Assembly: GCA_973895155.1 (NCBI GenBank)
Contig: OZ316893.1
Coordinates: 248,001 to 312,000, forward strand
Direction of reading: 5' to 3'
Length of the DNA: 64,000 bases
Source: Marsupella aquatica
Taxonomy: Eukaryota; Plantae; Marchantiophyta
In this document: positions 1 through 64,000 of the stretch, one piece after another
Position numbering within the stretch: the first letter of the stretch is position 1
How the letters are laid out: each line of letters opens with the position of its first letter
The notes under the pieces: model-generated
Told to the model about the DNA's origin: nothing
Databases searched by the model: none
What the model saw: the letters and a program-made list of their open reading frames with translations, nothing else
Translations under genes and position numbers: made by a program

Positions 1-614
1 TTCCTTCTCCCGTATTTCACTGTACCCACAGAAAGGACAGAGTCAAGAGCCTATCGAATTGGTACTAAAATACTTCAGCCAGAAGTCACATGTTATCCTT
101 GGGTTGTGTACAGGACAGACTCTTAGGGCATCTTGACAGGCGTTCATTTGTAAGTTGCCTACACTGTCCTTTCTGCGCTATACACAAACCAGAATCTCAG
201 GTTTCTGAAAAGAGACTACTTAGAAATAAAGCCTAGCCATCATCTGTAGAATCCATCGTGATTAGACACAGATGACATGAACGTGAAAGCGCTTCCCTCC
301 CTCTCCTACAATTCAGAAATAAAGGCTATCCATCATTCTTGAACTTGGCTCTTATACAATCCGTGAAGAGACAAATACGACATGAATGTACGAGCCTCCC
401 CTCCCTCCCCTCCCCCCCCCCCCGCCCCCCCACCCACCCTGTGCTTCTTAACACGAAAAAATAATCAAACTTGAAGTTCAACTCAGTCTTGATCACATAA
501 GCCTCATAGCAGGAAATTCCCGCAACTATAAATGTCACACCGTGGTGCTGGAACAAGAGTTTCTGTTTAAAAGTAGGTACGCATAACGTTGAAATCGCTC
601 TTCAGTCTCATTAC

Positions 615-1420
615 CTGAAGGCCGTGTACAAGAACAATGGCGGATGCCAATACCAATCAAACCGGAAGATGAAGAATAAACTCTGCAAATCAAACGTCTT
701 TGTTGAGAATGCATTCAAGGTCGTTTGGTCACATCAAATTCAACAAAATGACATGCATACAAAATTAATCATACCTGGCTGAGGACTGTTGCCTAAAGCG
801 GTCCATATCCAAGAGTTCCATCGAGTCAGCTCCGTTCCCGTGCCGGGAATACGGAGCTCAATGGTACAGTTTGAGAAATACGATCTTATCTGTTTGACAA
901 AGGTTCAAATCAGTCTAAGTAGTGCAATCTTGCAGAGCCGTCAAATTTCAAATCTCATCTTTCCTTCCCATGGACTAAGGAAAGAATATTCATTACGCGA
1001 AGGCTCTGTTGGGGAAACCTTGCCCGGGCAGAGGGATCTCAGCTCAGCGTAACAGTTGGAGGAAGCCCTAGAAGCATAGCAGTAGCGGTATCTTCTCCAG
1101 GATCAATTCCTCCTGCTGGACTCTTTTACGAATCATCCCAGCTTTGCCATCAAAACTTGAGAATCAAAACTACAAGTTTTGAGAAGAAAAAGCATGAGAA
1201 GATCTTCCATCCAAACCCCAAAGCAACCCACCGTCATACCTGCACATTGCCCTCTGAAAAACTATGGCGCGAGTGCTCTTGTTTATCGCCCACCAAGAAA
1301 GAACCCTTTCCAACTGACGTGTCCTGCATACCAAACGAAGAATTGACGACATTTCTTCAAAGAAGAACTTGTGAACAAGTGTTATGCAGACCGTGTAAAT
1401 AGCAAATTGGGCAGGCTCGA
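615..1420 (-). pseudogene. Possible decayed spliced gene fragments (candidate Helitron cargo)
   Basis: Minus-strand GT..AG introns of about 92 bp (683-774) and about 98 bp (1142-1239), plus another donor at 613-614. The exon frames contain stops and no product is recognisable. Confidence 0.2.
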
Positions 1421-1914
1421 CAATTCGTTCAGAACAACAAGTTGAAGCAAGTGGCAACAAAATTGATCTAGATTGTGACGGGAAATCAGGAGACGGGCAG
1501 CAGGAGACGTCATGCAAGAATTGAGCAGGACTTGAACCAGGATGGACAGTATCCCGGGCTGAGAAAGAGATTCTGTCCCGCTTCCTTGGGCGCTCAGAGG
1601 TGAGAAGTATAGTTGCCCAGGAATCTAAGGTCGAAACGCAGAAGAACATCCAGTATAGCTAGGGCCTTACTAGGAATTCTCTGCCCAAAGGACATGACGA
1701 GAGGCCGTGTAAATGTGGTAACGCGAACCTAACAGGGATCACTGGATTCGTCAGCATGTAGCTACTACGCACAGCTCGATACCAACTCCCCGAGAAGTCA
1801 CGACAAGTAATTCTTAGCAGATTGTGAATTCTACAAGGATTGTTAGCTCATTAAATTAATTGCTGAACCACCATCCAATAATACATTCTTAATCTTGGTT
1901 CCTTTTATATTTAA

Positions 1915-2045
1915 ACCATTGCTCCCTTATCACTTAATATTGTCTTTTCCAACTTATAACTTGGTGTTAGTGGTAATTTGTACCATTGCTCCCTTATCAG
2001 CTAATATTGTCTTTTCCAACTTATAACTTGGTGTTAGTGGTAATT
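1915..2045. repeat. Tandem duplication, 2 copies, period 67 bp
   Basis: accattgctcccttatca..ggtgttagtggtaatt occurs at 1915 and 1982, nearly identical. Confidence 0.9.
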
Positions 2046-2099
2046 CCTGCTGATTATCTTCTTCATTTCTAGTTGTAGTTTACACGCCATGGCCACAAG

Positions 2100-2560
2100 A
2101 CTTTAGGGTTTAGGGTCACCCTTCCTGATTGTTTTACGTCCTGATTGCTGTAAAGCCAGGAATAGGGTGTCACAATTGGATTCCAAGGATATGAGTGTTT
2201 GGATGTTGGCCAGAAACAGGTGAAACCCATGAGTGAAGTTCCAGGAGAGGCAGAGGGGAGGCAGTCGCCGCAGCGCAGCGAGAGGCTGTACGCGATAGTC
2301 ATGCAACGGGGAGGTGGAAGGCAGAGTGGGCGGAGTTGATGCAAGGGGAGTTAGGGAAGAAGGCCGCAGTGCTATCCGGGCTCCCGATGCAGTGACGTTT
2401 GAAGAATGGCGCGAGGATCAATTTACTTTGAAATGTGGTTCCTTTGTATTTTCATGACGGGACGGTCATTTTGGGGCACTCGTGGCAAAAAGACCACGAA
2501 AAAGATCGCAAAGACCGGGCATTGCAATTGCTGGGCTGCACAAAAATGTATATGTATAGG
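2100..2560 (-). mobile_element. Helitron-like 5' terminal region, running leftwards
   Basis: Reverse complement of the 36242-37250 region. Starts CCTATACATATACATTTTTGTGCAGCCC versus TCTATATACATTTTCGTGCAGCCC at 36242. Confidence 0.6.
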
Positions 2561-2879
2561 GTTTTTTTCAGTGATGTTTAGGGCAATTTTGGACTAGAAT
2601 TTTTCAAGAAAAAATCCTGGCAAAAATTGGTGGACGAGATGCAAAACTCGGGGAAAACTCCCCCTTTTTTGGTTTATTTGGGCCTTTTTTGGGTGTTTTT
2701 TCCCCAAAAACCACGTCCCAAAACTGGTGGACCACTTCAAAAACAAGGGGCCAAACTCGGAGTGAAAACCAAAACCCTAAACCCCTAAAGTAGTTAGCGG
2801 CATTGTCTTATCAGGCCACCCCCACTCAAAGTAGAATCTTAGGATAGGACTCGCCGTTTTGCAGGCTGACAATTACATG

Positions 2880-3627
2880 TAGCTTAGGTTAGAGTTGGCG
2901 TCGCTGGCCGTGCCAGGCCTCGGCCCCAAGATAGTATTTAGTGCACCCCCAGCAGAAGCAAAGGGGGGGGGGACTTTAGGTTCAAAACCAGATATCTGCG
3001 TGATGTGCGGGGAGTCTTGGCCTTCTGAATAGAGAGCACCAAGGGGTGGATGTATGACTAATCTCATCGGGCGAGTGCGGGGCCGGGCTCCGTTGTATTG
3101 TACAAACCACTGCTGTTGGGCCTGTTGATTCCGTTGAAGTTGAGTCAACCGTGTGCATGTGTATGACGGATTCTGAAGTAAAGTCTTTACATTTCCTTCA
3201 TGTAAATTGGGATTGTATGTTGTGAGTCGAGTCATGATTTTGCAAGTCCTGTATGCGGGTAGAGACGCTTGGCCGAGTGCATTATGCGAGCGAGGCACGG
3301 GGTGCCAACGGTGGATAGTGACTGCGGGCCCAGGTTGAAGGCTGTATCATCGGATCCGGATTGGAGGCTGACAACACGACGGCTGAGAAGTCCTTAAGTC
3401 TGGGTCGATCGTAGTTATCGACGTGAGGTATGTTTCAGCGACAGAACACAAAGTATACAATCGCGGAACTCAACTACCTTAACACTTAGCTCTGGTGTCG
3501 CTGACTCCGACGCCGAGCTCCCTTATGGTCCAGGCCCGGATAGGCCATCCGGGGAGGACTTGGCATTGGGAGACTTGTGGGCAATGAGACATGGCACTAG
3601 CGAAGGCAAGGCGCCAAGCTAGTGACA
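2880..3627 (+). mobile_element. Truncated 3' (U5-side) fragment of a giant gypsy LTR related to 58997-63012
   Basis: Colinear similarity to about 62320-62890 (tagtatttagtgcacccc; gggcgagtgcgg.gccgggctccgttgta; ctgtatcatcg.atccggatt). Ends in GTGACA at 3627, as the LTR at 63012 does. Confidence 0.75.
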
Positions 3628-6600
3628 CACACTAAGGACTTAGACTAGATGAGAGTTGGTCGGGTCAAGGGGAAATGGGCCGAGCTCAAGGTCGACCGTC
3701 CGGACCCCCGGACAAACTTTGAGTTTTGAGGGCTTGAGTGTGAGCTCCTCTTGGGCCCAAGGCCAATGGAGTTGACGCCATGGGCAACGGACGCTTGGGC
3801 ACAAGTTATGGCCCAATCCGGGTTTGGCCCCCCCGTTCAACCCAAGCGGCGATGAGATCTGAGGGCCTAGGCATGAGCACTGGGTCTTCCCGATCACAAC
3901 GTGCTAAGGCACTCCGCTTGCGGACGCCTAACTAGGAAGTTATGGGCGTTGCCAGTTGGTGGCATGCCCAGACTTGCGGGAGAGGATCCGGGTTGTGGCC
4001 CAAAAAATTGAGGACCAAAGTTGGTCCGGGGGTAGCACGTCTCCAGAAGCATATATGAGGGGAGTGGTGTCTCCCTGGGGGCTAAGGGCGAGCCAAAGTC
4101 GTGGGCCGCGGTGGCCGCGACACTAAGGGAAAATGTCAAACAGAAACGGCAATAACTTCCCATTGGGAAGTCCGTTGGAGTACTTCTTGGGTGCGTCGGA
4201 AAGCTCTCAAGGAGGAATACATCCTCCTGAGCTCAGTTGGGTCTGGGGGTGCCATAGGTTCTTGAGATTTGTGGATGTTATCACGCCTGCTTGCCAAATC
4301 CTATCGAAACAACAGCCAAGCCGCGTTCAGTCTCTCAAGGGAGCTTGCGTTGGGGATGCAAGAGTAGGCGTGGAGGTTGAGTTCCAAGGGCACTTGGCCC
4401 CTAGACCATCAGTGGGGTGAGAACCGGGAGATGGTTTGCTAGAGTCGGGGCCATTCTGGTCTTGGCATGTTGGGACAAGCTTTAGGATAAGCTACGCTAT
4501 TTGGGCCATGAGCATGTCCTGGGGTTAGGGCGGTCAGTTGGTGATGGATAGGTACAAGGGGGAACGCGGGACGCACCCAAGGAAGGAGTTGTTCTGGACG
4601 AACATTGGACGTGGGTTCTGGTTCCTGCTTATGGCATCGGGAGGACCTATCGCTGACCTATTTACCAATGTCTGTTGAACTTGAGTTAGGATGCTAGACT
4701 TGGGAGTTCTAGATCCTGAAGGGTTACTTACCGAGGTGCTTGGTTGCTTGTGCAAACAGTGAGGACTGTTGAGTAGCGGTCGTGTTGGAGAGCAAGTGCG
4801 GCTTCGTATGGGAGGGGCTGCTGGTGGTGCAAAGGGCACTAGGTTACTTGCTCGAGGTATTCCGTGGAGGCATTTGGGCACTAGGGGCACTTAGGCATGG
4901 GTGTTGGGATTGGTGAGGGCGCCGGGTGGCTAGGTCCACCACTTATACCTAGGATAAGTAACTATATACATATAGTTATGCGCTCTGAGCCCTAGTTTAG
5001 CCGAATAACCATGCACGGATAGCACATCCCTCCTTGCTCAAACCCTCAATACTAACAAAGTTTGGTAGCGTATCGCGTGTCCCGAGAGATTGTGGTTTGG
5101 TGGCAATCAGGAAACTGTGTCCCTAGAAAGCTCATGATGCTATAAAGCTGGATATCCTGGTGGGTTGTTCGATGGCGCCAGTGGGGAAATTTTATTCGAG
5201 TGGTATGACATCCATCTCCTCTCTTGTCTTTCATTTCCATCAACTTTATGTTAGCGCCAAGCGCTGGTATGATTTGCTCGTATCTTACACGTAAAAACCA
5301 GGAATACAATACATTGAGTATAACATGTCCATAAAGTTCCAGAATCATAATTGCGATTGTATTTCACGTCTATTATACATACTTGTCGGTGCCAGTGCCT
5401 GGCGCTGGTAATACAATGCTAGTACTTATTATTGCATTAGGACTATGGCAGAGAAAAAGCGCAGAAGAAGGTGCCTTGATTCCCTACTGTACAGGGTCAG
5501 AATCAAGGCATGCATCGATGAAAGCATGGGCTACAAAGAAAAAAGTTGGTCTTTTTGAAGCATGCAAAGTTGCCCAAAAGTGAGCCCTGTCTCAAGTTGC
5601 AGGATACAGTGCATATTGGAAAGGGTTGAACAGAGGAAAGGGGCCAACTATATGGGAATTGGCGTTCTGTTCCGCCGATCAAGCAGGTATGCCGAGGTTA
5701 TTTGAAGATGCGACCAACATGCTTCTTTCCAACAGGGCGGACTTCGATTTGGGAAGAAGTACTCCCCTTAACGGGATATCATGACCAAGTCAATGAAGAG
5801 AAAGGGACATGCAACTGGGACTGTCTCTCCACAAGACTCCCATCGGCATGACATCGTTCTCATAACCACACCAAATACTCGTGGTTTGAAAAGGAAAAAC
5901 CCAAACATAACTGACTTTGCCTCCATTCCCTCTAATTCTAATGATCCTATGACAAGAGTGGTGAATCTCTTTGGTATGGACACATCAGATGGTGATACTG
6001 ATTCACTGGACAATACCCCTCAAACAACCCGTACAACAAGATCCACAAAACCTCCGCTCAGTGCCCCAACCTCACTTCAAAATCCACTTCCATGCACAAT
6101 TGTGCTAGAGGAGGATGTGCCTCTTGGGCAGTGGCAGTTGCGACGGACGTCCAAGTATGGAGCAGGTCCCCAGTGTAATGGGACACTCAATGGGAGTTCT
6201 GATCGCGATGAGTGTCAAATCGTATCAAGAAGGTTGGCTTCCATTCGTCTGACGGTGTTGTTGGAATTGTCGTGAAGGGCCATCGTCTCTTCAGGGGCGA
6301 ACCCATCTCTGAAATGATTTGGTTCTGCCCAAACCAAACCTGTTATAAGAGTCGTCCGCGTCATGGTGTTCATCAGCTTCCTCCTCTTCCTGAAATTTTG
6401 CCTGTTCTGAAGGGTACAAGCCTCTCTCCTTCTAAAATCATGTTCCTCGAAGAGCAAGGACTTGTCTTAGCCCAAACAACAGGATCGAGTCGATCTGCGC
6501 CATCTTTGTCAGACCTCAGGATAAATTTTTGGAGCCAAATGTCCGGCTGGGTAGTCGGAATGGGAGGAACTCAAGACCTCGATCTAATCTCACTATGGGT

Positions 6601-7848
6601 CGGGTGGGTATTGATCTTCAACTGGGCTGAAGGGAAACTGACGGAGCTGAAGGTGTGCTGGGTGTACTCAAATCTGGTCTTGTGGATGAGCGTTACGATT
6701 GATAGTTGACTGGGTGCTAAGATGCTTACTCCTGTTAGGGGGGTGTAACTTTTGCGAATGCAGGTGGAAGCGATGGAAGGGATGCTTGGATAAGAAAGCT
6801 AAATGAAAAAGTAGGAAGGACTGGCATGGTTTAGGGTCGGTGCTGTTGGTAGATGTGACCGCTGGAGCCCTGCGCATGACCAACTGCATCTGTTTGAAGA
6901 GATAATCTTACTTAGGGAGGTGTGGCATTAGGAAGCGGATTCGGATTACAGCTTGTAAGATTGATTAGCAGCAATCAGGAAGGACGCGGGGCGGCGCTAT
7001 TCCAAGGGCGGAGGAAGTATAAGGTGGCGGATGGAAGGTTGCTGAACTTTGTTTGGTTCTACACATTGAGAGTTGGCTGGCGATTGCAGGGCGATATTTG
7101 GAGATGTTTACCTTTCTTCAGGGGGTGCTTTGGCGATTTAGGGTGGGTGGCGGAAGTAATGGAGATTCTGCTTTGTTCCGCCTCTTTTCCCTATGATTTT
7201 GTGTACACTGAGAGAGAGGAAGTCAAGAGCCATCATTGAGCAAGTGATTTGGATTAGGGGTCGTGGAACCTAATTACACTAGGAAGGGGTAAGCACGGCC
7301 GTGACGGGATCTGGATCTTGACTTCATTTGTTAGGTCGGAGGTGCAACAAGATATGGGACTGACAACTGAGATCATGATCGCTGATTGGTGACCCACAGG
7401 GAGCTGGGGGGAATTAGTTTTGAGGACCTGAGGGAATTGACGGTAATACCATTGTCACTAACAACAAGGTAAGATAGGGCAAAGTAAGAGATCAAAATCT
7501 GAAGTAAATAGCGGAGAGCAAGGGCAGTGGGCCTTAGAAGCCAAGCGAAGCGGCATGAATCTGACTTAGTAACAGGGATAGATAGGGAAAGGAAAAGTTA
7601 AAGGGCAGATTGGAAGACCCACAAGGCAAAAAAGGGGAAGTAGAAGCGGTGGCAGGAGGCACTCACTGTGGGGACCTGCTATTGGCGCGGGGAAGGGAAG
7701 AATGAACGGCTGACTAACTGGGAGATTACAAAGTAGCAACTCACGGGACAGGGGTGGAGGACTTTGCTGACACCAGGAAGGAAGGGCGGATTGAGAGGTG
7801 AGAAGGATCCCTCTACTCTAAGTACCATCTGAAATTACTGCTTAAATT

Positions 7849-8510
7849 ATGGAGTTGATAGGGGAGGATAATGCAAGATATAGCAGGCACGACTCACGTA
7901 GCTCAATTGCACACCTTGGCCGGGGGGCCCAGGATGCTCCTGGCCTTCGGCCTTTTTTTGTGGCCCAACAACCCTTTGACTTGTATGCCAATTCGGATCA
8001 GGCGCGCAAGCGCCTGGCGGACCCAAAGGAGCCACAAGAGAACAGCAATGAGCCTGGGAAGGCGAGAGACAGCGAGATCACACCGGGCCCGACAAAGAGT
8101 AGGGCTATTGAGCACAATGCTGAACCTGCCAGAACCCCTGGTGCAGGACCTCAGGCCATTGGACCTCAACTAGTCGAGATTAGGGCCCCGACTGAGCGTG
8201 AAACACTGGAGAAGGCAGATGGACGGGAAAGGGAAGGGGTCTCGGATAAATGTATTAACATTTTAAAGGAGATCGCGGACAACACAAAAGGTTATTGGAG
8301 CTCTAAGCTATTCACCACGGTGGACTGGAGTCTCAAGGAAGCAACGTGCAATGTAAGGCAGTTGTACAATTGTGCAATGTTGTGTTATTTTACTGACTGG
8401 ACGTCGATACTGCCAACATTCCGGGCATGGGTGGAAGACTGGATGGTAGAGAGGCAAGGCTGGCCGATGATGCAAATGAAATTCGTTGGGAAAAGTTTCT
8501 ATATGATTGT
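7849..8510 (+). pseudogene. LINE ORF1-like fragment (DUF4283-type region), cut by an LTR insertion at 8511
   Basis: FRAWVEDWMVERQGWPMMQMKFVGKSFYMIV resembles the plant LINE ORF1 N-terminal domain. The frame runs into the LTR terminus. Confidence 0.5.
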
Positions 8511-11043
8511 TGTGGTGCGTCCCATGGCTCCCCAAACCCAAGAAACCCCCCTGAACAGGCCGATTCCCGCAGGTTTTGTCCTCGGCGAGGCCGTTTCGCG
8601 GCTTAGCGGCATGGGACGCTGCTAACTTCCTTCTACTACTAGTATTAACATTTTACACACATATCCTGGACAGATCCTTCATCGGGTCATGAGATACGTA
8701 GCCGGCCTAATCTAGGCCTTCCCTTGTATTCCCCTCCTTTTCTTTAGGTATATTTGGATTCCACCGCCGGAATGATCCCCAATTGGCTTGGTTAAGCCGC
8801 TAAGACCTCTCTCAGCTCGACACATCCAACTCTCACTCCCTTGCTTACTTCCCTTCATCTATTAGTTGATGTGGGCACTCTTCACACAAGTTAATGCGAC
8901 ACACAAATAGCAAAATGACTCCTTCTGACTGAGTTATACCATGCACTTGTCATACAAACAGTACATCTCATACACAAGTTCTGCGAACTAAGCCGTGAGG
9001 CCAACTCTATTCAGCTCTTAGGCATGAGGAAACATGAATATACACAAGGGTCATTGTATAACTAACCGAGAGCTTCTCTTACTACTTGATCCCAGCCCTG
9101 CTGGTGCAACTAAAAACTTGCTAAGAAAGAGGCCCTAGACTCCTTGCTGCCCAGGTACTTATCCTGGAAGTGGATCCGCCAATTCTTAGCAGCGTAAGCT
9201 TAATCTATCCTACCTGTCATCTACCTAACTGTAATCTACCTAAGTACAGTGAGGCACGAGCACAAGTGTTGCTCCTACCAGTGGATCCGCATTCCCACTA
9301 ATCTAAGTATCAGGGCCGTCTTCTGGTCCTGATCCTCAGCCTAAACTTGGAGATCCGAGCCCGCCCTGCCCACTCACGCCTCCTACCTCCACGTCCGCCC
9401 TTTCTAAAAGGAACGGCGCCCTTGCACCGTCACGACACCGGTGGAGGATCCTCAATGGACGCCCCCAATGCTTCCCCCGTAGCCACTGCCGTCGGTCCTT
9501 CCTCTGGCAGATTACCTGCCCCGGACCGAGTCAACTCTTCATCGGCCTAACTGGGTCCACCCTCGCCTTTGGCATCAGTATCGGCCACGACCTCCCCGGC
9601 TATGGTTTCCTCGGCTGGCTCTAGTGGTGGGTTTGCTACCACGGCTTCATCAATAGTTGTCCCGGCCTCGGCCTTGCCATCCCCACCTTCCTCGATAGGG
9701 TGGATCCATTGTCGTGACCATGCTGGAGGTTGGTGCCGGGTTTACCTCCTTGGTCACAACGATTGGAGGAGCCGTATAACTCCCAGACCCAGAAGGTTTC
9801 CGCTTCTTCTTCTTCCCTGTTTCGGCAGCTAGTCCCTTCCCTTTGCCACTTACCTCCGGCACCAGGGCGTGTGTCTCGGCTTGTCCTTTTGCCAGTACCA
9901 CTCCTGGTAACGGGGTTCCCACAATTGGAGTTGGAACAGATGAAGCTAAGCACTTAAATACTGCGGCCTGTTTTGATCTTCAGCCGCTCCGTTTGGTTGT
10001 CGGCCCGCCGCTGTAAGTTCTCCATCTTCCGGGTGCTTTCCTCCAACTCCTGCAATTCATCTAGGTCCTTCCTTGCCTCCTTCAGCTCCTTCTGGGCTTC
10101 TTCCAACTCTTTCTGGGCTTCCTCTAACTCTTTCTTTAAGGTAGCCCTCTCCTCCTGGGTTGCTCTCAGCTCCTTGTCGAGCTTCGTAACGACCTCAGAC
10201 TCCATTTTATTCATCTTGGCATAAGTCTGGTCGAGCTGGTCGTCTTTCTCATGGAGGTTGGCCTTGAAGTTGGCCATCATGGATGCGAGCTCCTGCCGCA
10301 GTACGATAATCGCCTGATAGGATTTCCCTAACTCGGCCTCCTTCTGCTCTAGGGCTCCACGGATATCCTTGAGTTCCCCCTTCAACGCCCTCTCCCTTCT
10401 CTGAGTCTCCGCCATGGCCCGGTTGTTGGCTGCTATGTGGGCCTCCTCTGCATCTCTCAGCTCTCGCTTCTACTTCTCCCTATCTTTGACCGCCTCGGCC
10501 AACTCTCCTTGGGTCCGAGTCAGTTTATCCTTGATAATCTGATTATCAGACTGCGCGGTATCCAACTGCCCCTGCATGATGTTTAGCTCCAGCCGTTTAA
10601 TCCGTAGCTCATCTTGGGCTTTCTTGGCCGCCTTTAGGTCTTCCACCTCGGCTTCCATCTCCCTAAGCCGTCGGATGACCTCGTCCTTCTTGCTTCTCTC
10701 CAAAGCCATCGCTTCTTCTAATTGGTGCTTCTCCAATATCTCCCTCTGGAAAAAGGGTCCCTGCTCCAACTCCTCCCCAAAGATGCTGAGCGCAAGTTCC
10801 CCACACATCTCCCAGTACTCCATGGCTCTATCTTTAGCATAGGTGGAGTAAGTAGAAGTCATCGGCATCAACCACCTCGGCCTCTGTTCCCAAGCCGCCT
10901 TGCGGATTTCTTCTATGGTGGCAAGAGGGTTGCTTCTTTTTTTGGCAAGCCGCCTGATGTCCTCCGACCAATCTCCTCTTGGTAAATCTTTCTCCCTAGC
11001 CAGGCTGCCTTCTCTTCCTCTCTGAGTCGCTCCTGAAACTCTT
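8511..11043 (-). mobile_element. Giant coding LTR family A, copy 1 (outermost, 3' part only)
   Basis: Begins tgtggtgcgtcccatggctcc as at 11044 and 14362, and is colinear with 14362-16870. Interrupted at 11043 by copy 2. Confidence 0.9.
9548..11043 (-). pseudogene. C-terminal part of the LTR-encoded coiled-coil protein, copy 1
   Basis: ORF pieces 10470-10871, 9954-10415 and 9650-9922 match the 1121-aa ORF. TGG>TAG stop at 10470 and a frameshift near 9975. Confidence 0.85.
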
Positions 11044-12105
11044 TGTGGTGCGTCCCATGGCTCCCTAAACCCAAGAAACCCCCCAGCTCAAGCCGATTCC
11101 CGCAGGTTTTGCGCTTGGCGAGGCCATTTCCGCGGCTTAGCGGCATGGGATGCTGCTAACCTCTTCTACTATTACTATTAGCCTTTTATACACATATACT
11201 GGACAGATCCTTCATCGGGTCATGAGATACGTAGCCGGCCTAATCTAGGCCTTCCCTTGTCTTCCTCTCCTTCTGGTTAGGTATGTTTGGATTCCGCCGC
11301 CGGAATGATCCCCAATAGGCTTGGTTAAGCCGCTAAGACCTCTCTCAGCTCAACACATCCAACTCTCACTCCCTTGCTTACTTTCCTTCCTTCTGGTTGA
11401 TGTGGGCACTCTTCACACAAGTTAATGCGACACACAAATAGCAAAATGACTCCTTCCGACTGAGTCATATCATGCACTTGCCATACAAATAGTACATCTC
11501 ATACACAAGCTCTGCGAACTAAGCCGTGAGGCCAACTCTATTCAGCTCTTAGGCATGAGGAAACATGAATATACACAAGGTCACGGTATGACTAACCGAG
11601 AGCTTCTCTTACTACTTGATCCCAGCCCGGCTGGTGCAAACTAAAAACTTGCTAAAGAAGAGGCCCTGAGCTCCCCGCTGCCCAGGTACTTATCCTGGTA
11701 GTGGATCCGCCTAATTCTTTGCATCGTAAGCCTAATCTACCTAACAGTAATCTACCTGCCCGAAACTACCTATGTACAGCAAGGCAGGAGCACAAGTGTT
11801 GCTCCTACCAGTGGAACCGCAATCCCACTAAGCTAAGTGTCAGGGCCGCTCCTGGTCCTGATCCTAATCCTAAACTTGGAGATCAGCGCCCGCCCTGCCC
11901 ACTCACGCCTCCTACCTCCACGTCCGCCTTTCCTAAAAGGAACGGCGCCCTTGCACCGTCACGACACCGGTGGTGGATCCTCAATGGACGCCCCCAATGC
12001 TTCCTCCGCAACCACTGCCGTTGGTCCGTCCTCTGACAGATTACCTGCCTCTGACCGAGTCAACTTTTCGGCATGACTGGGCCCACCCTCGGCTTCGGCA
12101 TCAGC

Positions 12106-14361
12106 TCAGGAATCATTCTCAGCTACGGCCTCAGCCTCGGCTTCAGCCACTGTCTCCCCGGCGTGCTCAAGAGGTGGATCTGGGATACCGGCCTCATTAT
12201 TGAGTAGTCTGGCTTGGGCCGCGCCATCCCCACCTTTGGTGATAGCGGAATCTATTGCCGTGTTCATGCCGGAGGTTGGTGCTGGGTCTACCTCCTTGGT
12301 CACCACGGCCAGTGGAGTCGTATTACTCCTTGACCCTGAAGGTTTCCGCTTCTTCTTCTTTTCTGGTTCGGCAGCTGGTCCCTTCCCCTTCCCACTTACT
12401 TCCGTCACTGGTGCAGGTGGCGCGGCTTGTTCTTCGGCCAGTACCACTCCTGGTAACTTGGTTGCCCCAATTGGAGTTGGGCCTGATGCAGCTAAGCATT
12501 TGAATACTGCGGCTTGTTTCTTCAGCCGCTCAGTTTGGTTGTCGGCCCGCCGTTGTAGGTTCTCCATCTTCCTTGTGATTTCCTCCAACTCCTCCTGGGT
12601 CTCATCCAGGTCCTTACGTGCCTTCTCCAGCTCATTTTTGGCTTCCTCCAATTCCTTCTTGGTGGTAGCCCTCTCCTCCCGGGTTGCTCTCAGCTCCTTG
12701 TCGAGCTCCGCTACGACCTCAGACTCCATGTTATTCATCTTGGCATAAGTCTGGTCGAGCTGGGCGTCCTTCCCCCGCAGGTCGGCCTTGAAGCTGGCCG
12801 TCAGGGACGCAAGCTCCTGCTGTAGCGCAATAATCCCTTGATAGGATTTCCCTAACTCGGCCTCCTTCTGCTCAAGGACTCCGTGGATTTTCTCGAGCTC
12901 CCCCTTCAACGCCCTCTCCCTTCTCTGAGTCTCCGCCGTGACCCGGTTGTTGACTGCTATATGGGCCTCCTCTGCGTTTCTCAGCTCCTTCTTCCATTTC
13001 TCCCTGTCCTTGATTGCGTCGGCCAATTCTCCCTGGGTCTGAGTCAGTTTATCCTTGATAATCTGATTATCAGCCTACGCTGTGTCCAACTGCCCCTGCA
13101 TGATGTTCAGCTCATGCCACTTAATCCTCAGTTCATCTTGGGCTTTCTTGGCCGCCTTTAGATCTTCAATCTCGGCTTCCATCCTCCTAAGCCGCCGGAT
13201 GACCTCGTCCTTCTTGCTTCTCTTTAAAGCCACCGCTTCTTCTAATTGGTTCTTCTCCAACTGCTCCCTATGGAAAAAGGGTCCTACCTCCAACTCCTCC
13301 CCAAAGATGCTGAGCGCAAGTTCCCCACACATCTCACCATACTCCATGGCTCTATTCTTAGCGTAGGTGGAGTACATAGAAGTGATCGGCATCGCCCATC
13401 GCGGCCTCTGCTCCCAAGCCGTCTTGCGGATCTCTTCAATTGTGGCTAGAGGTTTGCTTCCTTTTTCGGCTAGCCGCCTGATGTCCTCCGGCCAATCTCC
13501 TCCTGGCAAATTCTTTTCCCTGGCCAGGGCTGCCTTCTCTTCCTGCCTGATTCGCTCCTGAAATTCCTGCCCTGTCTGTTTTATGCCGTCAAAGCTCGGG
13601 GGAGCAACATCTGGTGGGGGAGACTCAGGGCTACTCTGCTGGTTGGGGTCCCCTCGTACTACCCTTGGAAGTGTGGGGATAAACCGGCCACAGGTTCTTA
13701 CTCCTGGAACGTGATGGTCCGACCCATAGCCGGAGTTATCATGGCTGCAGTCCTCCACTGCCTCCTCTACTTCTTGGACTTCCGGCTTCTCCCTCTCTTC
13801 TTCGTCGGTAGGAGCTTCAGGCAATTCTGCCTCAGATTCAGAGCTTGAGACTCCCACGTACATTCGAACACCCGACTTGGATTCTGGCCTGATTCTGCTT
13901 AGGTTGACCTCTGGGGCAGTGTCCTGCATTGTTGCCGTTGCCGTTGTCATTGCTGATGCCGATCTCTTCTCTTTCTCCAGTAGTTTCAGCAGATTCTGCA
14001 TGCCTGGTTGCTGCATCGGCAAGTCCTCCGTCCTTGGCCTAAACACCTGCTCGATCGTAGGGCTAACAGGTGGTTGAGGCTTCTCTGCTACCGGCCTCGG
14101 TGCTGGGGCTTCCTCGGGTGCCCTTACCTGCAGGGGAAGTACTGGGGCAAAGGTCTGACCTCTGGCATACCGGCACAACAGCGGCATGTGATAGCCAAGC
14201 CGCGACACGCTCCCCATGCCGATTACCTGCTGCTCCTCCTTTAAGATCTTCTTCAATTGGTTGAGGAGGTACCCATTGTAGTCCCGGCTTGGGTCTGGCC
14301 TCTCTGCCAGATAGACCTGTGCCTTGCCGATCTCTGCCCTCGGCAAGTTACAATGCATGGT
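12106..14361 (-). pseudogene. LTR-encoded protein copy 2, C-terminal part
   Basis: ORFs 13075-14376 and 12106-13026 are near-identical to the 1121-aa protein. CAG>TAG stop at 13075. Confidence 0.9.
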
Positions 14362-15282
14362 TGTGGTGCGTCCCATGGCTCCCTAAACCCAAGAAACCCC
14401 CCAGCTCAAGCCGATTCCCGCAGGTTTCGTGCTTGGCGAGGCCGTTTCCGCGGCTTAGCGGCATGGGACGCTGCTAACCTTCTACTACTACTATTAACAT
14501 TTTACACACATATACTGGACAGATCCTTCATCGGGTCATGAGATACGTAGCCGGCCTAATATAGGCCTTCCCCTGTCTTCCCCTGTCTTCCCCTCCGTCT
14601 TGTTAGGTATGTTTGGATTCCGCCGCCAGAATGATCCCCAATAGGCTTGGTTAAGCCGCTAAGACCTCTCTCAGCTCGACACATCCAACTCTCACTCCCT
14701 TGCTTACTTTCCTTCCTTCTGTTGATGTGGGCACTCTTCACACAAGTTAATGCGACACACAAATAGCAAAATGACTCATTCTGACTGAGTCATACCATGC
14801 ACTTGCCATACAAACAGTACATCTCATACACAAGTTCTGCGAACTAAGCCGTGAGGCCAACTCTATTCAGCTCTTAGGCATGAGGAAACATGAATATACA
14901 CAAGGGTCACTGTATGACTAACCGAGAGCTTCTCGTACTACTTGATCCCAGCCCGGCTGGTGCAAACTAAAAACTTGCTAAAGAAGAGGCCCTGAGCTCC
15001 CCGCTGCCCAGGTACTTATCCTGGTAGTGGATCCGCCATTCTTTGCATCGTAAGCCTAATCTACCTGATAGTAATCTACTTGCCCGAATCTACCTATGTA
15101 CAGCAAGGCAGGAGCACAAGTGTTGCTCCTACCAGTGGAACCGCAATCCCACTAAGCTAAGTGTCAGGGCCGCTCCTGGTTCTAATCCTAATCCTAAACG
15201 TGGAGATCCGCGCCCGCCCTGCCCACTCACGCCTCCTCCCTCCACGTCCGCCCTCCCTAAAAGGAACGGCGCCCTTGCACCG

Positions 15283-18200
15283 TCACGACACCGGTGGTGG
15301 ATCCTCAATGGACGTCCCCAACACTTCCTCCTCAGCCACTGCCGTTGGCCCGCCTACTGACAGATTACCTGCCCTTGACCGAGTCAACTCTCCCTCGGCC
15401 TGACTGGGTCCACCTTCGGCTTCAGCCTCGACACTGGCCTCGGCAATACCCACGGCTTCGGCCTCAGCCACTCCCACGGCTTCGGCTTCAGCCACTCCCT
15501 CGGCTTCGGCCTCCCCTTCCCCTAGGGTAGTTGGATCCTTAGCCGTGACCCTGTCTGGGGTCGGTGCTGGGTCTACCTCCTTGATCACCACGGCCTGTGA
15601 AGTTGTATTACTCCTTGACCCTGAAGGTTTCCGCTTCTTCTTCGTTGGTGGCTCGGCAGCTGGTCCCTTCCCCTTCCCACTTACTTCCGGCACTGGTGCA
15701 GGTGGCGCGGCTTGTCCTTCGGCAATTACCACCCCTGGTAACTGGTTTGTCCCAACGGGAGATGGACCTGCTGCAGCTAAGCATTTAAATACTGCGGCTT
15801 GTTTCTTCAGCCGCTCTGTTTGGTTGTCGGCCCGCCGCTGTAGGTTCTCCATCTTCCTCGTGATTTCCTCCAACTCCTCTTGGGTTTCATCCAGGTCCTT
15901 ACGTGCCCCCTCCAGCTCGTTTTTGGCCTCCTCCTGCTCCCTGTGGGCTTCCTCCAATTCCTTCTTCAAGGTAGCCCTCTCCTCCCGGGTTGCTCTTAGC
16001 TCCTTGTCGAGCTCTGCAATGATGACAGACTCCATCTGGTTCATCTTGGCGTAAGTCTGTTCGAGCATCTCGTCCTTCTCCCTTAGGTCGGCCTTGAAGC
16101 TGGCCGTCAGGGACGCAAGCTCCTGCTGCAGCGCCATAATCCCTTGATAGGATTTCCCTAACTCGGCCTCCTTCTGCTCAAGGGCTCCACGGATTTTCTC
16201 GAGCTCCCCTTTCAACGCCCATTCCTTTCTTTGGGTCTCCGCCATGGCCTGGCTGTTGGCTGTTATGTGGGCCTCCTCTGTATTCTTCAGCTCTTGCTTC
16301 CACTTCTCCCTCTCTTTGATCGTGTCGGCCAACTCTTCCTGCGTCTGAGTCAGTTTATCCTTGATATTCTGATTATCAGCCTGCGCGGTGTCCAACTGCC
16401 CCTGCATGATGTTCAGCTCATGTCGTTTAATCCGCAGTTCATCTTGGGCTTTCTTGGCCGCCCTTAGATCTTCAATCTCGGCTTCCATCCTCCTAAGCCG
16501 CCGAATGACCTCGTCCTTCTTGCTTCTCTCTAAAGCCACCGCTTCTTCTAATTGGTTCTTCTCCAACTGCTCCCTATGGAAAAAGGGTCCTACCTCCAAC
16601 TCCTCTCCAAAGATGCCGAGCGCAAGTTCCCCACACATCTCACCATACTCCATGGCTCTATTCTTAGCGTAGGTGGAGTAAGTAGAAGTGATCGGCATCG
16701 CCCATCGTGGACTCTGCTCCCAAGCCGTCCTGCGGATCTCTTCAATCGTGGCTAGAGGTTTGCTTCCTTTTTCGGCTAGCCGCCTGATGTCCTCCGGCCA
16801 ATCCCCTCCTGGTAAATCCTTTTCCTTAGCCAGGGCGGCCTCCTCCTCCTGCTTGATTCGCTCCTGAAATTCCTGCACCGTCTGTTTTATGCCGTCGAAG
16901 CTCGGGGGAGCAACATCTGGTGGGGGAGACTCAGGGCTACTCTGCTGGTTGGGGTCCCCTCGCACTACCCTTGGAAGTGTGGGGACAAACCGGCCACAGG
17001 TCCTTACTCCTGGAACGTGATGGTCCGACCCATAGCCGGAATTATCATGGCTGCAGTCCTCCACTGCCTCCTCTACCTCTTGGACGTCCGGCTTCTCCCT
17101 CTCCTCTTCGTCGGTAGGAGCTTCAGGCAATTCTGCCTCAGATTCGGAGCTTGAGGTTCCCACGTACATTCGAACACTTGGCTTGGATTCCGGCCTGATT
17201 CTCTCCTTGTCTCCAGCAAAGGGGTTTTCTCTTGTGAGCCGGTGTAGGCCTACCTCTGTAGTAGTGTCCTGCATTGTTGCCGTTGCCGTTGTTGTTGCCG
17301 ATGCCGATTTCTTTTCTTTCTCCAGTAGTTTCAGCAGACTCTGCATGCCTGGTTGCTGCATCGGCAAGTCCTCCTTCCTGGGCCTAAACACCTGCTCGAT
17401 CGTAGGACTAACAGGTGGTTGAGGCTTCTCAGCCAACGGCCTCGGCGTTGGAGCTTCCTCGGGTGCCCTTACCTGTAGGGGAAGTACCGGGGCAAAAGTC
17501 TGACCTCTGGCATACCGGCACAACAGCGGCATGTGATAGCCAAGCCGCAACACGCTCCCCATGCCGATTACCTGCTGCTCCTCCTTTAAGATCTTCTTCA
17601 ATTGGTTGAGGAGGTACCCGTTGTAGTCCCGGCTTGGGTCTGGCCTTTCTGCCAGATAGACCTGTGCCTTGCCGATCTCTACCCTCGGCAAGTTACAATG
17701 CATGGTCACCCGCAAGAAGTCGATCATCTCTCCTATGTGCGGGTTGGTGCAGGTGTTCCGGAAGAAGCCATTCTTCGTTGATGGCCCGGGGAACGACCGG
17801 AACTCCTTGTCAGGCAAGGTCTTCCTGGTATCAACTTTGGTCTTATTGCCTATCGGCAGGCCAAACACTTCGGCAATTACCTTGGGAGTAAGATAGAAAT
17901 CCTTCCCATATATCCTCGTGCAATTGGTCTCGGGTTCCCATGACCCCACAAATTCTAATAGGTCTGACTCCGGTACCTCCGGCTTCAGCCATGGTAATCT
18001 TACAAAGGCCTCCAAGCCGGATCCAGCCATGAAGCCTTGGTACTTCTTGGTCTGCATGGCCGTAAAGCATGCATCCTCCTCCCGTGCAAAATGTAGTTGC
18101 ACCTCCACCGGTAGGGTTGCCGCCCAGCCCTTCCAGGTGTCATCCCTGGTTGGAATGGCCTTGATGGGATCGACCTCCTCCTCTTCGGCTTCTCCCTGTC

Positions 18201-18648
18201 TCCTGCTCTGCTGCTCGGCTGGCTTCTTTGGTGCCGCCGACCTCGTTCTTTTTGCCGGGGTGGCTTCATCGTTGACGGCTCCCTTCCTCTTCATCTCTGC
18301 TGCCGTGGAGGTTTCTCCTAGCACCGTTGCCTGGGTCCACCTTTCCGTGCTACCCTTTAATTCCCGGTGTATGTCGTTGCAGTTCTTGATGGCCTCTCGG
18401 ATGCCGACGACGCTGTCTTTGCAAAATAGAAGATCGTCGAGTTGATTGGAAGTAGGCGTCCACAGGAACTCGTCCTTGATGAGTTCGCCTCCTAAGAAAG
18501 CCGTCTTCTGCAGCTCCCACAATCGAGCGAGCTCCTGCTGTTCTCGAGCTGCCCTTTCTGATTCCTCGTCCTCGTAAGTCTTGATGTACTCAGTTGCCCG
18601 TTCGAACAGGCATCCCCAGAAATGTGCCGCTTGATTGACGTTGCTCAT
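15283..18648 (-). CDS. 1121-aa LTR-encoded protein: conserved N-terminus, plant-transposon-protein/PMD-like domain, acidic linker, long coiled coil, basic NLS-like tail
   Basis: Uninterrupted ATG-to-stop ORF. Motif GLEAFVRLPW..EFVGSW..IYGKDFYLTPKVIAEVFGLP is shared with four other ORFs in the window. Heptad repeats and KKKRKP are present. Confidence 0.85.
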   Translation of the reverse strand: MSNVNQAAHFWGCLFERATEYIKTYEDEESERAAREQQELARLWELQKTAFLGGELIKDEFLWTPTSNQLDDLLFCKDSVVGIREAIKNCNDIHRELKGSTERWTQATVLGETSTAAEMKRKGAVNDEATPAKRTRSAAPKKPAEQQSRRQGEAEEEEVDPIKAIPTRDDTWKGWAATLPVEVQLHFAREEDACFTAMQTKKYQGFMAGSGLEAFVRLPWLKPEVPESDLLEFVGSWEPETNCTRIYGKDFYLTPKVIAEVFGLPIGNKTKVDTRKTLPDKEFRSFPGPSTKNGFFRNTCTNPHIGEMIDFLRVTMHCNLPRVEIGKAQVYLAERPDPSRDYNGYLLNQLKKILKEEQQVIGMGSVLRLGYHMPLLCRYARGQTFAPVLPLQVRAPEEAPTPRPLAEKPQPPVSPTIEQVFRPRKEDLPMQQPGMQSLLKLLEKEKKSASATTTATATMQDTTTEVGLHRLTRENPFAGDKERIRPESKPSVRMYVGTSSSESEAELPEAPTDEEEREKPDVQEVEEAVEDCSHDNSGYGSDHHVPGVRTCGRFVPTLPRVVRGDPNQQSSPESPPPDVAPPSFDGIKQTVQEFQERIKQEEEAALAKEKDLPGGDWPEDIRRLAEKGSKPLATIEEIRRTAWEQSPRWAMPITSTYSTYAKNRAMEYGEMCGELALGIFGEELEVGPFFHREQLEKNQLEEAVALERSKKDEVIRRLRRMEAEIEDLRAAKKAQDELRIKRHELNIMQGQLDTAQADNQNIKDKLTQTQEELADTIKEREKWKQELKNTEEAHITANSQAMAETQRKEWALKGELEKIRGALEQKEAELGKSYQGIMALQQELASLTASFKADLREKDEMLEQTYAKMNQMESVIIAELDKELRATREERATLKKELEEAHREQEEAKNELEGARKDLDETQEELEEITRKMENLQRRADNQTERLKKQAAVFKCLAAAGPSPVGTNQLPGVVIAEGQAAPPAPVPEVSGKGKGPAAEPPTKKKRKPSGSRSNTTSQAVVIKEVDPAPTPDRVTAKDPTTLGEGEAEAEGVAEAEAVGVAEAEAVGIAEASVEAEAEGGPSQAEGELTRSRAGNLSVGGPTAVAEEEVLGTSIEDPPPVS

Positions 18649-18921
18649 ACCCTCCTTAGGTTGATCGTCGGTATCTACTCTCTCCCCGAGTGCTTGCCTA
18701 AGCAGCTGACAGTAGTTGGCCTCCCGTAGTCGTCTGCCTAGTTCGTGCTCGCAAATGAGCCACTATCTCCTGCAAGCGCTCCTTACCCCTCTCCTTTGCC
18801 GGTCCTTCTTCCCGTTGATCCTTCCTAGCCGCCGACGCTTAACGCGCCCTAACCCTAATCGGGTTTTCACCCTTAGCCTTACCTCCGGCCTCGGCCCGGG
18901 TTCCATGGTTGCCCCTAATTG

Positions 18922-18927
18922 TTTATA
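18922..18927 (-). promoter_or_regulatory. TATA box of LTR copy 3
   Basis: TATAAA on the minus strand, about 95 bp from the LTR 5' end and about 275 bp upstream of the ORF ATG. Confidence 0.5.
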
Positions 18928-19026
18928 TTTTCCTTGTTTTGTCACTATACTAAGGTGTTCCTAGGGTGCCTTCCTGCTTTACCCACTTAACCGGCCGAGT
19001 GATTCCTGTCTAGGCATCACAATGGT

Positions 19027-19968
19027 CACCCGCAAGAAGTCGATCATCTCTCCTATGTGCGGGTTGGTGCAGGTGTTCCGGAAGAAGCCATTCTTCGTTG
19101 ATGGCCCGGGGAACGACCGGAACTCCTTGTCAGGCAAGATCTTCCTGGTATCAACTTTGGTCTTATTACCTATCAGCAAGCCAAACACTTCGGCAATCAC
19201 CTTGGGAGTAAGATAGAAATCCTTCCCATATATCCTCGTGGAATTGTTCTCGGGTTCCCATGACCCCACGAATTCTAATAGGTCTGAATCCGGTACCTCC
19301 GGCTTCAGCCATGGTAATCTTACAAAGGCCTCTAAACCGGATCCGGCCATGAAGCCTTGGTACTTCTTGGTCTGCATGGCCGTAAAGCATGCATCCTCCT
19401 CCCGTGCAAAATGTAGTTGCACCTCCGCTGGTAGGGTTGCCGCCCAGCCCTTCCAGGTGTCATCCCTGGTTGGAATGGCATTGATGGGATCGTCCTCCTC
19501 CTCTTCGGCTTCTCCCTGCCTCCTGCTCTGTTGCTCGGCTGGCTTCCTTGGTGCCGCCGACCTCGTTCCTTTTGCCGGGGTGGCTTCATCGTTGACGGCT
19601 CCCTTCCTCTTCATCTCTGCTGCCGTGGAGGTTTCTCCTAGCACTGTTGCCGGGGTCCACCTTTCCGTGCTACCCTTCAATTCCCAGTGTATGTCGTTGC
19701 AGTTCTTGATGGCCTCTCGAATGCCGATGATTCTGTCTTCACAAAACAGAAGATCATCGAGCTGATTGGAAGTAGGAGTCCACAAGAACTCGGCGTTGAT
19801 GATTTTGCCTCCTAAGAAAGCCATCTTCTGCAGCTCCCACAATCGAGCGAGCTCCTGTCGTTCTTGAGCTGCCCTTTCTGATTCTTCGTCCTCGTAAGTC
19901 TTGATGTACTCAGTTGCCCGTTCAAATAGATATCCCCAGAAATGTGCCGCTTGATTGACGTTGCTCAT
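19027..19968 (-). pseudogene. LTR-encoded protein copy 2, N-terminal part
   Basis: MSNVNQAAHFWG... is near-identical to the first about 315 aa of the 1121-aa ORF. Broken by the copy 3 insertion. Confidence 0.92.
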
Positions 19969-19992
19969 ACCCTCCTTGAGTCGATTGTTGGT

Positions 19993-22910
19993 TATAAATC
20001 AGGAAATTAAAAAGTACAAAATTTAAAAATTTCCAACTTTTAGTGGTTCACGACGTATACTTTGACCGGAAAAGACCATAACAAACTATTTTGCAGTATC
20101 GAATCCGGAAATATCCGAATAGCACCTTTTTTGTGGAACTCTTAAGTAACGACACCGTTGAGCCATGCGAGTAGGCGTGGGAGAATGAATATTAAAACCA
20201 TAAGTCTGACATCCGACCGGAGACCGAAAGTTGGCAATCGAGTTCGTAAGATCGCGCCAGACCGAGCATTCCTCACACAACCGAACTGCTGCAGAAATCT
20301 TTTGCAAGGAATCATAGGAGAGCTTAGAGCCGGACGAGGCTGCCATTTCGAGGCAATAGTTGAAAGGAAGTTGGTTACGGGGGAAGTGAGTGATCGTTCG
20401 ATTGAGAGGGGAAGTTTGTGACTTGATTGAGATTTCCGGATTTGGGAATTCCGGATTGGGAATTCCAGAATTCCCAAATTCCCAAATTTCGGATTTTAAT
20501 TTGGATTCTTTCTCTCCATCTCCTCATCATGGTAAAGAGAAAGGACCCGGATTTTTCCCCGGACAAATCCGGAATCCGGACGCTACCAAAGCGGACGACC
20601 AAGGAGCGGACAGTCGTTGTGAACGAAAAGCCATTGCGACCGGAAATTCCCACGGATTTGGCAAGGAAGGACCGCTTGCAAGGGAACCTTGAGACCATGG
20701 GTTGTGCGAAGTTGATGGAGTTGCCATAGGGATACCAGAGTGCAATATTCGTGAAGGAGGTCCGAAATCGTACGACCCTTGTTTTGGAATTTCCGGATTC
20801 TATTCGACCCAAACTGGAAAAGTGGACTGCGGCAGTTATCTCTTCACTCTTGGATGTGCCTTTGAAGGGAGAAGGCTTCCTGACCTCCAAGAATGCCTTT
20901 GCGGATAACTATTTTGATGGTGAAGTGGATCCGAAGGACGGTTGGAAGGTGTCCCAGTGCTGTAATGAGGAGTTTTACGACGTCCTGTCCTTTTTGCTTC
21001 CACTTCTTTCCCCTGCCAAGCCTCGAAGAGTTACAATCCGGATTGGAAATACTATTGCTGCTTCTTACATAGGGGAGAAGAAGATTTCCTGGGCCAAAGT
21101 TTTGGAGGAAGTCATAGCCAACCAGGTCCGGAATCTTCATTTGAAGACTCCCACATCCCTCTCTTGCTATCTAGCCAATCTTTACGCGATGGACCGGATT
21201 CTTACAGATGAAGAAGCGGAGGAGTATGAGAATCAAACCATGTTGGCCCAACTCGGAGATCCGGATCGACAGCCATCTGAAGGGACTGAGTCTGAAGAAG
21301 AACCGGTTGTGGAAGTGCGACCTTCCAGGATGCAGAAGAAATTTGTGCAGAGTGCGGAACCGGATCCTGTTGATGTTCCGGAACCTGTCCGGAGACCGGA
21401 AAGTAGAGGAAGTCTTCCGGGTGTGACCCCTAGTTCAAAGTGGACGGCATCAGCAGAGTTGGAGCATGTCCAGATTTTCTTGGAGAGTGCGGCCGGAAAG
21501 ACGAAACAACTTGAGGACCTTGTTGGGACGGTTGCTGAGATGCTCAACTACAGCCCGGTTGTCATCATTTCCACCCTGGACATGGTGATCAAGAGTCAGG
21601 CTAAGAAGCGGATCTGGGACTTGGAGGATCAGGCCTTCAAGGACAGACAGAAGATTGACTCTTTGGTGGACCAGTTGGATGCTGCACAGAAGAAGTTGGA
21701 GGAACACCTGAAGATCCGAAAACTACTGAATGCTGCAGTTACCAGTGTTCAAGAAGCACTTCATGTACCAGCCCTGAGCTTGTTGGAAGCTAACCTGATA
21801 GATAAGTATTTAGTGACAGCCAACCCAGGCAGCCTTGTTAAGGTTATTGAGTGCAGATGGAAAAAGTGATTTTGGATGCGAAGTCCATGTTGACTCCTTC
21901 CAGAATCTGGATTCCGGACTCCGGAACGTCTCCGGTGTTGCGAGAGGAAAATGAAGCAGGAGGCACTCCACCCGGATTTGAGAAGGTTGAGTTCCGTTTT
22001 CCGTCAATATCACCTCCGACTATCATTCCGACACGTGGAACACCTTTTGATTTGAAGGACTTGGAGACTACTGCAAGTTTAGTTACATCTCCTCCTCTGA
22101 AACCTGCTAGTCTAGTTGATCTTACACATGAGTCAGTTAGAGTAGATGTAGTTGATGATGCTCAGTAGATTAGTTATTTTAGTTAGCTAGTTAGCATTTT
22201 CGGATCCGACTAGGATCTAAATCCGAATTTAGTAGTAGAACCGGAAATCAAAATCCGGAGTTTGCCTTACATCCATTTCCGGATTTCCCTTGTTCTCATT
22301 TCCGGATTTTGATTGACAGTTACTTTTTCTTCCGTGAAAACCGGAAATGACACTTTGTGACAGTTCCAGTAGTCGAAATGGAATGTTTCCTTTCCCATGA
22401 GTAATTATCTAAATTTGATTGAGAAGATATCAATTTGACAATCTAGAAATCTTTGTGTGAGAAGATACCAATTCAAGCATTCTAGTACCGTCATCATTTG
22501 TTGACCAGAAAGAATTCTTGGTTTGATAGCTAGATCTCCATGTCAATTTCTAGTTAATGTTTGATGTCTATTCTAATTCGACCATGTTATGAGCTCTATT
22601 GCGTTCTGAATCTTAAAAATCCAGAATCCTGTTGATTTGCTGGGGATCGTCATTTTCCATCATCTTTTCTCATGAGTCAATTGATAAGACATTCTTACTA
22701 GTTCTTTTCCATGCCTTTCTTTAATTATTAGTTTTTGTGCATTGATTACTATCAATCCTCAGGAGAGAGAACTCCTTGGTGAGGTTATACCAAATCAACA
22801 TCTTATTTGCTCTTTTTAGTACCAATTCGCTTTTCATTCACTCTTACATGGAACGAATTCAGGTCTTTAGAGGTTAAAGTGTTCTTTAACAATCTGACCA
22901 CTCTACCACA
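19993..22910 (+). mobile_element. Third type of ORF-containing LTR-like segment (element D)
   Basis: Sharp junctions with copy 2 on the left and copia integrase on the right. Ends ...CTACCACA like family A (...GCACCACA) and contains a related ORF. Flanks do not form a TSD. Confidence 0.55.
20529..22168 (+). pseudogene. Distant homologue of the LTR-encoded protein
   Basis: MVKRKDP..LETMGCAKLMELP* (TAG where W is expected, 20727) continues in frame into 20751-21869 (KDGWKVSQC..DVLSFL..ISWAKVL, coiled coil). Frameshift into 21851-22168. Confidence 0.65.
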
Positions 22911-24334
22911 TGCTGCTTCCCAAGCACACAATGCTCACAGAATTTTAACTTACAAGATTGCAAATTAGAAAGTAATCCTTTCTTTTGAAGAATAACCAAA
23001 CTTTTTGCACTCATGTGGCCCAAACGGAAGTGCCAAAGCCGGACCGTCTTCTCATGAGATAAGGTTATATTGGCTTCATCACAGACTACACTGTCCTCCA
23101 AAATGTATAGATTGTTATGTCTCTTTCCCTTCAATACAACCTTAGTACCAGTTGAAATTTGAAGGACACCATTAGCAGAACTCCACTGATGGCCATTTGC
23201 TTCTAAAACTCCAAGTGAAATGAGATTTTTCATTATGCTGGGAATATGTCTCACATTCCTCAACGTTCTCACAGCACCATCAAACATCTGAAATCTAATA
23301 GATCCAAGTCCAACTACTTGACATGGGATTCCATTTCCCATCAACACTGACCCGTTGGAAACTGTGTAAGAACTGAAAAAATCTTTCCTAGAGCAAATGT
23401 GAAAAGTACATACACTATCTAGAATCCAGTCATCACTACCTGGATTTGACACTACGTTGAGAGCTTAACCTTGGCATCATAATATGTCATCATCATCGAG
23501 TAAATCTACCTCATGCGAGCTCGATGTCGCGTTACCAGATGCAATAGGGACCTTTACTCGACAATCCCTTTTCATGTGGCCAGGCTTGCCACAATTCCAA
23601 CATGCAAGAGGCTTTTTCTCTTGCGATTTCCCTCTGGATTTAGATCTCCCCCGTGATGTAGATCTAAACCTGTTCTGCCCATTCGTGCGCTGCGCTACTC
23701 TTCCCCTGTTCATGTTTAGCCCAGTGCCAGAAGAAGATGCTGTCTGTGATTGACCCAGCTTCTTCTGAGCATCATCAGACAGTAAAGAGCTCACCACCTC
23801 ATTACACAAAATAGACTTCAGATCTCTGTACAAGAGCACCTATTTCAAGCCCTGATATGACGACGGTAAGGAGCTTAGCAAAAGCAAGGCCTTATCCTCA
23901 TCTTCAACTCCTTTTCCCAGGTTTGACAGATCCACCACTAGACTGTCAAGCTCATCCAGGTGATCCTGCATCTTGCTCCCTTCCTTGAGCCTGAGGCTCA
24001 TCAAGAGAGACTTCTTGTACAGCCGGTCTGACGCATCTTCCCGGTAGTACTTCTCTCTAAGAGCTTTGAACAGTGACGCGCAATCCGCATAATCATCCAA
24101 CTGCTTGATGATGTGCAGCTTGAGATAAAGCATCACTGCATTGACAGCAATCACCTGCTCCTGTCTCCACTGCTTCTCTAAGATCTCCTCTCCATCATAC
24201 TGCTCTCGTGAAGATAGTAGATGAGCTAAGCCCATGGCCCGAAGGACACCCTTCACTTGCTTCTCCCATAGCAAGTAATCAGTACGACCATCGTACTTCT
24301 CTACCTCAAACTTCACTCCTCCAAATCTTACCAT
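22911..24334 (-). pseudogene. copia gag-pol fragment (gag, CCHC knuckle, aspartic protease, integrase HHCC)
   Basis: KFEVEKYDGRTDYLLW; CWNCGKPGHMKRDC; WILDSVCTFHIC; LWHFRLGHMS..CEHCVLGKQH. Stops at 23840 and 23477. Confidence 0.93.
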
Positions 24335-25993
24335 CTCTCTCTTCTTCCTAACTACCGACAGCTCTGGTAGTAACATAGCTTCCTCCACTGCACGCCGCAC
24401 CAGTGATCGTACTGGTGTTACTTGTTCCTCCTCAAACGGTAGTAGCTCCTCCTCAGACTCACCGTCTGACCGTCATGATCCTGAAGCTCCATCGACGCCA
24501 TTTTTTCCAGTATCCTTCGAGTCACTCATATGAAACAATCACAAAAAAATGTCTTTTTTTTAACTTCTCACAAAACTCAAAACTCAACACTGCCGCGTAG
24601 CCCATGAAGCTAGGAGTCCAATACTGAAAGTCGAAATCAAAATCAAAATTCGACGGAAAAGTTATTCAAATTTTGGTCGGGATGGGTAAAACCTTGGGAA
24701 ACTCCCCCGTTTGACCACCTCATGGAATAACCAAAATACCAAGTACAACCCGTTGTCGGAATCGCGATGTGATTGGTACGTCGCGTTGCTAACTCCAGTG
24801 GCAACGTCCTCGCCGAATAAGAACCAAAAAAATTACCATTTGACGGACAGAATCTTTGTCAGATGGCCAAAAAACAGCTCTCTGTTTTTTGGGAATATTC
24901 CCGCACAGTCTGACAAGTCTCACAGGGGGCCGTTCCCCCTGTCGGAGCGGTTAAAACGGAGGGCGGCAGGTCCCAGCACAAAAGGATAAGCAAGGGGAAA
25001 GAAAAAGGCTTAAAATAGGGCTTTAAAGGGGTGCATCAGCCCCTAAACAAAAATACCCCGTAAGGGGTCGGGAGTACACCCTTGCAAGTACCAGGGTACT
25101 GAAAAAAGGCCGGGCTGAGAATGCACACCGGTGTGCAGGGCAGGGCAAAGGGCGACCGGCAGGTCGCGAGGCAGGGCGGCGAAGGGCCGGCCGAAGGGAG
25201 GAAAGCACGAAAAAATTCCCCCCTATGTGTAAACACGAAAAAAATCCCCCCTATGTGTATACACACAAAAAATTGACTAAAGCAACCCCCAAAAAATAAT
25301 GCCAAATCGTTTGAAAAAAGCTGGATACACACCTAAATCGCCACTGTTTTAAGTGAGGAAAAAGAATGCCACTGACAGAAAAAGTTTACGAATTGCACTG
25401 GCATAGTCTGCAGCTCCAGCAGAGTGAAAAAATTCTGCCACAATGTATTCACTCCGTGTCAAGTGCCAATCCCGGGCTCAAAACGACCGCTTCACCGCGA
25501 TCAAACCGTTGAGCTGTAGCACTTCGCGTTTCTTCCACCAAGTCAGACGTCACGAAGAGAAACCCGATTCAGATGTGAACAAGCTCCATAGCTTGTGAAA
25601 AAACCTGAACGCCTCCGTCACTCGTCACGTCTCACTCGATAACAACTCGGCAGCAATCCAGCTACCGAAATGACCAGCTTGCTTCAACATTCAACTTGAG
25701 CTATAATGTGTGATCTCCCAAACACCACACAGCTCACACCATTGAAAAATGCAAACTCTGGTCTCTCCCCTGAAATACCGTCGAACACGAATAAACCCTG
25801 AACGATGCAAGCTTCAATTCCTCCGCACCATGGATACGATCAGCGAGTTCTAACCACCGTTAGAAAGCCCTCGCACTAACCTATCCGCTCAGCCACACAC
25901 ATTTGAGTTTCATGCAACGAAACTCCAAATGTACCACCGATAATTAACGTTGGAAAAACCTATTATGAAAAAACCTCATCACCTCCCAGGCAT

Positions 25994-26005
25994 GCTCTGA
26001 TACCA
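25994..26005 (-). promoter_or_regulatory. Primer binding site (initiator tRNA-Met)
   Basis: TGGTATCAGAGC on the minus strand, 2 nt after the LTR end. Confidence 0.92.
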
Positions 26006-26007
26006 CT

Positions 26008-26351
26008 TATTGAGCATAGATGACTTTCATAACGGCAAGCCCATGAACCATCTAATGCACAAGAGTCGACACAGAGAGATACGTGGTTCACCTCCACATG
26101 AGACTACGTCCACGGGAACACGCAAGAGCTTTACTGCACTCTAGGCCGACATGCCATACCAAGCATCCACAACGCAAGCTCTCCCTATCTCTCAACTAGC
26201 TCCGTAACAATGAGCCTAAGTTCCACCAGGGTCTGGCATCAGCCCTAGCTATATGCACAATAGCACTATCGCTAACATTAGCTAAGTCCTAACCCGAGTT
26301 AGACTAACTATGGTTAGCTCATGAGTCACAAGACTAGAACAATATCTAACA
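26008..26351 (-). repeat. copia 5' LTR (about 344 bp)
   Basis: Minus strand TGTTAG...CTCAATA (CA end mutated) adjacent to the PBS. Composition shifts to AT-rich beyond 26351. Confidence 0.75.
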
Positions 26352-26472
26352 GAAATGGGAAAATTTAGCAACAATAAGTGTAGACTCATTGTGGGGCCAG
26401 TCATAAAAGATACACAATTATATAGATATTTTTATTACCAATGAAAAATAATTTAAAAATATTATTTTATTT

Positions 26473-27789
26473 CTAGATATGTTCTTTTACAAAGTGGTAT
26501 GCTCCACCAAGCTTTTCATTTATTGCTATCCCAACTACATACACTGGATCATTACTAGGAAATCTATAAGAAGTTCCATGTAAATCTTCACCTCGAATAA
26601 AAAAAATATCACCATCTAGAATTGGAATTTTTATCCCATATTCTAAAATCACTAAATGTCCACCTCTCTCTTCCATACAAGGATTAGAAGCCATGAACAT
26701 GGTGTACATGCTTCTATCATTATCAGTATGGACAGAGTTACAAAAATCTTTTGTGATAAACATAGGATATGCTGGAATAATATCCCTTATTAACTCTGGA
26801 TGATAAAAATATTGAAGTAAACATTCTGCCAACTTGCTAAATGGAAATTGTATATCTAAAAACTCTTGCACAATTGGCCAAAACTTATCACAAAAAAGTA
26901 CCAATATCATTTCAAACAAGATTCGATGAGAACATTGTTCATGTATGAGCTGAAGTTGATCCTTGTCATTACCTCTTATGTCTGATATTCTCATGTTATT
27001 TCTGTAAAAATTGACAAATTCTTCTCCTTTTCCTTCTCTCCAATTTACTAGGGGCCCTATAGCACGCATTGTTGCTTTCAATGCAGATCGTTTTTCTGAT
27101 CGTGTCACTGCCCATTGATGTTTCCATAGACTTTGTATGCAGGATCTTGCAAATTCTCGATTTGCTTCAGGTACCCCACCTTTCCATCTTCCACCAATAA
27201 TTGTATCACCGTCCATCCAGATTTCTACTTTTGAAGATGAGTCCATCATATAAAAATCATGTGGAATCTTCTTCCATGATATAGGTCTCTGAATGGAAGG
27301 GATTACTATACCTTCATCTATCAGATAAGTATCTATAAATGAGTCTAAAAAAGTTTGATCTTTCTTGATAAAAACTTTTTTAAGAATAAGTGGTTCTTCA
27401 TATAAGAGAAAATGATTTTCTTTTTCACTAAAAAACAAAGATGGACTACTACGAATTTTTCTCATTTGATAAGCTAAGTTCCCTTTGATAGAAGATAAAT
27501 TATATCTATAAGTTATCATATGAACAATTCTATTCCATTTTTTCAACTTGAAAAAATGTTTCCAGTTCTCATTTTTTTGAAAGAACCGAAATCCACATAA
27601 AAAAATTTGACGATGCCCTTCTATGACTCCTTGGGTCAAAATTTTCACACCATATTGAAACAAGTCATATTCACCAAGTAACCATTTTAGTAAAATTTCT
27701 AAATAATAATCTCCTCCATTATTTTTTGAAAGTATAACAACTTCCAAAAAATAATATGCTGCAACTTCATCAGGGTTTTTTTTCTGCAT
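26473..27789 (-). CDS. TET/JBP-like 2OG-Fe(II) dioxygenase domain protein (probably a terminal exon)
   Basis: FCNSVHTDND (HxD at 26722-26730), GGHLVILEYGIKIPILDGDIFFIRGEDLHGT (distal His at 26578-26580), upstream ATMRAIG motif. 438 open codons in very AT-rich DNA. Confidence 0.7.
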   Translation of the reverse strand: MQKKNPDEVAAYYFLEVVILSKNNGGDYYLEILLKWLLGEYDLFQYGVKILTQGVIEGHRQIFLCGFRFFQKNENWKHFFKLKKWNRIVHMITYRYNLSSIKGNLAYQMRKIRSSPSLFFSEKENHFLLYEEPLILKKVFIKKDQTFLDSFIDTYLIDEGIVIPSIQRPISWKKIPHDFYMMDSSSKVEIWMDGDTIIGGRWKGGVPEANREFARSCIQSLWKHQWAVTRSEKRSALKATMRAIGPLVNWREGKGEEFVNFYRNNMRISDIRGNDKDQLQLIHEQCSHRILFEMILVLFCDKFWPIVQEFLDIQFPFSKLAECLLQYFYHPELIRDIIPAYPMFITKDFCNSVHTDNDRSMYTMFMASNPCMEERGGHLVILEYGIKIPILDGDIFFIRGEDLHGTSYRFPSNDPVYVVGIAINEKLGGAYHFVKEHI

Positions 27790-30700
27790 ACATTACAAAA
27801 TAAAGTGGGTAAATTCATATGTAAAGGTTAATTACATTTCAATTCCCTAAAAATGACATTCAAATCTAAATAAAATATTTATACTTGATAAACTTCTCTA
27901 ATATTAACACAATTAGTGTATCAAGATTAGAAGTAACTATTATCTTCAAAAGAAATATAAATAATTTCACAGCTTCTTTATATTAATTAAATCATTGTTT
28001 AAAAATGTTCACTTATATCCTACCATGAAGTGATATATACCTGGCTTAGGTCCACTTCCTTTTCTAGTTTAAAATCAAGAACCAAACAAAAAATATAAAC
28101 AATATAATTTAAAACTAACAGTTCATAAAGAGGTATCCCCTTATTATTTTCTGGTTCATATGAACAGTTAGATCACAATAGAGTTCAAAACTACAGTTAC
28201 AAAAACTCATACCTACTATTAAAGGGAGATTACAAAATAATGCACCTAGTAAATTACCCAAAAACAATATCATATTAATTTATTTTCATCTTACATTCCA
28301 ATGCTCCCCTATTATTTATTAAAATTAGTACTAAGTGTTTAGATTGATGATAAGATTTGTATGGTGATAAACAATTGGTGGAAGACAACCAGTCAGAAAA
28401 TTAGATTGATCCATAGCTTCATGGATATGAAAGGAGTCAATTGTAGGAGAATTTAGAGTCCAGTGAATGAGTTTGGGGATTTTAGACTTGTAATTGGAGG
28501 TAGTCTATATAATAATTTGTCAAGAAATAATTGTTACACCTGCACAAGACTGGTAAGGCCAGGAACTCTGACCTTTTTTGAATTTTCCCTAATCCAGGTG
28601 GAAGCTAGAGATTATATGCGACAGAAGGGACAAGGGGAGGTAAAGGTCTAAAATACATTTTACTCATTCTGATTACAATTCAGAGATAAAGAAAGACCTT
28701 CCAAACTTACCAGCCTAGCTGCAATTTTATATCTAAAGGATTATCTAGAATACAACTCCAACATTTGGTTTATTAATAGGTACATTGAGTTACCAGCCTG
28801 ATGGCTATTCCTTAAGACCTGCCTGCATACAAAGTGGGATGCACAAGGCAAGGATGAATGACATTGGACATGGACCAGGCCAGATATGTATTGCCAAGTG
28901 GTGTTCCATGCTTGGACACTTAATCCATACAAGAGCAGTACATAAGGCCAGTCTTTGACTAAAGACTCCATTGCTCAGCAAATCAAACAGGCCTTCTGGG
29001 GCAAGAAGCTAGACATGTCCAAAGGGGGCAACAGAGACATGTTTGAGTCTTTTCATCAGCAGTTTGGCAAGCAAGAGAATGGCCTCCTGGCCAGTGGGCT
29101 ATGGTTTTCTAAAGGCTAATCAAGTAAGTTCAAAATAAACCAAATCAGACCAAGTTTCTGGCAAATGCCATCAACAAATAACTTAGAGAAAACTGCAACT
29201 AATAGTTCCCTAAAATTGCTTTCTAATTACAATTTATTTTCCAATTACAGTCCGGGTCTGAGATCACAAGTTCAAGTTTCGAATTCGTATTCATATCACT
29301 GGTCAATAATGGGGATACCCCTCAAGGGAAATATCGCCCCCCCAACCAGATCCACTTTCCTTGAAACTCTACTGATGAGATCAATCAAACCAGACCTGTG
29401 ATTAGAAATAAATGTGTTACCTACTCTTCAATTTAATTCAATTTCTAAGATAGAAGAAGGTCAAATGTACGAACCTCTTCTTGTCGGGATGATTCAATTC
29501 TCTTCCGCCTCCTGTAGACTCTCAAATACTCCATACTTCAACCTAACACAAGAATTATAGATTACATTTTGAAAACCTCACAAAATACAAGAGCTATAAA
29601 TAAAGTTTAACAAATAAAAACATTTGAAAGAATTATTTATAGTTCACAATCTCTAATCATCTAATACAAGTCCATAAAGAAAAGAATGCCAACAGGCAAG
29701 GTAAAGCAGAAATGGCCATTTCCCCTGAGAGTTCATAAGCTTCTCACTGTCAGCAACTCTTATTCTTATGTAGCCACTTGGCTAGGAAGTGTCGTGTGCT
29801 CTCTAATAAGTCCTTCTCTAAGAAATTTTTCTGAGTGATCCAGGCCCCCACCTACACTATTTCTTAGAATTTGTGCAATTGTATCGACATGGTAGCTCCA
29901 GCGACACAAGGAACTCGCTTTCAACATCGCCAGCATTGAAGATCTCCCAGTGTCGTGGCCATGTGAGTCTTTGGTGTCGTGGCATGTAGCCACGAAGGGC
30001 CAACCTATAAGTTCACTCTCGCTGTCAATTTTCGGTCCTGTATGTGATCGCAATTGATCCGTGGCTTAAAGATCTGCCGTTACTTGGATACGGGAAAATT
30101 AGACATAGAGTTATGAGTCCAGACTGATTTATGGTCTGGTCTCAGGCCCTGGTTTTTTAATAATTATAACCACTACGTATCTCCAATACTAGAAGGCTCA
30201 GCCAAATCTTGTTGTAGGAATGGCCCGCCCCTACACTGTAGACAACCAGCCGGCCAACTGGCTCGAAGGTCCCGAGGAGGGGAACACCTTTGATAGTAGT
30301 GGTTAGCCAGGATTTTAAGTGAGAAAGGATTCCGATTAGAACACACCACTGGAGCAAATCGAATCTGGTGAGGAAGGGTCAACACCACTGCGTTGGCTCG
30401 AAGCCCATGGAAAGGATTTGGGACCAATGAGTTATGCAGTAGTACGTTATTTACGAATTCGATTTGAAGTAATTCCTAGCCTGCTGCTGTGATGAGGGCT
30501 AGATAAACTAGAATCAAGGTCCTCGCTATTTTCCAGCATCCACCAAGTAAGGCCATCTCAAGGCTCATTATGACAACTCCCGTACTTTGCTGCCTGCGTC
30601 GCACTTCCACTGCCCTCCAATTTTGTTCCAACTGTGATGAGCTGTGAATTAACCCAACTTTTTGGTGGGATGTGTATTTAAAGGGTTGTCGTCCATAGTG

Positions 30701-31584
30701 TTCGAGTCCACTACTGGCCTGCCCCCGTTCCAATGGTCTACGATTGCAGAAGCATATACAGTAGCAATAGTCAGCATCGCGATGCAACCAGTATCTAACT
30801 CACTATAGAACCAGTATTAGTTAACCTTGACATTGCGTTTCGTTCCTATTTTTCCAGCTGATCGACACTAGGTTGCTTGCTTCTCAAAATATGTGCGTGA
30901 AAGATTATAGCGACGGTTGTCAGTCATCGTCTTCTTTATTGAAAGTGAGTGCGTCAGCATCGTGCGCTTCCAAAGCGACTGTATCAGCATCACATATGTT
31001 CTCCCAACTCGCACTCGCAGTGTACCATCACTATGTGCACCGCCTCTGCTTAATTAATGAATTGCCAAGTACGCTATAGTCTGTACGCGGTAAAGCAAAG
31101 GTAAAAAGAGCTATCTCCCCTCCAGGCGTGGAGTGTTTATCGAATAATATCGATACAGTTCCACTTATTGCTGTACCGCAGGTTGGCCATACGTGCAAAT
31201 GTCGGGTGAACATCTCGCCATCTTCGATCTCCTTTCCGTACTTATCTTCCCCGCAGATCCGGATTCTCGTTTCCATCGACTCAAAGCTGTGCCTCTTGGA
31301 AGCAGCATGGAGTGATTGGACTATTGGAGTCACTGGAATCATTGACTTGAGTCAGAAGACAGATGAATGTGCTTTCGTCGATACCTTTTCGAGTGCTATC
31401 AATCGGTGGAAAGAGTCCGAAGCCCAGTCAGCTTCTGAAGACCTGTATATATCTTCTCTGCACAGCGCGTGCAATGAGGCCGGTCTTCAGGCCTGAGGCC
31501 GGTCTTCAGGCCATTTCAGGGTATTTAGGGAGCGCGGTGCATGGTCTCCTACATGCAGTGCACGGTCTCAACGTTTCATTATTT

Positions 31585-32580
31585 GGACTCCCACAACATT
31601 ATTATTAAAACCTTTAAACTCCGCTAGTATTGATTAGGGTGACTTACGGGTGGTTGCCGTAGGCTCCCATAACATTATTTTTTAAGTGTTCATACACCAC
31701 TAGCATTCATTGTGACTCACCTTGTAGTCCCGCACTCCCATAACATTTCCAATAAAAGTCTTTTGCAGCTATAACATTCATGTTGAAACCATTGGACTCC
31801 GTTAGCATCAAAAGTGTCACCATTCAATTTGGGTTCGTGAGAAATACAAAGGAAACAAAGCTTGGTCAATGCTTCTAGAATTCCTGTACCAACCTTCAAT
31901 CTGGTTCCTTAATGTGCTCGTCACCTTCAAATTCCCTTCTGCATTATTGTTGGGTCGGTATTTTGGTCAGGAAGCATTGGCCTTCGAGAATTCCTATCGC
32001 TGGCCTTCAATCTGGTCCTTGACTGTGCTCGCCACCTCCAAATTCCCTTCAATCTGCATCTTGAATCTTGCATCGCTTGGATGGCGTACTGACATCGTCA
32101 ATAATTGCAGCAAGTGATGGATTAGAGTCGTTGTCGGCTGCAGTCTTCAAGCGAAGGCGTTTCCGAATGGTTGTGTTTTTTATGCTTACTGGTGGCAGTG
32201 GCGTGGCGTGGTTTCAGGCCGAGTGTGCAGTGATGGAGCTTCTCTTCTGTACAACATCCATGGTTGTAGTATTCATGCCTTGCTACTCACCTCCATCTGT
32301 GTTGCAACTCCATTCAGACACTCCTAGGACCCAAATCGCCTTCACTGTCCAACCCACCATACAAGACTCTTATGTAAAGGCTGTGTCTCACATGCGATAC
32401 ATGGTATGTCTCCAAGTTTCAGCATATGGACTCCCACAACATTTCCGGTTAAAGTGGAGGCTCCCATAACATTTCCGGTTAAACCGTAGACTCCCATAGC
32501 TTTCATGTTGAAACCTTTAAACTCCGTTAGCATCAAATGTCTCACCATTCAATTTTGGACGTGGGAAATGAGATACAAAA
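31585..32580. repeat. Dispersed and duplicated modules (ctccca(c/t)aacatt; aaacctttaaactccgttagcatcaaa..caccattcaattt)
   Basis: Motifs recur near 31588, 31664, 31735, 32430 and 32461. The block at about 31775-31850 is repeated at about 32500-32580. Confidence 0.7.
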
Positions 32581-32595
32581 TTTTGGACGTGGGAA

Positions 32596-33255
32596 ATGCC
32601 CATGTGCTCAGATGGGTATGTATGTTTCAAATTACAGTATTTTGAAGGTTGGGGGTTAGGAGGGATGGGGTATTCCAAAACGCACAGCCACCATGTGTTG
32701 GGGTAATGCAAGTGCCAATGTGCTCCGAAGGGTATGTATGTATCAAATTACAATATTTTGAAGGTTGGGGGGTACGAGGGATGGGGTATTCTAAAATGCA
32801 CAGCCACCATGGGCTGGGGTAATGCAAATTAATGCCCATGTGCTCTGAAGGGTATTAATAGGATAATGCCCTGAGGGCATTGTGGGATATAATGCCCGTA
32901 ACTAGGACATTTAATGTACGTAAAAACTTGAGTGACTTTTTGGTAACAAACAAGAAAAAGTGAATCCCTGAAATAGAAAATTCAAATTAAAGGGTCATCC
33001 AAGAAGTGGTTGCTATGGAATTGGCCAAAAATATACCTTCTTTAGTTATATTAGATTCTATTCATAGATATTGTGTTAGTATCAGGTAGGTGTTTTGTAT
33101 AATCCCCTCCTCAAAAAAAGGGGTGCATTATGGAGAATTAATGCACTCAAATATACAAAGAGAAAAGCCATGAAAGTCTTTACGTATCAAAATTACAGTA
33201 TTGAAGGTGAAGGGGGGTACGTGGGATGGGGGTATTCTATAACGCACAGCCACAG
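32596..33255. repeat. About 117-bp tandem repeat, 2 full copies plus partials
   Basis: gtgctc..gggtatgtatgt..caaattaca..ttttgaaggttggggg..gggatggggtatt..gcacagccacc at about 32604 and 32721, with partials at 32840 and 33185. Confidence 0.85.
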
Positions 33256-33964
33256 TTGAAGCCACTTTGATAAGTGATTACTCAGTTGAACAGTAGGAGA
33301 GCAATGCTACTCTAAGTGGAATGTCTTATTTTGTTTACGAGTGGAATGTCTTGTTTTGTGGACTACCGTAAACAGACATGTTCATTAATGAAGAAATGCG
33401 GTGCTGGTCAGACTGTCCTCACTGTTGTTTTTATAAAGTGGGATGAGAAGCTATTGACAAACCACATCATCACTGACCACACACACTCTTACTGTATAAT
33501 AATCAGAAGTACTCACTGTACTGTCCAGTAGTCTGCCTTTTTGGATTAGTTGTGATGATTTCTGTTCAGTCTGCTACTGTAAGGAGGTTGAATGGGCAAC
33601 CTTCCAGTATGGGTGAAGGTTTTTTTGGGAACAAACAGGCACAACAGGGTAGTATGGTTGAATTGCCTAATCTATCTTGTTGTGGGCATTGTATTGCACC
33701 TCGCGCTAACCCTTGGTACACTCTTAATCTTAAAAGGTGTTCATCTGTAAAGGCCAAGTATTCTGATAAACCCACACAACACTATTGAAAGAAAAGGAAC
33801 AAGGTTTAGGGTTTAGAGTATTCTGAGAAAACCACACACTGTTGACACTGTTTACATGATAAATGGCCATTGTCAGTAAGAGATACAAAAGTTGAGGTCA
33901 TGTAATGCGGTATTATGGTTCATATTATTTAGGAAATTGGGCCATATACGTGGATATCATGCAC

Positions 33965-34350
33965 AAGCTAGGGTAATCTAATAATCGAGTAATGTACAAC
34001 TAAGGTTAATGTTAGGAATACATCCGAACCTCGGGGTAATCCAATCACGAAGCAATGTACTAGACAAGTTAATCTTAGGATATTGTGCCATACACACGGA
34101 TGCGAAAGTTGGGGTAATCTTATCCATCGATAAATATACATTAATTAATGTTCAGGATTTGTGCCATACACATGAATACAAAAGCCGGGGTAATCCTACA
34201 CAAGGATACGAAACGCAAAGCCGGGGTAATCTTATAATCAATAAAGTACTAGTAAGGTTAATGTTTGGAAATTGGCCACACCCATGGATACAAAGCTGGG
34301 GTAATCCTACACATAGATACGAAGCGAATGCCGGGGTAATCTAATAATCA
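33965..34350. repeat. Degenerate array with core GGGTAATC
   Basis: About 7 occurrences of gggtaatc at 35-75 bp spacing with related flanks. Confidence 0.75.
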
Positions 34351-35544
34351 TAATTAAAGTACAAATGAATGTATTAAGGAATGTACTAAGCTGGGCTGTA
34401 AAAATGTGGGGTTTTACATACATGGACACAAGACTATAAACGTGACGAAATGATGTAATCATGCAGGTCAGGTAAAGTAGGAAGACTGTTTGTTACACCA
34501 ACAGTCTTCGGCCACAAATGAGTTTTCGGCCACAAATGAGGTGTTGTACAACACATTTGTTATGTCGTACAGCCATCCATTTGAATAGTGTTTTTTTATC
34601 TAGATGTAAGTGTCCAGTGTGAGGGAAAATTGGCAGGTCATGTGGGACTGGGGAAAAATAAATTTTGATTTGTGTGAAGTGCGCCTCACACGTTGCTTCT
34701 AGGTTCTGAAAATCCAGGGTTGATGGTAAAAATGAAAATGTATAATCTGAGTATGAAATAGATACGGAGGTGTCGAGGAGTAAAACTAGACCAGACCAGA
34801 ATGGGGCAGGGGGAGTTTAGGGTCCATTTATATTGAATGTAATGAGAGAATTGTTTACTAGAATAAATGGTACCCCATATTTAAATAACGTGTCTATTGA
34901 TCGATACCCAGGAAAGAAAATACCGTCCTATCTTCTTTGCACTTCAACCGATGCACAATGCTTGCCTTTCTAGAGAACAAGGTAGCCAAAACAAATTCAC
35001 CGAAGAGAATAGATAGTTCAAAACTCCTGACTCTAATTTACAAATACTACAAAAAAACATTTGACTCTTACCTGAAGTTTTCCTATCGTCTAAAATCTTA
35101 AAGTTTCCCTTTCCTGAAGCTCAAATTGTTTTTCCTTCCCTGCCCTTCCTCAAGTTTTTTTCCCTAGCGCCTGAAGCTGGAGTTTTTTTTCCTTCCCCCC
35201 TGACGGTGAAGTTTTTTTTTCTTCCTGGAAAAAGCTGAATTTTTTTTTGCTTGCTTTGGTTTTTGCTGTTTTTCTTCTCCCCCACTTTCACATTATGTAG
35301 GTTTGTACATCATGTGCGAAAAAAACTAGGATACAATGTATGGATTTGATGAAAAAAATCACCTCTGGTTTAGGGAACCAATATAGAGAGGTAAATTCAG
35401 GCATGTACTTTGGCCGGTATTTGTCCCTGCAATACCCAAAATGCTGGTCCGGTGAGGTTTAGGGTCTTTTCAGTACGTTTGGAGTCCTTCTACCGGCGCA
35501 GGGCGCCTTCATGGGGTCCCTGCCCGCTTCGTTGCTTGCTATGA

Positions 35545-36120
35545 CTAATAAAAGTACCCTCATTAATAAGAGTACCCTCATGGACAAGGCCCAACACAAG
35601 GATACCCTTAGGAGATAAGAGTACCCTCACTGATAAGGGTACCCTCATTATCAAAGTACCATTGTTGATAAGTGTACCCATTGATAAGACTACCCTCATT
35701 GATACTTAAGAGTACCCTCATACGCAAGGGTACCCTCAGAAGATAAGAGTACCCTCATTGATAAGGGTACCCTCATACGCAAGGGTACCCTCAGAAGATA
35801 AGAGTACCCTCATTGATAAGGGTACCCTCACTGATCAAAGTACCATTGTTGATAAGCGTACCCATTGATAAGAGTACCCTCGCTGATAAGAGTCCCTCGC
35901 TGATAAGAGTACCCTCGTTGATAAGAGTACCCTCAAGCACAAGGGTACCCTCAGGAGATAAGAGTACCCTCATTGATAAGGGTACCCTCATTGATAAGGG
36001 TACCCTCATTGATCTAATAAGTACCATCGTTGATAAATGTACCACTTTGATAAGAGTACCCTCACTGATAAGAGTACCCTCATGCACAAGGGTACCCTCA
36101 GGAGATAAAAGTACCCTCAT
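35545..36120. repeat. 18/19-bp minisatellite (GATAAG(A/G)GTACCCTCATT), about 30 units
   Basis: Directly visible head-to-tail repeats with recurring variants (caagggtaccctcaggagataag; atcaaagtaccattgttgataag). Confidence 0.95.
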
Positions 36121-36344
36121 TCACATGGGGAGCAATGAAAATAGGGATAATTGTAACCACGTCCAAAAGGTGAGATCTGTGATCATAGCCATTCAAAAAT
36201 ACTGTCCTTCAAAACCTTGAGGACTTTAGTTTAAGAACTTTTCTATATACATTTTCGTGCAGCCCAACGATTGCAATGCCCGGTCTTTGCGGTCTTTTTC
36301 GTGGTCTTTTTGCCACGAGTGCCCGAAAAAGACCGTCCCGCCAT

Positions 36345-37070
36345 GAAAATACAAAGGAACCAACATTACAAAGCAAGTCGATCCCCGCGCCATTCTTTAA
36401 AACTCATTGCTTAATTCGGGAGCCCGGATAGCACTGCGGCCTTCTTTCCATACTCCCCTCGCATCAACTCTGCCCACCCTCCCTCCCCGTCATTTAGGGT
36501 TTATTTTAGGGTTCCCTTACCCTTGTGCTGTTCCTCGTGGCTCCCTCCCACGGCCCCCTAAAATACAAAGGAACCAACATTACAAAGCAAGTCGATCCCC
36601 GCACCATTCTTCAAAACTCACTGCTTCGGGAGCCCGGATAGCACTAAGGCCTTCTTCCCATACTCCCCTCGCATCAACTCTGCCCACCCTCCCTCCCCGT
36701 CATTTAGGGTATATTTTAGGGTTCCCTTACCCTTGCGTTGTTCCTCGTGGCTCCCTCCCACGGCCCCCTATACACCAAGGGATCAACTACAATCCTGTCG
36801 ACATCCTCCAAATGCCAACTCACGTTTACGGTTCGGGGTTTACCGTTTACGGTTCAGGGTTTACCGTTTCCGGTTCAGGGTTTACCGTAGTTTTGTGTTC
36901 TTCTTGCCACGAACACCCGAAAAAGACAGTCGTGCCATGAAAATACAAAGTAAATCAATCCCTGCACCATTCTTCAAACGTCACTGCTTCGGGAGCCCGG
37001 ATAGCACTAAGGCCTTCTTCCCGTACTCCCCTCGCACCAACTCTGCCTACCCTGCCATCTATCGCGTAGA
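36345..37070. repeat. About 217-bp tandem duplication plus a third partial copy within the Helitron 5' region
   Basis: aaatacaaag..ttcgggagcccggatagcact..tactcccctcgca at about 36345, 36560 and 36940. Confidence 0.9.
36824..36886. repeat. 3 x 21-bp repeat built of degenerate telomeric heptamers
   Basis: gtttacg gttcggg gtttacc / gtttacg gttcagg gtttacc / gtttccg gttcagg gtttacc. Confidence 0.8.
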
Positions 37071-37499
37071 GCCTCTCCATACGCTGCGGCCACTGTGGAC
37101 TGCCTCACCTCTGCCTCTCCTGGAACTTCACTCACGGGATTCACCTAGCCTCTTTCTGGCCAATTCCGTAACACTCAATCATTTGCCCGCCATCTAATTT
37201 TGCGACACCCGATTCCTGGCTTTACAGCAACCAGGACACGTGACCCTAGACCCTCCACCCATGTTCACTCCATGGGCACAGCACTCGCCTTAGAGAACAT
37301 GAACGCCCTCCACAAAACTACACTACCACCACTACTGTACTAGTCCCATCTTTGCCTTCTTCCACCTCCCCGCCGCACGACTATCGCGTAGAGCCTCTCC
37401 CTGTGCGGCTGGCCAGCACACACCCGCCTGAAGTTTAGGGTTTAGGGTTTAGGGATGCCCGAACCTGGAATTACCTCAAACTCCATTCATGGCAGAAAA

Positions 37500-37935
37500 T
37501 CAGGGCACCCCTCAGCCTTCCAGGCGGTTAGGGTTCTGTGTTTACGTGTTTAGGGGTTTTCCCTAAACCCTTACCTTCTTCGTCATGGCTCCCTGCCCCG
37601 GCCTCGCACACACAAAGGGATAACTCCAATCCTGCCATTCTCGAAATGTCAACTCATGATCAGAACCCCACATAGTGCAGCAATCTCATCACGAGCCCCA
37701 ATGGTATCAAACCAGGGCACCACTCAGCCTTCCCAGTTAGGGTTCTGTGTTTAGGGTTTAGGGGTTTTCCCTAAACCCTTCCCTTCTTCGTTGTGGCTCC
37801 CTGCCTCGGCCATGCAAAACACAAAGGGATGAACTCTGATCTTGCCATTCTCGAAACGTGAACTCATGATCACGACACCCCACATAGTGCGGCGATCCCA
37901 CCGCGAGCCCTGATGGTATCAAACCCGCGCACCAT
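37500..37935. repeat. About 215-bp tandem duplication with telomere-like motifs
   Basis: cagggcacc..ctcagccttcc..gttagggttctgtgttta..tttagggg.tttccctaaaccctt..aactcatgatca occurs twice. Confidence 0.85.
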
Positions 37936-38067
37936 TCACCCTGCTAGTATCCGTCCTCTGCCTCCCAAATCAACCCTAGTTCACCGTGGCTCCATCTCTC
38001 CCGGGGCCCTGCAAATGTTGTTGCCGTAAATCAATCAATCAAACAAGAACTATCAAGAAGTATAATC

Positions 38068-39494
38068 GTGGCATCCATTCGACAAAGTGAGATTCATGAC
38101 GCCATACAGATACATGATCGTGAGGTGATGAAACGTGGTGAGGATGAGGAGCCAGGTCAGTTATTGTTACACATCCTGGGAATCAATGAGTGGTTTTCCA
38201 TTTACCAGGCTGCTGGTTGCGTTGGTACCTCTGCTGCGCTTGAAAAACTTAATTCTTTTTCGACTTCGCTGAGTAGCTTTGAGAACATTGATGAGGACGA
38301 ACTGGAGCAATCTCGTATGACGAGCAGACGACTAGCTAGAATGCTTGCATACACCCCGATGAGTTGTAACGATATCCCTATCGCTCCTTCTATCTCGGAT
38401 GTCGCTACCAAACTTCGAGAGAACCCGCTTCTCAACACCGAATGGCTCTCAACAGAGGAACGCGCATTTGATGAGGCTATTGACGGAGCGCAATCCTCAC
38501 AGAGAGAGTTGGATGATTCCAAACAGGACGGCGAACCATTTGTGCCCAATAACCCTCCTCGATTTCTTGAGTGGGAAGCCTCTAAAGTTGACTGCTATAT
38601 GTGGCGAATCCCGAACATTAACAATCTTGCCCCCATGTCGATCGAGATGTGGAAGTCGTGGGCGTCTCTCTCTGACGAAGACATCAAGACCTGTCGGAAC
38701 AACGCTCTTAAAGGTTTTCCATGGATCGAAACTACGCCGCTCTTTGTGACTCGATGGCCCATGACCGTATGTGGGGCCCCTAAGTACAAGTGCAGCGTCG
38801 AAGCTGGAGTGAAGATCAGGGGACACTTCAATACTAATTCTTCTCGGTCTCCACATGAACACAAGACTAAATTCTGGAACTTGCATCGGCCATTCCTTCG
38901 ATGCTCCTGTAATTCCACTACGAAGGGAGGATGTACCGGCCAAATCGTCTGGTTTGATCACGCTATTTGGTATATGGCTAACCACCTTGATTTGTTTTTT
39001 AACGCTTCGTCTGCGCAAGGAAGATTGGTTCTCATGATGAGTTTTTTGGGTGGTGACGCTCGTCGTACTAGTTTGGATCAAGTCGCGTTCCTCTTCGTAC
39101 GACAGTTCATCTTAGAAGCCGCTGGAGAACGGCTGCGGGACCCGAATGCACATTCAACTCCTCTCGGCATACGGGGATGCCAAGAGGGGCACGCATCATT
39201 GAAACATTGATCAAGCCTGGGGAATTCTCTGAACAAACCTCTGTGACAAAAAAGAAGTGGAATCTTAATAACTTCACGTCAGCAGATTCAGCCAAGCGCA
39301 AAGGCATCTACGTTAACCAAACACCCCAGCGCGGACGTGGTCGCGGTAACTACTCATGGCGACCCAACACTCCAAACGGCACGGCCGGGACATTTAGCCG
39401 GTCTTTGGGACGCCCGACATCATCAGGCTCCCCTGGATCGGCAAATGGACAGTCACCTCTTCCACGACGCAACATCCACTTCAATGATGTGTGA
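38068..39494 (+). CDS. Hypothetical protein with a GRF-type zinc-finger-like motif (Helitron cargo; frameshift near 39180)
   Basis: 380-codon open frame with C..C...NLHRPFLRCSC...GGC..IVWFD, resembling the zf-GRF NxGRxFxxC..C.FFxWxD pattern. GTG start in the ORF track; continues in 39177-39494. Confidence 0.45.
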
Positions 39495-40299
39495 TTAAGA
39501 ATACTTGCGACATCTCTAGGAGTGGATAGCTTATCATTTGCTCTTTAAGGATTAAGGTAGATTGTAGCACACCTGCATTTTCTCGCCGCGCCTGTCGTAA
39601 CACATGCAGTTCTGAGATATATTCATTTTTCACCTTTTTATCTCTATACTCCGCTCGGTTGCTGCCCTGTACGCTGTCTAATTGCTTTGCCACCGTCCGT
39701 AGGTTCATTTGACATCCTGTCTGTATCCTTTCCTCACAGTGCTTTTTTCTCATGAATATTGGACAGTTCATCTTTTTCTCCATTTCAATTTTGCTCACGT
39801 TTCCCTTCTGCGCTCCCTACTTGGTTAGACAATGCTCACCTACGTGTCCCTGTTCAGTTGATCGACAGATTACTCAGCTTCCGCATGGACGACGAACCAT
39901 TACACGAGCACAAGACCGACTGTCTCTACACTTCATCCACAAATCTATATACCAGCCGCGCATTTGAATGGCTTCCTGTTCGTGATATTTTTTCGGAATG
40001 CCTTACTATGATGCAGGCCACAGACCTTTCATACTTTATTGTGCTCCACCCATGACTGGGGATGCTATAGTGTAACATACTGTTCTTATGCGCTCATTGA
40101 TCTCTGACTCATGCTAGGATATAGCTACAGTGTAAATATTGACCTCAACAAGTCTGGGACCTGTTTCCTCCCTCATAATGGTCAGGCTGTATTATTATGT
40201 TAATCTTTCTACTTGCGAAGGACTTGGTGTATGTGCTCATCCATGTGTTGCTATCTCCCTGCCCTGACCTAAGATGCCGTGACTTTTTTATATGACTTG

Positions 40300-41160
40300 T
40301 CAATGTAAAGTATTGACTTGGCCTTGAATGGGTGTCGTCTCTTTAACATATCTTTTCTCTCCTTGACATATTTTTCTGACCTCAGAATGTTTTTCTCTAA
40401 TTGACGTCTTTTTGTCATCTTGCCATCTTTTCTCTCCTTGACATATTTTTCTCAGCACTAAATGTTTTCTCTCATTGACATCTTTTTTCACCTTGACATA
40501 TTTTCTCACCTCAACATGCATCATTTGTGCAATGCACAGGTATCAGGCCCAATATGTACTTAACAACATCTTTTACTAATGACATACTTTATCTATTGAC
40601 CATTTTGTACTTAACAACATCTTAATACTTAACCACATCTTTGGCATAACGACATCATTGGCGACATGACATCTATTTACTTGACGACAATTTTTTACTT
40701 GATGACCTTTTTGGCAACATGCCATCTTTGGTAAAATGACTTCTTTTTCTTAACAACATCGTTTTACTTCATGACATCTTTCACTTAAGAATATCATTCT
40801 TGGGAAACACAACATATTTTTCTCTTAACTGCATTTTGGGTGCCACAACACTTTTCTCTTACCTACATCTTGGGGGACACGACATGATCTGTTTTCTTAA
40901 CGATATCTTGGGCGCCACGACATGTTAATTTTAACGACATTTTGGGCAACACCTTTTTTTTAAGGACATCTTTTGTGCAACGCACAGGTATTTTCCCTCA
41001 ACGATGTCTTGGCTTTTCCCTCAACGATGTCGTTGCCTACATGACATCCTTTTTCTCAACGACATCTTGGCCTACAAGAAATCTTTTCTCTCAACGACCT
41101 ATTGGCCAACTCGACATCTTATTTGGCCGACATGACTTCTTTTGTGCAACGCACGGGTAT
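40300..41160. repeat. Degenerate AT-rich array (GACATCTTTT cores) with three copies of the terminal hairpin
   Basis: More than 20 acatct/acatat-type cores; tttgtgcaa(c/t)gcac(a/g)ggtat at about 40524, 40972 and 41141. Confidence 0.8.
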
Positions 41161-44100
41161 TGAGCTAGATTCTAGTTCTAGTAATAATAATAATGGATAC
41201 CACGCCCATCGACAAGGGAGGGAGCAACAAGCCCGCCTCCCTGCCACGGCGCCACACATATATGAGCCCTGCTGGTAATCACACATCAAAATGTGGCTGC
41301 ATTCATTGATTGAAAAGAAAAAACTAGGATTATGACGGTATGCAGGGGTGTCGTACATTGTATATGTCATATATATGAGGAGGGAGGGAGCGGCCCACTT
41401 TTAATAATATAATATTATTATTAGGGTGGGAGAGGTCACCCCGCCCGGCGGCCCTGTGTGGCTGTGCTGACGACCGTGAGCTGCCCCACGCGACCCCTAT
41501 GTAGGAGGTAGCGGGAACCAAGGGAGAGACCAAGGAGACTGAGAGTCAGCACCAATGGAGACGCGATCCGCGACAAAGGAGCCACGATGGAGAGAAGATC
41601 AACGACAAAGGAGCAACAAGGGAGAGGGCATCCCCCCGTACACAGACCCCACAAACCGACTTCCTGAGACGGTCCAGACTCCCCGGAGTTATTGGGGTGC
41701 AAAAAGGCCCCGGGGTCCCATCCCTAATGAGAGTCAGCACCGATGGAGACCGGGTTCCTACTCCCAGACTCGGTTGTACTTCCCACCAGATTTAAGAACT
41801 CATGCGTTGTGGTTCAAGTAGTATATATGAGGGGACCACCCCCTCTCAAACATCCAAGGTGACATGGTGTTGGAGAGTAATAAAGAAGGAAGTCCATTCG
41901 CCCCCAACCTCAAAACGTCAACTGATCAGGAGCCCGGATAGTGCAGCTGCCTCAGTTGCGAACTCTCATGGCATCATACCATGGCACCATTCACCCTGCT
42001 GGTATCCGTTCTTTGGCTCCGGCCCAACTGAACCCATGCCCTGCTCAACACCACACACCCCCCGGTTTTCAGGCTCTCTAGAGTCTTTGTGCAGACACCC
42101 TCAACTCTGAAGGGGCAGAAATAGCCCATAACTGTTCACTAACTGAAAAACAGCAACCGTACACCTTAAACCTAAGCGGACTTTGTCCCTAAATTCAATT
42201 TCGACCCGGGATATGCGGCTCTCGTGTAGAGCCTCTGTTTTGTGCGGCCCGGTACTTAAGGACTGATCCAAATAGTCGCAAAATGCAGTTTTTTGTTTGT
42301 TTGGTGGTTTCAGTCCGAAGAGCACGGTGCACCGAAATGCCACCGGTGCACTCGTGGTGAGAAGCAGCTTATCCACTCGGCCAGGCAATGCAACCAAGCA
42401 GAGCGACTTTGCCATGCCGGCGTTTATAATCACCCACGCCATCCACCGACAAAAGAATGATTAAAGCGTTTGTAGCGTCGACTATGCCAATAAGGTCAGT
42501 TACCAGTCCAGCATCGGCGCGAGTTGATCGCCATTCTGCTAGCTGCGACGGAGAAAGGGGACGTTGCAGCCGCCATGGGAGTAGGAACAAAGGTTCCATG
42601 GAGAGCACGGCAAGGATGGAGATGTTGGAGTAGGAACAAAAGTTCCATCGGGATGAAGTTCAGTGCAAAGGACTCCGCCAGCAGCTGGAGGAGAAGAGTG
42701 CTTACACTACTTAATTGCCGCGCTCGCGGAGAGTGCAGAGAGGAGAGATAAAGAAATGGAGAAGTGATTGAGGGAAGTACATAGCTGGGAACGAACTGGT
42801 CCAGCAATAACATTAAATTAATATGTTCGGTACAAAGCTTGGGATATTCCAAGTACAGGTGTTAATTAAGGGAGGAGGCTGCCACTGCTGCCAAGATACT
42901 AGCAGAAGCGCTGGAAGACCCGATCAACGTAAGCGAAGAAAGTCCAACTGGTGAGCATTCTATTCTCGAAAGGGCTTGTTCGATCAGTCCAGCGGGTGGG
43001 CGTTCTGACGACGATCGATTGAAGCGGATGAGGAATGGGGCTGGAGACCCTGCACATCATTCCGTCGGGTGCAAGAATTAACAACAAACGCGCCATTCGA
43101 CCAGGAAACCTTGACCGGATTATGTACGTAATACCCCTTACAATCCAAAATATCGAGTACCCAAAGGCAAGTAGCGGACTCACGCAATTTCCGTGTATTA
43201 TTGGAATTAGAGATAGAACACCCTGCCAACCCTCAATTATACCTGACCGTTCTAGTACATGGAGATCATCGGTACCCGGATCGACGTTCCGAGGAGGCAC
43301 AATCATTCAGAAGTTCAATATAATAGCCCCGGACTCCATAGGAAAATAATCCGGTCTAGTGGTACCCCTTGTGTTGGAAAGTTGAATTGGGGAAAATGAA
43401 AAGTCCGTGGGAAGTACGTACGCTGCCCCAAATGATCATTTGTTTTTTAATTATTTAAGCAGCAGAGTGGAACGCAACTAACCACATTGCGGCACGACAT
43501 GTACGTGGTCTTCAGTCCTTTCATTTTTACACCACCCACATATATCGTAGTATCCAGCAGTGGGTGGATGAGTTTTGTACATCTACCAGTCCTCCCCCAT
43601 GCTAATTAGTCATGAAGCTTGGGAGTATTATGACAAATTGAAAAGGGATCGATCCTACCGCTGGCTGTAGCCTGCCAAGGATCGGAGAGCTCACGCAAAC
43701 CGACGAGTTCCCCTTCAATCTGGAGGACGTAGAAAATTACGTGTGGGAAGAAGATCGAGAGCTTTTTTTTGAGGTCGTGACTTCGACGTGCCGACAATGT
43801 AGTTAGATGGGTTAGAAGCTAGTGTAGAGAATTTTAGAGTGCTGGGAAGTGATTTTGGCCCAGCTCGCTAGCCTTGCTGTATGTGGACTGTACGGTCACC
43901 TCCCCGTGATTTCATTAAATAATGTGTTCCAAGTTCTGTCCGGTGATAAGTACATGGCATATATATGACAATCGAGAAAGGCGTACCAACGGTTGGGGTA
44001 TTAATCGATATGGCGCCACAATCCTGGGATTAGAGTACACACGCCCAGGCTAAACACGATTCGGACCGTCCCGCCCTTCCTTGATGAAATACGGCAATGT

Positions 44101-46431
44101 GTTAGGGATGTCCACATATATGCGGCATCGGTGTTACTTAGTATAATGCCAAAGGACCCTCGATCGCCACATGAAATGCTACTGTTATTTACGCGAGCAC
44201 ATTGGTACAAACAGTGGACAGACGAGGAAGGGCCGTCGAAGCGGATGTAGGCATGGATGGGGAGAGATGAATTAGGGCCAGGCTTTACAGTTTGCTAATC
44301 TCGGCAGAAGTTTCCAAAGAGAATCCGATGCTCAGATGGGAAAGTGAGCCAGCATTAACCAAGGCGCGGCTCTAGGTCACACCATTCATGATGAAATTCA
44401 GATCAAACGAGAATGAGAAGCGGGGACTTTTGAGGAATACTGGGAAGGAGATGTTCTCGGTGCTGGAGAAACCCCGGGTGAAATTAAACAAACGAGAGAC
44501 GCCTTCTTGAGCAAAACGCATGGAGACGCCGCAGGTGGGCGCGCGCAGCTGCATGCATTCAGAATTAACGCGAGGAACATAAAGTTGGCTTTAATGCAGC
44601 TTTTGCAGCGCAATTTGGTCTCCCATTGATTGAGGCAGGCGAGCGTACAATAGTAGAGACAGCTGACCACACTTCAAAAAAAGTTTATTAAAATGCTTGG
44701 AGAGGTAAGGAGTAGGTACATGTCACCCCATGTTGCATTTGAGTTGCAACTTTGTTGGTTGCACATGTGTTGTGATTTTGGGAGGATGACCTGGCATAGC
44801 AGGTCACCTGGTAAGGGTGACCTCTTCACCCAGGTTACCATGCCTTGTGCCATGGGGGTATACCTTGGAGAATGAGGGATTAGCTCCTCATTCTTCCAAG
44901 TTGAGCCTCCCGGCACTAGTAGAGCTCATGTGAGTGTGGCTATGGTGAGAGAGAGAGAGAGTGTATGCCGGTTGGCACGTAGAGCGACATTGGCAGGGTT
45001 CTGCTATGTGTATAGTAGACTTGGAGTCCCGCATGGCTAGCGGGTGAGTTTGGCTTGACTTAGTGATACCTTGCAGCGGGGTCCCGTTTCGCAAGAGATT
45101 GTTATGGATTTTGGCGTACATGTGTTGTGTGTCGTGTAATTATTTGTTTTCTTGTTTACATGGTGTGCCGCGATGTGAGTTGTGTATGGATGTGTGTCCG
45201 CACTACATACATCTGTCGAAGTCGGGATTACCAGTAAATTCATCGTAATGGGTTAGATATTTTTTTCCCTCTTTCATAATCGATCCTTACTTGTTGAATA
45301 GCTAACGAGGGTCGTGTTCGGAGACATCCTGTTCGGACAGTTTATTCGGTGACGGTGATGGTGACACTAGCTAGGACAAGAATGCCAACGAGTATGCATG
45401 CATAGATTGGGAAGCTGTTCGTCCCGAGATTCCGGTATTTTATATTTTCCACCGATATATTGCTGGTAACCCTTTGCGTTTCCGGAGAGCCTAACGACTG
45501 GGTTGTCTGTGTGAGATTTGGGAGCTCACTGACTGTCTGCATTTTGTCATAAAAATGCTTATAGCATAACCTGGGCGCAGAAGGTGTGCCCTCGAAAAAG
45601 GCAAGTTAAAGTATCATAGAGTAGTAGAATCGCGTCCTCATAGGCAAACACGACATTCATGCATGAAGGGAGAAATCTTGTTCGGACAAAGTGTCCAGGC
45701 AACCTTGGGTTGGTTGCTCCCTGTGCTCCACCTTTAAGTTCCCCCCCCCTCCATCCCTAATATAATTGAAGGATTAAAGGAGACTCTGAATGTCTTGGAT
45801 GTACATTCATTGAAGATGAAGCTGAGGGAGTTGATTCATTCAGGCGCGAGAGGGACATCGACAAGTTTACGGTTTAACATCCCCAAGAGGTAGTACGTAG
45901 AATCTTGGAGTACACATGGAACGCAGGTAACGTGTGCGTCATAATAAAACTCATACATTGGTCAATTCCCGCAGGTACTTGAACCATATATAGGGAGCCA
46001 ATAATAGCAGCCAGACAAGCAGATTCCCCTCAATTGCTCGGTATCATATCACACCAATGATATGCAATTATTAGACGTTGCCATTGCGACTGTAAGTTTC
46101 CGGTAAGTCGGGAGCAACTTCACAGGACCGATTAATATCATTTAGGGTTTTAGAGTACAGGACCCTAAATCCTGATTGAACCCGAGATTGAACCCTAAAG
46201 CAAACCAATAATAAAACGTACCATTCACAGCGTAGGCCACCAAGTGCTCGGGCACCAGATTACCCGAACATGACGGAAACTGGAAGCTCATGCAAGACGA
46301 AGAGCAATATGTGGTGTAATGACATGTGATGGCTCCAGATGGATTTGTCGTTGTTGGACAACCGTTTGTCAGTAATTAATAGTTTAGAGTGTGGACCGTC
46401 CTCGTGCAAAATTCAAATTAGCAACTTTGAA

Positions 46432-46615
46432 TCGAGGAACATGTATGTGTAATATATGTAGTCCAGCCTGCCATAGTCCATGCCCTGATTGATTTCAATC
46501 CAGGAACATATACGTGTAATGTAGTTTAGCCATAGTCCATGGCTGCCCTGATTGAATTGAATCCAGGAACATATATGTGCAATATATTCCGGCCATAGTC
46601 CATGCCCTGATTGAT
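46432..46615. repeat. About 60-68-bp tandem repeat, 3 copies
   Basis: aggaacat.ta.gtg.aat...gccatagtccatg..ccctgattga occurs three times. Confidence 0.85.
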
Positions 46616-48192
46616 AACACAAATATAGCAATCGCTCCCCCACGTACACTGTTCTCTCCGCGATGATAAGGGGCAAGCCTGTTAATGAGTCGACCAACCC
46701 TTATCAGCAAGAGACTGTGGAAATTGGTCGCCGCCAAACTCCAACCTGTTATGAAGGTCACGAGTTGGATTTAAATCATTCCGGCGGTAAACAAGAAACC
46801 AAATCGGTGACGGCATAAATCATTGCCGGATGAAAACAATGGAATATATATATATATATATGCGTCGATGAAGAAGATTGAGGTGAGCTGTAGGGTGTCG
46901 CGGACATAATAATATAGAAATCTATATGTATTGAAAAGAAAAAACATGCTTAGGAGCGACATGGACAAATGTTGGCCAGTTCACCTCGACAAAAGATCCC
47001 TTGCATCGCCGGGTTTAGGTAGGGGTACGTGTTCATAAAACTGTTTAACGCACATCGTTATTTTCTCCGATGGAATGAAAATACCGGTCACATTTCCGAA
47101 CACACATGGCAACACTGCCAATTGAACTAATTAACCTGCTAGAACGCCTACAGTTTGATGATTGAATATTGGAGGCTGCAGTAACCAGTGCAAGCAAGTC
47201 GACAACACTGAAGAAGCTGTGGCTGTCATCCGTTCCTTTTAGGGTTTAGGGGCGATGCTCACCACGTAAAGAATGATACTGATAGCCACGTACGCTCAGA
47301 CAAATACCATCAGCAGCCTCGATCTGAGGACGATTACCCTCCTCAGAACTACTACAACAATCTCTGCAATCCGAGTCCATAGACGTCATCTGTAAGTGGC
47401 CATTGGGAAATGGCATGCGATCTCAAGAAGCTACCTAGGTACCCAGATCCTCCAAATAGACTATGCAAACTTTGTCAACCTCTGTCGGAGCAGCTGTCAA
47501 AATGGCACTCAGACATGCCGTCTGGAGAAAGGCCAGGAAGATGTGATTGAATGTGTCGCGCGTGGAGTCGAGGGGTTCGTAATTGGGAATTGCTTTATGT
47601 CCCTGTTGTTTAGTCGCACGAGGATTTGAGCAAAAATAATGCATTCCGGAATGCATCGAGTACAATGAAACCTCACAACCTCGAATGATCAGCTAAGTGG
47701 AGCAATGTGCGAGATCAATCTTCTTCTTCTACGGTCTCAATCAGTTGTACCTTCAGCGGGCGGGTCTAATGGTATCCCAAAATGGGCTCCAAATGCTGAG
47801 CGAAAACCAGCCTCGTCGACTTCATTTTGTGTGACCTACGCCGTTGTGCTCGCCTCTGCCTTCGATCTCCAGGCATTGCGCCGACGGAGACGCCTCTCGT
47901 TCATTTCCCCCGGTGTTTCTCCGGCCACTATATCTTCTTGGCGATACTCCTCCCCTGGATTCCTCTTCGTACTCCGTCTCCTCATCAACGTGGGTGGGAG
48001 CAAACACCAAGAGGTACGCCTTGGTTGGTGCCGAAGAACTAACCCACCTTATTATTGGGTTCTCATTCTTGAAGAACTCCGCTGAGATTAGTATCCTCTT
48101 CATCTTCTTCAGCTATATCATCGGATCCGTCGTCATCTACGTTTGACATTTATGTCATTGTTGTGGTGGTTTGCTGCTTCGACGTCCCTTGG

Positions 48193-48937
48193 TCACGCGA
48201 GCTGAAACGGGAGTTTCCTCGTCCGATTCGTTAATTTGTTGGCGTGTCGCCCGCAGGTAGGATCTTTTAATCCTAAGCTATTGTGCAGGATTACACTTAC
48301 TTCGTATGCCACTAAAGAAGGGAACCTCGGGCATCCCTTCTCATGGATGGTCTCGGATAGGCAAGCCTTCCATACCTGGACGTGGTGGTAGACTCCCTCC
48401 GGCACTGCCTTGGGCAATGCGAGTTGTGTGGGGCTAGTGTGATGAAAAATCAACACCCATTTGGTGAAGAACTCGATGTAGTTCCGGCGCTCCTTACTGT
48501 TTACAGAGCCATATTGAATCTTGCTCCGATTTATCGGAACCTCCGCCCGTTGTATAAATGCGGCGGGTTCTCCTGTATCCAGTGCTTCTACCTTATACGC
48601 AAGTGGCAGCCTCCCTACAACTGGTAATCCAAACATATCACACAACCGTGCTTTGGAGATGTTGTAGGTCTTTCCTCCGTAAGTTACGAATAACGACTCA
48701 GGTGATATCGTCACCTTAGAAACCTTGGAACACACGCCGCTAGCCATCCCGATTGATAGGCAACGATCCATTCGGATCAGGCTGTAGACATACTTTGGTC
48801 ATGTCGAGGAGTCGCCGACTCTCCTCAATCTGCTGAACCTCGGCATTGGAGTTGCATAGGTTCTCCTCTGCGGTTAGGACCCCCTTCTTGTTCCTGGCCG
48901 GCGGGATCTCGGCTCGCAACGGGCTTGATGATGCCAT
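48193..48937 (-). pseudogene. Highly diverged fragment of the same plant-transposon-protein domain
   Basis: YGGKTYNISKARLCDMFGLP aligns by eye to YGKDFYLTPKVIAEVFGLP; RRNYIEFF resembles GEMIDFL. Confidence 0.45.
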
Positions 48938-51529
48938 GACTCCAAATGGATTGTTGCTTCCGGATGGTTCAGTTATCGTGAAGCGTTCTATCCGTTGCTA
49001 TGATTTCGAGAGCTGTTTGGAGTGAGGGAGTTTGGAAACTCTAAAGTGGCGCGATGAGCCCCCAGGCCCGAGAAACTTTCTCCCATTGCTTCCTTCATCG
49101 TTCTGCCAGTTTCAAAGTGGCACGAGCTTCCATGTTTGGAAGGCCTGCTCTTAGCGTGAAACTGTGTCGCATCCCCATGTCCTTTGGTCAGAATGATTCC
49201 CACGGCCAAACATACACTTGTTAACTCCTAAAGATCCGGTTAGGATCCAAACGGCGGCTGAGCCATCCCCATTCGTAGGCTTTTGGTCGCTCAATGATGC
49301 CTTTGCTGCTAACGACAAAATTAAGGTGGGCGTCATGCCATGCTTACAATGAAATCGACTGGCTGAACTCGCAGCGTTGCTGCCGCTGATCCAAATCTAT
49401 GTTTCTGTCTCTCCGATGGACAGTGCTCTCACGGACTTTCTTATGCTGTGTGTCAACACCGATAGTGACCCTACGAAGATCGGACATGTTCAATGCCAGG
49501 TGAAAAATCAAAACCGGTGAAAATCAAATCAGATCGATGAAGGTTTCATAGCGTGGAAGTATGTTGGTGTTCAAATCCTCCATCCGGACTTTCGCCGGCC
49601 TGATTCTGCAGCCAACGGACAACAAGCGAGACAGCTGTGCCGACACTTCAACACGCATCCACTTGCAACCAACACCAGCACATGACTAATCGTCATGGCA
49701 GCTCCCTGCGCGTTCTTTCACACGATCGTCGCGAGGTCTGTCAATGTTTTTGCCTTGACACATCAAATTTAATTCCATTGGAAGTGACACAGTACAACAG
49801 GGTGGCCCACAAAAGGGGGACAACACCCAAAGGGAACCGGAGGACGACGTGCTAAAAACTGGGGAAGCCGGCACCATGGCAGACGAAAGGCCCCCAGAGG
49901 GTGGCAGGTAAACGAGACGTTCAACCACTGTAGACGGAGCACCACACTCCGTAAGACCGGCCAATGAAGAAGCCCCGGTGGGGAACCATCCAGTGGTCTG
50001 TCAAATTTGTTCACTTCCGTTCTCGCTTTTAGTCCGCAGGGGGTATTGGAACCTTTTGGGTCAAATGTACAGTAGTTTGGGGAAGTGTGACGCCGTTACA
50101 TTGAGGCTCCTCCCTGTCTTTGCGTATTTGGCGACTATCATGTCAGCCGTTGATCATAGCTTGTGTTCCCCTTTTGATCCTCATCTCCTACGGTCCCGCC
50201 GTTTTCTACTCATACCATGCCCTTCGCTGAATCCTATATATGTAGCGAATAGTATATTAAATAGCATGTACATCCATAAGCTGAATAAAACGTTGCATAT
50301 TGGTAGTGGACAAGACATCGTAAATAGACATTGCTCCCTGTTAAAGTGAAATTAAATGGATGTGTATGTGCTATATGATGCTATATGATGCTCCGGTTTT
50401 GAAGTGACTTGTTAGCCCCGGGCTGGGTTTCTTGTGGCCATACAGCCAAACTAAAAGTGTGTCAGATGCAGATACAGGTCCCTCCGCCTAATTTGAATAA
50501 GTAACCTGAAAGCAGATTTGCGGTCTAGCACACATTGGCCGTATGCATCATCGGTCGGAGTAAGCATGAAAACTAAGTGAATGGATGTGCATTTGTTTGG
50601 ATGGAGGACCGTGAAATGAAAGGTCCAAAATACCCGCTCGAGCGCACTTCGATGTTCCGTGGAATATCTAAGGGGGAGGGGACCGGATTTCACCAAATCC
50701 ATATTTAAGTGCTCCTAGCATTGCCTGGTACTGCCGCTGCCGCGTGTACGTATCCACAGGAGGCATCCGTGGAAATTGTTCATATTCAGGGTTGAGGGTG
50801 CATCATGCTTTGGGCCATTGCATATTCAATTTGCTCTGTCTTGTCATAACAAATGAAGGAGTAGTACCATCCTCCTTAAACAAAGGCACGGTGTACACCA
50901 GATACTCATGTATCAATTCAGAATTCCAAAATTCGGAACCCAATTTGTGGAGATGCGTGACCCTTACAAAATATGATCTTCAACAAAACAGGGGAAGTTC
51001 AGGGTTATCACAGGGGAAGTGCCGTCATCACAAAAACAAGGAGTATCGCCCTTCTGTACTTAACAGTCGTGGCCTTCAAAACGTAAGTTTTCGGAATCAT
51101 CCGGAACCCTATGGACAATATAACTTATGGGCGCTTTGTAGAGCACACGTTCTCGGGCTGAAAAACATTCGATTCTGCAATCGACCCTGAACTATCATAA
51201 AAAGGCAGGGCAAGCCTGTGAACCACACATTGTGGCACCAGCTTGGGGAAACGCGTATCTATGACGAGGCATCATCTCGAGGCGAGTGGCTTGATGCCAC
51301 TGACATGACGACGGGGTTTAGGGTTCCCCATGATGACTTTGTCCATGAACTGCTGAAAGGCAGCCTCAGGGCCAGCCAAAACATGGATGGAAGGCCACCA
51401 GCTCTTGAACATTGGAAACCCACCAGAGAGACGTTGCAAGCTTGTCTGGTAACCCCCCCCGGGCTATGTTGGATTTAGGGTCTAAAGTTGAATGTAGAAC
51501 GTCTGTAGCTGGCTTCTCCGCGTTTTCAC

Positions 51530-51574
51530 GATCCACACTCGCCTGATCCACACTCGCCTGATCCACACTCGCCT
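51530..51574. repeat. 3 x 15-bp perfect tandem repeat
   Basis: gatccacactcgcct x3. Confidence 0.95.
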
Positions 51575-52204
51575 GCGTGCCCAACAGCCTCGACAATTCC
51601 ATCACTTTACACCTCCACGCATCCCTAAAATTATGCGATCCACAGTTTGAGTGGCTCGCCCATGCCTGTCTACAAGACAACACATTGCAAAAGATGTGAA
51701 TGGATAATAATCATGAAACTGACCCTTCACGTTGTGCTGATCTGTGTGGCATTACTCGATGTTCAGTGTGTTGGAATGGAAGCGAATACCAACTCCTGAA
51801 TGAACAACTTGCTTTATATACAGGTACCAGATCCTTAGGAGATATGCTTCCCTCCCTAACGTGATTTGGTGAAAACTTAACAATGTGCCCCTACAAAGTA
51901 TAGAACAGGCCACATAAACCTCCCAGGCATTCGGTTAAAAGGCAGGGCATGATCCATGACCCTAACAAGCAATCGGTTCTATGCCAGCTGCCGAAACTCC
52001 CCTCCTGGGAATTTTGGCGACCCTGGGCCCCGATTTATCTCCTAGTCAGGCTTCCATAAACCCTAAACCCATTAGTTGCTTCAGCTGGTTTAGCTGATTT
52101 TGTGCTTGCGTTTTCAAAAGCTGATTCCGGTTGAGGAGATCTTCGCATTCCAACCCTAAAGCCTGTCTCTCTGCAGTTCCTGACATCAACTCCTCATTAG
52201 CCTT

Positions 52205-54295
52205 TTACAATTGATGTTGGAGTGCCTGGTTCTTCGATCGAAGACTTGCGACCTCTGTCTCTAACTTAGCTTGCATCTCCCCAAGTTTGGCTTCTGACTT
52301 GTTTTTGTCGGCCTCCAATTCTTTTGCGGCTAAGCCCAAGTTGTGGATCGAGTTGTCCCTTTCCTTGGCCAGGTCCTGAACTGCTCTGGCCAACTTGAGT
52401 TCCAAATCAGACACTTGCTGGTGCTTGGTATGTCGTAATTTCACCAAATTTGTGTTGGCGTCAGCGGTCGTTGCTTTCTTGGCTACCAGTTCGGCTCTAT
52501 ACCGAGTTTCGAGTATGGCTGTCTCCTGCGACACCTTACTCAATTGTATACAAACCGACTCAAGCAATTTCTTAGCTTTGGACGCCTCCTCCTCCTTCCG
52601 CCGAATTTCCTGCACGAGCTTCCGCAACTCCTCTTGTAAAAGGGGTGCAGCCTTCTCAATTGTTTGGGCTCCCTTTGGTGATTCAGCACCGGGTTGATAT
52701 TCCACAGTCGGAACCGTCTCGTATCCAATCGAGATTCTTGCGGGTGGTCCTACGGCCGGGTTATTTTCAGACTCGTCTCCGCCGTTGTTGTCAGCACAGG
52801 ATTCCGATATCGTACTTCTAGCCAGTAGAGCTAACCCCGAGGTGAATCGTCGGGAAAACAATTTCTCAACCTCATCGTCCTCGGCGTTCTGTACAGGAAC
52901 TCCCATGTCATCTCCTAGTTCTGTTTGGGACTTTGAGGTGTCGACCTCTACTGTCTGCCTTAGTGCCAGCGGCAGTGGTTTCTTACTCCACATGATAAAT
53001 GCTGGGTCCCGGCCTTCTACATCTTCTTGTCCCTTCCCTAGTCCGATTTGAGTGGGAATCTCTGCTGGCTGATGTAGTTGAGATCGAGCATGTTTTATGA
53101 TCAATGGCAAATGATAGGCCAGCCGGGAAACACCCCCAACCGACATCATTCTATGATTGGTATTCAACGCCTCCAACAATCTCTTGAAAAGAAAACCACA
53201 GTAGTCCACCCCTGTGCTGAGCTGATGTACCAATGCCACCTCATTCTTCCCAAACTCAGGCCGTCTCGGAGTAAACCACATCGTAACTCGAAGGAAATCC
53301 AGGATGTCGCGAGTCTGAATATTGATACATTCACAGCGCAAGAATCCGTTTACGTTGGGTGGTCCCTCAAAGTCCCTGCACTCGGTGTCCTTATCGTGAA
53401 CCATCCTGCCAATTTTAACCGGCTGTCCCAAGGCTAGCCCGAACACTTCGGATACCACCTTCTCTGAAAATTGGAATTCTCGACCAAATATATGCGTGAG
53501 CTTGCGCTCAGGATCCCAATTAGCTACGAACGTCATCATCTCTCTGTGGGTTATATCTTGGGCAGTCCAGGGTAACCAGACAAAATTCTCCAGCCCCGAC
53601 CCGTGTAGGAATTTGGGATACCTGCCCGAAACTACAACTCGGAATACATCGTCGTCATCCCGAATAAATTTGAGTCGAAGTTCCTCTGCTACCGTGTCAA
53701 CCCAACCCTTCCAATTCCAATCCTTTGGCGTCGATGTGGTGACCGCATCATCAATTCCTCCCGGTTCTTCCCCAGTCTCACTATTCTGACCTAGACTCGT
53801 TGGTGGCACTGTCGGTGTCTCGTTTCGTTGCGGTCGTGCTGACTCCCGACCTGCTCCACTCTTCTTTATTTTTGCCGGTGGCGCAGCGACTGCCTCTCCA
53901 TGTTTCTTCCCGCGTGCATTTGTTGCCAGCAGAGCTTGTTTCCCCTTGCTTCCTCGCCGTGAGCCTTCACCTAGCACAGCCTCTGGCGTCCACTTCAACG
54001 TCCAGCCTGGTAGTACCCACCTGTCGTCTGGACACCTATCAATCGCTCGCCTTACCGACAACAACTGATCCTCCTCAAACCAAATGCGGTTGAGTTCATC
54101 AACCGATGGTGACCATAAAAGATCCACAAAAATGCATTCCCCGCCGACGAATGCAACCTCAAGGAGCTCCCACAACTTTTGTATGAGTTGTCTCTCTTCA
54201 TCCGCTCGCTCTGGCTGCTGCTCTTCGTATGTTGCTATGAGTAGACCCCCGTACTCGAGAACACAGCCCCAATAATGTCTTGCCTGATTCACCAT
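52205..54295 (-). CDS. About 696-aa homologue of the LTR-encoded protein (start MVNQARHYWG)
   Basis: VNQARHYWGCVLE vs VNQAAHFWGCLFE; WKGWVDT vs WKGWAAT; GSGLENFVWLPW vs GSGLEAFVRLPW; SEVFGL; RLAYHLPL vs RLGYHMPL; C-terminal coiled coil. No stops. Confidence 0.8.
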   Translation of the reverse strand: MVNQARHYWGCVLEYGGLLIATYEEQQPERADEERQLIQKLWELLEVAFVGGECIFVDLLWSPSVDELNRIWFEEDQLLSVRRAIDRCPDDRWVLPGWTLKWTPEAVLGEGSRRGSKGKQALLATNARGKKHGEAVAAPPAKIKKSGAGRESARPQRNETPTVPPTSLGQNSETGEEPGGIDDAVTTSTPKDWNWKGWVDTVAEELRLKFIRDDDDVFRVVVSGRYPKFLHGSGLENFVWLPWTAQDITHREMMTFVANWDPERKLTHIFGREFQFSEKVVSEVFGLALGQPVKIGRMVHDKDTECRDFEGPPNVNGFLRCECINIQTRDILDFLRVTMWFTPRRPEFGKNEVALVHQLSTGVDYCGFLFKRLLEALNTNHRMMSVGGVSRLAYHLPLIIKHARSQLHQPAEIPTQIGLGKGQEDVEGRDPAFIMWSKKPLPLALRQTVEVDTSKSQTELGDDMGVPVQNAEDDEVEKLFSRRFTSGLALLARSTISESCADNNGGDESENNPAVGPPARISIGYETVPTVEYQPGAESPKGAQTIEKAAPLLQEELRKLVQEIRRKEEEASKAKKLLESVCIQLSKVSQETAILETRYRAELVAKKATTADANTNLVKLRHTKHQQVSDLELKLARAVQDLAKERDNSIHNLGLAAKELEADKNKSEAKLGEMQAKLETEVASLRSKNQALQHQL

Positions 54296-57200
54296 CGTTA
54301 TAGCGCGAATAAAGAATGACACCAAAGGATGGTTGAACCCTAAAAACCACGCCTCGCCTCGCCTCGCCCGCCGATAGCCTGAAAAGTGAAATGTGCGAAT
54401 GAACAGTGTTTCATATGCGTCGCCTGATGAAAGCATTGAACTACTTGAGTATGAGAGAGATGCCCCGAGCAGAATATGCGACTGAGTGTTTCTTGTTGAG
54501 TGACGCTTGTACTAAGAATTAAGTACCCTAGTACTACACGGTGATGCGGCCACCACACCCTTCGAGCTCAGTGTTCGTCGTTAGAGCGGCACTGGCACTG
54601 GTACTAATAACTACCCTACTTCTACACGGGGATGTGCCAACCCCACCCATTCGAGCTGTACGGTAGGTAGAAGCGTGAGCCTGAAGGTCGCCTGCTCTAA
54701 TTGATCAATTTACTTCAAGCGGCGAAGTTTTTGCTTCATTGGCACGCCGGGCTTTGGTGAGTGTTTAGATCCAGGGTAGAACCAGTATATATAATAGGGA
54801 TGGGCACCTTTCGTTTTCATTATCAACATAATATATATTTCAAGTCCCTATTAATATCTCTTCTGTGGCAGGCGGGTTAGGGTCGGGGTATTGTTCAGAG
54901 TTTAGGGTTTAGAACAAAACAATGTGTGAAAAAAATTTCTAAGCAGGTCAGCTTTTGTATAAGATTTGAGTTAGGTGTGTTTTTAATTAGTAGTTACAAA
55001 ATTAAGTGTGACTATAACTAAGGTAATTAAGGCCAAGATTATATAAGATTTGGGTCAGGTGTGCTTTTTATTGACTTATATCACCAATGGGAGTGGCTGG
55101 ATTTAGGTTAAGACCAAGAATTCGAGGTGTCTCAATGTTGACTTGGAATTTTCTGATCCATGAGGGCATCCCCTTTGGCATACTTATTTGCTAATTGTTT
55201 ACATGGTCATGATCGAAGAGAATTTTTCAGTGCTTCCTTAGTGGTCTCATAGTACTAAAGAGACAAAGTGCCTGGTGTGAAAAGTTTTGCTTTGTCCAGG
55301 GGTGAGGTCACCCCAACGTCACTCTCATATTACCCAATTTGGCCCAAAAGCATAGTGGACCACGAATACGTTTGCTACAGAGTGACTCAATGCAAGTAAG
55401 CAGTCAGTCCTCCGAGACAAAGGTATTCTTCTTCCATGATGGCACCACTCTTGTCAACTCAATTCCAGGTAACTCTTGGTTTTTCATCAATAACTGGAAA
55501 ATGACATTGGACATGTTGCAAAGATGGGTTTTCATCCATAGAGTTTAGGGTTTTCTGGAAACAACTACAGAGTACACTCTAGTAGTCGTGTAATTTAGTT
55601 CAGCCTTTGTGACTGACCCGCTCGGTCACAGGCCTGGTATAATACTAGCTGGGACTACTGTACTTGTCCTTTGAACGTGAATAGCGGCGAGGAGAAAATA
55701 AATGTAGACTAGAAGCTATTGTTCACGCGTACGGTCTAGAGTGAAGGCTCTAGACCATAACTCTAGGGTCAAAAAATTGCGGGTGCTGACGGAAAGTGAG
55801 GGTGAGGAGTAACACGACGTAGGGGAGCGCAAACTAGGTCAAAAGTAGCATAAATCTCAAAGTGGGCGGTGCGGCAGATCTGGCAGTGTCACACGGGAAC
55901 GCGAGGGTAGGTGCACAAGGGAGCCGATGGATATTGCGATGGCGGTGCGTGGGAAAGCACAGGAGCTACGTCCTGTGAATGCAAGGGAAGTTCCAGCTCA
56001 GTAATGATCGCTCAAATGCCATTTCATTTTTGCTTTGCTGTTTGATCGTTGTTTTGCAGATCATTGTCCTCGACAATCATCCCAGCTTGCATCCTCAACA
56101 ATCATCCCAGCAGCAAACGCAAGCTTACAGAGGAGCGGCCTTTTGATTGGAGCCCACTTTGCTTTTCATTTCCTGGTGAGACATGTAAACAAACTGACGT
56201 ATTATTTTCACTCGACTCAATCTACTTTACTGCTTGCATGTGGCAGGATGAGTGTAAGTCAAATCGAATTATTCTCGGCAAAGGTTTTGAATTCCTCCCC
56301 GCAGGTCGCTCTGGGTAGCCCTGGTCCAGGTTCGAGGTAGCAACCTCTGCTACAGATTTTCGCCTCTCCCTCTGACGACTCCCGGATCCACTCCTACTGA
56401 GGAGACCGTTGAGAGATGATTCATAAAGCTTAGCATTACTTTATGTGGAGTTCTGTGAGTGGACTGCTCATGAGATTGATCGATCGCGGAATCCTTTGCA
56501 GGTGTATGGTGCTGCGGTGAATCTTTGTCAGGGCGAAAGAACTACCTAAAGCCCTGAGTGCAAACAACACTGCGCGACTACTATTCATGGACGGTACTCT
56601 ACTGCTTCGGCACAATTGATTAGTTGTATGCAAGAGGCTTTGCTTGGAGTCCAGTAGTGCTTAGCGCTTGGCTCTCTCCGATTACAGTGACTCACATATT
56701 TCTTGTTGAACGTTTTTTTCTGTTTATAGTGATGCGATAGTCGACGTATGATCATGCAACAACCAAAATCACAGCGTCGGCAGCTAGCTTCGATACGGGA
56801 CGAGCATTTCATGCTTGATGTGAATAGTTGTATGTTCTCTCGCCCATCGTGACACGATTTGCTATCTTACTCATAAAGCGCCAACTACAAGGACGAGTTG
56901 GGGCCTAGGCTTCTAAGACCCCAACTGTAGGTTGTAGTTGGCGCTTTTATAAATGAGACATTTCAAGAGTTGGAATATGGAATACATTTTGTTTACATTT
57001 TATTGTACTCTCCTCAGGTACTGACGTTTAAAGAACGGGTAGTCGGTGCTAGTCTTAAGTAATGATGAAGCGGGTTCACGACCTAGGGTGTAGAGTTAAC
57101 CCTCGAGACCGTCATTATGGGGGCTTGTTGAACTTGGGAGCGAGGGTGTGTTCCAAGGATTGGGGGCAGGGTGAGTGTTTTGAAAACACAACGGGCTTGA

Positions 57201-59354
57201 GCGTAAATGCATTCCAAAATGCGTGAGCTGGGAAAGAGTTTGAAAATCAATACTAACGACTTGAAACCGAGTCTGTGGCCATGGTGATGAGCTTTCCAAT
57301 TCATACAACAATGTTTTCAATCGCGTCCACCAGAGACACACGTAGTACTACAAAGATCTCTTTTCGATAGATCTCAACTGCTCGAACTGAACTTAGCTAT
57401 TTAAGTTTGGGGTTCATTCTTGATTCAGCCCTGCCAATCTACTCTCCACCTCTTGCTGATGCGGTTGTGCTGTCAAATTTAGTGGGACATTGCAATGAAG
57501 TGAGGCACTTATTTTTGTTATTTGTCAATGTGGACAGGAGGAAATTCAATTGATTCACTAGGAGCTTCGATAGATTCAATTGGTTCTCTGTAGTCTGAAA
57601 TTTTAGCCTGTCCGGGAGCCCTGTCATCTAAAATCGGAGCCTCTCTTCGCTCCTTGCACTCCTCCTTCGACAAGCTTGAATGTGGATCTACTCGAATGCC
57701 CGTTCTCTCTTTTCAGCTCTTAGCTGCACGGATGGAAACTGGCGGAGTGTGCCTATTGGAGCTCATGTTTAGTATACAGCAGTAGCAAGAAAATGATCCA
57801 AGCAACAAGAGCGGGGCGGGGCGGGGCAGGGCAGGGCAGGGCCGGGCAGGGCAGGCGGCTGTAACCCATGTGGTGGTCTCCATCGGAGGCCAAATCCAGT
57901 GCTCTGTGAGAATTTTGACCGATGCCGTTTCCTCATTTTTTCCAGTTCAGCTGGGTTTTCTGGTGTTTGCATGTGCGACAAAAGGTCTGACCTTGAATCG
58001 GGTATTGGCATTGTTTTGTTGATCCTTTTACCTAGCGAGGGTTGAAAGTGGAGGGTGGATTGGATCACGGTGAGAGGCTTCGGGAGGACCCAGTGGTTGC
58101 CCAGATCCTGCTTGGATCACGGTACAACAACAGCAGGTGCAGAAGACATAGAAGAAGTAGTAGTTTTTGTTGACGAGTTCTGAATTGGATTAGGCTGAAT
58201 TAATTGCAGTGGTGATGGGCGGAACTGTGGCTCAAGTTAGTAGTACTCTCATGATTCCCGACAGTACCCTGTGATTTTGTAATCCTGTGAAAGACAAAAA
58301 TATGTCATTCACCAAGAGGCCATCTTCCAAGGAGACGACCTGGACGTGAATTTGTGTTTGGTTCTGACGAATTTGTGATTCAGCGTTGTGGAGAGAGTTT
58401 AGGGTTGTAAAATTCTTTGGAATCCATTTTGCCATGTTTTCATTTAGGGGTTAATCTGGGCCGAGGCTGATGCTGCAAGGTAGAGCAGCACAGCTGGACA
58501 TGTTCCATCGCCATCGGTGTCCCATATGCGAGAAACATTTGTTGCAGCCTGGCCAGTTGATGTTGATTCTGGCAAAAAGTGGCAGGGAATCGATTGGCAA
58601 CTACCCCAGTCCAGCCCAACTATCAGTACTCAGCAGCTTATTGCAGATAGAGAAATGGCTTCAGTATAATAAGCTTAGAAGAACAGGTTGCAGTGTTGCA
58701 CTCCTATTCAGCATGGAAAGCATGACGTGAGTCTTTTGGAGATTCCAAGTAAATGATCAAAAAGGAGCTGGGGCTCTCTTCAGCCGGACTATATATGAAG
58801 CAACCTGAAAGAATTGTTGTCTTCAGTTTCGGTTTTTTTTTTCAATCAGGTTAAATTGAAGCCAAACGTTTTTCAATTCATCGTATTGTACAACACACGA
58901 GCTATCAGATTTGGAACCTTTTAAATAACTTGGTATCATTTGCGTGAAGAAGATCAATCCAATTTTGTACAATAATCCAAACAAATTTCTGCGCGCTGTG
59001 ACGCCACCGGTACGGCGGTTAATGAGTGATTCAGTCTAACTGCGCTCGGCACGCGCGTTGGGTGGGTCTTAGGCCGCTATTATTAGCATAACGACAGTAT
59101 TTAGGTAATCATTAGGGGTAGGACATCATTAGGCAATAAGGGGGACTTCAGGTTCGGGCTGGCGGCGGGTCGCTATTCGCACACCCGGGTTACGAGCGTG
59201 GAAGGGCCCCTCCCTCGGGTCCGTATAACGAACTTAAGGAAGCGGCCACTGACGCACGCTGACTCAAACCAGCGGAGTGGCCGGTACACCACAAGCGTGA
59301 GCGGTTCAGCCTATGGGCGTCGAGGAGACGTCGGGGATCGACAAGCCCTCAAAG

Positions 59355-59361
59355 TATAAAA
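59355..59361 (+). promoter_or_regulatory. TATA box
   Basis: TATAAAA about 360 bp inside the LTR and about 100 bp upstream of the ATG at 59463. Confidence 0.6.
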
Positions 59362-59462
59362 GGGGAGCCAACCCTTTGTAGTGCACCAGTCCATCAGTCT
59401 GCGCGCCAGCTTCGACCCCAGCTCTCTCGTTCTCTCTAGGTCGCCACTACTATCTCCTCTGA

Positions 59463-62117
59463 ATGTCGCACACGATCCTCTCCAGCTCGGCCATTTGATT
59501 CTGGACGCAGTTCCTATCTACCGGAAGGCACTTGGCCGATTCATTGAAACACGCCAACCCGCGCCGATACGAAATCGAACGCGAATACGAGAGAGCCATC
59601 CGCCTAGCAGGACGACACCACTACGTCCTTAACTTTGACTACCCGTCTCAGAGCGAGCTTTTCCGACCAGTAGAGGTATCTGGGTACTTCTTCAACGGAG
59701 ACAAATATATCGGGTTTTGGGAAGCATTGCTTCGGCTTCCGGACAAGGTCTTCAACATCCCGGGTACAATCAACCTGCAGCGATATCACTTTGACCACAT
59801 CCCTGCCCGGGTTTGGGCTGTCATTAACGGCGAGTCTAGTACCAACCGTTCGACAAGGGCGTCCGCACTCGCTTCGGAGAACTTCTACCAGCACCTGCAG
59901 AGCTTCATGGGAACTCGGCCATCAACCAACATGACCAACTCAACCGTGCTCGTACCCGTACCCATGCCCATGCAACCCCAGCCTCAACCTCAGGCTCAGC
60001 TTCAGCTTCAGCCTCAGCCGCAGCCTAGCCAAACCCCACCACCTATCACCCAGCCAGCACAGGTACGCTCCGTCATCAACGCTGTGGATCTTAGCGATGA
60101 CGACGAGGCTACCCCACCCTTGACCAGGCGGCCCAGAGGAACAAGCGCTCGGGGGGCCGACACTATATCGTCCCCACCCCCTGCTCTGACCCCAGGAGCG
60201 GCCCCAGCAGACAACATGGTGACCGTGGCCGCCCCGGGCCCGTTACCAACGGCAGTGGCACTCCCCAGGCCCGATCGGGAGGATGGGGAAGTATCACCTT
60301 CCCCGAGTCAGTCACGGGGAAAGAAGAGGAAGGAATCCGCCACTGCATCCGGGTTACCGTTGGCCACGGTAGCCGTAGCCAAGGTGATGATGCACCGCAT
60401 GGGGGAAAACATTCACAGCAACATCCTCCATCCCAAGCATGCGGTGTACCTGAAGACTCAGGGATTTGAGCACCTCACCTCTCTCCCCTGGAACACTTGC
60501 AGGTACTACGGGGAGGACATGACAGAATTCGTCAAGAATTATGATGACGTACGTCAACAGACTCGGCTGCGGGGAAGGAATATGTCCCTCACAGAAGAAC
60601 GGCTCAAGATGATCTTCGGGTTACCCGAAGGTGACCATCGAGTCGAATCACGGGCTCCCGGGGGCAAGGGGGCCAAGTACCAATCTTCAAGTTTTCCCTC
60701 AGAGGGAGCAGTAGACAACGGGTTCGTGATGAGGACCTGCCTCATGCCCGAGATAGCTGAGCGGCTGGAGTTCCAAAGGTACGCTCTCCACATGATGGAA
60801 CCCCGGGGGGAGATCTCCGCCGCCCAGGTTATCCAGGTCGAGAACTATCGACCTAGGAAATGGGCGTCGTACTTCGCTAAGAAATTCCATGAAGAGATGG
60901 AGCGGCGAAGGAAGACGCTGTACATTGGCGGGAAGGCGTATTTCGCTAGCCACATCGAAATCATTCTTGAGTGGTACGCCCGGTTTGATCGACGAACCCT
61001 TCCCCGCATCAACGTTACAAAGCTGGTCCCAGCTAGGTGGGTTTTTCCGGCATTGGAGAGACGGCCCCAACCCAAGGCCCGAAGTCCAGTGGACACACCA
61101 GCTTCACCCACCCCACCTCCACAAATAGCTGTAATCGTAACCGAGGAGGCGCCGGAGGGGTCGGTCGGCGCAACCGTTGATGCGACCCAACTAGCCGGGC
61201 TAAGTACAGAAGTTGGTACGGCAGAGGTCTTACCCAAACCCGGGTCTCCCAAGGACCCACTGGTGGCAATTCCAGAGAACCGGATATTGTTGCAGGAGGA
61301 CACTCCAGCCCCTTCCAACGTTATGTCCCCAGGGCTGGACGTCACTGCCCCGGCCCCTACGCGTGTTGACGTCTACCCGTGCCCAAATCCGGACAGACAC
61401 AACTTGGACCACCCGGAACTCTTCGTACAGGATACGTTTCTGAACGGGCTTCTGGGAGATTTCTCTCATCAAATTTCCCGGGATACCGGGGAGTTCATGG
61501 CCCAGAAGGTAGCCTGTTTCTTCAATCAGGAGTTGGTTGCCGCAGTAAAGGCAGGTCGGGCCCAGTCGGAGGCCCTTCAGAGGATAGAGCGGTACCGGGT
61601 GGAGTCCGTGTACCTAAAGAATGAAGTGGCGGCTCAAGAGGCTGAGCTTCTGCAACTACGACCCAAGGTTGCAGCCGCCGATGAGTTGTTAGCAAAGGCG
61701 CACGCTCTTACCGCCCTAGCCGAACAGGCCAAAGCTGGGAACGAGGCTGAGATTACACGACTCCGGAACCAGATTGACAGTTTGAAGAAACAAGCTGTCA
61801 CGTGCCAGAAAGACCTGGAGGAGGCCGAGGAGCGAGCCCAGCGGGACACGGCGGAGATAGCCACGCTACAGGCCGAGATAGCGCGGCTCCAAACCGAGGC
61901 CGAGAAGCAGGATCAGCTGGTGGCTAAACTGACGAGCGATGCCCAACAGCTGGAGGAGGCATGTCAGGAGCCAGCAGAGGAGACGGACGCGGCGAGGCGA
62001 GAGAACGAATCTCTGCTGGACCAGGTCCAGCTCCTCAAAGCGGACAATGACAGGCTTCGAAGGCAGCAGGATGGCCGTTCCCATTCGGGCGGCTCTGGCA
62101 AGCGTGCCAGGCATTAG
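59463..62117 (+). pseudogene. LTR-encoded protein, family B (about 884 codons; single early TGA at 59496, otherwise open)
   Basis: ATG 59463 is in frame with ORF 59532-62117 (MSHTILSSSAI*FWTQFL vs MSNVNQAAHFWGCLF). GFEHLTSLPW..EFVKNYD..LRGRNMSLTEERLKMIFGLP; C-terminal coiled coil. Confidence 0.8.
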
Positions 62118-63024
62118 CGGCGGAGTAGGAATAGATTAGGATTAGGATTGGCTTAGTCAGGCTCTTGGGACAGGCACCTGCCTTAGGTACAGCAGCGCTG
62201 CCCTGCTGTCCAGCCTGCGTAGATTAGGATCTTCTAATAAGACACAGCCGTTTTCCGGCCTGACTGTCAGCTTAGTTAGAACCTTAGTCAGCGAATCTTC
62301 GGCGAGAGGACACCCCGTCCCTCGGCCCTTAGTATTTAGTGCACCCCTCGGTAGAGGCAGGGGGGTTTTTAGTTTCAGAGTCGGACATCCGCGGGATATG
62401 CGGGGAGTCCCGACCTCTGGGAATGAAAGAGTACCAAGGGGAGGGGTAGGACTAAGCTCGCCGGGCGAGTGCGGAGCCGGGCTCCGTTGTAGTGTGCACC
62501 CTCGGCCTTGAACCTGTTCATTCTAGGGCTGTCGGGTCAACTAAGTGTACGCATATGTTCCCTTTGTAGTAAAATCCTTTCCCATCATTTTCCTTCGTGT
62601 AAATCGAGATTGTATGCATGTGTGCGCATATGTGTGTGGGTTTCTCGAATATGGGTGGCAGCGCCAGGCCGAACGCACTACCCGAGACGTGCACAGGGTG
62701 CAGCCTGCGGGTAAGTGGTTGTGAGCACGGGTTGGGGACCTGTATCATCGAATCCGGATTGAAGGCGGACACCACAAAGGCTTAGAAGCCCTTAAGCCGG
62801 GGTCGATCCTGCTATCGACTAAGGTACGTTCCGGCGGCGGAACACAAACCATACCTAGGAGGTGTCCGTATTTAGCAGTAGGCGCACTTAGCGCTAGTTT
62901 ACGAGAATAAGGTGCATTACGTGCTTCCCTTCCTGCCCGAACCCTCAGATTTACGAGGGATGTGCCCGTCTACGCTGAAGTCTGAGTTAAGGCCGAAGCC
63001 TGTGACGTGACATAGCCTTTGTTT

Positions 63025-63042
63025 TGGCGCTAGATGGAGGGG
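63025..63042 (+). promoter_or_regulatory. Primer binding site, Tat-lineage-like
   Basis: TGGCGCTAGATGGAGGGG, 94 bp before the gag ATG. Resembles the TGGCGCTAGAAGGAGGG PBS I recall from Tat/Retand elements; the priming tRNA is not determined. Confidence 0.7.
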
Positions 63043-63135
63043 GCACTCTACATATCGTAGAGGGGAGACATGTGCGTATTCACCTAGGCAGGATACATCA
63101 GGACGTAGTACTAACCATTGCATTTATATGAGTAA

Positions 63136-64000
63136 ATGCCCGTCACTCGTTCTCAAGCAGCTTACTTGAGGAGATTGACCAGCAAACGAGAAAGTGCAAC
63201 CACAACAAGCTCCGACTCGTCGGGCTCGGAGGACTCGCAATCGTCCCGATGTATGAACATACCCCTGGGACCTTCGGGGTCCGGTTCGACCGGCCCTGCT
63301 GCGGTTCCACCACCACCACCACCACCACCTATGGCAGCCGCTCCACCGGTGGCCCGCGCTGCTCAAGCGCCTCCACAAATATCGCAACGATCGCGATTTC
63401 ATTATCGACCTTTCAAAGGGCGTCATGGGGATGATCCGGATGAATGGTTGGATGAGTTTGAAGCCACTGCTAAAGCTAATGGGGAAGACGCCATTAAGCT
63501 AATCGTCCTCCCGGGAGTGATGCGGGGAGAAGCTCGTCCATGGTACAACTCGTTACCACCTGGGACTACCTGGGCACAATTCCAAGCTGCATTGCTGCAG
63601 GAGTTTCGTGCCATTGGATCAGAACAGCGTTCTCTATTAAAGATTGGCCAGCTTCGCATGGGAAAAAAAGAGTCCCTGCGGAAGTTCATTCAAAAGTTTC
63701 AGAAACTTGCGGCCAAGATCCGGCCCAGACCAGGAGACGCACTCCAGCTTACATGGTTCCTTCATGGTTTGCCCACGAATATGCAATTATGGGTACGCCA
63801 GAATAATCCAATTTCAATGTAGGCAGCCATAGCGTGCGCCAAAACTTACCGGGAGTCCACCTATAACTCCCGGTGGAACCAGCGAGCATGCCGCAGGAAG
63901 GGTAAGTACGAAACCTTCAGTGACAGTGACTCCGAATCGGACGACGAGAGGAAGAAGAAACGCAAGAAGAAGAAGAAACATCGTTCGACCTCGTCCAGCT
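63136..64000 (+). pseudogene. gag: Retrotransposon gag (premature TAG at 63820, frame continues to the window end)
   Basis: PFKGRHGDDPDEWLDEFE..GEARPWY..TWAQFQAALLQEF..QLRMGKKESLRKFIQKFQKL..WFLHGL is a typical gypsy capsid region. Confidence 0.88.

Follow-up and report, generated by a model that had tools for sequence, protein, structure and literature searches.

A conserved accessory gene inside a very likely solo LTR of a Ty3/gypsy family from the liverwort Marsupella aquatica

A 4660-bp repeat, hereafter called U, was analyzed in a 64,000-nucleotide stretch of the Marsupella aquatica assembly (contig OZ316893.1, positions 248,001 to 312,000; hereafter the window). U is best explained as the solo LTR of a liverwort-type Ty3/gypsy element with a conserved accessory gene within its giant LTR; the product of this gene is predicted to be a DNA-binding factor of VANC/PMD fold that likely shields the element from silencing; this reading as a whole is given a probability of about 0.7. 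A mobile, high-copy, selected ORF is located inside a repeat that precedes a PBS and gag. The gene-in-LTR architecture is held with high confidence, and the solo-LTR status of U is very likely. Feature coordinates are collected in Table 1.

Table 1. Positions of U, its parts, its older copies and the related elements in the window
Feature	Positions	Strand	Basis or remark
Unit U, very likely solo LTR, 4660 bp	14362..19021	- (sense strand)	termini, TSD, contig loose ends
Left TSD ATGGT	14357..14361	.	adjoins U
Right TSD ATGGT	19022..19026	.	adjoins U
ORF P0001, 1121 aa	15283..18648	-	purifying selection
TATA-like box TATAAA, putative promoter element	18922..18927	-	95 nt from LTR start
Conserved N-terminal domain, aa 1-110	18319..18648	-	common to elements B and C; without Pfam family
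Central globular domain, aa 168-400	17449..18147	-	VANC21-like predicted fold; remote PF20167/PMD/DUF1985 group
Long predicted coiled coil, ~aa 700-960	15769..16551	-	sequence; weak coiled-coil Pfam match
Non-coding tail, 921 bp	14362..15282	-	conserved beyond synonymous sites
Copy H, older, 3' part, interrupted by U	11044..14361	-	
Copy H, 5' part, truncated at 19992	19027..19992	-	
Copy G, oldest, 3' part only, interrupted by H	8511..11043	-	
Element B, ~4.0-kb ORF-bearing 5' LTR of related family	58997..63012	+	3' end uncertain by 8 nt
B frame, 884 codons, stop at codon 12	59463..62117	+	homologous to P0001, and over its length to P0110
PBS-like motif TGGCGCTAGATGGAGGGG, not Met type	63025..63042	+	
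gag of B, stop at 63820-63822, runs off window	63136..64000	+	PF03732, E 4e-9
Element C, third family, 5' end not found	51231..54436	-	ORF-plus-tail layout as in U

U starts with TGTGGTGC and ends with GCATCACA, seven of the nine terminal bases being inverted-complementary. Such termini with a TSD are not significant by themselves: a blind scan of the window (97,892 pairs) found 111 TGT..ACA pairs bearing a 5-bp TSD where about 96 were expected, and chance therefore yields such pairs here. The boundaries of U are taken as real because they were fixed independently, by the older copy H, which U cuts precisely at the one ATGGT that the uninterrupted copy contains, and by pile-ups of contig loose ends in public runs (40 in X2, three in X3 and three in X6 at position 14362, and four in X3 at 19021). 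The TG..CA termini and 4-6-bp TSD of an LTR are thus present at independently fixed boundaries. U has no terminal direct repeats. The interrupted copy H is 89-95% identical to U and is itself nested inside copy G (84% identical). From 8511 to 19992, three generations of the same LTR are nested on one strand, each within the ORF of its predecessor, and contig joints in X2 indicate further insertions of U ends at other positions of U itself; insertion preference or mere abundance may explain this self-nesting. G in turn interrupts an ORF at 7849-8510 (+) that has no Pfam match and that looks like a LINE ORF1 fragment.

The layout of U consists of 373 bp 5' of the ORF, the ORF itself and 921 bp 3' of it, with 72% of the unit coding. 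P0001 matched none of the Pfam families for gag, RT or integrase. A sequence-only reading had described just such a unit, with TG..CA ends, a perfect 5-bp TSD, a TATA box, one intact ORF of about 3.4 kb, about 0.9 kb of 3' sequence and no gag, RT or integrase, and this description was borne out throughout. Upstream, the P0001 frame runs on for 86 codons as far as an ATG at 18906; a stop interposed at 18763-18765 is absent from 97-100% of the contig depth in all four runs. Judged from sequence, the 1121-aa ORF is probably complete, because the ATG at 18906 sits only 21 nt behind TATAAA and because alignments with related proteins begin at the residue corresponding to the ATG at 18648; the N-terminal domains of U and B align from the first residues of U (hhalign probability 68%, E 5e-5). 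The predicted coiled coil is followed by a patch of basic residues, KKKRK, at aa 1003. The non-coding tail contains TGTA motifs clustered at about 14808-14900 and ends in a hairpin spanning its last ~110 nt.

U or part of it was found in 13 of the 15 runs listed, six of which contained at least half of its words; none is recorded as RNA. Contigs were aligned to the window from four public runs (14,704, 25,294, 559 and 78 contigs, respectively). Averaged over two runs, depth was of the same order across the tail, the ORF and the 5' end, which indicates that the ORF is part of the ordinary U unit. A comparison of dN/dS among copies, proposed from the sequence alone, gave 0.34 for U-H (1090 codons) and 0.37 for U-G (515 codons), indicative of purifying selection, with values of 0.21-0.27 in the domains and near neutrality in the C-terminal tail of the protein. 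The non-coding tail diverged by 3.6% between U and H, against a dS of 0.17, and by 7.7% between U and G, against a dS of 0.39; it diverges less than synonymous sites and thus carries constrained signals. Three of the four best-defined copies in the window are broken, G and H being interrupted and stop-bearing and B having a stop both at codon 12 and within gag. Many of the solo copies are thus no functional cassettes. The earlier proposal that a solo LTR would leave a complete cassette behind fits the placement of the gene within the repeat, but fails for these three copies.

The order of parts around the ORF was apparent in element B, where a TGTGACGCC start at 58997 is followed by TATAAA, the 884-codon frame (27% identical to the U ORF over 228 aa, E 3e-17), a 0.9-kb tail ending in GTGACA at 63012, the PBS-like motif and a gag of Ty3/gypsy type, with a weak Ty3_capsid match besides PF03732. 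The tRNA matching this PBS is presumably Asn. The motif differs from the Met-type PBS at 26005, which belongs to a Ty1/copia remnant (22886-26005, -; gag PF14223). In the aligned contigs the single-copy flank stops at 58996 and the ORF-bearing 4 kb of B is deep; over gag the summed contig depth, which is no copy number, drops 4.0 to 7.4-fold in all four runs. This is the pattern that an LTR with numerous solo copies gives, and family B is the only one for which the repeat was seen to be commoner than the internal region. Past the 3' end of U, the majority line of the 40 loose ends in X2 coincides by eye and in register with the B PBS region (18 of 21 positions), which suggests that some U copies adjoin a primer site of this kind. 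The corresponding lines in X3 and in X6 are mixed and uninformative, the four loose ends on the 5' side of U in X3 are mixed, and the 3' flanks of all three U copies within the window are non-PBS. No pol was found within the 64-kb window, and no polypurine tract was seen for B or U in the aligned contigs of the public runs. The PBS-like line and the LTR-ORF-PBS-gag order of B with its depth step support the interpretation of U, first made from the letters of the window, as a solo LTR that is about 70% coding. In element C the ORF is 37% identical over aa 1-393, and a 0.97-kb tail ends at a TGTGG terminus; this tail (51231-52204) contains five telomere-like CCCTAAA words, exceeding all 200 shuffles, and a 15-bp triple repeat. 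A remnant at 2918-3458 (+) is 70% identical to the tail of the family B LTR (62320-62854).

These observations weigh against three other accounts of the repeat. That U is a stand-alone mobile unit outside any LTR retrotransposon, either of DNA type or integrase-mobilized with TG..CA ends, would suit its short inverted ends and the non-PBS 3' flanks of the three window copies, but is very improbable given that the unit contains no transposase or integrase, that PBS-like loose ends occur and that B is joined to a PBS and gag with a depth step. Hardly credible is an internal ORF like Ogre ORF1, with short true LTRs and U as an internally deleted element: PMD-coiled-coil ORFs upstream of gag are described for Tat lineage IV in a part of PMC4408406, but U has no terminal direct repeats, and in B the PBS comes after the ORF, whose region is several times deeper than gag. 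Finally, U could be the LTR of a non-autonomous (LARD-like) family with an ORF in its LTR and no working gag-pol inside, mobilized by a partner, for instance family B. Although a PBS-like flank is all that was seen of the interior of the U family, we consider this unlikely, since the sister family B has gag behind a PBS of the same type and since purifying selection and high copy number suit an active lineage.

The predicted fold of the central domain is shared with VANC21 (PDB 9LNJ) at 9-10% identity. This DNA-bound anti-silencing protein is the sole structural match and spans the whole domain. PF10536 (PMD) matched neither the window proteins nor 100 homologues, and no window protein had a Pfam match above cut-off to PMD, PF20167 or DUF1985; PF20167 matched four of the 100 homologues below cut-off (E 1.6e-7 to 0.006). 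Atlas neighbours of one homologue include PMD and DUF1985 clusters (0.85), a lead only. The link to PMD suggested by the sequence-only reading is thus absent at the Pfam level and persists as the VANC21 fold match and the weak PF20167 matches. Ten of 30 homologue representatives are annotated liverwort proteins, either with no function stated or with only a DDE_Tnp_4 label, and ORFs of this kind may pass for host genes in annotations. In a count of exact words over seven regions, no 7- or 8-mer was over-represented in the U or H tails. Two broken ORFs, at 20530-21869 (+) and 48193-48771 (-), align weakly with the central domain (19% and 13%); a terminus and TSD scan of the window did not find their ends. 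Elsewhere in the window, a degenerate tandem array with an 18-19-bp unit occupies 35527-36160, and an AT-rich 438-aa ORF (26473-27789, -) has a weak Tet-like 2OG-FeII_Oxy_6 match (E 0.06) and no PDB sequence match. Its C-terminal pattern seems to us to resemble 2OG-Fe(II) dioxygenases, and it is possibly a TET/JBP-like gene in a transposon-rich plant region.

Genes inside LTRs are found in retroviruses, for example MMTV sag, which is duplicated with the LTR; relative to U, its LTR and ORF are much shorter, its carrier is an animal retrovirus and its protein is unrelated. In plants, the extra ORFs described in PMC7264820 and in parts of PMC6317226, PMC4408406 and PMC11728184 are internal: they either precede gag or follow pol ahead of the 3' LTR. 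The sequence-only reading had likewise placed them between the LTRs. The same four sources, in part, report plant LTRs of up to about 5 kb and do not there describe them as coding. Moss Tat-like elements and lineages I and II are without extra ORFs (PMC4408406, in part). Phrase searches of the literature returned no report of this coding-LTR layout, and it is not mentioned in the portions available of the liverwort genome papers PMC12885004, PMC13182070 and PMC9985172. Features held in common with the non-chromovirus OTA Ty3/gypsy elements (Athila, Tat/Ogre/Retand) are the TG..CA ends, 5-bp TSD, non-Met PBS, LTRs of up to ~5 kb and an accessory ORF that combines a PMD/PF20167-type domain with a coiled coil and a basic patch. 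Unlike in those elements, where the extra ORF is internal, the ORF here precedes the PBS within the repeated unit, takes up 66-72% of that unit and is retained when a solo LTR forms. By analogy, U appears to work like an OTA-type Ty3/gypsy element with a PMD/VANC-group accessory protein, its ORF position departing from the described lineages. P0001 resembles VANC of the VANDAL (Mutator-like) DNA transposons (9LNJ; PMC5735166) in its predicted central fold, its predicted coiled coil and its status as a transposon-encoded accessory; it differs in its 9-10% identity, LTR retrotransposon carrier and liverwort host, in that no tandem target motifs were found and in that its activity is predicted. 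VANC is described as dicot-specific (PMC13547354). The plant mobile domain proteins MAIN/MAIL1 and Gypsy PMD-A (PMC5418596; bioRxiv 2024.09.27.615353) belong to the same structural group via VANC/DUF1985; the difference is that PF10536 was not matched here.

A reading that we regard as possible, but do not favour, keeps the LTR architecture and takes the protein for an accessory with a structural or targeting task (import into the nucleus, binding to particles or to the chromosome axis, choice of site) that merely keeps the PMD/VANC fold. It is consistent with a fold match at so low an identity, with tails that show no target-motif array where examined, with MAIN/MAIL1, which share the fold and promote TE silencing (PMC5418596), and with ATLANTYS accessory domains, which resemble meiotic ASY2 (PMC13547354). 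Repeated same-strand self-nesting in the window and X2 joints could mean targeting, but abundance alone also predicts it; the only structural match, moreover, is an anti-silencing protein bound to DNA, aligned over the entire domain, and the domain-plus-coiled-coil layout parallels VANC21. For anti-silencing, the tentative model has the central domain binding DNA and the coiled coil oligomerizing, with the protein acting in trans on copies of the family.

Under the preferred reading of U as a solo LTR with its own gene, a complete element would have two identical LTRs and hence two gene copies. LTR-LTR recombination, reported to increase with LTR length (part of PMC7251063), would remove gag-pol and keep promoter, ORF and 3' signals together, and solo copies would exceed complete ones, as suggested by the B depth ratio of 4-7 against 2 for complete elements alone. 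PF20167 occurs in an Athila-like 3' sense ORF (PMC11728184, in part). We somewhat favour an origin from such a sense ORF, located after pol and ahead of the 3' LTR, which would have joined U3 once plus-strand priming shifted upstream of it, the 0.9-kb tail being the ancestral LTR; this shift would be the simplest route. Alternatively, the ORF may lie within a very long R/U5 that follows the 5' TATA box.

What extra ORFs do for plant LTR retrotransposons has yet to be settled (PMC7264820; PMC4408406, in part). The U family offers a structural lead on this question, the VANC21-like fold, and its layout makes the question testable, as the gene and its likely target are in one repeat. The meaning of a solo LTR also changes, because recombination would leave a whole gene. 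It is conceivable, though doubtful at present, that a liverwort Ty3/gypsy lineage moved a VANC-like gene into its LTR and that every LTR, solo copies included, is a trans-acting counter-defence cassette. If so, the host's main route for deleting retrotransposons would multiply the gene that sustains the family relative to complete elements.

What the first reader, a model, noticed from the sequence alone, without database searches (positions are those of the whole stretch)
26473..27789. TET/JBP-like dioxygenase in plant transposon-rich DNA
Seen: an open 438-codon frame in strongly AT-rich DNA, where stops would accumulate quickly. It has HxD...GGxLV..YGIxI....GDIFF..GEDLHGT, the double-stranded beta-helix signature, with spacing typical of TET/JBP-type nucleic-acid base oxidases rather than plant metabolic 2OGDs. 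Known: land plants demethylate through ROS1/DME glycosylases and canonical TETs are not recognised in them, while fungal TET/JBP genes travel with DNA transposons (KDZ, Plavaka). Inference: a transposon-borne or horizontally acquired 5mC/T-modifying enzyme, possibly an anti-silencing factor. Caveat: I do not see the usual 2OG-binding Arg on the last strand.
Basis: partly seen in the sequence, partly recalled or inferred. Interest (0 to 1): 0.8.

Follow-up and report, generated by a model that had tools for sequence, protein, structure and literature searches.

The report
Plant TET-like enzyme missing cofactor arginine
A transposon-filled stretch of what is likely a land-plant genome carries an intact, probably long-conserved gene whose predicted shape best matches the enzymes that chemically alter methylated DNA bases, a class plants are said to lack, and its whole family has lost the arginine such enzymes normally use to hold their co-substrate, so it likely works by non-standard chemistry.

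Summary
The 438-codon minus-strand ORF is real. Its predicted catalytic domain matches TET/JBP structures best (CMD1 Z 17.3, TET2 16.1, NgTET1 15.2; best prolyl hydroxylase 13.6). The only solved-structure hit of the family profile is CMD1 (E 0.007). It also lacks several CMD1 vitamin-C and base contacts, so I file it as neither canonical TET nor CMD1. It is not a contaminant: runs of two studies hold it as one low-depth contig that runs into a plant copia LTR. Silent CpGs are purged (1 vs 18.6 expected) while CGA codons of conserved arginines survive, which points to long purifying selection in methylated DNA. AT richness is therefore no sign of recent transfer. No transposase or terminal repeats flank it, but diverged paralogues exist in the same runs. 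Host lineage, expression and activity are untested. Verdict: new variant of a known kind; interest 0.68.

The parts
26473..27789 (-). 438-aa ORF (P0001), TET/JBP-fold Fe(II) dioxygenase-like protein, no intron needed within the frame
   Evidence: full-length homologue P0002 52% identical over 98%
27430..27789 (-). N-terminal all-helical region (about residues 1-120), conserved in close relatives, no known family
   Evidence: DSSP of model; alignment A7; no significant PDB or Pfam match
26476..27402 (-). catalytic region, residues 130-438, double-stranded beta-helix with TET-type extensions
   Evidence: model pLDDT 78.8, pTM 0.79; aligns to CMD1 115-432 over 255 residues, Z 17.3, rmsd 3.8
27100..27102 (-). 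Arg230 (CGA codon), candidate counterpart of CMD1 Arg244 / TET2 Arg1261 (inferred, not superposed)
   Evidence: Arg in 10 of 12 family rows that cover it and in P0029; codon
26716..26730 (-). His354-x-Asp356-x-Asp358: two iron ligands plus an invariant Asp, candidate base contact
   Evidence: 22 of 22 rows for each residue; aligns to CMD1 HLDTDD, His345/Asp347
26563..26580 (-). His404-Gly-Thr406-x-x-Arg409: third iron ligand, Thr shared with CMD1 Thr399, and a mostly conserved Arg five residues after the His
   Evidence: His 18 of 18, Thr 15 of 18, Arg/Lys 13 of 17; HGT aligns with CMD1
26518..26544 (-). last strand Val416...Ala422-x-Asn424: Val in place of the 2OG Arg, Ala in place of the stacking aromatic, conserved Asn
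   Evidence: position 416 is Val/Ala/Thr in 17 of 17; 422 never aromatic in 18; 424 Asn in 15 of 18; register from hhalign with P0029
26352..26472 (-). 121-bp AT-rich 3' flank, AATAAA directly after the stop, cut by the LTR insertion
26010..26351 (-). 5' LTR of a very high-copy Ty1/copia element, a separate insertion downstream of the gene; primer site at 25994-26005; gag-pol fragment at 22889-24469, truncated
27790..29600 (.). low-copy AT-rich, strongly CpG-depleted upstream block (GC 0.34, CpG o/e 0.15) on the same contig as the gene

Best explanation
This is an intact nuclear gene, likely of a land plant, for a protein predicted to have the TET/JBP fold, which likely binds Fe(II) and likely attacks the 5-methyl group of methylcytosine in DNA, using a co-substrate that would be held without the canonical arginine. 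Shown: the open frame, the family-wide iron triad, the family-wide loss of the Arg-x-Ser site, the genomic linkage, and the CpG pattern. Predicted: the fold. Inferred: (1) the gene has been under purifying selection while sitting in methylated DNA; (2) Fe(II) bound by His354/Asp356/His404 activates O2; (3) the flipped base is read by Arg230, Asp358 and Asn424; (4) the co-substrate is either 2-oxoglutarate anchored by a substitute basic residue (Arg409 is the candidate) or a non-2OG molecule such as ascorbate, as in CMD1. I cannot separate these two and rate them about even. The family probably began as mobile-element cargo, as algal and fungal TETs did, and this copy looks like a retained single-locus survivor. 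Its likely effect is to lower or rewrite 5mC in some cell type or stage.
For: Fold: top three of 48,161 chains are CMD1 (Z 17.3, rmsd 3.8, 255 aligned), TET2 (16.1, 4.1, 251) and NgTET1 (15.2, 3.7, 206); with the full-length model the top four are all TET/JBP; in both Foldseek PDB searches every printed row down to rank 25 is a TET/JBP structure; top named viral matches are JBP1/TET domains. ESM Atlas: 26 of 30 hits are Tet_JBP clusters, scores 0.95-0.97 (its recognition value 1631 was below the 2300 mark, so weak alone). Profile A5 finds only CMD1 in the PDB, E 0.0074. Triad invariant across members only 23-27% identical to P0001. Selection: CpG at codon positions 2-3 and 3-1 is 1 observed vs 18.6 expected (Poisson 1.7e-7; synonymous shuffle 4 of 5000), while positions 1-2 keep 9 vs 12.0; five CGA codons, one step from a stop, encode Arg211, 230, 234, 289, 399. 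Precedent: CMD1 keeps the triad, cannot use 2OG for lack of a basic residue at that site, and uses vitamin C (PMC7854593).
Against: No activity data and no expression data. The stacking aromatic of TET2/NgTET1/CMD1 is absent (Ala/Thr/Val). CMD1 residues essential for vitamin C or base binding are not kept: Trp358 aligns with Ala367, Arg418 with Asn424, and the ungapped partner of Asp350 is the variable Arg359. Pfam cut-offs are not reached (PF20515 12.7 bits vs 27). A prolyl hydroxylase scores Z 13.6, above CcTet at 13.1, for the domain model. Identity to solved TETs is 10-13%. 24 of the 27 family hits are 59-319 aa fragments. The CpG signal records past selection and cannot show that the gene is still used. 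Host taxa of the relatives are unknown.
Confidence: 0.5

Rival explanations
1. A catalytically dead or slow TET derivative that keeps metal for structure and acts as a reader or shield of methylated DNA.
For: Both the 2OG Arg-x-Ser and the stacking aromatic are lost in all members that cover the site. A basic segment (residues 225-272, 10 Lys/Arg) is conserved and could bind DNA.
Against: All three metal ligands are invariant across four deep subfamilies; pseudo-enzymes usually lose these first (general knowledge). Pocket-side Thr346 and Thr406 match CMD1's essential Thr337 and Thr399.
Confidence: 0.17
2. Cargo of a mobile element (DNA transposon, Helitron or endogenous virus) whose ends were lost here; the protein served the element as an anti-silencing factor and this copy is a still-open relic with no host role.
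For: Diverged paralogue pieces in the same runs match the conserved motif at 27014-27089 (3 contigs, summed depth 299 vs 33 for the gene in X2; depth is only a rough guide) and at 26486-26546 and 26772/26991. Many relatives are fragments, some sharing a contig length. No intron in the frame. 10 of 11 Chlamydomonas TETs are transposon cargo (10.64898/2026.10.09.758095); CMD1 sits in a transposon without a transposase (10.1101/2022.06.16.496473).
Against: The gene and 1.8 kb upstream form one low-depth contig in both even-depth runs. No transposase or terminal repeats. Silent CpG loss is far deeper than in neighbouring TE frames (o/e 0.05 vs 0.42-0.92), which fits a long-resident locus. This rival concerns origin and present role; it is compatible with the same chemistry.
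Confidence: 0.2
3. A TET-fold enzyme acting on something other than DNA 5mC: thymine, 6mA, RNA, or a non-nucleic-acid substrate.
For: Base-contact residues differ from all solved TETs. CcTet acts on 6mA (PMC12730594) and NgTET1 on thymine (PMC12344493). PHD-type folds score Z 12-13.6.
Against: Invariant Asp358 near the site where an Asp reads cytosine N4 in CMD1; longest structural overlaps (about 250 residues) are with DNA 5mC enzymes, against about 180 for PHDs.
Confidence: 0.1
4. Contaminant or mis-join (fungal, protist or viral DNA in the assembly).
For: AT-rich island in a 45-55% GC window; the only named relative is from an amoebozoan, Planoprotostelium fungivorum. The contigs reach only 28-29 bases into the LTR, short of the tool's 31-base bridging rule.
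Against: Runs of two studies hold the same block with 0 and 2 differences, both starting inside the same LTR end; depth 12.2 matches neighbouring unique contigs (10.7-13.6) in X1; exact pieces tile on to the repeats at the right. No relative found in viral, metagenome, prokaryote or phage scans (these find close relatives only).
Confidence: 0.03

Closest known systems
CMD1 (5-methylcytosine-modifying enzyme 1) of Chlamydomonas reinhardtii, PDB 7CY4-7CY8
   Same: Best VIA structural match and only PDB profile hit; HxDxD, GGEF-like turn and HGT motifs align; Thr337/Thr399 counterparts kept; no usable distal Arg for 2OG; green-lineage host.
   Different: CMD1 still has Arg410 in sequence and blocks 2OG with Trp358; here the Arg itself is gone and Trp358 aligns with Ala. 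Phe416 and Arg418 align with Ala and Asn. About 10% identity. Own helical N-terminal region. No transposon ends seen.
Canonical TET/JBP 2OG dioxygenases: human TET2, Naegleria NgTET1, Coprinopsis CcTet (Pfam PF12851, PF20515)
   Same: Extended DSBH fold, HxD...H triad.
   Different: Lacks the strictly conserved C5-carboxylate Arg (TET2 Arg1896, NgTET1 Arg289; PMC7854593) and the stacking aromatic; below Pfam cut-offs.
Planoprotostelium fungivorum PROFUN_13478 (PRP78645.1; P0029)
   Same: Only named sequence relative (E 2.8e-4 in 1.84 billion; hhalign probability 97.8, 212 columns); shares HxDxD, HGTS and the Arg230 segment.
   Different: Keeps Arg-Tyr-Ser on the last strand; long branch in the tree; uncharacterised.
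Transposon- and virus-borne TET/JBP genes (fungal PU/AG/PE types; Chlamydomonas DNA-1_cRei, Helitrons, punuivirus; Polinton-like viruses)
   Same: Patchy multi-copy family with many fragments; plausible common mode of origin.
   Different: No element boundaries, transposase or viral genes found near this copy.

Membership tests
TET/JBP 2OG-Fe(II) dioxygenases | DSBH fold closest to TET/JBP structures | tested here: met
   (predicted models)
TET/JBP 2OG-Fe(II) dioxygenases | HxD/E...H iron triad | tested here: met
   His354, Asp356 22 of 22; His404 18 of 18
TET/JBP 2OG-Fe(II) dioxygenases | Pfam PF12851 or PF20515 at gathering score | tested here: not met
   PF20515 12.7 bits vs 27; best among 28 relatives PF12851 20.6 vs 34.9 and PF20515 19.1 vs 27
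TET/JBP 2OG-Fe(II) dioxygenases | Arg on the last strand binding the 2OG C5 carboxylate | tested here: not met
   Val416; Val/Ala/Thr in 17 of 17
TET/JBP 2OG-Fe(II) dioxygenases | Proximal Arg (TET2 Arg1261, NgTET1 Arg224, CMD1 Arg244) | tested here: inconclusive
   Arg230 in 10 of 12; no residue-level superposition available; region has modest pLDDT
TET/JBP 2OG-Fe(II) dioxygenases | Base pocket: Asp/Asn after HxD, stacking Phe/Tyr, His/Arg two further on | tested here: not met
   Aromatic absent (Ala422); Asn424 in place of His/Arg; invariant Asp358 is one residue off the CMD1 Asp350 register
TET/JBP 2OG-Fe(II) dioxygenases | Oxidation of 5mC or T in nucleic acid | not testable with these tools
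   needs an assay
CMD1 subfamily (vitamin C-dependent) | Nearest solved relative by profile and structure | tested here: met
   E 0.0074; Z 17.3 vs 16.1 for TET2; Foldseek ranks CcTet first
CMD1 subfamily (vitamin C-dependent) | Essential residues Thr337, Trp358, Thr399, Asp350, Phe416, Arg418 | tested here: not met
   Thr346 and Thr406 kept; Trp, Phe, Arg replaced by Ala367, Ala422, Asn424 by sequence register
Transposon-borne TET (KDZ, Plavaka, Helitron, DNA-1_cRei type) | Transposase or terminal repeats flanking the gene | tested here: inconclusive
   none found, but the left flank is replaced by a truncated copia, so ends may be lost
Transposon-borne TET (KDZ, Plavaka, Helitron, DNA-1_cRei type) | Multiple near-identical copies with the same flanks | tested here: not met
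   one low-depth contig in X1 and X2; only diverged paralogue pieces at about 80%
Non-nucleic-acid 2OGDs (P4H/PHD, PhyH, plant DOXC) | Best profile or structural match | tested here: not met
   rank below CMD1, TET2, NgTET1, below all listed TET/JBP rows

The most novel reading that the evidence does not exclude
A land-plant lineage has domesticated an undescribed, deeply diverged TET/JBP-fold family that has abandoned 2-oxoglutarate and writes a new DNA base on 5-methylcytosine with another co-substrate, giving plants a ROS1/DME-independent route to rewrite methylation.
Probability: 0.2. Interest if true: 0.92.

Novelty: new variant of a known kind. Interest (0 to 1): 0.68.

Why it matters
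[quoted passage not shown] An intact, intron-free 438-aa candidate with signs of selection can be expressed and assayed directly. The one characterised TET relative that cannot use 2OG, CMD1, turned out to make a new base, so a family that has lost the 2OG Arg outright is a good place to look for new DNA chemistry. Limits: the host lineage is unidentified, and a patchy family would not explain oxidised bases in seed plants.

Tried and rejected
No genome is held for the window, so copy number, synteny and host genes could not be searched. No RNA holder was listed; this says nothing on expression. Single-sequence PDB search: 0 hits. Repeat homologue searches with A1 and A3 added only P0035. Locus scans found no relative: viral contigs with P0001 and P0017, metagenomes with A1 and A6, prokaryote genomes with A1; these reach close relatives only, so no flanking DNA of any homologue was seen. 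Phage tblastn best E 2; PHROGs best E 0.007, nothing convincing. N-terminal region: no significant PDB or Pfam match; it was not folded alone. 125 further window frames gave no transposase or host-gene domain, only two weak hits below cut-off. No tRNA or Rfam hit. Uneven depth in X3 and X4 was rejected as a copy-number signal: several loose ends there begin or end at GATC, as ligation libraries do (inference). Run X5 lacks the locus but matches even the flanks at only 80-90%, so it is no evidence of presence/absence. AT richness as a sign of recent horizontal transfer was rejected. Literature: searches (TET/JBP with land plants, bryophyte, liverwort) gave 0 papers; the listings of 29, 42, 71, 90, 99, 100 and 112 showed no title or abstract on a land-plant TET. 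The Iyer 2009, 2013 and 2014 papers are not held, so their species lists and supplements, which could already include such proteins, were not seen. Earlier scan notes: no look-alike by sequence for P0001, P0010 or the neighbouring TE protein.

Full report
OBSERVATION. The frame is on the minus strand, ATG 27789 to TAG 26473, 438 aa (P0001). At its composition (GC 0.32) about 1e-13 such frames are expected in the window, and 500 shuffles of the block gave at most 205 codons. One full-length homologue, P0002 (479 aa, 52% identical over 98% of the query), is an unnamed Logan protein. P0002 and P0013 have a Met at the same place as P0001, which supports the start; but the ATG follows an in-frame stop by two codons and lies in an acceptor-like stretch, so an upstream exon is not excluded.

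FAMILY. A phmmer search of 1.84 billion representatives gave 28 proteins at E up to 0.001. I looked up all 28: 22 are Logan only, 3 JGI/IMG 'hypothetical', 1 ENA, 1 NCBI/ENA unnamed, and 1 is named, Planoprotostelium fungivorum PROFUN_13478 (P0029). Their hosts are therefore unknown. Of the 27 unnamed ones 3 are near full length (P0010, P0017, P0028; 23-27% identical to P0001) and 24 are fragments of 59-319 aa. Some fragments share a contig length (three at 3229, two at 2891) and cover successive parts of the protein, which suggests broken or intron-split genes (inference). A tree of 22 catalytic regions shows four subfamilies; P0001 groups with P0002-P0004 and P0008 (99/99) and P0029 is a long branch (no reference TETs were in it, so it says nothing on origin).

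FOLD. Pfam gives only PF20515 'Tet-like' at E 0.12, under cut-off. The ESM Atlas returns Tet_JBP clusters for 26 of 30 hits at 0.95-0.97, with a recognition value below its reliability mark. The family profile hits CMD1 in the PDB at E 0.13 (A3, best of 11 rows) and, for the catalytic part, CMD1 alone at E 0.0074 (A5). AlphaFold2 models reached pLDDT 72.4 (whole) and 78.8 with pTM 0.79 (residues 130-438). Against 48,161 chains the whole model ranks CMD1 (Z 15.6), TET2 (14.9), NgTET1 (12.8), CcTet (12.3), then AlkB (11.0). The domain model ranks CMD1 (17.3, rmsd 3.8, 255 aligned), TET2 (16.1, 4.1, 251), NgTET1 (15.2, 3.7, 206), a Trichoplax prolyl hydroxylase (13.6, 4.1, 183) and CcTet (13.1, 4.1, 235). 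Foldseek puts CcTet first (E about 1e-8), then NgTET1, CMD1 and TET2, ahead of FTO and metabolic enzymes; in the viral library the best named matches are JBP1/TET domains.

ACTIVE SITE. I aligned 25 family rows plus P0029, leaving out four N-terminal-only fragments, P0015 and five near-duplicates. His354, Asp356 and Asp358 are present in 22 of 22 rows that cover them, His404 in 18 of 18 (one from a truncated row). hhalign places the Arg-Tyr-Ser of P0029 on Val416-Tyr-Val418; position 416 is Val, Ala or Thr in 17 of 17, and P0001 has no basic residue from 410 to 425. The CMD1 structure paper (PMC7854593; passages and the active-site section read) calls the matching Arg of TET2 and NgTET1 strictly conserved for 2OG binding, and explains that CMD1 cannot use 2OG because its Arg410 points away and Trp358 fills the site. 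By sequence register P0001 shares CMD1's essential Thr337 (Thr346; Thr/Ser 20 of 21) and Thr399 (Thr406; 15 of 18), but has Ala367 for Trp358, Ala422 for the stacking Phe416 (whose loss cut CMD1 activity eightfold) and Asn424 (15 of 18) for Arg418. Asp358 is invariant but one residue before CMD1's Asp350. Arg230 (10 of 12) may be the proximal Arg. The protein is thus neither a canonical 2OG TET nor a CMD1 orthologue by defining residues, yet it looks like a working iron enzyme of that fold.

GENOMIC SETTING. Four runs from two studies hold 92-99% of the sampled words. In X1 one contig covers 26324-29989 with no difference, depth 12.2, like neighbouring unique contigs (10.7-13.6); in X2 one contig covers 26323-29833 with one substitution and one gap, the gap outside the ORF. 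Both start 28-29 bases inside the end of a very high-copy LTR (26010-26351), just under the tool's 31-base bridging rule but what a graph branch into a repeat would give (inference). X1 may be the source of the window; X2 belongs to another study. The LTR belongs to a truncated copia (gag, zinc knuckle, protease-like and pre-integrase domains) with a primer site at 25994-26005 and ends 121 bp past the stop. That primer site and tandem TTTAGGG repeats are plant-type (recalled). No transposase domain or terminal inverted repeat was found. At 80% likeness, short pieces of diverged paralogues land on the best-conserved motifs, for example 27014-27089 with 3 contigs and summed depth 299 against 33 in X2, and the loose end reads on in frame like the family (my hand translation). 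So the genome has further family members, some perhaps multi-copy, but this locus is low-copy.

SELECTION. The block has CpG o/e 0.31 (ORF) and 0.15 (upstream) against 0.52-0.87 in neighbouring repeats. Within the ORF, CpGs at codon positions 2-3 and 3-1 number 1 against 18.6 expected (Poisson 1.7e-7; 4 of 5000 synonymous shuffles as low), whereas Arg CGN codons number 9 against 12.0 and GpC is little changed. The six other window frames tested show o/e 0.42-0.92 at those positions, five of them also depleted to some degree. Five CGA codons survive, at Arg211, 230, 234, 289 and 399, several of them conserved in the family. This is the pattern expected from long residence in CpG-methylated DNA with selection on the protein. 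It explains the AT richness without recent transfer. It does not show present expression, and ancient transfer remains possible.

MECHANISM AND ODDS. Most likely (0.5) an Fe(II) enzyme acting on the 5-methyl group of DNA 5mC with a non-canonically held co-substrate, 2OG through a substitute basic residue or an ascorbate-like molecule, about evenly. Rivals: relic mobile-element cargo without host role (0.2), non-catalytic reader (0.17), another substrate (0.1), contaminant (0.03). The TET/JBP-fold assignment alone I put near 0.93 and host-genome residence near 0.95.

LITERATURE. [quoted passage not shown] TET genes are cargo of fungal DNA transposons (PMC12730594, passages and section 3.4), of Chlamydomonas transposons and an endogenous giant virus (10.1101/2022.06.16.496473 passages; 10.64898/2026.10.09.758095 passages and one section) and of Polinton-like viruses (10.64898/2026.06.19.733378 passages). 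Ten searches listed no description of this family; the Iyer papers and their supplements were not available. Earlier unchecked notes of this scan describe spliced, zinc-finger CMD1-like genes in Sphagnum; they share no look-alike words with P0001, so this seems a separate family, and those notes are leads, not support.

VERDICT. Observation confirmed, interpretation partly supported. New variant of a known kind: a TET/JBP-fold family with an invariant iron triad and no 2OG arginine, represented here by an intact gene under apparent selection in a probable land-plant genome. Interest 0.68, limited by the unknown host and the lack of expression or activity data.

Noticed in passing
window 8500-20000: Three to four tandem, 84-94% identical copies of a 2.5-3.4 kb unit carrying a long coiled-coil ORF (up to 1159 codons at 15283-18762, minus), related in style to ORFs at 52205-54511 and 59499-62117; no informative Pfam domain; probably retroelement accessory genes.
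   Followed up: partly
window 22889-26351: Copia element with gag and start of pol broken by stops and truncated near 22800; only one LTR is left in the window.
   Followed up: partly
window 37948-39210: 420-codon plus-strand ORF with Cys/His clusters (CSCNS...C, HEH), no Pfam match and no silent CpG loss (51 vs 55.4), so probably a young element.
   Followed up: no
window 35546-36121: 18-bp unit tandem array (28 copies) built on GGTACC-like palindromes.
   Followed up: no
window 2102-2115, 37434-37454, 37750-37763, 47238-47251: Short interstitial TTTAGGG telomere-type repeats inside dispersed repeats.
   Followed up: partly
window 28744-29119: Decayed, nearly CpG-free coding-like fragments on the plus strand upstream of the gene; no Pfam match.
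   Followed up: partly
protein P0029 (PRP78645.1): Unannotated Planoprotostelium fungivorum protein with HxDxD, HGT and an intact Arg-x-Ser: a likely TET/JBP-type enzyme below Pfam cut-off.
   Followed up: partly
proteins P0017, P0018, P0019, P0030: One subfamily has HxDxxD spacing instead of HxDxD, while still lacking the distal Arg in the three members that cover that site.
   Followed up: partly

Follow-up and report, generated by a model that had tools for sequence, protein, structure and literature searches.

A conserved gene with a predicted VANC-like fold very probably lies within the 4-kb long terminal repeat of a liverwort Ty3/gypsy element

INTRODUCTION

The accessory open reading frames (ORFs) of OTA retrotransposons include Athila ORF1 (PF03078/PF20167), the PMD-coiled-coil ORFs of Ogre/Tat (PF10536) and Retand TRP28, as set out in the available parts of four reports (PMC6317226, PMC4408406, PMC7264820, PMC11963269). 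OTA lineages are also described, in the accessible text, as having long terminal repeats (LTRs) of up to ~5 kb and 5-bp target site duplications (TSDs). Athila is delimited by its RT clade and the lack of an extra RNase H, Tat by its RT clade and the position of an additional RNase H (aRH); Tat elements Z1/Z2 without aRH were reported in Marchantia (available part of PMC10508981). For TatII elements, REXdb lists 5′ (23%) and 3′ (26%) sense eORFs. The liverwort locus described here resembles OTA elements in its large extra sense ORF, which combines a core domain with a coiled coil. Unlike the OTA ORFs, which the accessible descriptions place internally, before gag or after pol, it lies upstream of the primer binding site (PBS), inside the repeat unit. 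It also differs in having no Pfam match at cut-off and in an additional domain at its N terminus, for which the PDB gave no clear match.

VANC21 of VANDAL21 (PDB 9lnk/9lnj) is likewise a transposon-encoded accessory protein, in which variable linkers and a coiled coil accompany a conserved core, according to the available text of PMC5735166. VANC was called dicot-specific in the accessible part of PMC13547354. The same fold occurs in the host MAIN/MAIL proteins (excerpts of PMC13547354 and 10.1101/2024.09.27.615353), and therefore the fold does not fix function.

A protein gene within an LTR, present at both element ends and using its own LTR promoter, is described for MMTV sag/naf in the available part of PMC9412291. 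In contrast to the liverwort locus, MMTV is an animal retrovirus with unrelated products whose sag lies in U3; the ORF reported here takes up 2.65 kb of a 4-kb LTR. Retrosat2, RIRE3 and RIRE8 share with it LTRs of >3 kb and an extra sense ORF (ORF0) upstream of gag-pol, although the accessible text treats LTR and ORF0 as separate parts and the likeness is drawn from description (PMC3485330). No report of an ORF within plant LTRs was found among the papers listed by the literature searches, mostly outside subscription papers, and nothing relevant was found for Calypogeia. Two of the listed papers concerned, respectively, MMTV sag and a host gene that lies within an entire element.

RESULTS

Layout and ends of the 4-kb unit

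All positions refer to the window, the whole stretch of 64,000 nucleotides of Marsupella aquatica DNA that was analyzed. A sequence-only reading had proposed a gypsy element with an ORF upstream of its PBS, and the layout it gave stands: TG at 58997, a TATA box at 59355, the ORF, an 895-bp tail, CA at 63012, the PBS at 63025 and gag at 63136 are all present in the sequence. The likely 5′ LTR (58997..63012, plus strand, 4,016 bp), delimited by sequence, contig edges and depth, starts with TGTGACGCC and ends with GACGTGACA, giving the TG...CA ends of a Ty3/gypsy LTR. Directly before TGTGACGCC lies CGCGC (58992..58996, plus strand), the candidate left copy of a TSD. The terminal inverted repeat comprises 9 of 11 bases; at 9 inverted bases, the end at 63012 ties with three others among 289 CA ends, so that the inverted repeat alone cannot fix the LTR end, which the contigs place better. 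The window contains 38 TG...CA pairs with a 5-bp duplication and 7/9 inverted bases. A TSD and inverted ends thus prove little alone, and we rejected them as stand-alone proof of an LTR. The likely LTR promoter (59355..59363, plus strand) consists of TATAAAAGG, the sole match to TATA[AT]A[ATG] within 58997-63012, followed by a CT-rich leader. Its distance of 359 bp to the start of the LTR is what an ordinary LTR would show.

Contig edges and depth define the unit beside the PBS and gag

Public contigs came from four runs (X1 to X4) of two studies, one of which runs may be the source of the assembly. One low-depth flank contig stops exactly at 58996, another continues past this position with 33 unlike letters, and a third contig begins exactly at 58997. 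At the other side, contigs or loose ends exit the window at 63012-63014 in three of the four runs (X1, X3 and X4), with a contig exit and a loose end at 63014 in X3 and a loose end at 63012 in X4; agreement beyond these exits was 0.58 to 0.65, corresponding to unlike flanks. Several contigs cross the unit end into the spacer or the PBS. A loose end before 63022 in X2 was considered as a second family with the same 12-nt spacer, but this was dropped; since it resembles the reverse complement of a family-A start, a nested insertion appears more likely.

Depth (a sum across contigs, which the tool itself states is no copy number) was 64 to 640 in the flank; low depth to the left of 58997 implies that no LTR remnant lies upstream of the unit. 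The lowest of the 21 depth bins over 59052-62915 exceeded the highest of the five gag bins in all four runs. No depth step was seen near 62.1 kb, and ORF and tail stayed above gag throughout, although some tail bins in X4 reached ~1.6 times the highest ORF bin. Near-identical single contigs gave ratios of LTR end to PBS-gag of 3579:1005 (X3) and 4999:1428 (X4), i.e., ~3.5:1. Places in the 5′ part of the ORF with two to four contigs showed values of 1,849 to 3,946 (X3) and 1,687 to 5,612 (X4), all exceeding the PBS-gag contigs. The public contigs therefore support one multi-copy unit of 4,016 bp with edges at 58996/58997 and 63012-63014. These contig-defined unit edges beside a PBS and gag are new here.

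Related families in the window support a probable location of the gene inside the repeat

The window holds three families of homologous ORFs, of which the unit at 58997 represents family B. Family A includes a 4,660-bp solo-LTR-like unit (14362..19021, minus strand) with TG...CA ends and ACCAT on both sides, which carries an intact homologous ORF of 1,121 amino acids (15283-18648). With its 5-bp duplication, this unit splits an ORF of its own family, and the 5′ piece of the host copy lies at 19022-19968. Two more nested, broken family-A copies (8511..14361, minus strand) have the same 3′ end (at 11044 and 8511). Both resolvable family-A insertions in the window sit in their own family's ORF. 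The third homologous ORF (52205..54436, minus strand; family C) was recognized by homology, and no LTR ends with a duplication were found around it. An old relic of the family-B tail (2918..3458, plus strand) is 70% identical to 62320-62854. The terminal motifs of families A and B had been described as matching. This holds for the 5′ end (8/9 bases), whereas the 3′ ends differ (GACGTGACA versus GCACCACA); the noncoding spacing of ~0.9 kb said to be shared is 895 bases here versus 921 in family A.

The position of an ORF upstream of a PBS, alone, is not proof of an LTR location. Because the contig edges, the depth without a step near 62.1 kb and the family-A unit that splits a homologous ORF with a 5-bp duplication all agree, the earlier proposal that the gene lies inside the LTR is very probably correct.

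The probably LTR-borne ORF is old and, in family A, under purifying selection

The ORF (59463..62117, plus strand) spans 884 codons from the ATG at 59463 and makes up 66% of the likely LTR. The frame is long and homologous, as had been stated, but codon 12 (59496-59498) is an in-frame stop, and the open part is 59499-62117. Its 872 stop-free codons are far beyond chance (maximum of 305 across 300 shuffles). The product shares 28% identity over 185 amino acids with that of ORF 15283-18648 (E 4e-18) and 23% with that of ORF 52205-54436 (E 2e-12). In the database, 79 relatives were found at E<=1e-3, the named ones being from Calypogeia fissa; relative P0088 matches over its full length with 28% identity (E 5e-98). 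No exact match in the protein collection was obtained for any of 10 window proteins, no match came from word-index searches of proteins, either for the core of the ORF or for long relatives of gag, and profile scans for related loci yielded 68 viral and 236 metagenome contig candidates, none of which was confirmed. Selection was measured on family-A copies only: all three comparisons gave dN/dS values well below 1 (0.27, 95% interval 0.14-0.49; 0.32, 0.24-0.43; 0.28, 0.19-0.41), with 0.11 to 0.21 in the core, which shows purifying selection on the family-A ORF. An old and conserved architecture, as first proposed, is thus upheld by the full-length relative, the three families and the family-A values of 0.27 to 0.32. 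The family-B copy at 58997 is itself likely dead, as in-frame stops are present in both the ORF and gag. Of 28 listed variant positions classified in unit and gag, 23 are C-to-T or G-to-A in the window copy, which indicates that it enjoyed no lasting protection against decay of the methylation type.

The core domain is predicted to adopt the VANC21 fold

A conserved helical N-terminal domain (59499..59849, plus strand) was modeled confidently (pLDDT 86) without a clear PDB match; the best Z in the structure search was 4.6, and Foldseek gave no match. For the core domain (60360..61001, plus strand; model pLDDT 93.6), the structure model predicts the VANC21 fold of the DUF1985/PMD/Transposase_32/ATHILA group. 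Among 48,161 chains, VANC21 (9lnk_A) was matched with Z 8.4 (rmsd 4.1, 201 of 214 residues aligned; next Z 2.4), a value barely above the typical best Z of this tool for unmatched models (7-8). VANC21 was also rank 1 in Foldseek (TM 0.57, probability 0.99, E 0.019, 8% identity). The match of the predicted core to the VANC/DUF1985 fold is of moderate strength. Atlas leads of 0.80-0.89 (<0.9) pointed to DUF1985, PMD, Transposase_32 and ATHILA and are taken as leads only.

Pfam DUF1985, PMD (PF10536), Transposase_32 and ATHILA gave no match at E<=1 in the three window ORFs, and among 34 scanned homologues two matched Transposase_32, at 17 bits against a cut-off of 45. Neither of the Athila ORF domains (ATHILA or Transposase_32) was thus recognized in the three window ORFs, and the ORF, upstream of the PBS and without a PF10536 match, does not fit the internal PMD-coiled-coil ORF of Tat/Ogre. 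A sequence-profile search of the PDB returned coiled coils only and not VANC21, and the viral fold library gave nothing at E<=0.001. Nor was the combination that marks VANC, a DUF1985/DUF287 sequence match within a VANDAL host element, found. The ORF product differs from VANC21 in its 8-10% identity and in its host, a retrotransposon with gag and PBS instead of a Mutator-like DNA transposon. A tandem target-motif array as in VANDALs was not found in the noncoding DNA of the unit; ACTAAG occurs seven times in the tail versus 0.5 expected (P 0.007 in one of 18 tests, uncorrected).

The C-terminal region (61566..62078, plus strand) is coiled-coil-like, with weak coiled-coil Pfam matches below cut-off. 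The protein carries basic nuclear localization signal (NLS)-like motifs and a basic KRAR motif at the extreme end of the ORF. No transmembrane stretch was detected in the family-B protein; the maximum 19-residue hydropathy was 1.27, versus 0.98 for the family-A protein A1. The best reading of the model is an accessory protein of the PMD/VANC/ATHILA fold group.

Tail, PBS and gag

The ORF is followed by a noncoding tail (62118..63012, plus strand, 895 bp), the likely end of R plus U5. TGTA has a role in plant polyadenylation, and a T-rich cluster with five TGTA motifs (62488..62614, plus strand) provides candidate upstream polyadenylation signals by motif count. Five TGTA in 150 nt were reached by 8 of 2,000 shuffles; family A was weaker (105 of 2,000). 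By match to the splice-donor consensus only, AAG/GTACGT (62821..62829, plus strand) is donor-like, and it is kept as GAG/GTATGT at 3428 in the relic copy. The best block shared with the family-A tail has 29 bp (62829..62857, plus strand; local score 36, reached by none of 300 shuffles).

A 12-nt spacer (63013..63024, plus strand), at which contigs exit at 63012-63014, separates the LTR end from the PBS TGGCGCTAG (63025..63042, plus strand). The PBS had been taken to mark the end of the 5′ LTR; it does lie near that end but is not flush with it. It is a putative match to tRNA-Asn; PBSs for tRNA-Asp or tRNA-Asn are characteristic of Athila. The share of tRNA-Asn PBSs is 12% in Athila, 15% in TatII and 4% in Retand (PMC6317226, supplement file 3, as available). 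ARAGORN and Rfam found no tRNA gene or Rfam RNA in the window. Scans with PBS-spacer patterns yielded 10 and 8 loci; homology to gag or the ORF accompanied none of them, and they were taken as chance. The sequence across the LTR end and the PBS is predicted to form a hairpin (z -2.2).

A branch-point-like TACTAAC is followed, at the first downstream AG, by a weak GAG acceptor three bases before the gag ATG (63109..63132, plus strand). The gag gene (ATG at 63136; 63136..64000, plus strand) runs off the window and follows the PBS, as expected of a Ty3/gypsy element. It matches Retrotrans_gag (PF03732, E 4e-9, 37 bits versus a cut-off of 24) and Ty3_capsid (E 0.03) and has seven relatives. An in-frame stop is located at 63820-63822, after which the frame is open to the window end.

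DISCUSSION

Taken as a whole, the reading that we cautiously favor is that 58997-63012 constitutes a Ty3/gypsy 5′ LTR, two thirds of which is a conserved gene for a predicted DNA-binding protein of VANC/PMD fold that would likely counter silencing of its own family. Within this reading, a sequence-specific DNA binder is probable; an anti-silencing role is plausible, if somewhat doubtful. The protein could oligomerize via its coiled coil, bind short motifs in its own LTR and recruit or block chromatin factors.

On balance, the gene would lie in R rather than U3. Transcription would start ~30 bases past the TATA box at 59355, which would place the gene in R; its position downstream of the only TATA box points the same way, unlike that of MMTV sag in U3. 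Polyadenylation after the TGTA cluster, at ~62.6-62.7 kb, would give an R of ~3.2 kb and a U5 of ~0.3-0.4 kb. Every LTR, solo LTRs included, would then be a full promoter-gene-terminator cassette, the genomic RNA would be a read-through product from the 5′ LTR, and minus-strand DNA primed at 63025 could jump anywhere within the long R. The earlier figure of ~3.6 kb for R plus U5 holds only if the 59355 TATA box sets the transcription start. Even with this start, a 3.6-kb strong-stop DNA is not forced, since a partial strong-stop DNA can be transferred while the copying of R is still incomplete, although most retroviral transfers are full length in the available part of PMC6088434. A dicistronic RNA with gag second, also proposed before, found no support: 44 ATGs would precede gag on RNA from the 59355 promoter, and splice-like signals surround the PBS, which makes it at least as likely that the gag mRNA is spliced or that a second promoter exists. 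The RNA for Gag-Pol would likely be spliced or have a start of its own.

A location in U3, in the manner of MMTV, where the available text describes sag as driven by its own promoter (PMC9412291), is possible but less likely. The genomic RNA would then start within the tail, from a second promoter at 62.2-62.9 kb, R plus U5 and the strong-stop DNA would be short, gag would be the first ORF, and the 59355 promoter would drive the accessory gene only; an Athila-type 3′ accessory ORF might have been absorbed into U3 as plus-strand priming moved upstream. Such an arrangement avoids the 44 upstream ATGs and an R more than 10 times the longest retroviral R cited in the accessible part of PMC6088434 (247 nt), and the conserved donor-like site at 62824 together with the branch point ahead of gag would suit an intron in the 5′ UTR of a transcript from a tail promoter. 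The purine run at 62436-62446 might represent a relic polypurine tract, and one family-A copy has TATAAAAG ~140 bp from its end; the run is, however, not kept in the relic copy. The sole TATA box, at an ordinary distance from the LTR start, argues against U3, as does the family-B tail, which has no TATA match (one of three family-A tails has one).

With the architecture of the favored reading, the gene product might still do another job, an alternative to which we give rather little credence: it could simply transactivate the LTR promoter (Tat/Tas-like) or guide integration to its own family, without silencing marks being removed. The fold is common to DNA-binding VANC and to PMD proteins of varied roles (10.1101/2024.09.27.615353), and for the Retand TRP28 ORFs the available part of PMC11963269 proposes a role in transcriptional regulation. 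The sole solved structural match, however, is an anti-silencing factor. Guided integration would fit the two family-A insertions in their own family's ORF, but nested insertion is common among LTR elements generally, and the family-B copy at 58997 sits in low-depth DNA.

It is improbable that the 4-kb unit is not an LTR, being instead a separate ORF-bearing mobile unit (e.g., MULE-derived), or that a short true LTR (e.g., 62447-63012) adjoins an ORF belonging to a neighbor. Mutator-like DNA transposons are hosts to VANC and to some PMD genes (available parts of PMC5735166 and PMC4408406), the relic at 2918-3458 matches the tail only, and family C is without clear LTR ends. Against a non-LTR unit stand the low depth left of 58997, the contigs running from the unit end into spacer or PBS, and the TG...CA ends and 5-bp duplication of family A; nor does a step in depth or a series of loose ends point to a start inside the unit. 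A short LTR starting after the purine run at 62436 was rejected, as the bases that follow are TA and not TG, no depth step is seen there and the relic has lost the run. Finally, an env-like membrane protein for particle spread is very improbable: Athila 3′ ORFs of a related Pfam group were called env-like (available part of PMC7264820) and the coiled coil would fit, but the protein has no transmembrane helix, carries NLS-like motifs, resembles a DNA-bound nuclear protein in its predicted fold and matches no viral fold at E<=0.001.

Returning to a gene within R that counters silencing, a more far-reaching model can be proposed, which we regard as speculative. The liverwort gypsy LTR would be a self-contained anti-silencing gene that unites promoter, VANC-fold ORF of 2.6-3.4 kb, target motifs and terminator in one repeat with an R of ~3.2 kb. 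Solo LTRs would be working genes that unsilence the family in trans, Gag-Pol would be made from spliced RNA without the PBS, and the "env-like" ORFs of Athila, Ogre and Retand would represent the same counter-defense elsewhere in the element.

Plant retrotransposon LTRs are treated as noncoding, and solo-LTR formation is seen as the host's way of disarming an element. A conserved LTR gene breaks both assumptions, as it is doubled with each insertion and survives solo-LTR formation; leftover single repeats would retain a gene that may shield the family. If the gene lies in R, this R would be an order of magnitude longer than retroviral ones and would test how first-strand transfer works and how the 5′ polyadenylation site is read through. 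The fold match suggests a function, open to testing, for the accessory ORFs of Athila, Ogre and Retand type, which have long lacked an explanation; if true, it would carry VANC-like anti-silencing beyond the DNA transposons of dicots to the retrotransposons of early land plants. Liverwort gene annotations may also include LTR-borne ORFs: five of the 10 homologue clusters that were checked correspond to annotated C. fissa proteins.

A reading frame very probably inside the LTR of the family-B element

The layout proposed for the family-B element was read from the sequence: TGTGACGCC at 58997, preceded by CGCGC; TATAAAAGG at 59355; a long frame ending at 62117; 895 noncoding bases (the tail) to GACGTGACA, which ends at 63012; the primer binding site (PBS) TGGCGCTAG at 63025; and an ATG at 63136. 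The frame opened by this ATG, claimed as gag, matched Retrotrans_gag above the cutoff and carries an in-frame stop at 63820-63822. The open reading frame (ORF), described as having 884 codons, exists but is interrupted by an in-frame stop, at codon 12; its 872 stop-free codons compare with at most 305 in 300 shuffles. The PBS is not flush with the long terminal repeat (LTR): a 12-nt spacer (63013-63024) intervenes, and other copies show a T-run length variant there.

The edges and depth of the unit were followed in contigs from four public sequencing runs, X1 to X4 (of nine listed; two studies), one of which may be the source of the assembly. At the left edge, one low-depth contig stopped exactly at 58996, a second extended past that point by 33 unlike letters, and one more began exactly at 58997. 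We infer an insertion boundary plus an empty allele or a paralogue. At the right edge, contigs or loose ends departed from the window at 63012-63014 in X1, X3, and X4; the loose letters agreed poorly with one another, and other contigs continued into the spacer or the PBS. Summed contig depth does not equal copy number and served as a relative hint only: flank bins to the left lay at 64 to 640, and in all four runs each of the 21 bins over 59052-62915 was deeper than any of the five gag bins. No consistent depth rise was found near 62.1 kb in these runs; some X4 tail bins reached about 1.6 times the highest X4 ORF bin. In near-identical single contigs, depth at the LTR end was about 3.5 times that at PBS-gag (3579:1005 and 4999:1428), the kind of excess that two LTRs per element together with solo LTRs should give. 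The edges and depth thus support the claim of the sequence-only reading that the ORF lies inside the LTR (58997-63012; 4,016 bp), which we consider very probable, in a window that ends in gag. One X2 contig suggests, at 63022, a reversed family-A-like LTR inserted at the very end of the family-B LTR.

The window copy carries C-to-T or G-to-A changes at 23 of 28 classified variant positions in the unit and gag (drawn from 40 of 361 listed, with 12 flank positions left out). This copy is aged and likely dead.

A protein core predicted to resemble VANC21

Reading from the N terminus, the LTR ORF protein has a helical domain, a low-complexity linker, the core (about 210 residues), another linker, and a coiled coil. 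Basic NLS-like motifs are present, and no transmembrane stretch was found in it. A four-sequence profile search returned 79 relatives among 1.84 billion representatives; annotated Calypogeia fissa proteins made up 5 of the 10 homologue clusters looked up, the other clusters having no species assigned, and four of seven gag relatives came from the same species. These matches make a leafy liverwort the likely host. One database relative, P0088, aligned end to end (28% identity; E, 5e-98). The family-A copies gave dN/dS values of 0.27, 0.32, and 0.28, with every bootstrap interval below 0.5, and their tails diverge by only 4 to 8%.

Pfam found no named domain in the three window ORFs, only weak coiled-coil matches; Transposase_32 appeared far below the cutoff in 2 of 34 scanned homologues. 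Atlas leads, all below 0.9, were DUF1985, PMD, Transposase_32, and ATHILA. The N-terminal domain has a confident predicted fold with no clear structural match. The core model (pLDDT, 93.6) matched DNA-bound VANC21, the VANDAL21 anti-silencing protein, with a Z score of 8.4 (rmsd, 4.1; 201 aligned; runner-up Z score, 2.4) and, by Foldseek, with an E value of 0.019 and a TM score of 0.57. Both programs ranked VANC21 first among solved structures for the predicted core; the match is moderate and lies well apart from the remainder.

According to PMC5735166, VANC proteins bind short motifs within the element that encodes them and act in trans to remove methylation. PMC13547354 and 10.1101/2024.09.27.615353 liken VANC structurally to MAIN/PMD and predict coiled-coil pentamers for both VANC and the Athila domain. 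An anti-silencing role for the LTR ORF protein is a serious but still tentative possibility. The tail holds seven copies of ACTAAG where 0.5 would be expected, thin motif evidence from one of 18 tests; GTATTTAG occurs three times in family-B noncoding DNA and once in an old tail copy (the relic, 2918-3458), which was not significant after shuffling. Family-B noncoding DNA held no tandem motif array. Sense-strand TTAG clusters lie soon after the LTR start (59069-59129) and soon after the ORF stop (62114-62369), with similar places in family A.

Expression of the gene and of gag

Downstream of the unit's sole TATA match comes a CT-rich leader, and the ORF ATG lies 108 bases on. A T-rich cluster of five TGTA (62488-62614) was reached by 8 of 2,000 shuffles; the family-A cluster is weaker (105 of 2,000). 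TGTA marks plant polyadenylation regions. Judged by the TATA and this cluster, U3 would measure about 0.4 kb, R about 3.2 kb with the gene inside, and U5 about 0.3 to 0.4 kb, so that each LTR would form a complete transcription unit. The rival reading puts a second promoter in the tail and the gene in U3, as PMC9412291 describes for sag of MMTV, a known case of a gene inside an LTR.

With the gene in R, the proposed 3.6-kb strong-stop DNA would be an upper bound rather than a fixed length, since partial strong-stop DNAs can transfer early; PMC6088434 describes such transfer, most retroviral transfers being full length, and gives 16 to 247 nt for retroviral R. A dicistronic RNA would place 44 ATGs ahead of gag. 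The 70%-identical relic retains, at 3428, the donor-like site found at 62824; TACTAAC lies at 63109, and the first AG after it (63131-63132) adjoins the gag ATG. The donor-like site and a weak GAG acceptor would bound a candidate gag intron, as a lead only; such splicing would remove the PBS from the gag mRNA. Integrase usually trims a few bases and would need to go far beyond that if the spacer were on the cDNA end. Overall, the full mechanism is narrowly favored.

The gene would work in the manner of the accessory ORFs known from Athila, Ogre, and Retand elements, which PMC6317226, PMC4408406, PMC11963269, PMC11728184, and PMC7264820 place in the internal region. No report of a gene inside a plant retrotransposon LTR was found in the literature searched, most subscription papers being outside its reach. 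TatII elements carry sense eORFs 5′ (23%) and 3′ (26%), according to supplement file 3 of PMC6317226; these could hide the same layout, since an ORF present in both LTRs would leave this pattern. New at 58997-64000 are the contig-defined edges adjoining the PBS and gag, a test of the predicted fold in a divergent family, and the candidate gag-expression signals.

Related families and other features of the window

The 4,660-bp family-A unit (14362-19021, minus strand) runs from TGTGATGCC to GCACCACA, has ACCAT on both sides, and contains an intact 1,121-aa homologue of the LTR ORF. Such end marks alone are weak, because 38 pairs of TG...CA-type ends with duplications like these occur in the window; those of family A do count, since the unit interrupts a homologous ORF, the two parts of which join at the duplication, and three copies share an identical 3′ end. 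No PBS followed any family-A copy within the window. The terminal motifs said to be common to families A and B agree at the 5′ end (8 of 9 bases) and differ at the 3′ end. Their tails share one 29-bp block (0 of 300 shuffles), at 62829-62857 in family B and about 242 bp from the 3′ end in family A, with a short inverted repeat inside. Kept across families whose proteins are <30% identical, it is possibly a packaging or processing signal. The three nested family-A copies span 8511-19968 (minus strand), and both resolvable insertions lie within the family's own ORF, which may reflect self-targeting.

Family C has the ORF (52205-54436, minus strand), but clear LTR ends were not found in the window, a gap in the pattern. 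A second, LTR-end-like TGTGACGCC (50086-50110, plus strand) lies about 2 kb past this ORF; a matching duplication was not found. A 192-aa ORF (48193-48771, minus strand) has a faintly core-like start (blastp E, 0.3 to 0.8) and may be a fourth, distant relative. The window also holds a further PBS-like TGGCGCCAG at 5173, unconnected with the family-B element; a broken Ty1/copia element (22886-24376, minus strand) with copia gag and pre-integrase domains; an AT-rich 438-aa ORF (26473-27789, minus strand) with a weak match (E, 0.12) to a family of Tet-like 2OG-Fe(II) oxygenases; and, at 35600-36160, 36245-37059, and 2316-2553, an 18-bp repeat array and a repeat family with an inverted form 34 kb off.
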